From Selaginella moellendorffii (lineage: Eukaryota > Plantae > Lycopodiophyta): 64,000 nucleotides of DNA. This document shows positions 1 to 64,000 of this stretch, in pieces. The DNA lies in assembly GCF_000143415.4 (NCBI RefSeq), contig NW_003314265.1:3840443-3904442 (forward strand), in the 5' to 3' direction. Numbering within the stretch: position 1 is the first letter of the stretch; the number at the start of each line of letters is the position of its first letter. The position numbers were made by a program, and so were the translations under genes. The notes under the pieces were generated by a model. The model did not search any database and was not told where the DNA came from. It was given only the letters and a program-made list of their open reading frames with translations.

Positions 1-12288: not shown

Positions 12289-14832
12289 ATGGTTAGAGGC
12301 AGCGGCAGATCGTGGAGGATCACGCTCAAGGATAAATTGACGGCTTCCGAGGTCACGAAGATTCTCCAGCAGCGGGATTGGGAGCAGCAGCTCGAGGGGA
12401 TCCTCTCCGAAGGAAGACGAAAAGAAGGAAGAGGAAGAGCCGCCGACGAAGAAGGAAGGAAGAAAATCTCAGGAGAAATCTCCAAAGAAGAGAGGAAAGA
12501 TTTGCCTGGAGGAGGAAAGAGAGAGTTCTTAGTAAGAAGGAAGGGGAAGCCTTGGCTAACGAGCAACGTCGTCAGCGCGGTGCTGTGGAGCAATGCAAAG
12601 CGCAACACTGGAGTAGACGCGGAGACTCTGCTTGGATTCTACAGATGGGCCGAGAAGAAAGCTTCCATCGGTGGGAGCTGGCAAGCGCTCCACTGCCTCT
12701 TCCCGGTGCTCTTCAAGGCTGGCTTGAGCGTGGAAGTTGGCAGAGTCGCGAGGCCGCTTTTCAACAGTGGTTTGAGGCCGAACTTGGCCATCTGCTCGAT
12801 CATGATCCGGGGCTCCGTGGCTAGCAGGGATCTGGAGAACGCCCGGGTGATGATCGAGAGTGTGGTTTCCCGAGGACGAACGACGCTCCCTGCCAGTGAC
12901 TTCAAGTTTATCATCAAGGCCTTTTGCAAGCTCGAGAAGATGGAGAGTGTGCTTCGGTACTTTGCCTGGATGGTTGATGCTCACGGGCCGGACGAGGTGA
13001 CTTTGAGAGTCGTCATGGTGGCTCTTTGCGAGAGAAAGATGGTGGAGGAAGCGTTTGAGATTTACGAGACGGTGGCGGACAGAGGCTACCCCGTGGGTGA
13101 TACGATCGTCGGTATCTTGGTCGGGGGCATTTTATCTTCCAGGCCGCTCACGGAGGTCTACGCTCTGTTCGACATGCTAAGCACCGGAGGAGACATTGCT
13201 TTGGACGCGTCCACTCTTCGGACGATAAGGGACCGCGTGCTGCTCCAGGAACGCAAAGTTCATGCTGCCGAGAGAGAACTCGGCTTTTCGGACACCGAGC
13301 TCTGGAGGTCACTTGAGAGATTGAAGGCGAGAGGCTTCGAGCCGACGTTACCAGTTGTGTTCCAGAACGTGTGCCACAGAATACAAGCGTGGCACGCCAA
13401 CGAGCTCCTGCGACTGCTGCTCGAGAAAGGTATGGTTTTCGAGAGCCAGGTATACGAGATCGTCATTGAGTCACTCTGCAAAGCGGGGTACCCCGACGAC
13501 GGGCTTGTTCTCCTCAAAGAGATGGCTCTTCGGCGAGTTATACCGGGAGCAGCAACTTTCAACACTGTTGCGGATGGTTTTGCGAAAGCCGGACGCTTGG
13601 AACAAGTGAAAGAAGTTTACCAGGGCATGATGGAGGCTGGGTATACGCTTCGAGCGTCTGGCTATGGCATCCTCATTTCGTGCCTGTGCAAAGTCGGCAA
13701 CTTTGACGAGGCTTACAAGCTTCTTGACACGATGCGGCTAAAACGATTCAAGCGGAAAGCCATCGCTTACAGCACGATTATCAACTGGCTGTGCAAGCTC
13801 AACCGGGTGGAAGAAGCTCGAGAGCTGATTGAGAAGATGGCACGCTACGCCCCTCCAGACGCTCTCACGTATGGGCCTATTGTCGAGCGGCTGTGCAAGA
13901 CGAAGAGGATCGACGATGCACTGGCCACTGTGGAGGAGATGGCGACGAGAGGTATAAAGCCGGATGCTTTCATATACAACTTTGTCCTGAGTGGACTCTG
14001 CCAGGAGGAGAAAGTGGAGGAGGCACGCTTGCTTTTCGAGAAGATGGTGAAGCAACGGATCAACCCCAACGTCGTGACTTACAACACCCTGATCAACGGC
14101 CTCTGCAAGGCCTGGCGGATCGAGACGGCTTACGAGCTGTTCAAAGAGATGGCCGGGAAAGGATACGTTCCAACGGAGGTGTCTTACAACACTCTCATCG
14201 ACGGGTTTTGCAAGAAGAAGGATCTGGTCGCTGCGAAGGACGTTTTTGACAAGATGGTCCGCAGTAACTGCGTCCCAAACGTGGTCACGTACACGACTCT
14301 GATCGACGGGCTTTCGAAGTCGGGCAAGGTGCAAGCAGCAGCCGAAGTCCTGGACGGCATGGTGAAGAAAGGGGTCACTCCGAATGTTGCGACGTACAGC
14401 TGCCTCATCGATGGTTTCTGCAAGGTGCGGAGAGTGGACGAGGCGCACAAGCTCCTCGAGCAGATGGTCACACAGGGGATCGCTCCGACGGTCGTGACTT
14501 ACAACATCCTTCTCAACAGCCTCTGCCGCGCGGACAAGCTCGAGGACGCGTTCAAGCTCTTCCGGGGCATGGCACAGAGACGGTGTCACCCGACGGTGGT
14601 GACTTACAACACCTTGCTGAGAGCTCTGTGCCACCACAAGCAACTCGATGGAGCTCACAGGTTGTACGCCGAGATGATCGCCAAGGGATGTCCCCCCGAC
14701 GCGATAACGTATGACACGCTCGCTTGGGGGTTGACCAGAGCTGGGAAGGTTCACGAGGCGCAGGAACTCATGGAAAAGATGAAACTTACGAAACGCAATC
14801 CCTTCGGTCGAAGCTCACAAGGAAAGGCATAG
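12289..14832 (+). CDS. P-class pentatricopeptide repeat protein (intronless)
   Basis: Tandem 35-aa repeats (PNVVTYNTLINGLCK..A..LF.EM..KG..P); no E/DYW extension. Confidence 0.92.
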   Translation: MVRGSGRSWRITLKDKLTASEVTKILQQRDWEQQLEGILSEGRRKEGRGRAADEEGRKKISGEISKEERKDLPGGGKREFLVRRKGKPWLTSNVVSAVLWSNAKRNTGVDAETLLGFYRWAEKKASIGGSWQALHCLFPVLFKAGLSVEVGRVARPLFNSGLRPNLAICSIMIRGSVASRDLENARVMIESVVSRGRTTLPASDFKFIIKAFCKLEKMESVLRYFAWMVDAHGPDEVTLRVVMVALCERKMVEEAFEIYETVADRGYPVGDTIVGILVGGILSSRPLTEVYALFDMLSTGGDIALDASTLRTIRDRVLLQERKVHAAERELGFSDTELWRSLERLKARGFEPTLPVVFQNVCHRIQAWHANELLRLLLEKGMVFESQVYEIVIESLCKAGYPDDGLVLLKEMALRRVIPGAATFNTVADGFAKAGRLEQVKEVYQGMMEAGYTLRASGYGILISCLCKVGNFDEAYKLLDTMRLKRFKRKAIAYSTIINWLCKLNRVEEARELIEKMARYAPPDALTYGPIVERLCKTKRIDDALATVEEMATRGIKPDAFIYNFVLSGLCQEEKVEEARLLFEKMVKQRINPNVVTYNTLINGLCKAWRIETAYELFKEMAGKGYVPTEVSYNTLIDGFCKKKDLVAAKDVFDKMVRSNCVPNVVTYTTLIDGLSKSGKVQAAAEVLDGMVKKGVTPNVATYSCLIDGFCKVRRVDEAHKLLEQMVTQGIAPTVVTYNILLNSLCRADKLEDAFKLFRGMAQRRCHPTVVTYNTLLRALCHHKQLDGAHRLYAEMIAKGCPPDAITYDTLAWGLTRAGKVHEAQELMEKMKLTKRNPFGRSSQGKA

Positions 14833-15214
14833 GAACAAGGTACTTCTTCTCTACTTCTAACCGGTTTACTTGTCGAAGCTCACACTTCTTCTCTACTTAG
14901 TTTTCTTTTTCTGCACGACTAATGCTTCGTTTTAGATGGCTGTGGCGAAGAGCATGCTCGTGATCGCGACTGGATTTACTCGTTTTGCTATCGGTGAACA
15001 ACTTTCTTCTTAGACAATCCAGCCAACTTTCCGCGACAAGCTGAGGTTCCGTATTGCTGGCGTAACTTGAGGGTCCATTGCTACGCTAGTGGACCGTCGA
15101 CTAAGCATTCTTTTAGTTGCGTTTCCAGGATTTCCTTGCGAAATTCCTAGAGCTTTCCCAGCAAGCTTAGGGGATCTATAAGAGAGGCTCCTTGCTCGCT
15201 CATCTGCGGGAGGA

Positions 15215-15984
15215 ATGAGGAAGTCTGGTGGCCACTCGGTGCAGAAGTCGAAGACGGTGGGACCTCCGCCGCAGCAGAAGCGAACGAGCTCAACTCAAGC
15301 CGCCTCTCCAAGCTCGGATTTTTCTCCAGGCTACGGATCACAGCAGCAGGAAGGGATTTGCGAGTTCCAGGATGTGCTCGACTTGCTGCAGAGAAAGGGT
15401 AAGGCGTGCTCGTTTCATTCGTTTTTCTTCCTTTCGCTAAGTGTAGCACGACTTTGTGAATCCCAGGAAGAAAGACGAGCAAGAAGGAATTGGGTAAGGC
15501 TCTCGAGTCGCTGGGCTACAACGCTACGCAGGAGGAGCTCCAAGAGATGATCGACGGCGTCACTGCCGGAAGCGACGATCCCTGCCCTGTCGATATCTCA
15601 TACTTCATGGAGTTAATAGCCAAAAAGATGAAGGTAACTTTAGCCATATGCTCACGAGGAAACTGAAAATTTCGTCTTTTGGGAGTGTCCCACAGGATGA
15701 AGATTCGTCCGTGAGATTGAGAGAAGCGTTCGCGAACTTCGACAAGGATAAGAACGGATTCATCTCGGCATCAGAGGTTCCGTGACAGATTTTTCTTTCT
15801 CAAACTTCCGTGCTAATTGGATCCTCCAAATCTTTTTTCGCAGCTCTCGAATGTGCTCAAGACGATGGGCCAAGACCTGACTGACAAGGATTTGGATCGG
15901 ATGATCGAGCTCGCTGACATCGACGGTGACGGCCAAGTAAACTACGAAGAATTTGTGAACATGATGATGGCCAGGAATGAATAG
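15215..15984 (+). CDS. Calmodulin-like EF-hand protein
   Basis: [21 protein letters not shown] and [20 protein letters not shown]-hands; N-lobe degenerate; start codon uncertain. Confidence 0.8.
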
Positions 15985-16421
15985 GAGTTAACAGGTGGTG
16001 GAATATTCTCTCCCGCGTTTGGAATGGATATTCCGGTAGCTCTTTTAAAGCATATTCTGGTCCGGCGTGGTACATTCTGTTGTGTCCTCTTTTACAGGGC
16101 GTGGGCGATTTAAACCAAACGGGAGTGGGCGTCAAGAAAAACATTTGCCCATGGCTATGGTTGATGCGTGAAGCGAGGATTGCTGGAGGATTAGGGTTAG
16201 GGCTTTTGCGCAGCGGGGGAGTGGCGAGCAGCTCGATCGGTGGCCCGGCGCATGCGCTGTGATGAGAAATCCGCCCCGTTGCCCCGCAGCCGGACCGGAC
16301 GGAGGTAATTTCTTGCCGGCGCCGCTAGATCCATGCGCGACAAGCTACATTCTCGCGCTGTGGCGCCGCTAAGCTGGCAATGCGGGTAGATCTCACGGAT
16401 CTATAGCTGCCTGGGCGAGAA

Positions 16422-17974
16422 ATGTCGTTTAAGAATTTCATCCGGGACATCCAGGAGCTCAAGGGCGGGATTGGCAGCATCTCCAGGCGGAGCTTCGAGG
16501 TGAGGCTGTCGCAGCCCCAGCAGCAGCCACACCACAGGTCTCGCTCCTCGTCGCTCGCCTCTGTCGGTGGCGATCCAGCGGCGCCGCCGGATCACAGGAA
16601 TGAGATGTCTCGGCAGAGCTGCTGGGCCAACATGCCGCCGGAATTGCTGCGAGACATCATCCAGAGGCTCGAGTCGAGCGACAACGTGTGGCCGTCGCGG
16701 AAGAACGTGGTTGCATGCGCTGCCGTGTGTAGCACCTGGAGGGAGATCACCAAAGAGCTTGTCAAGTCCCCGGAGCTCTCTGGAAAGCTCACCTTTCCAG
16801 TCTCCCTCAAACAGGTAATTCATTCCTTCCTCTGTGCATTGTCTCTTCTTCTCTTCCTTTTTGTTTCCAGTGTTTGCTCGATTCTAACTTTGCTGGATTG
16901 GAACTTGTGGCTTGTCTCTGTGTTTGTGTAGCCTGGGCCAAGGGATGCAACAGTTCAGTGCTACATCGAACGGGACAGGACGACTGCTACATACAGGCTG
17001 TTCCTGGGCTTGACACCAAGTATGTCTTCTCTTTCCTGGACAGCTCTCGCGAAGTTGGTTGAGATTGTCTTTTGCTTTTGGTGGTCTCAGCACTGACGGA
17101 AAACGGGAAATTCTTGCTGGCCGCAAGGAAGTCGAGGCGGGCGACCAGCACTGACTACATCATCTCGATCGACCCCGAGGACATGTCTCGGGGCAGCAGC
17201 AGCTGCGTTGGAAAGCTGAGGTAGTACTGAAGTTTTCCTCCGCCGCGTGTTTACGTTGTTTTTAATCACAGGTCAAACTTCCTGGGCACAAAGTTCGCGA
17301 TCTACGACACACAACCGCCCCACAGCGGTGCGATCGCGTCAACAAATCGTGCAGGCCGCCGAGTTGCTGCAAAACAGGTGTCCCCGAAGGTCCCCGCGGG
17401 AAGTTACAACGTTGCGCACATATCCTACGAGCTCAACGTGCTGGGTACGAGGGGTCCGAGACGCATGCAGTGTACTCTCCACGCAGTCGGTGCCGTGTCC
17501 ATGGACTCCGACTCGGAAGGCATGGCAGTACCGGCCTCCACGGAGCTGTCCGGCCACCACGCCGACGACTCCTCCTCCTTCACCTTCATGTCCGCAAAGC
17601 CCAGCGCCGCAGCCCCGGTGGCCGACGACGCCGTCGGCGAGCCCGGCTTGAGCAGCAGCGGCGGCGATCGGTACGTGAAGGGCGATCCTCTGGTGCTCAA
17701 GAACAAGTCTCCCAGGTGGCACGATCAACTCCAGTGCTGGTGTCTCAACTTCCGGGGCCGGGTCACTGTTGCTTCCGTGAAGAACTTCCAGCTGGTGGCA
17801 GCGGCGGATCAACCTCCGGCTCCTGTTTGCCAGGGCGAGCAGGACAAAGTCCTGCTCCAGTTTGGGAAGATTGGTAAGGACATGTTTACGATGGATTACA
17901 GGTACCCGCTCTCGGCATTCCAGGCGTTTGCTATCTGTTTAAGCAGCTTTGATACGAAGCTGGCTTGCGAGTAG
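16422..17974 (+). CDS. TLP: Tubby-like F-box protein
   Basis: F-box [13 protein letters not shown]; Tub domain ending [17 protein letters not shown]...[16 protein letters not shown]. Confidence 0.95.
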
Positions 17975-18246
17975 CCAGCCATTGCTGGGCGCCTTGCTAT
18001 TGCTACACAGGTACTGGTTGTAGTTCGTTTTTCTAGTTTTTTTCTCGTGTAGAACTTGTAAGCTGATATTCATCTTTAAAACTCCCTTTCTTTTCTTCGT
18101 CTTTTTTCTTTCATGTGTATCATGTTTGAGTCACTTCAAGCCAAGAAGAAAGACAAATAGTCCAATCCAAACCTTATATATACAAAAAAAAACCTCTCGG
18201 CCAAGCAAGATGGGAGATTGCCCCACAAGAGCTCTCACAAGAGCTC

Positions 18247-19854
18247 TCACGTTGCTGCGAGACAAGTGGTGGACACTCGTCCATTTTCGTTGGAAACTCG
18301 TCCATTGTCGTTGTCCCTTGTTGTGTCGCTTGTGTCCGGCGTTCCAGAACTTCCACCGGAGGTATCGCTGCCTGCATTCTCGCTTGCTTGATTGGAATTG
18401 GAACAGTGTCCACCATTCGTGGTACCCGTAGTAGTAGTGGTAGTAGCGGCAGTAGCAGTGGCAGTAGTGATCGTAGTTGTAGAAGTAGTGGAGTATCTTA
18501 AAACTTGCGATGTTCTAGCACTTGGAGGAAACTGGAACGAAGCCGAAGTTAACGGTGACGGTGGCGGGGAGAACCTCCGCTTTTTGGATCTGTCGTTCCG
18601 CCTAGACGAGGAAGGATTCCCTGACAACCTGAACATCGCTTTATTACCGCATCACGACAACAGGAGCTTGGTTCTTTGTGATTTACCTGTCTCGTCGTTT
18701 AGCCAGGAATCTCTGTAGCGATGCACTTCTGACCTGTGGAAGCCCTGCTCAGGGTCAGGAGACAAAAATCCTTGCATAGAAAAGCACACCAAGTACCAGG
18801 TTCCGTGCAGCTTTCGTCGGGTAGAGCTGAACCCGAGCTTAGATATATTTGAGGAGCTTGTTGGTGCTGCATCGGGTACTTTTGCGTGGCTTCGGTTTGT
18901 TGGTTAAGCTCTCGTTGTTGTTGTTGTTGTTGTTGGGTTGCACTCGTAAACGGCGGATGGCCAGGCACTGAACTTGTCGGAACGTGAAACGTTTTACTCG
19001 CGGCAAGAAGCATTATAGCTTGTGCCTGTTAAACTGATGTCATGCTTTGAAAAAATCGATGGCAACAAACACGCTTTCGCTGACCTTGTCAAGCGGGACA
19101 TCGTCGTACACGTTCACAATACCGGAGTAGAAAATGGTCAGCTGGGCACTGTGAGGCTTTGTCGTTGACGCGGGTTTAGAACTAAACAGCCAAGAGTGGT
19201 GTAAGACTACTTGTCAAAGCAAACTTGCCTACCTCAGCGGGTTACGTTTCGCATCGGGATTGAGAACTGATAACGTCGGGGCAAGAGATCCAAAGCATCC
19301 GGCGAGCGGCCTAGGATCAGAGGCGTTGTTAGATGGACAAGAATCTGGCATGCTTTGCTGAGAGACCTTGTCCAGTAATTGTTTGGTGTGACCAGCAGCA
19401 GCTGCTTCAGCCGGAGGGGCCTGCAAGGAAAGAAGAAGAATAAAAGGATCTCTCGGACTAAACTTCCAAGGATTCGCGATATGCTTACGTTCGCGGCACT
19501 TCCCGGGTTCTTGGAGGAAGGGCCTACCGGATTGGAAGGACAAAGCAAACTCCTCAAAGACAGCACTTGCTGGATCGCCTGTGCCTTGTTCCAAGACGGC
19601 CTGCGCATTCCTAGCAAGTAGCAAAGAAAAACCATCAAAATAATTCCCCACAAAGAAGAGAAGAGACACACGAGCTTACCCCGTTCCTTGAGATAGCGTC
19701 TACAGTCCTCCCGCGTGAGCTGCCTGATATCCAGCTCCGTGAGCTCCTCCAGCGGCCTGAGAGGCGCGGGCACCTCGGCCGCCGCGGCTGGAGCAGGATT
19801 ACCGGTGACCGCGACGCCATTGCTAGAACCGCAACCTAGAATCGAGGCCGCCAT
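18247..19854 (-). CDS. PPD: PEAPOD-type TIFY transcriptional repressor
   Basis: PPD domain LTELDIRQLTREDCRRYLKERGMRRPSWNKAQAIQQVLSL, TIFY motif QLTIFYSGIVNVYDDVP.DKAQAIMLLA, divergent Jas RSASLQRFLAKRRDR (exon ~18687-18732). Confidence 0.92.
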
Positions 19855-20004
19855 GGGAGGCGCAATGCTGCTGTGGAGAATGCAAGGGATGTTAGCCTAG
19901 AAATCGCCCCGCCGGAGCCGAGAAGACGCCGAATTGGGGAGACGAGCTCGCCGAGGATGAAAGCGCGCATCCATAGAGATTAAAATTAGGGCGGCTTTAA
20001 GCCG

Positions 20005-20135
20005 GCCACGTCAACCGTGGGATCCGCGCGCCACGTGGCAGTACAGCCCATTCCGAATATCCGATATATCCACGACACGCTGTTTACCCATTCCTACTTG
20101 TCAAACGACACGCTATGTACCCTTCCCTACGTGGC
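20005..20135. promoter_or_regulatory. G-box/ABRE-like ACGT elements in the shared divergent promoter of PPD and GT90
   Basis: GCCACGTC, palindromic GCCACGTGGC and TACGTGGC within ~130 bp. Confidence 0.35.
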
Positions 20136-20206
20136 GATTGGACACATCTGGGCCGTCCATCGCCGCTTCATATGGTTCTCCTTTTAATTTTTTTTCTCGC
20201 CATTCA

Positions 20207-21957
20207 ATGAAGATTTTGGGCTCCTCTTCTCCCGTCCTCCCGCTCGCGCTCCTTTTCCTCGTCGCGATTTTCCTCCTCTCTAGCGTCAGCGAGCTCCAAG
20301 ATCTCCTCTTCTTCTCCAGGTCCGCGCGCCTGCTCCACAAATCCGCGGCGCTCCATTGCTCCGCCGGCGATGCTCCCGGCGATCGCGGGCGGCCTCCAAG
20401 ATCGCGCAACGCCAGCGCCGGCGCGGCGTCGTGCCCGCGATATTTCGCGAGGATTCGAGAGCACCTGGCGCCATGGCGATCGACTGGGATCACGAGGCGG
20501 AGCCTGGATCGCCGGCAGCGGCTGGGGTCAATGCGCGTCGCGATCCTCGGCGGCCGGATGTACGTCAGGGCGTACGGCGATTGCCCGCAGAGCCGCAGCG
20601 TCTTCTCGCTCTGGGGCTTGCTCCTGATGCTGGAAAGGTTTGGCGATCGCGTCCCCGACGTGGAGTTTGTCTTGAATTGCAAGGATCGGCCCATCGTGCC
20701 CAGGGATGGATCCTATGGAGGCGTCCCGTCCCCGGTTCTCAGCTATTGCAGCCATCGCCATAGCCTCGACATCCCTTTTCCCGATTATTCCTTCTGGGGA
20801 TGGTAAGTTTTAGAGATTTTTTCTTCTCTTCTCTCTTGCAAGTCCGTGTTTAGTCCTCGCATTCCAGATTTTCCTGTAGTTGTCTGATCGATTGAAATCG
20901 GTCTGATTGGATGATTGACTTGGTTTGAAGCCGTGATCACTCATTGTACTTCTTTCTTGGGTCAGGTCTTTTTTCTCCGCTTTAAAGTTTGTTCTCTTTG
21001 AAAACAACAAATATTCTCTGACAAACCGTGTTAGGCCGGAGGTAAACATTCGTCCCTGGGAGCAAGAATCGCAGGAGATATTCCAGGGATCCCAGGACGT
21101 TGAATGGAACAAGAGGCAGCCCCTTGCGTTTTGGAAAGGGAATTTGAGAATGGGGAAGCTTAGAAATCTTCTGGCTCGATGCAACTCCACCGAGTTTGGC
21201 ACCCTTGTCTTTGACCAAGTAAGCATTTGATCGTGGTGGTTTTATTAGCTGATCGTGTCCAATGGTGCAATTACAGAACTGGATTGCTGAAGCCAACGTT
21301 GGATACGCAAACTCCAAGTTGTGCAAACAGTGCAACCAAAGGCACGGCTATAGTCCTCTGTTGTGGCTTTGAAAGCTCTTCTAATGCTCTTCCAATGTTC
21401 CACTTTCAGGTATAACATCTATGCCGAGGGAGCAGCATGGTCGGCGAGCCTCAAGTATAAAATGGCTTGTGGCTCCACTTTGCTCTATTTGGACTCGGAG
21501 TACGATGAGTTCTTCACAAAAGGTTTGCTCCCAAACATCCACTTTATGCCAATCTCTTCAAAGGAGGAGGAGATGTGCCAATCTTTGAGAGATGCGGTCA
21601 ACTGGGGAAACTCCCACGCGCATGAGGTATATATGTATAGTTTTTAATCACGAAAAGCACTGATCATCGCCATCAAATTTGGGATTTTGCCAGGCACAGA
21701 ATATTGGGAGAAGTGGACAGGCTTTCATGCGAGAGCAAGTTAACATAGATCAGGTATACAATTACATGTTTCACCTTCTGTCGGAGTACTCCAGGCTGCA
21801 AAGGTTCACTCCGGAGATACCCAGAGGAGGCCGATTTTTTTGTAGAAGAGCTCTCCAATACATTGCAGAGTTGTATGGCAAACAAAATTACATTGGGGCT
21901 CACAAAAGAGTCGAAGACTCTGAGCCATGCACAATGCTATTTAACATTACTTCATAG
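20207..21957 (+). CDS. CAP10/GT90 (KDELC/POGLUT-like) glycosyltransferase, copy 1
   Basis: N-terminal TM, CPRYF..I...L.PW, VPDVEFVLNCKDRP, DIPFPDYSFWGW, AFWKGN, YNIYAEGAAWSASLKYKMACGS. Confidence 0.9.
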
Positions 21958-22175
21958 ATTGATAAAGGTAAATTAATATTTTTTATTATCATGAAAAAAA
22001 CAGGAAAAGGCATAAAATTTGTTATCTTCTTTTCTTCAGAATTTCTAATTTTAGCTTTAAAGCAAAGGAGCAATGCACCTTATTGTTAAGCTTCATGTGA
22101 ACTTATGATAGCAGGAAACTAAAAGATGGGAAGTTTAGTGTGTTTATTATGGATTCAAGCATTATTCCAAATATT

Positions 22176-23213
22176 TCAACTTAGTGCCTGCCACCAAATT
22201 TGTCGAGTCTCCAGGTTATAGATGAAAACATTTCCCTCTCCTCTCACAACAACACTAGAGAGCACAATGCAATCTGGTTGGGGCTTGCAATACACTCCAG
22301 CCGCCCAAAAAACATTCCCGTAACTGTCCTTGATAACCAAATTTCCATCCTGTTGTTGTATAGCGTAGCATCCAGCAGAAGGATGATAATCATGTTTGCT
22401 CACCCAGATTTCCTGGTGGTTACTCTTTTTCCTTAGAGCTAATCTGCAATCTATACGCAAAGTCAACCTGTAGAGCCCATTCAAAGAATTGATACTATTC
22501 CCTTGTAGAAGATAAGATCCAGGTACCTTGGCCTGGCTCCCTACAAGCGAGCTTTCGAAACTCCAGCAGCTCCCTTGATCACCATCAGTTTCGTCTGTAA
22601 TAATCATTGACGAACTCCTTGTATATAAACTGCCACCATTAATCACTGATGAATTCCTTACATATAGATTGCTACCATAAATCATAAATGAATTCTTTGC
22701 ATATAAAGTGCGATGATTGTAGACAACAAGCTGATAGTCGATTGCAAAATGCAAGTACTCCGTGCGTATGCGTCCACAGAAGGTCAAGCTATTTGGATCA
22801 CTAGCAGCATCCATGGAGATCTGTGCAGCAATCCGAAAGAGTGAATTCCTTACATATATGGGACGAAATATGTAGGGGATTGAGGGATCAGCAACACAGA
22901 TTAGAAACTGATTATTTACAGCTAAAGGCGCATTCAGGTGCAAATTGAACCTTAGTCTGGTGTGGTTGCCAAACCACACATCTAAAATAGACCCTCCTAC
23001 TTGAATTTGTTGATTATCGCTGTATACACGATAAATATGCTGAACAAGCTGACGCATACCAGTTCGAAACCGTGATAATGATAACCCCCGAATATTTCTG
23101 CGAAAGATTGTAAGAGGCTGCGGGTGGTATGGGTAACTAGGTTGGGCATGGACAACCCACAACAGAAGTAACATCAAAATCATAGTTGTAATAGCACGGT
23201 ATAACATATTCAT
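22176..23213 (-). CDS. Secreted protein with C-terminal bulb-type (B) lectin domain and unrecognised N-terminal region
   Basis: Intronless ORF; signal peptide MILMLLLLWVVHAQ; QQDGNLVI..VFWAAG..GEGNVFIY..IWW lectin repeats. Confidence 0.7.
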   Translation of the reverse strand: MNMLYRAITTMILMLLLLWVVHAQPSYPYHPQPLTIFRRNIRGLSLSRFRTGMRQLVQHIYRVYSDNQQIQVGGSILDVWFGNHTRLRFNLHLNAPLAVNNQFLICVADPSIPYIFRPIYVRNSLFRIAAQISMDAASDPNSLTFCGRIRTEYLHFAIDYQLVVYNHRTLYAKNSFMIYGSNLYVRNSSVINGGSLYTRSSSMIITDETDGDQGSCWSFESSLVGSQAKVPGSYLLQGNSINSLNGLYRLTLRIDCRLALRKKSNHQEIWVSKHDYHPSAGCYAIQQQDGNLVIKDSYGNVFWAAGVYCKPQPDCIVLSSVVVRGEGNVFIYNLETRQIWWQALS

Positions 23214-23498
23214 TTGGCATATCACACCCCTTAGTTTCAAGTTTTATGTATATTCAGTTCTAGAGGTTGCCGTCCAAGAACAGACAAAAAAGTGACTAAC
23301 TTTTTGTTAAAGCTTTTTGTTTGCTTAAGCAGCTACCTATATCAATGCACTTGAGCAGAGAACTTTCATGAAACCATGCAAGATCATTTAGGAGCAAGGT
23401 CTGGTTGTGAAATGAGCTTAGCAGGTGTGTGTCTTGAGCTGGCTATACTTTGGAGTATGCTTTTTTGGACAACCTCTTCTAAATCTTTTCCAATGTTC

Positions 23499-23830
23499 GG
23501 GATGGTAACCTCTTCTAATATTTTCCAATGTTCGGAAAGTTGAGTTGAGTTTAACTCAATGTAAGTCTTATAAAGAAAATTTATATTGAAGAAATGAAGG
23601 TTCTAATAAACTTTAAAATATTGAAACATAAAAGTTTCTACTAAACAAAATTAACGAGAACCTATCTTTTCTAAAACTATATTATTTTACTATGGCTATT
23701 GTTACAACTATTATATTTTTATTTGACTAGTTCACATTTTGACTAGCTATACAACTGTTGCATATTTACATACTATTCCTTCATTTAAAAGTTTTTTCTA
23801 AAGTTTTAAGAAAATGGGAAGCAAGGAAGA
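23499..23830 (+). mobile_element. Truncated left-end remnant of the same TIR family as 34012-45899
   Basis: GGGATGGT..AAAGTTGAGTTGAG and ~290 bp colinear with 34020-34380 (AAATGAAGGTTCTA.AAACTTTAAAATATT, GAGAACCTATCTTTT, TACTATTCCTTCATT, ATGGGAAGCAAGG). Confidence 0.75.
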
Positions 23831-24557
23831 AATTCTATATTCCACATTTAGGTATAACTATGCTAAGGGAGTAATGTGGGGAAAGAATATCTCTCTCTCT
23901 CTCTTTCTCACACACACACACAAAGTTTTTAACCATTGCCATGGGGTCACCTAAGGTTAAGCTATCACACTATCTAAGGTTGATTTACCTTTTGTGGCCC
24001 AGAGGGTTAAGGTTATTTAAATAACTTTAGCCCCTCAAGCTGCTAAACTACATGAACTGACTGGCTTTAGTTTGACCTTAGGCAGTGTAGTGGTTTAGGA
24101 GGTTGAGGTTATTCAAATAACATTAGCTCACTAGGCCATGAAAAGTGCCTCAAGATTGCCAATTGAGAACAAGAGCAAGAAAAAACTGAAAGCAATAGCA
24201 CAAAAAAATAAAAATAAAAAAACATACAAATGGAAGAAAAAATAATTGAAAAAAACTCACTTTTGGTAGCATTATTGTTTAGTTCTTCACCCATAATACT
24301 CAATTTCTTGCACACTCAATCTCTCACAACTCTTAGCACTCTAGATACTCTACTCATAACACTCAACTCATGGTGCTCAATTATTTGCACACCAACTCAC
24401 AGCACTTAATCACTTACATGCTCAACTCATAGCACTCAACTTGGAATGCAAATGTAAGTAGGAATAGTGGGTAAGACAGGCATAGCCAACCAATTGAGAA
24501 ACACAAATCCCTCAACCCCAAAGTGGAGCCAAAGGGTGCTATGTAATAGTGGCTGAA

Positions 24558-27500
24558 TGTCGCGAATGTGACTTCGGGTATCGAAAGTTACCTGTCAGCT
24601 AGTCCTTTCGGATATTCTTTCCTTACTGCCACGATAGCAGGAGGTCGGTATTGCTGGACCCGTTATCAGTTTCCCATTTGAGCTAGTTGAGAAACTGGTC
24701 AATGACTATGCACTTAGATTGGATAAACATAAGGTAGGAACCCTATGTGTTTCTTGCTGAGCATACTCGGCCTGGTTTGAGAAACTTGAGTCATTGGCTT
24801 GCACTTGCTAGTATCAAGAACCCCCGCGTATTGAGATTAGTCCCTCAATATCGCTAGATGATAGCTTACCGTGTCTGCCAAACACCCTCGCTATCATGCC
24901 CTTTGTGTTAGTCTCATTTCGGTCCCAAATGCTATTTATGGAAAGTGTCCAGATTAGCTCATTTGGCATATCTACGGAATGTAGAGATCGGCCTGAACAC
25001 AATGGTGTCCGTCCTGTGTCCAAATTCGCAATCTAGCGCCATTCCATATTTAGTAAGTTTCAAGCTTGTCCCAGAGACTAACTCCTGGTACTAAGGGTAG
25101 GCTTGGGGTGAAAGCCCAAAGCGTGTGTTCCTCAAGGGGGGGGGGGCTATGGGGGGTTCCAAATGTATAGTAGGGATAGTGGGTAGGTCGGGCATGGCCG
25201 ACCAACCTGAGGCATAATCTAGCTCCCGCTTGCGTGTCTGTCCTTGTTTTGCGTCCGGCTTGGGTCTAAGCCCAAGCTCCACACCATGCTAGTTGGTGGG
25301 GTACCTATATCCTCGCGTTAGGCCACCGGTATGCCGAAATAGTGCCAGACTCCGTTTGGCTCCGTTTTGCGTGTTGGTCCTAGCATTGGGATGCTGGTTA
25401 CTCTAGGATTGTTCCAAGTCACTCCGGGCTCCTGTCCCTTCGCTCCTTGGGCTTTACGCTCGGGAGTTGCTTCGTGGATCGGTTTTGTCACTCCTTGGCT
25501 CCATGCTTGGGAGTTTGGCACTGTTCCTTCGTTCAGTGGCCCAAGGCCCTGAACCTCGGGTTCCTATGGACACGTGGCATGGACACGTGGCATATGACAC
25601 GTGGCATCTGTCACGTGGCACAAAAAGGGTTTAGGTTCCGCTTCGTGGTGTTATCCTATGGTAAATCACCATAGGATAAAGGGTCAAAACCACGTGCGCT
25701 ACATTTGGTATCAAAGAATACGTCTCAGCGAGTACTATACAATGAGATTGGGCAACTAGTCTCGTTGCATACTGTCGCGCATGTGACTTCGGGTATCGAA
25801 AGTTACCTGTCGACTAGTCCTTACGGACACTCTTACCTTACTGCCACGATGGCAGGAGGTCGGTACTGCTGGTTCCCTTTATTGGCCCCTCTTGTTCAAG
25901 TGTTAGTAAACTGGACTTTGCATCTGTACTTGGCCGGATGAGCATAAGGAAGGAATTCCTAAGTGTCTATTTAGCTGAGCATACTTGGCCCGGCTTGTTA
26001 GTTCTCTTTTGCTCTGTCTTGCACTGGCTTGACAAGAACCCTCGCGTATTGAGATTGGTCCCTCAATATCGCTACATGATAGCTTACCGTGTCTGCCAAA
26101 CACCCTCGCTATCATGCCCTTTGTGTTAGTCTCATTTCGGTCCCAAATGCTATTTGTGGAAAGTGTCCAGATTTGCTCATTTGGCATATCTACGGAATGT
26201 AGAGATCGTCCTGAACACAATGGTGTTCGTCCCATGTCCAAATTCGCAATCTAAGGACATTCCATATTTAGTAAGTTTCGAGCTTGTCCCAGAGACTAAC
26301 TCCTAATACTAAGGGAGGCTTGGGGTGAAAGCCCAAAGCGTGTGTTCCTCAAGGGGGGGGGGCTGTGGGGGGTTCCAAATGTATAGTAGGGATAGTGGGT
26401 AGGTCGGGCATGGCCGACCAACCTGAGGCATAGTCTAGCTCCCGCTTGCGTGCCTGTCCTTGTTCTGCGTCCGGCTTGGGTCTAAGCCCAAGTTCCATTC
26501 CATGCTAGTTGGTGGAGTACCCATATCCTCGCGTTAGGCCACCGGTATGCTGAAATAGCGCCAGACTCCGTTTGGCTCCATTTTGCGTGCTGGTCCTGGC
26601 ATTGGGATGCTGGTTACTCTAGGACTGTTCCAAGTCGCTCCGGGCTCCTGTCCCTTCGCTCCTTAGGCTTCATGCTCGGGAGTTGCTCCGTGGTTCGGTT
26701 CTGTCACTCCTCGGCTCCATGCTTGGGAGTTTGGCACCGTTCCTTCGTTCAGTGGCCCAAGGCCTTGAACCTCGGGTCCTGTGGACACGTGGCATGGACA
26801 CGTGGCATGTGACACGTGGCATCTGTCACGTGGCACAAAGAGGGTTTAGGTTCCGCTTCGTGGTGTTATCCTATGGTAAATCACCATAGGATAAAGGGTC
26901 AAAACCACGTGCGCTACACATACGCAGAGATGAAAACGATGATCCGAGTGGGTACACGTTTGGGTGCAAAGGCTTCGCAATCGTTCCTTGGGTATGGATT
27001 TGGTTACCTTGTTGTACCTTATGATATGAGCTTGCTCTTGGGCTCATAGGATGGATTTGAGGTGTACCATTTCACACGAGTTTGTGCTTGGACTCGTGAG
27101 TAAGGCACATTAGCAACTCAAGGTTACACATTGAGTTGGTAGGAATAATGTTAACCTATCAGTGGGTCCATGAGTTGTTCCATGTACCATGAGTGAAAGC
27201 AAATCTCCCTGGGTTTGCTGTGAGTGGCAATAGGCTGGTCCGTAGCTGTTTAGCACAGCACTAGTGGATCCTTCTTAGGCATGATTACAAGTGGATCAAT
27301 CAAGACTGTAGGGATGAGTCTATTGATTCAAGTAATCATTGCCGTGCTCTCTTATAAACTTTTCTTGGATTGGACTGAAGGCAGTGCGAAAGCAAGCTTA
27401 AGGTTTAGTCAAAGATGAGACCGAAAAGAGAGTCGTCGGGGATGAAGGATCAAATACGTAAATCATTTTCTTTTCTTGGAGATATGATTTGCAACGAGGT

Positions 27501-30500
27501 GTAACTCATTGCTCATGTTCACCATATGCAATCAAGAGTCCCTATCTTGATGCATGTTGGAGATGATGGTCTTACAATGGTGAGTTGTGGGATGGATAGC
27601 GGTGAAGCGCTAAACCATTTTGTCTAAGCTTACTATTGGAAGACTTGAGTTATAATGCTCAATTCTTTTCCGAGGAACCTTGCTATTGCTCCTTAAGTAG
27701 CTTGGTGTTGGATTAGTTTTGAGTTTGGTCGGAAAGAAAGTGGCACAAGCTTGTTCGTGTTGTGAACAAAAGTTAGTGGTGTTAAGTGTTGTAAGTCTTT
27801 ATTGGTGAAGTGTGGCATTTTATGTTGCATTTTGTCGAGTCGAGTTGACACTTGATACTCACATAAACCTTTGAAATAATGACATTAGCATTGCTCGTGG
27901 TGTTGCTCAATTGATGATCAAGTCATTGTGATTTTTATATCATATCCATGTGATAATGAGCAATGTGTTTACGAAGTTGCTTGGTTAAATGATGATCAAC
28001 CCCAAAGTGGTTGATGGTGAAGCTAGTCTACTTGCATGTAGTAGCATGTAGTAGCTTCGACTGGATTCTCAATAGTGATTCATTATGCTAAGCTTAAGTT
28101 GGTTCCTTGTTCCTTGAGGGTTTGCCCATGAGGTGTTGGAAAAGGGTTGTAGCATTCATTTGTTATAGCTTGTTGGTTTATCCGTTAACACTTGGAGTAG
28201 ATTGTTGGATGGAGAAGGTGTGTAGTTGAGGCGTTGACATCACTAGCACTTGTGTTAGTGAATGTGGCATTGTTATTTCGAGTGATGAGGATTTTCCTTA
28301 GAGCTTGATTTTCTATTCATTTTTCTTGTTAGTGTTTTGGCTTCACGTTGGATCTTGAAGGTGATTGACAAATAGTGTTAGTGCAATATGGATATCCGAA
28401 GATATGGTCTTCGTGATCAAACCTTGGATGTTCACTTTGCATTTTTGCGGATATTGGAGTTGAATGTCAGAAGTATGGGCAAAAAGATGTTCGAAGCTTA
28501 AGCATACTATGGGTCATGAGAATCGGTGTTGAAGTGAACATATGTGAAGTTGTTAGTAGGAGGAAGTTGGTTGAGTCTTGAAAGTTTGTATTCCTGGACT
28601 GAGAGTCATTCTTTCTCTAGGATAGAAAATTTTCCACAAATTTTGTTAGGCTTTTCCAATGGCTGATCTGTTGATCACTTTGTCCAAAAATCATTCCGTT
28701 TTCGTAAGCTGATACAAACTAGTGAAGGGGTTGGAGTTGACTTTGGTTAGCTTAAACCTTAGTAGGTAGTTGTATGATGCGACCCGAAAGGGATGCTGAC
28801 TTTTGGGGCTAAGGCAATTGAGTTGAATAAAGTCTAGAGTTGGTGTAGAAAAGTGGCCGTTGCACTTTTCTAGAAAGGTGACCCTTGTGCCTTTCTTTTG
28901 TAGCATTATGCTTGGTGGCAGGTTGCACCTTGCATTTCGTTAGACTCTATGAGAGTAGTGAGTTCTCACTGATCTTGACTTGGTCTTGGTAGCCTTGTGC
29001 CTTGGCTGAGGATGGTGATGTCCAACTTAGTTGTTTGAGGTTGAGATGTTAGTACCCATACTATAGCTTTGTCTATGAGGAGGTTGTGTACTGATATGAG
29101 TTCATCTCATGATCTTCACTTTAGTTTCGACTGAGTGTTGATCATGTATAGCTAGCCTCTTCTAAGGCATGCTCAGAGCTGTTGGCTAAATGCATTGGTG
29201 AGCTTATTGTGGTTGAGTTGGAGTCAAGTGGTCATTTAGTTTGTGTTTGTCCATGAACCTTTATCTCGACCTGGGGTATCACATTTATGTTGGACATGTA
29301 TATGACTCGATGGCATGAGTTTAGTGTTTGGGTCTTGTAGAGACAAGTTGAAGAGTGGCTGTTAGTTGCTTTGCGACTAGTGATTGCTTGTAGACTTCGT
29401 TGAGGACTGTGGACACTTGCTTCGTTCGATGATGATTTAGCAGTGATGGGCTTGCTTTACCGGATGGTGTTGCGGAGGATCGTGTCGTTAGACTTACATG
29501 GGTTTTCCATGTTGACATTTCGACTCTACCTCTATCAATATCATTTGGTTGTATTTAGTCCATGGTGTTAGATTTCATTGAGTCTTGGAAGTGGTGATTC
29601 ACTCCTAGAGGAAGTGTTATCTGTAACTGAGTTTTGCTGAAAGATTGGTCTCGGATACTGTGTAATGTATCTTCGGTTTAGGTTAGCTTGGTTGCTAGAG
29701 AGCTTTGAGTGGTGATTCACTCTTGCTTTCTTCTAGCTTGTTATGATGTTGATGGCATTAAAGTGATGCCTTGTCGTTGATATTATTGGTATTGAGATTT
29801 GAGTGAAATGAGATGTCTCTCCTTAGAATTGATATTGAGTTTCATTGGTCTCGATAAAGATAGTGTTGATGATTTGGCTACGGCTTTATGTTATTGACAT
29901 TCGTGCATTTGCTAGTTAGCAACTGTATTGATGTTCAAACAAGCTGAGTGGCAAGTTTGGGTTAGTTGTGTTCTAGACAAGATTAATTAGTAGAGGTTGA
30001 GCTTTAGCTTTTCCTTGAAAAGTGATTTAGTTGTGGACTATGCTAACTCTATGAGAGGAAGAGTTAGTGATTGGTATTGACGTGATTGAATCCTTGTTGG
30101 ATTTCAGTTGGGATATATCGATCATTGATGATTCTTCTTATGCTTGTTATGAAGTGAGTTACATCTTACTATAGATGGATTCATGGAGGATCATTTAGTG
30201 ATCATTTGTTGAGCATAGCTCCATTGTGCTTAGGTTTTAAATTGATGCAGATATGCTCTTCATTATCTCTAGCATTATGAAGTTTAGCTTATGTATATGT
30301 TGAAAAGGATATTGTGGGTCGCACCATGATTTCTTTTTTAGCATTAAAGTTAGTTCATGCAAGATTTGTGATCATTGTTAGGCAAGACTTGGCTATAGGC
30401 TTCTTCGAGCTTTTGGTTCTTTGAGTTTTCATGCTCATTATTCCATTTGTTAAAAGTTGTTGGGGAAGGCATTCTGACTCATAGCTTCGATATTGAAGTT

Positions 30501-32974
30501 AGTATTTTGCATTTGGCAATCATTGGTGATGATTGACTATCATCTAAGATAGTTGATTATCCTTGTCAAAAGGTTTTGCTTGATTATTGTTGATATCGAA
30601 TAATTCGCTATTCTTCGGGATAGTGGATTCTTTCTTCGATAATGATTATGCATTTTTTTATTGATGGGATGGTTGATGATCTTTCATGATGGTTAGTTGT
30701 TCTCTTTGATGGCTTATGGCTTTTCGCAATACCACATGTTCCTTGTGGTTTGCTTTGGATTGGTCTGTTGGGTTTGAGACATCAAAAGGATGTTGCTAAC
30801 ACTTGCTTAGGCAACTTGAGTTCCTTGGTGTTGTTGGCTGGGATCTATTTGGATTGGCTAGTGTGATAGTTGGCATAAATGGGTGTTTGTTGGTCTTACC
30901 GCATTCATTCTGTTCTGTTGATTATTGCTCGAGTTAGTTCTGATAGGTTGGGATGTTATTTCCTTCGGGTGATACATTCGCAAGCATTGTGCTTGTCAAT
31001 CAATGATACTTTGTGTTCTTTGAGTTATCTTTGGTAAGTTATTTGGCATACTATCTGCCATCTTCGATAGTTAAGTTTCATCATTGAGTTTCCTTGATGA
31101 TGCATAGGCTATTGAATTTTGTTGGATAAGTGAATCCTATGTTTACCAATTATGATGATCTTGGTGGTTCCTATATGCTCATACTAGTTTATCGGATGAT
31201 AACTTATTTAGAATACTTTTGTATTCTAATCTATGCTTTATTCATTGATAATTAAGTCTCTAAGATATCATTGTTTATGACTTTGATATTGTCCATCTAT
31301 TGATCTTTGAGTTTGGGCCAGTATAGGTAGACTGGCTTCGGCACTTCGTGTGCATGTTGAAATCTCTAGTCATGGGGTAGCTACTGTCGACTGGTCACAT
31401 AACCCGCCTCTTTGTCGATGTTCCTTATTCCGTTGAACGGGCGTGACCGTGTAAACAACTCTAACTGCCTGTTTACAGTAGTCTATCTAAACCTTACCGA
31501 CGGGTTTGGTTTCTTTGCTTAGGAGGGTTGGGGCCTCTGGCTTCTCTCTCTATGTCCCTGCGGGCAGGGGCATATCACACTTTTGTAGCTGGGTGACACC
31601 CAGAGCAGCAAGGGTGGCTGACTCCGTTGGTCATTTCCTTGTCGGCGACGGCCGGAAGGTGTCTGAGCTGGTAGCGCATCCGCGTTAGACAAAGAGGTTA
31701 CCCCTAACTCATTTAAGTTGGTGCATTTCTCACATAGTGTGAGTACCGTGAACTTTTTCTGGAGTTGTTTCCTTGGCGGTATTCTAGACTCGAGTGTGCA
31801 TCGACGAGGACGTCGATCTTCCCAAGGGGGGGAGAGTGTCGCGCATGTGACTTCGGGTATCGAAAGTTACCTGTCAACCTGTCCTTACGGACACTCTTAC
31901 CTTACTGCCACAATGGCAAGAGGTCGGTACTGCTGGTTCCCTTTATTGGCCCCTCTTGTTCAAGTGTTAGTAAACTGGACTTTGCATCTGTACTTGGCCG
32001 GATGAGCATAAGGACGGAATTCCTAAGTGTCTATTTTGCCAAGCATACTTGGCCCGGCTTTTTAGTTCTCTTTTGCTCTGTCTTGCACTGGCTTGGCAAG
32101 AACTCTCGCGTATTGAGACTAGTCCCTCAATATCGCCGGATGATAGCTTACCGTGTCTGCCAAACACCCTCGCTATCATGCCCTTTGTGTTAGTCTCATT
32201 TCGGTCCCAAATGCTATTTATGGAAAGTGTCCAGATTTGCTCATTTGGCATATCTACGGAATGTAGAGATCGTCCTGAACACAATGGTGTTCGTCCCATG
32301 CCCAAATTCGCAATCTAAGGACATTCCATATTTAGTAAGTTTCGAGCTTGTCCCAGAGACTAACTCCTGATACTAAGGGAGGCTTGGGGTGAAAGCCCAA
32401 AGCGTGTGTTCCTCAAGGGGGGGGGGGGGGGCTGTGGGGGGTCCAAATGTATAGTAGGGATAGTGGGTAGGTCGGGCATGGCCGACTAACCTGAGGCATA
32501 GTCTAGCTCCCGCTTGCGTGCCTGTCTTTGTTCTGCGTCCGGCTTGGGTCTAAACCCAAGTTCCATTCCATGCTAGTTGGTGGAATACCCATATCCTCAC
32601 GTTAGGCCACCGGTATGCCGAAATAGCGCCAGACTCCGTTTGGCTCCGTTTTGCGTGCTGGTCCTGGCATTGGGATGCTGGTTGCTCCAGGACTGTTCCA
32701 AGTCGTTCCGGGCCCCTGTCCCTTCACTCCTTGGGATTTATGCTCGGGAGTTGCTCCGTGGTTCGGTTTCGTCACTCCTTGGCTCCATGCTTGGGAGTTT
32801 GGCACCGTTCCCTCGTTCAGTGGCCCAAGGCCCTGAACTTCGGGTTCCTATGGACACGTGGCATGTGACACGTGGCATCTGTCACGTGGCACAAAGAGGG
32901 TTTAGGTTCTGCTTCGTGGTGTTATCCTATGGTAAATCACCATAGGATAAAGGGTCAAAACCACGTGCGCTACA
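24558..32974 (+). mobile_element. Non-autonomous LTR retroelement (LTRs 24558-25703 and 31837-32974)
   Basis: TG...CA LTRs of ~1.14 kb; PBS TGGTATCAAAG (tRNA-iMet-like) right after the 5' LTR; polypurine tract AAGGGGGGGAGAG before the 3' LTR; no long internal ORF. Confidence 0.9.
25773..26918 (+). mobile_element. Solo LTR of the same family nested inside the element
   Basis: Full TG...CA copy flanked by 5-bp TSD CATAC (25768-25772 and 26919-26923). Confidence 0.92.
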
Positions 32975-33044
32975 GGAATGAGCAAGCAATAAATGAGTCT
33001 CTAAAAAAGGGACATAAAAAGATCAACACATGACACGTGGAAGT

Positions 33045-33435
33045 GTCAAGATGGAATCTGAGGAGTTTGAGATAGACCCAAGAAGGGTCTGAAATGGACC
33101 GAGAAGGAGTCCAAGATGAAGTCCAAGATGAACCCAAGATGAACTTGAGATGGAGTCCGAGATGGAACCCGAGATGGAATCTGAGATGGACTCGAGATGA
33201 AGTCTAAGATGGACCCGAGATAAAGTCCGAGATAGACCCAAGATGAAGTCTGAGATGGACTTGAGATGGAGTCTGAGATGGAGTCCAAAAAGGACCCGAG
33301 ATGGAGTCCAAGGTTAAGATCGAGACCGAGACCAAGTCCCATACTGAGATCGAGATTGAGTCCAAGTCCAAGTTCTAGTCTGAGTTCAAGTCCGAGTCCA
33401 AGTCTGAGTTCGAGTCCGAGTCCGATTCTGAGTAT
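33045..33435. repeat. Degenerate tandem repeats (GAGATGGAGTCC-like 12-mers then 6-mers)
   Basis: Visible periodicity; explains low-complexity ORFs in the track. Confidence 0.75.
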
Positions 33436-35081
33436 GAGGGTGAAAGCCCAAAGCATTCATCTCTCAGACCCTAAGAGGTTTGATGAGCTCCAAAAGTATA
33501 ATAAAGGGAGGACTCTAGTGGAGCTAGTTTGGCCAAGAAAGGCCAGTATGACCAAGAAAGGCTATACCCATATGTTAGGTGATGATATAACTATTGAGGA
33601 ATCCAAGGCTAGAGTGAATATAGACAAACAAGCGGGGTAGTTTGGTGAAATGTTCAAGAACTAACTTTAGCTCCTTCGGGAGATCAAATGGTCGATGCTC
33701 TCAATCCAAGTATGGGTGGCACTACTACTTGGATACTTGGCATGGTTCAACAAAACCTCGTTTTAGCCCCATGGCTAAGGCACCCAAAGGCAGAAGGTGG
33801 GGAGAGTACCCATAAAGCTCGCATAAGGCCATAGTGTTTTGAAATGTTATCCCAAAGTCCTAAACTATAGAAAGGAAGAGGAACAATCCTCTAATGTAAT
33901 AACCAAAGATATAGTCACATGGTGAAGAAATCCTAGAGGATAGTGGGACTTAGTGGTTAAGCCTTTAGGCCTTGACCCAGTGGCAGTGTTGGCAAGCACA
34001 ATCATAAATAAGGGGATGGTCCAAAGTTGAGTTGAGCTCATGAGTTGAGCTCAATTCAACACAAGTCAACTCAAGTCAACATAGTCAATAAGAAATATTA
34101 CAAAGGAGATCTAAATTGAACAAATGAAGGTTCTAGCAAACTTTAAAATATTAAAATACGTAAATATCTAAGTTAAAAGTTTCTATAAGATTGAATTGTT
34201 TAAAAAAGACAAAGTTCATGAGAACCTATCTTTTATAAAACTATATTATTTTATTATGACAACTGTTACAGCTGTCATATTTGATTTGACTACTTAATAT
34301 TTTGAATACTTTTACAGCTGTAGATACTATTCCTTCATTCAAAAGAGTTTTTAGGGTTCTTGAGAAGATGGGAAGCAAGGAAAATACAAGATCTGTGAGT
34401 AAGAGTTGTAGTGCAAAGGAATGTGAGAATGTTAATTTTGTTTCACTACCACAATCTCCATATTACACTCCTGGTCCTTATTACCTATCTGGGAATGTGG
34501 AGACCACTATCACGATTGATAAAAATGCTCCTGTTACTTCTGAAACAACAGTCCAGAGCAAGAGAAATGAAGAAATGAACAGCACAGCGGAAAGCACCAA
34601 GAAATCTACTCCATAAAACTTTCTATGACATTTGTAATTTACATATTAATTCATATTAAAAACTCTATTGCTTGCCTATATCGCAATGATAAGACCAAGG
34701 TATATTTTGCAGTGAATCCTCATTAAAAGTTTTTGGGAATTGTTTGTAAATAATGATAAAAGAAATCAAAATCTTTCGAAAGACTCAAAAGTAATATCAC
34801 ATCAAAGAATCAACTTTATCTACACTTCCAAGACTAAAAGGCAATCTCACATGAGAGAATGGTAGCGTGCCAACGTGCTCTACCACTATAATGTGGTCTA
34901 TATTTCCTTGCAATTTATTTCCGTAGACATTTGGCATGTGTAGAAAAGAATATATGTGTAGCAAAGTAGGATTCATCATAATGATAGAGCATGTGTATAC
35001 ACGATAATCTAAAATTCTAGAAGCTCTTATGTTTACAAGAAAGCTATGATTATGAAGCCCCATTTCCAAGACTGACATTTA

Positions 35082-35219
35082 AAGAATTTGAGTATTGTCA
35101 GTGTCATAATAAATAAACCTCATTCCCAAGAATCTGAGTAATGTCAGTGTCATAATAAATAAACCTCGTTCCCAAGAATCTGAGTATTGTCAGTGTCATA
35201 ATAAATAAACCGCATTCCC
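35082..35219. repeat. 3 x 46-bp tandem repeat inside the TIR element
   Basis: AAGAATCTGAGTATTGTCAGTGTCATAATAAATAAACCTCGTTCCC units starting 35082, 35128, 35174. Confidence 0.95.
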
Positions 35220-35311
35220 AAGACTAAAACTTAGTATATAAACTATCTAGAAAAGTTATAGTCATTATAGGTTTTTTGTTCTCCTTGAGCTCCTTAGAAG
35301 TTTATATTGAA

Positions 35312-35857
35312 ATGGCTCAAAGGAGACCCATTGCTAATCGTACTTGGCCCCCCAGCATTTCATATCAATCTCCACCTCCATCCCCAAGTTCTACCAACAT
35401 TCCACCTTCACCTCTACGTAACAATCCTTTTTCTGCTGAGGGCTCTAGTGAAGCTGAATTAGAGCTCCCTATATGTGAAATTCCGGATCTTGCTACTAGA
35501 GAGGGATTGCCTTTAGCGCTTCAAGAGCAATGCCACATGTTTTTGCAAGATCTTGCTCCTGACATGGCAGGACTACTTGAAAGCACAGAACGCTATTACA
35601 TTCGGTGTCCAATATGCTACTTTTTCTTGGACAAGACAAATGGCTCTATGGGTTTACAAACTTTTCTTGAGCATTGTAAGAATTGCCCAACGGCAGGTCT
35701 GGAAAATGTGCACATGTGGATGTACAATAGATTCAAGAATGAGTTACAGACACATACCCACTATCGCTTCATGGTGAGGAACAACATCCCCTTGGGAAAC
35801 ACTACATTGGCTAGTGCAAAATATGGGGTTTTTAGGCCACCCTATAGTGGAATGTAA
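35312..35857 (+). CDS. Small zinc-finger protein (CPxC..H..H, zf-XS-like), left-end cargo ORF
   Basis: Pro/Ser-rich N-terminus then RCPICYFF..GLQTFLEHCKNC..HMWMYNRFKNELQTHTHY; paralogous to 44905-45357. Confidence 0.6.
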   Translation: MAQRRPIANRTWPPSISYQSPPPSPSSTNIPPSPLRNNPFSAEGSSEAELELPICEIPDLATREGLPLALQEQCHMFLQDLAPDMAGLLESTERYYIRCPICYFFLDKTNGSMGLQTFLEHCKNCPTAGLENVHMWMYNRFKNELQTHTHYRFMVRNNIPLGNTTLASAKYGVFRPPYSGM

Positions 35858-36080
35858 GATCTAGAATTACTTTACTATACTATAGTATTGTCACTATTAA
35901 AAGAAAAAATATAATAAAATGATATTAGTTATAGGTAACATACCTTGTTCTAGAAGGTGCTATCATATCATATACAATTGTTTACAAAATGTTGAAGGAG
36001 GAGATGGCAACACACAAACGCTACAAAATGATGGTGACAGGTGAGAATGATAATCTATAATTATGGTATCTGACACTAAC

Positions 36081-36170
36081 ACTGACATCTGACAATTTTA
36101 TTGACATCTGACAATTTTACTGACATCTGACAATTTTACTGACATCTGACACTTTCACTGACATCTAACA
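36081..36170. repeat. ~4.5 x 19-bp tandem repeat inside the TIR element
   Basis: ACTGACATCTGACAATTTT units. Confidence 0.9.
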
Positions 36171-36413
36171 TATAACAAGCTTTCCATTTTATGTAAGGAT
36201 GCAATTAACTTTCTTCTGCCTCATCATCAACATAATGATTTCTTTTATACTTCCTCCTATAGTGGTATTGTGGGGAAGATTCACCTTGCATATGTTGAGC
36301 CATGGCTTCTGCATAGTCAGGGAGACTTCGAAAGCCTCCAATTCTAGAAACTCCAGGTGATTATGATCTATAAAATAGAATGAAATATATATTGAAATTT
36401 TAATAAACATAAT

Positions 36414-39400
36414 TTACCTCCTTGAGGTTGAAGGCAACTCACGAAATCCTCTGAGCCGGCGTTTGAAGAAATGATGTTCTTCAATAGCAAACACCGACCT
36501 ACCAGAGTCACGTGCTGCCTCCACCATAGAACCACTACCTGCTGTGCAATCAATCACAATACCATCTGGTGGGCAATAGAGCTCAAGCAAGACTTGCATT
36601 GCTGATGGAGTTCGGAATCGGTACCCTGGAAACGTGTTGCGGATCTGCTCATCCACAAGGTTGGGTATGATGTTAGTGGAACTGTCGTACCCAGGCAAAA
36701 CACGTGCTGCACGTTCACTATCACGAAACCCATCATGTGTGTTTTTGCAGAAGGCATGATAGGTCCACATCATAACCTGGAAAATAAAAATGTTTAGAAA
36801 TTAGATAAAAATATAAAATACATACTCACTTTTTCAGGCTTCCCTTGGACGCCCCTTGTATCAACGCCAATAGGATCCATAATGCACCCGGAAGAGAATG
36901 ACTTGAAATGAACTTCTGCTGCGCACGTCATAAGCTCATACATCCAGTTGGGGTCATTCGGTAGGATGAAGATGACATGGCCAGCTTCGAGCATAAGTAC
37001 TTCGGACAATAGGAATGCATCGCGCAAGTGGTCAGGTGTGAGAAAGTTCCAATCCTCAACTTTCCCATCGATATCTGAAAGACCATCTGGAAAGTCGAAG
37101 AGAATGAAGTCCGCAACTGGGAGCACGGGCCTTTGTATCTTTCGGCACCAACGGTTGAACTGGCGGCGTATATCCATGTTGATGTCGTCTTCCGTGAAAG
37201 ATGTCAATAATCTACTATAAGAGCCAATGAAGATACCCACAATGCCTCGTTGTGTTATTGGGGACACAGGACGGACCTATAAAAGAGCTAAGTGAATGAA
37301 AAAAGTAATAAATAGTATGATACCGTCATATGGCGTGTTGTCGATGAGAGTTCCTCCAACTCCTCTTCACGAGCATCTCGTCGAGCTGGAATGAAATTAC
37401 TGCCAACAGTCATTGCTGCAAAAAACATATATTACCACCTTTAGTTTGTAAAATTCACTTTTGCTTACCTCGAGGTCGACGTGATATTCTGTGAACCACT
37501 TGATCATCGTTATTTACTGGTAAAACCTGATCCGGATCTTGGTTGTTTGATGGTTGAATTGGAGCCTGTTCCTGACTGTCTGGTGGTGGAACATGAACTT
37601 GATCTGGAGCTTCCTCATCCTCGTCTCCATCGTCACTTGCATTGCCATCGTTGCTAGCATTGATAATTTCCTCGCGATCTAGTGTAGAGGTCTCCTTCCC
37701 TAGGAGCTCCAACTCCCAAGGGCATTCTATCTTCCGTGCCTTTGGAACTTTCGCAAACATTGTTGGATACATTCCTCCATCTCTTACACCCTTTGCAACA
37801 AGTCGAGTGCAAACTGGTGCCTCAAATGGCATGCCTCTATATCGAAGATACCTGTAAACAATATATTTAAAAAAACAGTCTTAGAAATCATATTATACCT
37901 ATAAGCTGCACGTCGCATGAAATAAGGTTGACCATGTTGGCAATCATAAGTTGTTGTGCTTGTAGACTTCTCTGGCAGCCACCCCTCTTCGATCCCTTCC
38001 AATGACGTGTTGATGTAGGTGTCGAAAAACATGAATGTGCCATCTGGATCGTCACCAATGTGTGGTGCCAAGAACTTCTCACCTTCACTTATAGTTTGCG
38101 TGATGTAGACAGCCCTTCTCATCATGTTCTCAAATAGTTCTGGCAGTCCTTTNNNNNNNNNNNNNNNNNNNNNNNNNNNNNNNNNNNNNNNNNNNNNNNN
38201 NNNNNNNNNNNNNNNNNNNNNNNNNNNNNNNNNNNNNNNNNNNNNNNNNNNNTGCTTATATGGAAGCTTCGATTTTGCCGATATTGTAAATCATATCATC
38301 TGGAGTTTTGTTCACTGCAAAAGTAACATATGCATAATTAAAAAAAATGAAGTGTGATAAAAAACTTACATTCATGAGAAGAAATTTCGGCTATAGTCTC
38401 TAGCCACTCCTTCGGCCTGCGATTGTCTGCAATGCATACTAGTTTCTTCAACTTTGAGGACTTTGCATGCTGAATTTTGTGCTCAATTTGTACAAACTCA
38501 GCTGAGAGCTCTTCCCGACTCTTCTCCGGATATGCAAGTTCGTAAGCATCCTGCTTGACCTTCACCAAAGGCTAAAAACCAAAACAATTAAAAGAGGCTT
38601 TTATAAAATAAAAGGGAAAGACATACTTTACACCACACAGCGAGCATAAAACTGATTGGGTTGTTGAACCAAGTTGTACCGTCATTTCGAGTGCGTGAGT
38701 GCCGAACAAGTGTTGCGAGATCATCACCATAATGTTGGCGGATGTCATCCTCACTCAAGTCTGCCAAAAATCGAAGTTGCTCGATGTCATGGACAAGATT
38801 TTGTTTTTGAACAGCGAACTGCCCAAGCCTACATTTAAACACAACAAAACAAGTTAAAGTGGAGTTAGAGGTAAAATTATAAAACTTACGCATTGATCTT
38901 TTGGCAGGCCAAGATAAGTCTGTTGACATCCAAAGGTCCCCTCGCGTAGACATGGCCGACTGGAACGTTGATATGGTAGACAGGATCATCGCGAAAATGA
39001 TCGTCGATACACTTCATCCAAGCTCCATATCGGTGGTTACCATCAATAATTTGGAACATTGTCCCCGCAAGCTGTCGAGTCTCAGGATGTCTGATAAGCA
39101 TGTCATCAAATTCTAGGGACTTCCTCCTCCAAATAGGATCCCAGCTATTCACAATCTCGGGTGTGACAGTAATGATCTCCGTTGTTCCTGGCTTGCAAAA
39201 AGAGACTAGAAACATACCGATATTTGTTGCAAGGCCATTCTGTTTGAACAAGTTGTATATATCCGGGTTGACATACTTGGATGCTGTGCGGACAAGGTTC
39301 GTCTGCTGCAAACGGCAAAGGGGGATTTCTCTGATCAAGTCACAAGGGCCTGGCCACTTGAGCGCCTCAAGTGTTTGGTGAACTGCTTTTTCCCTTGTCC

Positions 39401-40250
39401 GCATAACAGTCTCTTGGAAGCGCTTGTCCACCACGTTGTCAGGAAGGTCTGCAACTCTTTCAGCTCCAGGTTGTTCCTCAGGTTCCCTATCGTGAACACC
39501 ACTAGATTGCCCAACTTCAGGGATTTGCGTTGGTGGTGGTGGCGGTGGTGGCGGGGGCAAAGGCAATAGTGGCAGTGGTGGTGGCAATGGTGGTGGTGGC
39601 GGTGGCGGCGGGGGCAGAGGCAATAGTGGTAGTGGTGGTGGCAATGGTGGTGGTGGCGGTGGCGATGGAGGTGGTGGAGGTGGTGATGGAGGTGGTGGAG
39701 GTGGCGATGGCGGTGGTGGAGGTGGTGATGGTGGAGGTGATGGTGGTGGAGGTGGTGATGGTGGAGGTGATGGTGGTGGAGGTGGTGAATCTCTATCTAA
39801 ATGTGTCTCTGTTGTGCCAATGGACATGTCGATTGTGATGTCATCGTCAGTGCCAAATTGAACTTCTCGTGTCTTCTTGGCTCCANNNNNNNNNNNNNNN
39901 NNNNNNNNNNNNNNNNNNNNNNNNNNNNNNNNNNNNNNNNNNNNNNNNNNNNNNNNNNNNNNNNNNNNNNNNNNNNNNNNNNNNNNNNNNNNNNNNNNNN
40001 NNNNNNNNNNNNNNNNNNNNNNNNNNNNNNNNNNNNNNNNNNNNNNNNNNNNNNNNNNNNNNNNNNNNNNNNNNNNNNNNNNNNNNNNNNNNNNNNNNNN
40101 NNNNNNNNNNNNNNNNNNNNNNNNNNNNNNNNNNNNNNNNNNNNNNNNNNNNNNNNNNNNNNNNNNNNNNNNNNNNNNNNNNNNNNNNNNNNNNNNNNNN
40201 NNNNNNNNNNNNNNNNNAGCAATCAAATCGAAACTCACCCTTGGCGGCAT
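36414..40250 (-). CDS. Multi-exon Pro-rich + ParB/Srx-like + beta-class N6A/N4C DNA methyltransferase-fold protein
   Basis: Exons joined by short GT-AG introns (approx. 40250-38890, 38828-38627, 38571-38370, 38314-37899, 37851-37469, 37415-37324, 37276-36830, 36776-36414); IIDGNHRY; DFILFDFPDG (motif IV position); FRTP..LLELYCPPDGIVIDCTAGSGSMVEAARDSGRSVFAIE (motifs X-I-II); two N-gaps inside. Confidence 0.75.
38153..38252. other. Assembly gap (N run)
   Basis: 100 N. Confidence 1.
39886..40217. other. Assembly gap (N run)
   Basis: N run. Confidence 1.
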
Positions 40251-40284
40251 CTTTCCTCCCTCGATTTCTTGATCATGCTAGATT

Positions 40285-40575
40285 TCTTGTGCGCTCAATC
40301 TCTCCTTCTCGCGCGCTCAATCTCTCCTGCTTGCGCACTCAATCTCTCCCGCTCGCGCGCTCAAACTCTCCCGCTCGCGCACTCAATCTCTCGATCTCTT
40401 GCGCGCTCAATCTCTCGATCTCTTGCGCGCTCAATCTCTCGATCTCTTGCACACTCAATCTCTCGATCTCTTGCACGCTCAATCGCTCGATCTCCTTCGC
40501 GCTCAATCGCTCGATCTCCTTCGCGCTCAATCCCTCGATCTCCTTCGCGCTCAATCTCTCGATCTCTCGTGCGCT
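40285..40575. repeat. ~12 x 22-24-bp tandem array upstream of the ParB-MTase gene
   Basis: GCGCGCTCAATCTCTCGATCTCTT units; the first four are 22 bp, the rest 24 bp. Confidence 0.95.
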
Positions 40576-41729
40576 CCACTCACGATGCGAACAGTAACCT
40601 AATCTTGGTGGCTACCCTAACCCTAATCCTGACGGCTGCCCTAACCCTAACCTATCTCTCATCCTGGCCGTTCATTCCGAATAACCTAAATCTCAACCAT
40701 CACAATATCTTTGATCTTATTTTATCTTATCATTATTATTATATGTAAATTATGCTTCTTTATTTTGTATATTTTAATGATGGTATAACTAGCACCTATC
40801 AACATTTCTGTTATTAGAGATATGATATTATATTTTACAAATTATCTAGAAAGGATGCATTCTCATCACTATTTTGTACATATTTTGGAATCGTTACAAG
40901 AACTTCAAAGAGTATAAATAAGGCACGTTAAAATATGTTGTACTATATCCATCTATGAATGGATGAATCCGCATCCAGAAATTTATTTTGTACTGTATTA
41001 GATCCTAAACAATAGGCACGTGCTTTAAATGTCATTGAGCAGTGTTCACAATTATGGATAAAACTTGAGTTGTACTACGAATCAAATCTGTTATTGAAGA
41101 ATAAGATTTGACAAGATTTATTATCATCTACCACTTAAAATTTGACAACTTGACATATCACACGTGCTGATAGTTAGATTGGATCTCTTGGTTTAACACG
41201 TTATAGCAGAATGTCATTACTGGTATCATTATTAACTATCAAACTTCACGTGCTGAAAATCTTTCCTTGGATCTATGTGTATACATGCATCAGACATCAT
41301 AATAGATGACAGTAATATTAATACTGTCACACTTACACATGTTAAATTTGCTATAGAATTTAAATTCATTTTGTACGTTGTCTTCTTATTACTCTATTTA
41401 AATTTCAATTATGTTTCACTATAGATTTTTACAAGTAGCATAAAGAGAGAGAACTCCAAAACCTATTGAGAAGGATGGAGAGGTTTCTTCTTCATTTTCG
41501 AGATCACCCACCTCTTTCATTCTCTCAGAGTATTGTTTCTGAAAGTTTTTTATGTCGGCGTTTTGATCTTCGTCTTGGCTCTATTTCTTTAGAGGCTGTG
41601 ATCCGCAACGACACCGGTATAGTTGCATACTCGGAGTTTCTTCTTTCTGGTGTGGGTGAGGGTGGACAACAATGGGATTTACAAAATTCCAAGTCGAAGG
41701 AGATTCGAGTGTTTGGATCTCCAGTCAAA

Positions 41730-44700
41730 ATGCCAAAATGCGCTCCAGCGAAAGTGAATGTGAAGCAAGAGTCAGTCGTTATCCTCTCGTCCTCTTCTAG
41801 TTCAAGTGAAGATGTCATGCTAGTGTCGGCGCCAAATTCACTAGCTCCAGCTCCAACTTCAGCAATATTCAAAGCCGTTAGCAATGCTTTCCAATTTTCA
41901 CGCATCTCAATCAACATGCACTTGTTTTTGTATAGGCTTGTGAGTGAGCTTCCATCCTCCTACAACGGCAACATTTTCTTCGAGCTACCACCTCTTGTCA
42001 GCAGCACAGGTTCCAAACGGAAGGGGATGGAAACCAAGCAGGATGTCCACAATTGGTGCAAGATCAAGACCACACACTTTCAACATTTTGAAGGCACAGT
42101 GTCTATAGTTCATTGTGGCGGGCATTTAGATTGTGTGGATGAAGCATGCAATCGAGACCGCTCTAGAAACTCTATATTTTTCGAAGGGTCTGCAGTCAAT
42201 CCTCCAGCCTGTGACACCATTGCTGTTGGATTCAAATGTCGATTCTGCAAAAATGCTCCTCTATGTCGTGCTATCTGCGAGGCCAAGATGTACTACTTTC
42301 TTCCACGGGATGGAGTGGCTGGAAGAGCTGCAGTGCATGTTGGCACACATATGCATCCAATGCAGGAAGGGATACAAAGGAGTTCTCTCAACCGTTTCAA
42401 AGATGCTGTACAGGAAGAGACTATGAGAAACTCATCTGCAACTCCGAAGCATATTCAGAAGACCGTCCTCAAGGATTTTATCGCAAATACCTTACTCAAT
42501 CCAGGTTGCCAAAAGACTCAACTAAACGAGGCTAGCTTGCGGGACTTACTACGAGGAGTACAACCTGCTACTAGCCTAAGGAGGTACATCCATTATTTTT
42601 CATACGTTATAATAATAATTTTTTCTTACATTATATTGTTTAGGATAAAATCTTGGATGTGTGAATCTCGAGAGGGGAAGTTGCAATCAAAAATTGACTC
42701 CATCCTTGAATTGAAACGGACCTGTCCATACGAGTTCATCCACAGAAGTTTGTTTCCAGACCAAGTTGTGAATGAGCAAGAGCGCCCCTTCGTCTTCAAA
42801 ATGTCTACCATGGGCCCTGCCTCTGGTGTAGATCTTGTCTCCCGAATGGACATGTTTGGGTCCAGTGACCTTGCAAATGCATGGGTACATTTTGACCATA
42901 TGGAGCGTGTATCCGGTTGGACAACCATGGGAGCTCATGTGTACGATCCAAGGTAATTTTTATTCTCATTATATTGAAATTGTTATAATATTTATGTTTT
43001 CATAGGCTACGTTGTAACTTAACAATTGCGACAGCAGAGTTTAAAGTACAAGACCAGACAGCACAGGAAATATTTTGGAAGTCCCTCTCTGATATTGTCC
43101 TAAAGCGGATTGGTAAGCCTGCAAACTTTCGTGGTTTCATGGCAGATGGGGCTGGTGCAAACTGGAATGGTATCCGAGCAGTTTTTGGGAATGGTCAACC
43201 ATTGGAAGGTCGTGAGAGGACTTGTGAGTTCCATTGGGCTCAAAGCCTAAACCAGCACTACCACCTTATCAAGCCAGAGTTTCAATCAATATTTAAGGAG
43301 TTGTGCAAACAATGGCAGGTTGCACCTTCTGAAGAAGAGCATGAGGCAAAAGCAAACGAGATTCGAATGTGGTGGCGTGAAGATGGCCATACAGACGTAA
43401 GTTGCCTACCACAACTTGAGTCATGGTTAGGATGGTGGGAAGTTAGGATGTTCCAATGGGGACATCACTCTTTTCAGGTTGGTTTATATTTTTTCTTCTC
43501 CTTTTATTACCTTTTAATATTGCCTTTTCCATTAGGATCAACCACTTGAGGACCTCGCATACACCCCAACTGTGAATCTCTCCGAAAGTAAGCATTGGAG
43601 TTGGCGTTCCTCTGAGGCAGGGAAAGGGAAGATGAGTCTATACGAAGCCTGTCTATCAGATTTGATACGTGCTATAGAGCAATCTTCAAAAGCACTGGCA
43701 TTCGAGGAAGGAAGATACATGGGAACAGGGCCTTCTGTTGAGATGTTACATGATAGGATGAAGAGAAAATTAACTCCACCCGCCCGAACAGTGGCAACTG
43801 CAGTTGAGGAAGTGGTCCATGGCACATCTATGGAGTACACTCCCCGAGCTTCTATTGGTGATATGAAGACTGTCCGCTCAAAGCGTCGTTTTTCCTTTGC
43901 TAGGGAAGATGTTGGTACGGACCTTGGAGCAAAAAGCTCCCACAGGCCTGATGTCGAGTACCATTCTGCTCCAAGACACCGCTCTCGGACTGAGCCACCT
44001 CAAGTGGCTGATGAAGAGAGTGCATCGCAACAGGTTGAAATTGCTTATCGTAACGTGGAGCCGAAGCAATGGGCAATCCGACGTGTGCCAGCAAAATCAA
44101 ATGTAAGGTGTGTGGGGATGCTTCCGAGGGGCAAGTGTTGGGCTTGGATTCGTGGTGAAAAATCTGCTTCTGTTCCAGCCCCATGTTTCTATGGGGAACG
44201 AAAGCAAGCAGGATTTTCAAGATGGTGCTGGCTATATTGTTGCAACACCGACGCCAACCATACGAAGCGGCTTGAAGACACTATAGTGACTAAACCTGAT
44301 GCAGTACCTAAAGAATGGCCAGTTGTTAATGGGGTCGCGCTCACCTCGGATGAGATTGAAAACCTTGAGAAATCTGGTTTTAATCTTGAGAGGAGAGTTG
44401 GAGACATGAGTGACAGGAGCAGGACTATTCCTACAGAGATGCACAGGAGGCCAGCACGAAAAGGTAAAGCAGTTAAATTTATTGGTACCGTCTCCAAGCA
44501 GAAGCAAGGTAAAATAAACTTGGCTCAAACACTTGAGTGTGAGATTCTCTCTACGAAGTACATCACTGCGCTTGCAAAGGAGTACATAGTCAAAACAGAA
44601 GGTGGAGAGTACACAATTGCCATTCACGACTTTCCTTCTTGCACATGTCTAGACTTTACGAAGCGCGAGGAACATGGGAAGGCATATGCTCCTTGCAAGC

Positions 44701-44813
44701 ATATGTACTACATCTTCATCAACATCTTGCACCAGGATCCTAAAGTGGATATTCATATACACCAAGCAAGCCTTACTATTGCTGAGTTGCAGAAAACTTT
44801 TGGAGCTAATTAG
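41730..44813 (+). CDS. MULE-type DDE transposase with N-terminal Cys/His (GCM/WRKY-like) domain and C-terminal SWIM finger
   Basis: HFDHMERV (D1), FMADGAGANWNGIRAVF (D2), CEFHW (CxxH), TVNLSESKH (E), CTCLDF...CKH (SWIM); introns 42953-43005 and 43478-43535 keep frame; start may be as far up as 41475. Confidence 0.85.
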
Positions 44814-44904
44814 ATTTCTCCAACACTATCGATGTTTATTCTCTATCAATAAAACTTATTATACTTTATATAATTAATACAAATGTGCTTTTTCATTTCA
44901 CTTT

Positions 44905-45357
44905 TCATTTTATATGCTTCCGAGTGTTCTTCTCGCAATACTGCCCATAGTACTCGTGTGTCTCCATTTCTGTCTTTACCATCTCAAAAAAGATTTCATG
45001 GTAGTCTTTCGGGTGCGTGATGTTACAGTGTGTCGCAAGAGCATATATACCATCATACTGATCATTGCCATTGTTTCCACCAGACGCTAGAAAACATATG
45101 GGGCACTTCTTGAAAGTGGCAGAACTGCACTTTTCTAAAACAAGTAAGAGGGCATTCTTTTTCACCCAATTTGTTGCACCCTCTGTCATTGCATTTATCT
45201 CCAACTCATGATCACTATCCTCACTATCCTCTCTTTCATTCTCTTGTGTGATTTGGTTATGCTGTGCAATGGGATAGTTATTGCATCTCCTAGCCCTTGA
45301 GCCCTGGGAAGAAAGATTGTGAGAGTTAAAATTACCAACACTAGAACCCATAGACAT
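44905..45357 (-). CDS. Small zinc-finger protein (zf-XS-like), right-end cargo ORF
   Basis: KCPICFLASGGNNGNDQYDGIYALATHCNITHPKDYHEIFFEMVKTEMETHEYY; paralogous to 35312-35857. Confidence 0.6.
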   Translation of the reverse strand: MSMGSSVGNFNSHNLSSQGSRARRCNNYPIAQHNQITQENEREDSEDSDHELEINAMTEGATNWVKKNALLLVLEKCSSATFKKCPICFLASGGNNGNDQYDGIYALATHCNITHPKDYHEIFFEMVKTEMETHEYYGQYCEKNTRKHIK

Positions 45358-48134
45358 TTGTGGGTGTATTTCCCTTTTTTCGAATGAGAGTGTGAATGAA
45401 GATCTATAAATTCTAGACAGTATGCTACGACAAACCCCTCAAGAATGTATTCTACAAAGAACCAAGTCTTTCTTTTATATGCAATAAGCTTACATCAACG
45501 GTTATTTTTTTTCCTTTCAAACGGTTATATGGTTTCACATAGAATCTTATTTTAAATTTAATAATTTTTTAATTCTGACAAACCTAACATTTACTAGCCA
45601 GAAAGCATAGAGTACAAATTTAAAGAAGTGACAAGAATACTCTTTTTTCAAACATTTTATTTTATGTTCTAACAAATGTCCCTATCATTGCATGTAGTAA
45701 ATATTTAAATTATTAGAACAAAATGTGTTCTTTAGAACATTTTTATCTATATAATATATAGAGAGTTATTAAATTATTAGGTTCGCCATAACCTTAAAAT
45801 TTTAAAATTTATAATGTTTGTACTAAATTACAATTGAAAATTGAGCTCAACTCGTGAGCTCAACTCTTCAACTCGTGAGCTCAAGTATGGTCCGCGCCCA
45901 TAAATAAAGAGGGACTTACTGGGGATGGTAGAAGGGACATTGGGGAAAGGTGTTCCTTATATCTCTGTGCATCTTAAGGGTGCCAAAGTCTGGTCAAGGG
46001 ATGATCACTCATGGACGGATGGCCCAATCTTTGGGAGACAAAACTGTGATGTAAGTGGTGTTGGACCACTAGTGTGACAAAAGTGAATGGGCATGGCTTT
46101 AGTGTAATGAGCTGATATGTCAATGGTCCCTTTGGGTGTTAATCATGAGATCAGACACATGGAGCATTTGGACCAAGTGTAAAGGTTGAATAGCATAGAT
46201 GCCATTCTCAAGGCTAGTAAGTCCCCAAATTCAAAATAAGATTTATGAAAGTTGTGAGTGAGACTCCTTTATGTGGTCAAAGATGTGGTTAAGTGACTAA
46301 AGTAGAATGGAAAATTTAATTGCTTACAATTTAGTATTGGAATTGTTCCTTAATTCGACTTTTATTGGTGATCAAGTATATCACCACTTGTTTTGGTATT
46401 AGAAGGTCCTAAATGTGGGCCTACCCTCAAGGAGTAACATGTCGAAAGGGCATGACTCCCCACCTTAGTTCATAAGTGAACATAGTGACAATATGGTGGG
46501 TAGAAAAGGGCTAATTTGGGAACAACTTTGGGATTTTAGCAAATTGGCAGATAAGGTTGTAATAAATAAATATAGTTGGGATCACGGGAATGATGGAAAC
46601 TCCTAGACGATAAAGGAGTCATAAAGTTATCCTCATATGGTTAAGGATGGTTTTTAAGAATTTGAGGCTAAAATTAATGACCATGGGAGGTTAAATATGA
46701 ATAAAGACATAAGTCTTTGAAATAGTAGTGAGGTTACCTCTAATAAATGCTGGAATAAACCCAAAAGAGTTGGGGGTGTACTTAGAGGATGAGTCGGTAT
46801 TCTCATTATATAGACAGATAGTCTTAAGGGGCAAAGGTAACCCACAGGGAACGGAAAATAATTAAGTGTCAAAGTAATATTTACTGTAGATAGTCTTTGT
46901 AAGTAAAACATGAATACAAAAAGTTGTATTCCGGTGAATTGACACATAAAAAATAAGTATGAGGCTAAAACTTTATGGGTCATTGAATTAGAAAAGTTTA
47001 AAGAGCTAAATGACTCAAGTGGAATCAAGGAATGGTCTTAAAGGACTGATAGAAGCATTTGAACGAATGTGTGTTACATCCTATGAAGAACGGGAAAGAT
47101 CATAAGATTAAGTATGAGAACAATGGGTATCTCATTAATGGTAGAATGTGCCATACTAAACTTTGGCATAGAGTTATGTATGAACACCATAGTGTAATAC
47201 TAACTAATAGTTGGTATGAGAAATGATTGCTTTGGTCTTAGCAAAGACTTAAACATGAATGGAAAGTATTATGAAAGTAGGTTTGTGGAGGTGATGGGGT
47301 GAAGACCCCAAATGTCTCAAGAGATAAGGCCTTGAAGTCAAGTCGGTTGGTTCACGAGAACCTTTTGTTAAAGGAATCCCAATGGAAATGAGATTAGTAT
47401 AGCCTAAACTAGAAGGCATGCAATTCAAGTGTGTGGACCTAAATAATGATAAAAGTGTGAAAGCATTAGCAATGAGTTCTAGGACTTGACGATTATGAGG
47501 CAATTAAATAAAATATATGGCATAATTTAGTAGATTGGTAGAAGTTAACTTCTTAAGACTTCTTATTAGGATAAAAAAGGTTAGATATATCCCGCAGGGG
47601 GGTAAATTATTTATGTTGAGATATAGTAAGTCAATGTTATAAAGAGAAATGTTCATTGTTAAAGAAGGCCATTATTATAACACTTAAACACTCTAAAACA
47701 CCAAGAAGTGGTATTTGATATCATAAAGGCTTTAGATAAGGCCTAAGGGACTAAATCCCTAATGAATAATAGATAAAAGGTGCTATCTAGTATCCAAGGT
47801 TACGAAGGTAGGAAAAATCTATATATCTGAATTAAACAAAGCTAAAAAGGGATTTTGGCATAATTAGCAATAGGTATAAAGAGGCACATGCAAAATGACA
47901 TTAATCCTAGTGTGTGGGATTACAAGGTGAGTAAACGAAGATTATGTCGACAAAAATGCAAAAAGGGAAAAATTGTCACAAGAATTGGGAAGATTTTTGT
48001 AGATCGGTTGTTGAAGATTGCACACTACATTCTAACTGTGGAAACAGTGAATGCGAAGCAAGGAGCAAAACTCTATTTTTATGAAGTCGTGGTCTTCCCA
48101 AGTAGATTAAAACATTTGAATATGAGAATGTGAT

Positions 48135-49450
48135 TTATGCACCGCTATACTTTATCCCACGAATACTTTGACATCAAGAGGCTCTTGATTACATCCTTAC
48201 ACAAGATCTGAGTTCCATGAGGTACTGTGGGAGTGCACCTCTGCAGCTTTGCATACTGTGATAAAAGCTCAACCATATAGCTGTAGACGTGGTCCATTGT
48301 CAATTCCTGGGTTATAAAATCCTGCCCACGCCTGCCAATTGCTTCAGCCTAGAACACAATGGCATTGTCAAAACACAGTATCTCAAAAACTGTATTCTAG
48401 AACCTCAAGTGAATACCACTTGACTGCTTCACGTATCTCTTGACACATTGTATCTGGCTTTGAGCTTGAGTCAAGTTTGGTGTTAATCCCGCACTGAAAA
48501 ACTCTCTGTTCAACATGGTAGAGCCACATGCCATCCGGTATTTCAGGCTCGCTGACCATGCGGCCCCTTCCACGTAAATGTTAAATATGGACAACAAAGT
48601 CAACATGGACACAAAAGTCAACGTGGTACCATTTACCTGTCTTTGCATTGCTGTGACAGCCTTGAGTCTTGAAATCCATTTCTGGATTCATGTACCCAGT
48701 CCTAGCTAGAAACCTTACAGCTTTATCAATCAGGCTGAACTTAGCTTACCTGGTCAAGGATTTCCGTTTCCGGAGATTGGGCACTGAAGAAGATGCCTCC
48801 ACAGCTTTCGAGAGTTTCCCTTCCAAAATGCAGCCGGCTTTCTCTCGCTCCATTTCACCTCCCAAGAGCCAGGGACGATCGGCTGAGACTGTTCCTCCCA
48901 CGGAGGGATATCCACCTCCGGCCTGCAAAGCTCACCCTGATAACTAGATATGCATGTTATATCATGATTCTCACCATCCCCAGAATGAGAGGTCAGGAAA
49001 CGGTACGTCAAGTGTATCATTGGTTGTGCAATAGCTAAAAAATGGAGCTGGAGCTTGATCATCCTCATGATCCTGACCAAATTTTCTGGAAGGAGAGAAC
49101 GAGTGTCGCGTGATCACTGGGCGGTCTTCTCAGTTGAGCACAAAATCAACACCGGGGACCTTTCGAGGGAACCTTTCAAGCAACAGCAAAAGCCCCCACG
49201 GTATGAAGATGTTACCGCTTTGCGGGCACTCCCTGTATACCTCTATGTAGAGATTTCCTCCAGAAATCACAACCGGCATTGAGCCTTTCTTCCTCGCGGC
49301 GCTCAGGCTCGATTCCGTGATCCCGCCATTTTTCCATGGCCTCGATGCTGTTGAAGTATTTCCGACGCCATTCCAGCGAGCGGTTTTGGAAACCCTTGTT
49401 GTCTAAGTTAACCTCTGGATCCTGCTCGGTGGAAATCGAGCACTGCCAGA
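48135..49450 (-). pseudogene. GT90/CAP10 pseudogene (inverted paralog of 59199-60648)
   Basis: Colinear with copy 4 (RPEVDIPPWEEQSQ, FNIYVEGAAWSASLKYRMACGS) but with deletions, frameshifts and no clear start. Confidence 0.8.
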
Positions 49451-49611
49451 GCGTGATCAGACCTTTTCTTCATTCCTGCATCATACGTTGTCCTTTAAAA
49501 GTTCGTAGGGTTCTAATGGTTGAATTTATTAAATGGAATTATACGTATGTATACTCTCTCTTCTCAATTGTAAGAAAAACAAAGGGGGTGAAAAAATGGT
49601 CGATGGTTCTC

Positions 49612-51718
49612 TCACTTCTTGTCCCCGTTGCTGCTGCTGTTTGGGACGAAGACGAGCTTGACGAGAGAGTCCTTGATGTGCATGAGCTGCGGGAACTCCT
49701 TCTCCATCTTCTTGGTGTCGAGCTCGTTGTTGCTGCGCGGCGCCACGATCACCTTGGCCTGCTCCTCCAGCGTGAAGTTGGACCACTTGAATCCCTGGTC
49801 GATGTACTCGCGGTACATCTCCAGGATCTCGTTGTGCGACACCGTGCCCGGGTTCGTGAAGTTCCAGATGCCCGTGCAGTTGCGCCGGGCCATCTCGATG
49901 CTCAGCGGCAGCAGCTCGTCCAGCACCGTCATGCTGTTGGGGATGTCTACCACTTTCTCGTACCGCGTGATCTTGGTGATGAAGTTGCGCGGGTTGCTCA
50001 AGTCGGACGAGATGGGCATCCTCACGCGCAGCGTGCATACGTTGTCGTAGCATTTCAGGAGCTCCTCCACCTTTAAAAGTTTCAGGAAAAGGAAAAGCAG
50101 GGAAGAGATGAGCGCCTAACAAAAGGAATGGAATAAAGCCACGTACCATTGCTTTAGTCTTTGAGTAGAAGGAGCCCGTAAAGTTGGGCTTGTCATCCTC
50201 CAGGAACCCGATGCCGCTGTTGATGGGGTGGCTGTCATCGTACTCGAAAATGCAGCCCGTCGCAAAGTTCATGAGCAGCAATCCGTGCTGCTTGCACACG
50301 TCGGCCAGGGTCAGTGTGCCGACAACGTTGGCTCTGATAGTCTCCACCTTGTGGCTCTCGCACCAGTCCACATTAGGCCGACCCGTCACACCTGCTGCGT
50401 TGAAAATGTGTGTAGGCTTCACTGTCAAGATGTCCGCCTCGAGCTGCAACCGATTCTCGAGCCTGCCGGATCCATACTCGTACGGGATCCCTTCTCTCTC
50501 GCAGATCTTTCCCAGGAGTCCACCAATCCAGCCTGTCCGCCCGTATATCAGTAGCTTCATCGCCGGCTTGAGAGGCGAGACCTTTTGTGGAACAATCATC
50601 CCGATGTTCCCCACCACAGGTCCGGTAGACTCCTCGTCCTCGTGGGACAGCTTCTCCCCGGTCATGGTGAGCATCCTGGGATGCGGGACCAGCGCGCCAG
50701 AAACGTCACCCCACCAGTTCGGGTGACTCGTGTACCACTGCATCGTCTTGAGCAGCCCCTCGTCCCAGGTGGTCCTCTCGCGCCACCCGAGGTCCTTGAG
50801 CTTCTTGTCGTCCAGGAAGTAGCGCTGGTCATTGAAGGGCCGGTTGTCCACGAACTGGATGCACACCTCCGGGTCCAGCTTGAAGAGCTTGCAGATGTCC
50901 TTGGCAACGTCCAGCACCCGCCGCTCCTTCTTCGTCCCAATGTTGTATACGTGACCAACCTCTCCCTTGTGAAGCACCACCTCAAAGGCCTCGGCCACGT
51001 CCTCAGCATAGAGATAGCTGCGAACGTTGCTCCCGTCGCCGTGGATGGGAAGCGGCCGGCCTTGCATCGCCAGGAGGATGAACTTTGGAATGAGCTTCTC
51101 CGGGAACTGGTTGGGGCCATAGACGTTGTTCCCCCGTGTGGTGATGAAGGGGAGGCCGTAAGATCTGCCGTAAGCCATGACAAGCATCTCGGCTCCAGCC
51201 TTGGTCGCCGAGTAAGGATTCGTGGGCAGCAGCTGTGACGCCTCGTGGTTTCCCACAATGGCGTCGGCCTCGGTCTCGCCATACACCTCGTCCGTGCTCA
51301 CGTGAATGAAGCGGCGGATGGTGCCGGCAACCTTGCACGCTTCGAGCAGGACGTGAGTGCCGTAGATGTTGTTCTTAGTGAACTCGAGGCTGTTGCCGAA
51401 CGAGTTGTCGACGTGGGTCTGCGCCGCGAAGTGCATGATGGTGTCGATCCCCTCTGTGATCAGCAGGTAGTTCACGAGATCCGCGCTCGCGATGTCGCCC
51501 TTGACGAACTTGAAGTTGGCGCTCTCCTTGGACTGGTAAAGGTTCTTGAGGTTGGAGCAGTAGTCAAGCTTGTCCAGAACCACAATCTTGTAGCCCGGGT
51601 AGCTCCGGACCAGCCTGTTGGCGACGTGAGAAGCGATGAAGCCCGCGGCGCCGGTGATGAGGATGTTGCGCGGCGTGTAGTGGGAGTCGCCATTGCACCG
51701 ATCCGCGCCGGCCGTCAT
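49612..51718 (-). CDS. RHM: Trifunctional UDP-L-rhamnose synthase
   Basis: NILITGAAGFIASH, YSATK dehydratase domain, LIYGRTGWIGG epimerase/reductase domain, one intron ~50071-50146, APRSNNELD near the end. Confidence 0.96.
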
Positions 51719-52300
51719 GGCTGTGGGGAGATCTGGACGAAATATCAGATTTTCTCAGCTCCAGGCATGAAATTTCGACAAAGCAGCGACGAGGAAGAGA
51801 CGAGCTGGCTGCCAGCGGTCAGGAAAGAGCGCAGAGGGAGAGAGATTCAAGCAATCAGAAGATATTTCGAGAGAGAGAGAGCACACAAATCCACCACGAT
51901 AACCTGGAGATCGGAAAGAGAAAAGGGAGATTACGTACCTAAGCTGAGGACCAGCGATCGATCGATCGGGAGGCGGGAGCTGCGCCTTGATCTGGAGCTC
52001 GCGTAAGAGATCACGCCAATGCCGTCCACAATGCGATCGCCATAGCCGGAGTGAGAGAGAGGAGACCGAGAACAAATTAGGGCGGGTAAGAGCTTATGTG
52101 AAGTCCGACGACGTTATAGCCGAGCGACGCATATTCCTTTCTTGGCATGCACAGAGCTAGAAAATGTGTCGACGGAATCTTCCGTTTCCAGATAGACGGC
52201 GAGATCTGCCGTTCAAAGATAACTGCCCGCCAAAGACCCGGGTTCGAAAACTGGGAGAAACGCTTTCTTGTCCCTTTGTCTCTCTTTTTTCTCCTCTTCT

Positions 52301-52949
52301 TCATCCTGGCAAGAGCGCCACGGCAGTTCCATCCACCACGATCGCGTCTGGCGTAGTACATTTGAAGCAAGATGTCGCGAAAGTCACCCTGGAAGATCGT
52401 GAAATCACGCGGATTCGATGGATCTAAGACTTTGTCGGTTGGAGCATCTTACTTGTAGTGTCGCTTGATCCTCACGCAATCCAGGACAGTGACTTGCGCC
52501 ACAAGATCGTCTCCTGCGAATGCCGGCTGCTGGAACTTGAGCGTCTGGGAGACGTAGATCGCGCCTGGCTGGATTCACACAGAGTTCAAGGAGAATTCCA
52601 GAGATTCGAGAGAAATCCTTACGAAATTGGAGCCGATGATCGCTGGGAAGAGCCCCGCGGTGAGCATCCCATGGACGACGCAGCCGCCAGCGAAGCCGGC
52701 GGCCTGGGCGGACGATCGCTGCGTGTGGATGGGATTGCTATCGCCAGAGAGGCCGGAATATTGCGCTAGATCATCCTGGCTAAACGCGCGAGTGGCAGTA
52801 AACCTGGCCCCAGATTTGAGGGTTTCTCTGTCCGCGCTTATCGCGTCCTCCGGGCCGGCATTGCCAGTGGCGAGGCGGCGCGCGCGGTGGAGGAGGCGAT
52901 GATTCTCCTGGCAAGAATTCGTCCTCCTCCACGCTTGCTTCAGCAGCAT
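52301..52949 (-). CDS. MaoC-like (hot-dog) dehydratase, likely mitochondrial 3-hydroxyacyl-ACP dehydratase
   Basis: YSGLSGDSNPIH..VVHGML motif, PGAIYVSQTLKF, VVDGTAVALLPG*; Arg-rich presequence. Confidence 0.85.
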
Positions 52950-55415
52950 CGAAGAAATCTCTCGGCAAAAGCCCTAGCCAACGCAAACTTAGGGTTTAAG
53001 CGGGATGTAGATTTGGTCGAGCAGCAAGCGCTCGTCAATCGGCAGGGCGATCTCGTCCGGGCGCTCAAGGCGAGGAAGGCGCCAAAAGAGGAGATCGATG
53101 CCGCCGTCACGCTGCTCAAGGATCTCAAATTCAAGCTCCAGGAATTCGAGGCCGCGTCACCGAAAGAGGAAGCGAGCCAGGATGAGTCGAGCGGCACCTC
53201 CTCCCAGGCAAGTGGCAAGAGATTTCGCGAGGCTGTCACGAATGCGCTGGAGAGGAGGATGTTTTTCACGAATTCTTTCGGGATTTACGGTGGTGTTGCC
53301 GGATTGTTCGACTACGGTCCTCCCGGCTGCGCTGTGAAGGCCAACGTTTTGAGCTTCTGGCGCCAGGTATGTTCTTCCAGAAGGAAAAATCTTTTTTTCT
53401 CACATTCTTGGTTTTTTTCTTCTTGTTTCTCAGCATTTCGTCGTGAACGATGATCTTCTTGAAGTAGACTGCCCCTGCCTGACCCCTGAGGCTGTTCTAC
53501 GGGCCTCTGGCCACGTTGAGAAGTTTACGGACTTGATGGTCAGGGACGTCAAGGAGGGGCACTGCTTTAGAGCCGATCATGTCCTCAAGGATTTCGTCAA
53601 GGATGCTCTGGAAAAGGATCCTCGCATGCCAGCGGCGAAGCGGGACGACTATACGCGAACTCTCGCGTCTCTGGACGACTTTAGTGTCGAGGAGCTTGGT
53701 GCGAAGATTAAAGAGTATGGCATCCGGGCTCCAGACACAAAGAATGACTTGTCCGATCCGTTTCCTTTCAACTTAATGTTTGGTACACCGATTGGTCCCA
53801 CTGGACTTCTTCAAGGGTAAGCGTTTCGCTTTTCTTCTTGCTTCCTTTTTTAATGAACTTAGATTATTCTTCCTATTCCAGGTACTTGAGGCCGGAGACT
53901 GCTCAGGGAATTTTCGTCAACTTCAACGAGCTTTTGTATTATAATGGTGGCAAGCTTCCTTTTGGCGCAGCTCAAATTGGCCAGGCATTTCGAAATGAGG
54001 TACGGAACTTTTAGCTTTACGTGTGAGCTGAGGCATGATACTGTAGATTGCTCCTCGGCAAGGCTTGCTACGGGTTCGCGAGTTCACTCTCGCAGAGATA
54101 GAGTTTTTCGTGGATCCCGCGGACAAGTCACATCCAAAGTTCGCAAGCGTTGCAGACCTTGAGTTTTTCCTCTATCCAAGAGCAGAGCAAATGAGCTTGA
54201 AGGATCCAGTCAAGGTGCGCCTCGGGCACGCCGTGGCACAGAAAGTTATCAACAATGAGACGCTGGGCTACTACATTGGACGAACATACTTGTTCTTGAC
54301 TGCTCTGGGCATCAACAAGAACCGGCTTCGGTTTAGGCAGCACCTTGCCAACGAGATGGCGCACTATGCCGCGGATTGCTGGGACGCTGAGATTGAGTGC
54401 TCTTACGGATGGATAGAATGTGTCGGTCTTGCGGATAGATCTGCTTACGACTTGAAAGCGCACTCGGTAAGCTGTTCTCCCTTTTATTCCTCTTAGTTGT
54501 CGTCTTTATTTCTTTCTGTGTCTGTGCAGACAGCTAGCAAAAGCAACCTCGTGGCTTCACGGGATTTACCCGAGCCTGTTGTCGTAGAGGTACGACTGAT
54601 AGAGGAAACTGAGTGTATCAACTTCACATGTTTGTTTCCAGGAGTTTGCCGCTGTTCCAAACAGGAAGGAGATTGGTGTTGCTTTCAAGGCAAACCAGAA
54701 GCTGGTGCTGGAAGCATTACAGGTATACTATTGTTTAAGTTTTCTTTACTTGAGCTGGCCATTCCTCTAGGAACTTAACAATGAAGAGGCTCTGGAGATG
54801 CAAAAGAAATTGGAATCCGATGGCGAGGCACCACTTCACATTTGCAATGCCGACAAGACGTTCACCATCAAGAAAGGGATGGTTACTTTTAACAAACAGG
54901 TGACGAAGAAGAGCAAAGAGAAGTTCACGCCGTCTGTGATCGAGCCTTCCTTCGGCATTGGCCGCATCATCTACTGCCTCTTCGAGCACTGCTTCGACAC
55001 GCGTGGCGGAGTCGACGGCCAGCTCAACGTCTTCCGTTTCCCTCCGCTGGTCGCCCCCGTCAAGTGCACGGTCTTTCCGCTGGTGCAAAACCCGAAGCTC
55101 GACGGGATCGCTCGGGCCATCTCTGCAAAGCTCAGAGAAGCGGGGATCGGAAACAAGATCGACACCACCGGCAGGTCCATTGGCAGAAGATATGCTAGAA
55201 CGGACGAGATCGGCGTCCCGTTTGCGATCACAGTGGACTCCGAGGATGGGGTGACGGTGAGGGACAGGGACTCCAAGGATCAGATACGAGTTCCACTCGA
55301 GGAAGTCGTTGATCTCATCGCGGACATGTCGGCTGGAAAAAGGAGCTGGAAAGAAGTCCAGGGAGTTTATCCGGCTCACGTGGCCGCCAAGGCCTCGGAT
55401 GAAACCGACGAGTAA
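52899..55415 (+). CDS. Glycyl-tRNA synthetase (eukaryotic alpha2 type) with WHEP domain
   Basis: [88 protein letters not shown]. Confidence 0.95.
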
Positions 55416-55689
55416 AAAGAATTAAAGAGAGCGTGAATGCAATGCCACAGAAGGTCGATCTTCCGATGCTTAGAAAGATCCGCAATTGTTTATAGATGAT
55501 CCTGAGGATGGAAGCGCTCCTACAAAAAGTTCCCCGGGCTGTATGTGGACTCGAGGGACTCGTTCCAAGGATGAGTTTTCATGCAAGCCATGCTCTTCCT
55601 CAAACATCTTCAAAGTGATGTTTTCTTTTTCTACTCTTTGGGACTTGGATCAACACCCGACCTCCAAGCTGTGACTTTGAGTTGGGGCG

Positions 55690-55812
55690 GAGCGCAGCAA
55701 CAACGAGCTCGACACCTGGAGGAGGAGTTCCCGCAGCTCATGTATATCAAGGTCAAGCTCGTCTTCGTCTGCAGCGTGAAAAATAACATTTCACCCCTTT
55801 TTTCTACAATTG
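55690..55812 (+). pseudogene. Inverted fragment of the RHM 3' end
   Basis: CGCAGCAACAACGAGCTCGACACC..GGAGTTCCCGCAGCTCATG..CAAGCTCGTCTTCGTC..TTTCACCCC..CAATTGAGAA matches the reverse complement of ~49560-49740. Confidence 0.85.
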
Positions 55813-55831
55813 AGAATGTCTTCCATTTTCA

Positions 55832-57304
55832 TTAAGTCAGCCTACATGGTTCAGAGTCTTTGACTCTTTCCAGATGTTTGCTAGAATAGTCTGCAACGTA
55901 TTGGATTGCTCTTTTACAGAAAAGCTGACCTCCCTTGGGTATTTTTGGCGTGTATTTCTGCAGTTTCGAATACTCCAGTAGAAGGTGAAACATGTAGTTG
56001 TATACTTGATCTATGTTTACTTGCTCCCGTATGAAATCCTGTCCAGTTCTCCCAATATTCTGGGCCTGGAAAAATCCCGAATGAAGGCAATGCCAAAAGC
56101 TTCTCATGTTGAGATACCTGCTGGGCATGGGAGTTTCCCCACCCTACCGCATTTTTTAGAGATTGGCACATGTCCTCCTCCTTTGAAGATATTGGCAGAA
56201 AGTGGATGTTTGGGAGCAAACCTTTGGTGAAGAACTCATCGTACTCTGAGTCCAAGTAGAGCAAAGTGGAGCCACAAGCCATTTTATACTTGAGACTCGC
56301 CGACCATGCTGCTCCCTCGGCGTAGATGTTGTACCTGGACATGGAAAGAGCATTACAAGAGCTTTCAAATGTAGCGAACTATAATTCTACCTTTGATTGC
56401 ACTGTTTGCATAAGTTGGAATTTTCGTATCCAATGTTGGCTTCATCAATCCAATTCTACAAGGCAGTATTGGACACCGTAAGTAAGAAAATAAGAAAATG
56501 CTTACTTGATCCAGGACAAGCGTGCCAAATTTGGTGGAGTTGCACCGAGCTAAAAGGGTTCTTAACTTCCCCATTCTTAAATTACCTTTCCAAAATGCAA
56601 AAGGTTGCCTATTACTCCATTCAACGTCTTGGGATCCCTGAAATATTTCCTGCGATTCTTCCTCCCACGGACGAATGTTTACCTCCGGCCTAAACAAACA
56701 CACTTAAAAGGAGAAAAGAAAATTAAAAAATGCATGGTTACCATCCCCAGAAAGAATAATCGGGAAAAGGGATGTCCAAGCTCAAGCGATGGCTGCAATA
56801 GCTGAGAACAGGGGCAGGAACTTCGGATCCATCCCTGGGCACGATGGGCCGATCCTTACAATTCAGGACAAACTCCACGTCCGGGACGCGATCGCCAAAT
56901 CTTTCCAGCATCAAGAGCAAGCCCCATAGCGAGAAGGCGCGGCGGCTCTGCGGGCAATCGCCGTACGCACTAACGTACATGTCGCTGCGGAGGATGGCGA
57001 CGCGCATTGACCCCAGGCGATCCAGGCTCCGCCTCGTGATCCCTGTCGATCGCCATGGGGCCAGGTGCTCGTGAATCCGCGCGAAATATCGTGGGCACAA
57101 TGCGACGCCGGCGCTGCTGTTGCGCGATCCTGGAGGCCGCCCGCGATCGCTGGGACCATCGCCGGCGGAGCAATGGAGCGCCGCGGATTTGTGGAGCAAG
57201 CGCGCGGACCTCGAGTAGAAGAGGAGATCTTGGAGCTCGCTGACGCTGGAGAGGAGGAAAATCGCGAAGAGGAGGAGGAGTGAGGATGAGCGCACAATCG
57301 TCAT
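55832..57304 (-). CDS. CAP10/GT90 glycosyltransferase, copy 3 (close paralog of copy 1)
   Basis: Same exon structure as and near-identical peptide blocks to 20207-21957. Confidence 0.88.
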
Positions 57305-57414
57305 TGTAGATTGAGTGACGAGAGGGCCTGAGAAAGAAGAAAACTCGAACGGAGCCATACATAGGACAGACAGCATGAACTGTGAGTGTACGGTGGACTT
57401 CTGGAAGACCTTAG

Positions 57415-58014
57415 TTAAGAGTTTACTATGTTTCGCTTCCATACTTGATTTTGCATATATTTTTCAGGCGCTATCGGGAAAATAATAACCTCGTTACCAT
57501 CAACCAGATGATCCTTGTGGTGAGGACGAAAGGCATCCAGCACCATGCCTTGCTGAGAATATGGTTCGATTGTCCTCCACAGCTGTGAGCCTTGGAATGG
57601 CTGATCCACCCACAATGCTGCAGCCAGCTCGTTTTTTTCCTGATAAACCTGGAAAAAAAAAAGAAAAAAAAGACAATGTTCAGAGAGATTTGGGAGCAAA
57701 TTGAAATAAAGAGCCACCTCATCCATGGCTACGTCCGTGTGAAATAGCGCCAATCCAGTTGCACGGTTTATAAGGGAGTAAGCACCAGGGAATCTGTCAT
57801 CGTAAGTGGCATTCCATTGCTGGCCGTCATCCGGACGCAGGCGAACGGTATGTCCATTCGGAAAAGCGGTCACTCGGAAAGTCGTGGACGCAACACATTC
57901 AAGAGAAAACCAAGTATCGTCGCCGTTTCCAAGAACACAACCAAAGATGAGCGCAATGAGCAAAATCCTGCACAAAATAGCTAAAAAGCTAGATCGAAAG
58001 TCCAAAAGCTACAT
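57415..58014 (-). CDS. Euonymus (EUL, ricin-B-like) lectin with signal peptide; possibly pseudogenised
   Basis: YSLINRATGLALFH, LW, VLDAF..H..LVDG..NQVW EUL-like motifs; 69-bp intron 57649-57717; the only in-frame upstream ATG is followed by TAG. Confidence 0.7.
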
Positions 58015-58244
58015 CACTTGCTGTGTCGCAGCATCTTTCCAAGGACTTCCGCCACAGCCCCGGCCACGAATTTCTACCGCCCCATAGCGTCAGTGAGGAA
58101 GCTTTATTTCCTTGGACAGGACATAGCACCACAATTTGAGTAGAATAAATTGGAATTGGATGATCCCCGCGCGGTATAAGCATGCACGCAGCCGGTGAAC
58201 TGCGGCATAGAATATTAAACGAGCGAGTAGATAAACCGGCAATG

Positions 58245-58860
58245 CGAAGGTTTAAGCGGGATGTAGGCTAGATTTGGTCGAGCAACAAGCTCTCGTCAAT
58301 CCGCAGGGCAGGAGGAGGGGGCCGAAGGACGAGATCGATCACAAGTTCAAGCTCCAGTAGGTCGAGGCCGCGTCAGGAAGACCAGGATCGTCTCATTCTG
58401 GCATTACCTTTTTTTAGTTCCTTCACCTGAGCTGGCCATTCGTCATAGTTCTGGAGATGCAAACGAGGTTGGTGAGGCAAATTCACATTTGCAATGCTGA
58501 CAAGCATTGGCCACATCATTTACTGCCTCTTCGAGAACTGCTTCAACACGCGCGGTGGAGTCGACAGGCAGCTTAACGTCTTCCGCTTTCCTCTGCTGGT
58601 CGCTCATGGTCTTCCGAAACCTGAAGATCGACGAGATCGCTTCGAGCTCTCAGGGAAGCGGTGCTCGCAGACAAGATCGACACCCTAGAACGGACGTCCC
58701 GTTTGCGATCACAGTGGACTCCGAGGATGGGGTGACGGATTTCCGAGGAAGTCGTTAATCTCATCGCGGGCTTGGCGGCTCAGGAAGTTAATCCAGCTCA
58801 CGCCGCCAAGGGGCCGACGGCTAACGAGAAGAAAAGAGAGCTTGAATGCAATGTAAACCA
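58245..58860 (+). pseudogene. Deleted mosaic copy of the glycyl-tRNA synthetase gene
   Basis: Patches match ~52993-53160, ~54740-54860 (including intron sequence) and ~54955-55440, with frameshifts. Confidence 0.88.
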
Positions 58861-59198
58861 TCCACTGTATTGTATGATGAGAAGATTCCGCGATTACCTT
58901 CAATCACGTTTGCTAGTTGCTGCCATGACTCGACGATCTTCCCGCTATGGCCAACAAAGAGACCAAGTCCCGGCCTGGGCCAAGAGCACTCCCTCACATC
59001 CTCCATCACTCCCCCATCCAGGAGGAGCCATGGCACTCTGGGCTTACCTTGACGTCCACTGGAACGAGACGAGGCTAAGCTTTGACCACACGGCCAGACA
59101 AGGAGCAATCCCTCGTTTTAATCATAGATATTGGGTGAAGTCGGCGCAGCTCTTCTCTTATTGGAAGTCACAAAGGGTTTTAGACAATTTGAGCAGGG

Positions 59199-60648
59199 AT
59201 GAAGAAAAGGTATCTTGTCACGGGGCTGGGTTTCTTGACAGCGCTCGTTCTGATAAATTGGAAAGTTTCAGAGGAGTCTGCGTTAGTGAGGTCTGCTCGG
59301 CTTCATTGCTCGCAGGAACCCGAACCTAGGGTTGACAACCATAACCAGGGTTTTCAAAACCATTCTCGTCCAAAATATTTTGACAGTATTGACACGGACT
59401 TGCGGCCATGGAAAGATGGCGGGATCACGAAATCGAGCTTGAGTGCCGCAAGGAGGAAAGGCTCAATGCGGATGGTGATTTCTCAAGGAAAGCTCTATAT
59501 AGAGGTGTACGGAAAGTGCCCACAAAGCCGCAGCATCTTCACAGCATGGGGACTTTTACTGTTGCTAGAAAGGTTTCCTGGAAAGGTCCCTGACGTTGAT
59601 TTTGTGCTCAACTGCAAAGACCGCCCAGTGATAACGCGCTTCCTTTCATTCCAGAGATTTGTGTCAGGTAGTCGTATCAACGAAATCATATATTTTCTAA
59701 AGTTTCTTTGAATCAGGAGGATGAAGCTCCAGCAGTATTCAGCTATTGCACAACTAATGATATGCTCGACATACCGTTTCCTGACTTCTCATTCTGGGGA
59801 TGGTAAGAATCATGGTTACAGGAATATTTAGCTATTGTGTGCAGGCCAGAGGTGGATATCCCTCCGTGGGAGGAACAATCTCAGCAGATCACCGCTGGCT
59901 CTCGGGAGGTGAAATGGAGCGAGAGAAGGCCGGCTGCATTTTGGAAGGGAAACTCTCGGATGGGAAAGCTGCGGAGGCATCTTCTTCAGTGCCAATCTCT
60001 GGAAACGGAAATCCTTGACCAGGTAAGCTAAGTTCAACCTTATGGATAAAGCTGTAAGGTTCCTTGCCAGGATTGGATATCTGAATCGAGAGCTGGATTC
60101 CCAAATTCAAGGTTGTCACAACAATGCAAAGATAGGTAAATGGCAGGAAATATTACCTTACGTTGACTTTAGTCTTTTCCAGGTTTAATATTTACGTGGA
60201 AGGGGCCGCATGGTCAGCGAGCCTGAAATACCGGATGGCATGCGGTTCCACCATGTTGAACGTAGAATCCAAGTACAGAGAATTTTTCAGTGCTGGACTA
60301 ATACCAAACTTGACTCATCTGGCCATAAGCGCAAACCCAGATACGATGTGTCAAGAGATACAAGCGGCAGTCAAGTGGGGAAACTCTCATCCACTTGAGG
60401 TAGAAAAATCCACACTTGTTTTCAATTTATGTTGACAAATGTTGTTGTTCTAGGCTGAAGCGATAGGCAGGCATGGGCAGGACTTTATAACCAAGGAGTT
60501 GACAATGGACCACGTCTACAGATATATGCTTGAGCTTATATCACAGTATGCAAAGCTGCAGAGGTTCACTCCCACAATACCTCATGGAGCTCAGATCTTG
60601 TGTAAAGATGCAATCAAGCACTTGACTCATACTGCAACTAATTTTTAG
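59199..60648 (+). CDS. CAP10/GT90 glycosyltransferase, copy 4 (possible frameshift at first intron)
   Basis: MKKRYL-TM, VPDVDFVLNCKDRP, DIPFPDFSFWGW, AAFWKGN, FNIYVEGAAWSASLKYRMACGS. Confidence 0.8.
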
Positions 60649-61199
60649 TTGAAGTTGACTATAAGATTTTAAAAAGAAATTAATAAGATTTTATAAGTTA
60701 GATGCACTTTTATTGGTTTGTACTCTTCATTTATCTTTCTATAATTTTCATTTAACTGTTTAAAGAAAATTTACTTAGAAGAAAATTTAAAGCACAATAT
60801 ATAAAAAAACTCTTTAATTTATTTTTTATTACATAAATATGGGAAGATAATATAAATTTATCTGCAGCTAATTTTCACAAAAATATATTATGTTAAATTT
60901 AACAATTTCTTTTTGTGAGGTCAAATGTATAACTACGATGTTGTATATTAATATTAGTGTAGTGGGATTTTGGTAGCCATCAAATTAGTTTTAATCCAAA
61001 TCACTCACTTCTATATATAAACTAGAGTTTTTGGGCTAATTAATATGCATATCTCTTTCTATATTCCATGCACTCATATTTCATTCCCTTCTCTCATAAT
61101 AATGGAAGATTGTCAAGGTTTTCTTGTGAATGGGCTAGGATTTGGAAGAACATCAAGAAGAAGCATTAATGGATCTATAGGTAATGTTAATTGTTCATG

Positions 61200-64000
61200 A
61201 TCCTTTTGTACAAAGTGTTCAATCGTTGCATATGCACAATTTCCGAAGGATCGGCCTGTTAGATGTCATATCAAACCTTATAAACTTGCGGTCCAACTTG
61301 CCGCAACATCTAATATGGACCTTTCCACTAAACAAGGAACCCCTTAGATAAACTACATAATAAAATGGGGAAAATGGACTAACACCAAGTCATCCACTTT
61401 ATACTCTGCAGATGGATGATGATAGCAATTGTAACACCATTGTTGTCCCACTTGTACGTGGCTCAAGTGTTCGGTAGACTTTATTTGAATAAGTGGAAGA
61501 ATGCTTATCAAATATTGATCCCACGACCTAGCATTGGTAGCCCGTGGCAATTGTTAAGGTAAACCAACTCTATTGGTAGTATTAGATCATGACCATATAG
61601 GAATTTATATGGTGAAACATCAATAAAACTCTACACCCCTGTGATGTATATATACCAAAGAGATGGAAAAAAACCATCCCAATCCGAATGCTGAAAGTTC
61701 ATATACTTTGCCATTATCCTTTTAAAGATATGAACGAGTCATTCCACCAAACCGTCTGACTGTGAATGATAAGCACTTGTGAAAGTGTGATATATCCCCA
61801 ACCAAAACATCAAAACATGAAATGCCTCAGCTATAAATATAGGACCATTATCTAAAAGAATCCATTATGGATAGGAATGTTGAAATACTACCTGATTGAA
61901 GAGGAAGTATTCAATAGCAATTGCAGATGTGTTAGCAAGAGCACTGACTTCCATCCAGTAAGTCAAGTAGTCAAAAGAAATAATGACATACTCATTACTA
62001 GCAGTCGATTGTGAAAAAGGTCCTGTCAAATCAAATGCCACCAACTTAAATGAATAGGAAATTACAATTGACTTCAGCCATCCTTCTGTAGCACAAAGGG
62101 TAGTATTACGAGCTTGACACCAAACACAACTATGCACATACCGGATAACATCACATCGCATCTTCGGACAATTTAAAGATTTGTGCAGCTTTTCAGTCAC
62201 ACAATAATGTCCAATATACCCACCTAAAATAGGAAAATCATGGTAAGCATGGAGAAAGTGTGGAATAAAGATTAAAAGCACCACTAACCATAAATGATTG
62301 TCAAGATCTGTCCCCAGAAAATAAAAAAGACAGTCTTCAAGGTGATATTGAGAATGTAAATGCCAAAATGGCAAGTCATCAGCAAATGATGCAAGATTCT
62401 CAAGCCCATCGCGAAGCTTTCGAATCCACAACTTAATTTTTTTAGCCTCACGAACCTCGTCAAGAGAAGGTAAATCTTACTCTGCACCTTGTGGACATTG
62501 AATGTCAAGTATAGCAATTGCCGATGGCACAAAATCTTCATTCAAAAAATCACAAACGTTAGAACAACAGGTTCATAAAAAATATGAGAAAAGAACGAAG
62601 ACGGAAGAGGAGCTCAAGAAAGGGCATCAACATCATCCATAGAACTCCTTGAGCAATGAACACTATCAAAATCATATATCTAAAGCTTCAAAGCCTACTA
62701 AGCAGTATGACCAATTAAGTTCTTTTGTTTTAATAATGAAATAACTATAGCATAATCACCTTTTAATAATGTCCGAGAACCATATAGATATGCATGAAGT
62801 TTCTCAAAACCTTAAACTGCTGCTAAACACTCTTTTTCTGTTGTGGAGTAGTTCACCTCTGTTGGTTATAATGTATGGTTGATATATGCAATGGGATGGT
62901 GCTAATTAGGTATACTTGAGCTCTCTTGCATCAACACACTTTCAAGATTGATATTAAAAGTATTTATGTGCAAAATGAAAGGTCAAGTGTAATTAGGATA
63001 TGCCAAAATTGGAGGAGTAGTTAATAGCTCTTTGAGATTCATAAACGCCTGCTCACAATCTACAAACCAGATAAAAGATGACATTGACGACTTTAGCGAT
63101 TAAAAAAATGATCAACAAACAATTGAGATATTGCACCTTGCCTAAGAAGCAATGCCCATCATTCACACCCTTCAGAGTAGGGAACTTTAGAATGGCCACA
63201 AGTTTGTCAGGATCAACTTGTAAACCCTTATGAGAAATATAATACCAAAATGAGTCATGTCTTTAGATTCAAACATGCACTTCGATCGCTTCAACTTTAA
63301 ACAAACTTCCCATAGCCGATCCAACACCTTACGAATGTCATAGACGTGTTCCTCTCATGTCCTCTTTGAGTGGATCAAAATATTATCGATGAAGTCAGTA
63401 GTCACTTTTAGCATATCACAAAAAACCTCATCCATCATCCATTGGAAAGTTCATAGAGCATTGTTTAAATAAAATGGCATCACTAAAAACTTATACAAAT
63501 CAAATGGTGTATGAAAAATAGTTTTAGGAATATCTTCTTCAGCCATTAGTACTTGCCAGTATTTAGAAGCAAAATTTAATTTAGTGAACTAACAACTTCT
63601 CCCTAGATGATCCAAGAGATTAACAGCATGAGGAAAAGGGTATATATCTAAGATTGTTACTTTGTTTAATAAATGATAGTCGATGTAAAAATGAATATTC
63701 CCATCAGACTTTGTCACAAGATGAGGTTTATAAAGCTAAGGACTCCATGACTTTTAAATAACTTTCTTTTCCAACATGTCTTTGACGTTTGCATATAAAA
63801 TCTTGATTTCTTTGGGTGACCAATGAATAACATAAACTTGATTATACAAGCATCCTTAGTTGGAATAGGATGATATATTGCAATCTTAGTCCTAGATAAT
63901 ATATCAAATTCAAAGAAATTGGCATACTCCTTTATGAGTCAGTCAACTGCTACAACCCAAAGACCATCAGAGGGATCAAAAAAGGAAAGAAAGGAATAAA
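61200..64000 (-). mobile_element. Decayed Ty3/gypsy pol (RT-RNaseH-integrase), running off the window
   Basis: EEDIPKTIFHTPFDLYKFLVMPF and FIDNILIHS RT remnants; HHCC-like and VAFDLTGPF..YVIISFDYLTYW integrase core; multiple stops. Confidence 0.85.

What the first reader, a model, noticed from the sequence alone, without database searches (positions are those of the whole stretch)
34012..45899. Mutator-like transposon carrying a four-gene, symmetric module with a putative DNA methyltransferase (candidate undescribed TE epigenetic system)
Seen: TIRs and an 8-9 bp TSD enclose [zf ORF ->][<- ParB-MTase gene][transposase ->][<- zf ORF], plus three internal tandem arrays. The transposase and MTase gene are divergent from a shared ~1.2-1.5 kb region, and all reading frames look intact apart from N-gaps. 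Established: some plant MULEs (Arabidopsis VANDAL) carry sequence-specific anti-silencing genes acting on their own repeats, and bacterial-type amino-methyltransferases have been co-opted in eukaryotes (bdelloid N4CMT, Marchantia 4mC writers). Inference: this element may mark or shield its own DNA with 6mA/4mC and/or interfere with host RNA silencing. I do not know of this exact cargo being described for a MULE.
Basis: partly seen in the sequence, partly recalled or inferred. Interest (0 to 1): 0.92.

Follow-up and report, generated by a model that had tools for sequence, protein, structure and literature searches.

The report
Selaginella Mutator transposon with ParB-methylase-like gene
This is a nearly intact 11.9-kb cut-and-paste (Mutator-type) transposon of the spikemoss Selaginella moellendorffii that carries, beside its transposase, an expressed gene joining a ParB-like domain to a DNA-methylase-like domain; such cargo was reported in algal transposons in 2025, and here the methylase catalytic motif is not the normal one.

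Summary
The anatomy is real. The element spans 34012-45898, with a perfect 9-bp (or 8-bp) target duplication, imperfect terminal inverted repeats, four genes in the stated order and three non-coding tandem arrays.

- **Transposase:** 970 aa, four exons, intact. A fold search places it in the Mutator/IS256 superfamily, although Pfam does not recognise it.
- **Accessory gene:** about 1030 aa in nine exons. RNA contigs show it spliced.
- **Assembly gaps:** gap 1 is bridged by RNA and DNA contigs. Gap 2 lies in intron 1.
- **Damage:** this copy has one extra C at 38278 that breaks the accessory gene's frame.
- **ParB part:** the predicted structure has the ParB/sulfiredoxin fold.
- **Methylase part:** it keeps the AdoMet-binding motif. 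Where DPPY should be, it and four homologues read D/N-hydrophobic-P-x-G, so self-marking with 6mA/4mC is unsupported.
- **Conservation:** the same transposase plus ParB/methylase-like pair, divergent around family-specific repeats, occurs in a second Selaginella family, the liverwort Riccia and a metagenome contig.
- **Zinc-finger ORFs:** they have no detectable relatives.

The 2025 algal papers describe similar cargo, and this scan already found the family on other DNA of this genome. I rate it a new member of a known kind, of moderate interest.

The parts
34003..34011 (.). left target-site duplication CATAAATAA
   Evidence: identical 9-mer at 45899-45907
34012..34056 (+). left terminal inverted repeat with two TGAGCTCA palindromes
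35082..35223 (.). tandem array 1, 46 nt x 3, contains TGTCAGTGTCA
35312..35857 (+). small Cys/His ORF (zfL, 181 aa from ATG), orphan
   Evidence: 88% aa identity in L002, where it carries 3 stops
36068..36170 (.). tandem array 2, 19 nt x 5, TGACATCTGACA (the TGACA motif inverted relative to array 1)
36414..40250 (-). ParB/Srx-like + MTase-like accessory gene, about 1030 aa. Exons: 40250-40239; (32 nt inside gap 2)+39885-38890; 38828-38627; 38571-38370; 38314-37899 (through gap 1); 37851-37469; 37415-37324; 37276-36830; 36776-36414
   Evidence: spliced RNA contigs of run X16; junction check and translation. Intron 37898-37852 is predicted only
36414..37276 (-). MTase-like domain (last two exons): DFPD at the motif IV position, DCTAGSGS as motif I
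38153..38252 (.). assembly gap 1, inside exon 5; bridged by RNA and DNA contigs
38278..38278 (-). extra C relative to most copies and to the mRNA; frameshift followed by a stop
   Evidence: (table 4)
38892..39383 (-). ParB/sulfiredoxin-fold domain with DGNHR motif
   Evidence: AF2 pLDDT 94.5; Foldseek top 42 hits are all ParB/Noc/KorB/Srx; VIA Z 7.7
39531..39787 (-). proline-rich low-complexity coding repeat
39886..40217 (.). assembly gap 2, within intron 1 (also holds the first 32 nt of exon 2)
   Evidence: (tables 5, 5c)
40281..40576 (.). 12 tandem 22-24-nt units with near-palindrome TTGCGCGCTCAA, in the shared divergent region
41730..44813 (+). Mutator-superfamily transposase, 970 aa. Exons 41730-42583, 42644-42952, 43006-43477, 43536-44813. 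D369, D435, C461xxH464, E562; SWIM-like CxCx16CxH at residue 914
44905..45357 (-). small Cys/His ORF (zfR, 150 aa), orphan
   Evidence: 96% aa identity and open in L002
45839..45898 (-). right terminal inverted repeat with three TGAGCTCA palindromes
45899..45907 (.). right target-site duplication CATAAATAA

Best explanation
Shown: this is an autonomous-type Mutator-superfamily DNA transposon of Selaginella moellendorffii. It belongs to a transposon lineage, present in lycophytes and in the liverwort Riccia (ferns hold homologues of the accessory protein, whose link to a transposase was not checked), whose conserved core is two divergently placed genes. One is a DDE transposase. The other is a nuclear-targeted protein of about 1000 aa with a ParB/sulfiredoxin-fold domain and a C-terminal beta-class methyltransferase-like domain. 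The region between the genes holds repeated motifs that differ from family to family and are mostly palindromic. This family has in addition two small Cys/His ORFs, one at each end.

Inferred: the accessory protein recognises the element's own repeats, meaning the 24-nt array and perhaps the related TGAGCTCA palindromes in the terminal repeats. It would act there as an element-specific cofactor that regulates transposition or expression, or shields the element from silencing. Its methylase-like domain more likely serves as an AdoMet-binding or structural module than as a canonical N6A/N4C DNA methyltransferase, because the catalytic DPPY-type motif is replaced by D-hydrophobic-P-x-G in all homologues examined.

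This copy is young, with a perfect target duplication and an open transposase, but its accessory gene carries a 1-nt frameshift.
For: - Ends and target duplication.
- Species: window exons are 96-98% identical to XP_024522738.1 of S. moellendorffii.
- Transposase: 970 aa, uninterrupted after removing three GT-AG introns, with D/D/CxxH/E and a SWIM pattern.
- Transposase superfamily: fold search of a family homologue returns FAR1/FHY3/FRS, ZSWIM1/3/9 and IS256-family transposases as nearly all of the top 25 hits.
- Accessory gene: spliced mRNA contigs cover most of its exons; intron 37898-37852 and its flanks lack RNA cover.
- ParB/Srx fold.
- Methylase-like domain: PF01555 partial match; language-model neighbours all N6_N4_Mtase; the only PDB hits of the family profile are DpnA, CcrM and M.MboIIA.
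- Motif IV variants.
- The same divergent gene pair in L006, L009 (Riccia) and L001.
- Family-specific repeats or palindromes between the genes in three of these loci (window, L006, L009); L001 has only weak ones.
- Second copy with a different flank.
- Published algal parallels.
Against: - No DNA-binding HTH domain was demonstrated. The structural match covers only the N-terminal NTP-binding ParB/Srx domain.
- Binding to the arrays is pure inference. The array unit here is only a 10/12 palindrome.
- Pfam does not recognise the transposase, and the transposase model had low confidence (pLDDT 54).
- Loss of catalysis is inferred from motifs only. D, P and G of the motif are conserved, and one fern homologue keeps an aromatic residue (DVPF).
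- No RNA library assembled the transposase or right-hand ORF region.
Confidence: 0.55

Rival explanations
1. One reading: the accessory protein is an active amino-DNA-methyltransferase that writes 6mA or 4mC on the element's own DNA. It would be targeted by the ParB-like domain to the arrays and would mark or shield the element from host silencing.
For: - AdoMet-binding motif I is intact, and the domain order is that of beta-class enzymes.
- D, P and G of the motif IV region are conserved across lycophyte, fern and liverwort homologues.
- The gene is expressed.
- A land-plant beta-class enzyme does write 4mC in Marchantia (bioRxiv 10.1101/2021.02.12.428880).
- Authors of the algal papers propose this function.
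Against: - The tetrapeptide is DFPD, NLPD, DLPT, DFPT or DVPF rather than (D/N/S)PP(Y/F/W). The base-stacking aromatic residue is absent in four of five homologues.
- The Pfam score is below the family's threshold (25.2 against 26.7 bits) and covers only 46 residues.
- The N-terminal half is not recognised by Pfam or by language-model features.
Confidence: 0.22
2. Pack-MULE-like capture: the ParB/MTase-like gene and the small ORFs are host or foreign gene fragments picked up by one transposon family, without function for the element.
For: The two small ORFs are confined to this family and have no relatives. The left one carries stops in the second copy.
Against: - The ParB/MTase-like gene is linked to the same transposase clade, in the same divergent layout, in families only 27-55% identical and in different plant lineages.
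- It is a full-length, spliced gene of about 1030 aa.
- dN/dS between copies is 0.35-0.45 for its exons, though from small counts.
Confidence: 0.05
3. Assembly artefact: the four genes are brought together by misjoined contigs at the two N gaps.
For: Two gaps lie inside the accessory gene. The second copy (L002) is itself rearranged and gapped at the corresponding places.
Against: - RNA and DNA contigs from independent runs cross gap 1.
- One spliced RNA contig links both sides of gap 2 in frame.
- L002 is colinear over all four genes.
Confidence: 0.02

Closest known systems
Sola1-1_Ec32 of Ectocarpus (Genome Biol 2025, PMC12477816)
   Same: The accessory gene sits on the strand opposite the transposase. 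It encodes a protein of about 1100 aa with a ParB-like domain and an N4C/N6A-type DNA methyltransferase domain, proposed to bind and modify its own element.
   Different: It has a different transposase superfamily (Sola1 against Mutator) and a different host (brown alga against lycophyte). Sequence homology to the algal protein could not be tested here, and the state of its catalytic motif is unknown to me.
Plavaka accessory genes PAG2/PAG3 of Bostrychia, and giant Plavaka/Mutator elements of Chondrus (Petroll et al. 2025, bioRxiv 10.1101/2025.02.11.637652)
   Same: The transposons carry ParB-like and N6-methylase-like domains, and tandem arrays of inverted repeats lie next to the ParB gene. 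The paper reports homologues in Mutator elements.
   Different: In Plavaka, the ParB domain is fused to a 2OG oxygenase and the methylase to a SET domain, in separate genes. Here ParB and the methylase-like domain are one protein, and the hosts are land plants.
Phage and plasmid ParB-N6_N4 methyltransferase fusions (PMC12704722; PMC4738411)
   Same: The domain combination and order are the same. The AdoMet-binding region is 31-34% identical to phage DNA methyltransferases.
   Different: The phage enzymes checked have canonical DPPY and pass Pfam thresholds. The plant protein does neither, is about 1000 aa long, contains introns and has an NLS-like start.
VANDAL21/VANC anti-silencing system of Arabidopsis MULEs (from my own knowledge, not checked in the library)
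   Same: A Mutator-like element encodes an extra protein thought to act on the element's own short repeats.
   Different: There is no sequence or domain relationship, and the function here is untested.
MULE-derived FAR1/FHY3 and ZSWIM proteins, and IS256 transposases
   Same: They are the best structural matches of the transposase family. The DDE core with a CxxH motif and the C-terminal SWIM pattern are shared.
   Different: The Pfam MULE, FAR1 and Transposase_mut models do not detect this clade.

Membership tests
Mutator (MULE) superfamily transposon | 8-11 bp target-site duplication flanking terminal inverted repeats | tested here: met
   A 9-bp CATAAATAA on both sides; the terminal repeats are imperfect at the tips and 96% complementary over 28 nt.
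Mutator (MULE) superfamily transposon | DDE transposase of the MuDR/IS256 type with a C/D-x2-H motif after the second D | tested here: met
   D369, D435, C461xxH464 and E562. Nearly all of the top 25 fold hits are FAR1/FRS, ZSWIM or IS256-family proteins, but the model is weak (pLDDT 54) and TM scores are 0.2-0.3.
Mutator (MULE) superfamily transposon | Match to Pfam MULE (PF10551) or Transposase_mut | tested here: not met
   No hit even at E<=10 for any exon.
Mutator (MULE) superfamily transposon | C-terminal SWIM zinc finger | tested here: inconclusive
   The CxCx16CxH pattern is present at residue 914, but PF04434 scores only E=0.09.
Beta-class N6A/N4C DNA methyltransferase (PF01555) | AdoMet-binding motif I (FxGxG type) | tested here: met
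   DCTAGSGS. It aligns to phage methyltransferases and to DpnA/CcrM.
Beta-class N6A/N4C DNA methyltransferase (PF01555) | Catalytic motif IV (D/N/S)-P-P-(Y/F/W) | tested here: not met
   DFPD here; NLPD, DLPT, DVPF and DFPT in homologues. The position is fixed by the following W...G block, which aligns to CcrM.
Beta-class N6A/N4C DNA methyltransferase (PF01555) | Score above Pfam's gathering threshold | tested here: not met
   25.2 bits against a cut-off of 26.7, covering profile positions 171-216 only. Riccia homologues score 23.7-26.2 bits.
Beta-class N6A/N4C DNA methyltransferase (PF01555) | Methyl transfer to DNA | not testable with these tools
   Needs an enzyme assay or long-read modification calls.
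ParB/sulfiredoxin superfamily | ParB N-terminal (NTP-binding) fold | tested here: met
   AF2 pLDDT 94.5. The top 42 Foldseek hits are all from this superfamily. VIA Z 7.7, rmsd 2.8 over 96 residues against Caulobacter ParB.
ParB/sulfiredoxin superfamily | Conserved G-x-x-R / DGxHR nucleotide-binding motif | tested here: met
   DGNHR. G, N and H are nearly invariant in 47 homologues.
ParB/sulfiredoxin superfamily | HTH DNA-binding domain and parS-type site binding | not tested
   The structural alignment covers only the N-terminal domain.
ParB/sulfiredoxin superfamily | Sequence match to Pfam ParBc or to solved ParB chains | tested here: not met
   No Pfam or PDB sequence hit, even with a 47-sequence profile.
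Algal transposon ParB/methyltransferase accessory proteins | Encoded inside the element, divergent from the transposase, next to repeat arrays | tested here: met
   compared with the descriptions.
Algal transposon ParB/methyltransferase accessory proteins | Sequence homology to the algal proteins | not tested
   No algal sequence was available through the tools.
zf-XS (SGS3/IDN2) fingers, for the two small ORFs | Match to Pfam zf-XS | tested here: not met
   No such hit at E<=10, and no PDB or database relatives.

The most novel reading that the evidence does not exclude
The ParB/methylase-like protein is an active, self-targeted DNA modifier (6mA, 4mC or another AdoMet-dependent mark) with an unorthodox D-h-P-x-G catalytic loop. 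Guided by family-specific palindromes, it would give a lineage of Mutator transposons present in lycophytes and liverworts its own epigenetic identity tag, which could be tested in liverwort or lycophyte models.
Probability: 0.15. Interest if true: 0.85.

Novelty: new member of a known kind. Interest (0 to 1): 0.45.

Why it matters
Transposons that bring their own ParB-like/methylase-like protein and matching repeat arrays were only recognised in algae in 2025, and no function has been tested. This copy shows four things:
- The design exists in land plants, in a Mutator lineage shared by lycophytes and liverworts; ferns carry homologues of the accessory protein.
- The gene is spliced and expressed.
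- The repeats between the two genes change from family to family.
- The methylase catalytic motif is systematically non-canonical.

The last point shifts the likely mechanism from self-methylation towards self-recognition, and gives concrete constructs for a test. It also explains misleading database names: 'trimethylguanosine synthase' in Riccia, and a chimeric 'transmembrane protein' model in Selaginella.

Tried and rejected
- Pfam on all large ORFs and exons. Only the last MTase exon hit, below threshold; there was no MULE, ParBc or zf-XS hit.
- PDB sequence searches with the single ParB exon, the MTase N-terminal exon and both small ORFs gave nothing meaningful.
- Word-indexed protein searches with the MTase N-terminal exon and the right small ORF returned no hits within the allowed length range.
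- Language-model search of the MTase N-terminal exon gave unreliable cNMP-binding neighbours with low recognition. I disregarded it.
- hhalign of the spliced MTase domain against three phage enzymes gave 96% probability, but the N-terminal half aligned without confidence and skipped DPPY. I did not use it for motif IV.
- The AF2 model of the transposase homologue was poor (pLDDT 54). I used it only for the family identity of its hits.
- dN/dS between the window and L002 copies rests on counts too small to be decisive. L002 is a dead copy with stops in most genes.
- L002 could not resolve either gap, because it is itself gapped or rearranged there.
- I searched for small Cys/His ORFs in the paralogous loci L006 and L001 and found none.

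Full report
**Observation.** The element runs from 34012 to 45898 (11,887 bp, 41% G+C, in a roughly 50% G+C neighbourhood). The 9-mer CATAAATAA lies directly outside both ends, at 34003-34011 and 45899-45907. If the termini are read as G...C, the duplication is the 8-mer ATAAATAA. The terminal repeats are imperfect at the very tips. They then share a 28-nt stretch that is 96% complementary and built from the palindrome TGAGCTCA, which occurs twice on the left and three times on the right and nowhere else in the 64-kb window. Three non-coding tandem arrays are present: 35082-35223 (46 nt x 3), 36068-36170 (19 nt x 5) and 40281-40576 (22-24 nt x 12). Arrays 1 and 2 carry the same TGACA-type motif in opposite orientation and flank the left small ORF.

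**Gaps, tested first.** I laid Logan contigs of two DNA runs and two RNA runs on 36200-40300.
- Gap 1 (38153-38252) is crossed by an RNA contig (run X16) and a DNA contig (run X2). Loose ends give 30 bases inside the gap that continue the downstream frame. The contig length implies about 46-48 real bases rather than 100.
- Gap 2 (39886-40217) lies in intron 1. An RNA contig joins 40239 to 32 letters inside the gap and then to 39885. The intron starts with GT at 40238. ATG 40250 is then in frame, and the protein starts MPPRKRKIV..., which looks like a nuclear localisation signal.
- So neither gap is a misjoin. The same table shows that the C at 38278 is absent from the RNA contig and from about 95% of the DNA contig depth. 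With it, the window's frame runs into a stop; without it, the frame stays open.
- The claim that all frames are intact therefore fails for this gene in this copy, unless the base is an assembly error beside the gap.

**Accessory gene.** X16 contigs show introns at 38889-38829, 38626-38572, 38369-38315, 37468-37416, 37323-37277 and 36829-36777. All are GT-AG on the minus strand after allowing for two single-base polymorphisms at exon ends. One further intron (37898-37852) is predicted only. The product is about 1030 aa. In order it has an NLS-like start, a proline-rich tract, a ParB-like domain, a helical middle part, an acidic tract and a C-terminal methylase-like domain. The RNA contigs differ from the window at about 1% of positions. 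They come from a library labelled with another organism code than the genome's (organism C). Four libraries of the genome's own species hold small parts. No RNA library held 5% of the words of the transposase and right-hand ORF region.

**ParB part.** Sequence methods fail: Pfam, and PDB searched by both phmmer and a 47-sequence profile, gave nothing. An exhaustive HMMER search found 134 representative clusters. Those that carry names come from Selaginella, the ferns Adiantum capillus-veneris and A. nelumboides, and the liverwort Riccia sorocarpa. With that alignment AlphaFold gave a confident model (pLDDT 94.5).
- Its 42 best Foldseek matches are all ParB, Noc, KorB, sulfiredoxin, SbnI or PadC.
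- VIA-align gives Z 7.7 and rmsd 2.8 A over 96 residues against the CTP-binding N-domain of Caulobacter ParB.
- The motif DGNHR is nearly invariant.
- Only the N-terminal NTP-binding domain is matched. A DNA-binding HTH is not shown.

**Methylase-like part.** The last exon matches PF01555 over 46 residues around motif I (DCTAGSGS), with E=1.9e-5 and 25.2 bits against a cut-off of 26.7.
- All of its best language-model neighbours that carry a Pfam family are N6_N4_Mtase.
- It is 31-34% identical to phage DNA methyltransferases, which are themselves canonical.
- The preceding exon is not recognised by Pfam or by language-model features.
- It does have homologues in Riccia (P0153, P0154), in Adiantum (P0067, P0142) and in the Selaginella paralogue L006.
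- A profile of these sequences hits only beta-class adenine methyltransferases in the PDB: DpnA at E=0.003, CcrM at 0.19 and M.MboIIA at 0.53. The alignment places the W...hydrophobic...G block exactly where it follows DPPY in CcrM.
- At the DPPY position the five proteins read DFPD, NLPD, DLPT, DVPF and DFPT.
- The fold and AdoMet site are therefore conserved. The catalytic tetrapeptide is not, and four of the five lack the aromatic residue.

**Transposase.** Removing three GT-AG introns (60, 53 and 58 nt) gives an uninterrupted 970-aa protein. It has D369, D435, C461xxH464 and E562, and a CxCx16CxH pattern at residue 914. Pfam sees none of this apart from a weak SWIM match. Sixteen database homologues at about 30% identity carry no Pfam domain. 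A model of one homologue was poor (pLDDT 54) but has the beta-beta-beta-alpha-beta-alpha-beta order of an RNase H-like core. Nearly all of its top 25 Swiss-Prot fold hits are FAR1/FHY3/FRS, ZSWIM1/3/9 or IS256-family transposases, most at probability 0.98-1.0. Together with the target duplication, this places the element in the Mutator superfamily, in a clade that current HMMs miss.

**Is the cargo part of the element?** Yes.
- A second copy on GL377716.1 (L002, 90-96% identical) has the same four genes in the same order and a different right flank. It is truncated on the left and carries stops in most genes.
- A paralogous Selaginella family (L006; 41-55% aa identity) has the same transposase clade and a ParB/MTase-like gene placed divergently. 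So do Riccia sorocarpa chromosome CM100801.1 (L009) and a metagenome contig (L001).
- The inter-gene region carries family-specific repeats in three of these loci. Here there are twelve units containing TTGCGCGCTCAA, a 10/12 palindrome that shares the half-site CTCAA with the terminal TTGAGCTCAA. L006 has several GAGATGTCGGTTC...GAACCGACATCTC palindromes. Riccia has nine copies of ATTCCGGCGAG..CTCGCCGGAAT. L001 showed only weak palindromes.
- The two small Cys/His ORFs are weakly similar to each other (E=4e-5 in a single comparison). They are conserved in L002, absent from L006 and L001, and have no relatives or domain hits.

**Comparison with what is known.**
- The Ectocarpus study describes a 1104-aa ParB-like plus N4C/N6A-methyltransferase protein encoded opposite the transposase of a Sola1 element. 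[quoted passage not shown]
- The Bostrychia study describes Plavaka accessory genes with N6-methylase/SET and ParB/2OG-oxygenase architectures, with arrays of inverted repeats beside the ParB gene. It mentions homologues in Chondrus Plavaka and Mutator elements.
- ParB-methylase fusions are common in phages (PMC12704722).
- ParB-HTH/Dam fusions were noted in chlorophytes and chytrids (PMC4738411).
- I found no report for land plants.
- Earlier agents of this scan had already found this and sister families on other pieces of the same genome.

**Verdict.** The anatomy is confirmed, apart from one frameshift. The element is a nearly intact member of a land-plant Mutator lineage with a ParB/methylase-like accessory gene. 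The proposed self-methylation is not supported by the catalytic motif, and a role for the small ORFs in silencing has no support. I rate it a new member of a kind published in 2025, with moderate interest.

Noticed in passing
window 36421-39501 (RNA contigs of run X16): The spliced mRNA contigs, about 99% identical to this Selaginella element, come from a library labelled as another organism (code C) than the genome's species (code A). This could be a labelling difference, a very close relative, or a recently shared transposon.
   Followed up: no
L002 10001-15735 (GL377716.1): The RefSeq model XP_024522738.1, named 'uncharacterized transmembrane protein DDB_G0289901-like', is a chimera of two ParB-gene exons of a dead copy of this transposon and low-complexity sequence.
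   Followed up: partly
L009 10001-13843 (Riccia sorocarpa CM100801.1): Riccia proteins that UniRef names 'Trimethylguanosine synthase' (KAL3677308.1 and relatives) are the ParB/MTase-like accessory protein of the same transposon lineage, lying divergent from its transposase.
   Followed up: partly
L002 230-1761 and 14218-15232: Fragments of a related subfamily, 85-87% identical at the DNA level, flank the L002 copy. This suggests nested or clustered insertions of sister families.
   Followed up: no
window 23568-23828: This stretch is 71% identical to the element's left subterminal region (34098-34382). It may be a remnant or a non-autonomous relative; no TGAGCTCA motif lies nearby.
   Followed up: no
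window 33062-33433: Dense tandem repeats (6-, 12-, 23- and 46-nt units of GAGTCC/GAGATG type), with open frames on both strands, lie about 570 bp to the left of the insertion site.
   Followed up: no
window 28001-32000: Strong strand asymmetry: GC skew up to +0.31 and AT skew down to -0.28, in a stretch of 40% G+C.
   Followed up: no
L001 11450-11452: In the metagenome contig, the transposase homologue is split by a single in-frame stop into 482-aa and 104-aa ORFs.
   Followed up: no
P0115 (Adiantum capillus-veneris KAI5065344.1): This 1176-aa fern protein has the same ParB-like domain and ends in a NIF/FCP1 phosphatase domain. It matches the Sola1-type accessory gene that earlier notes of this scan describe.
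   Followed up: partly
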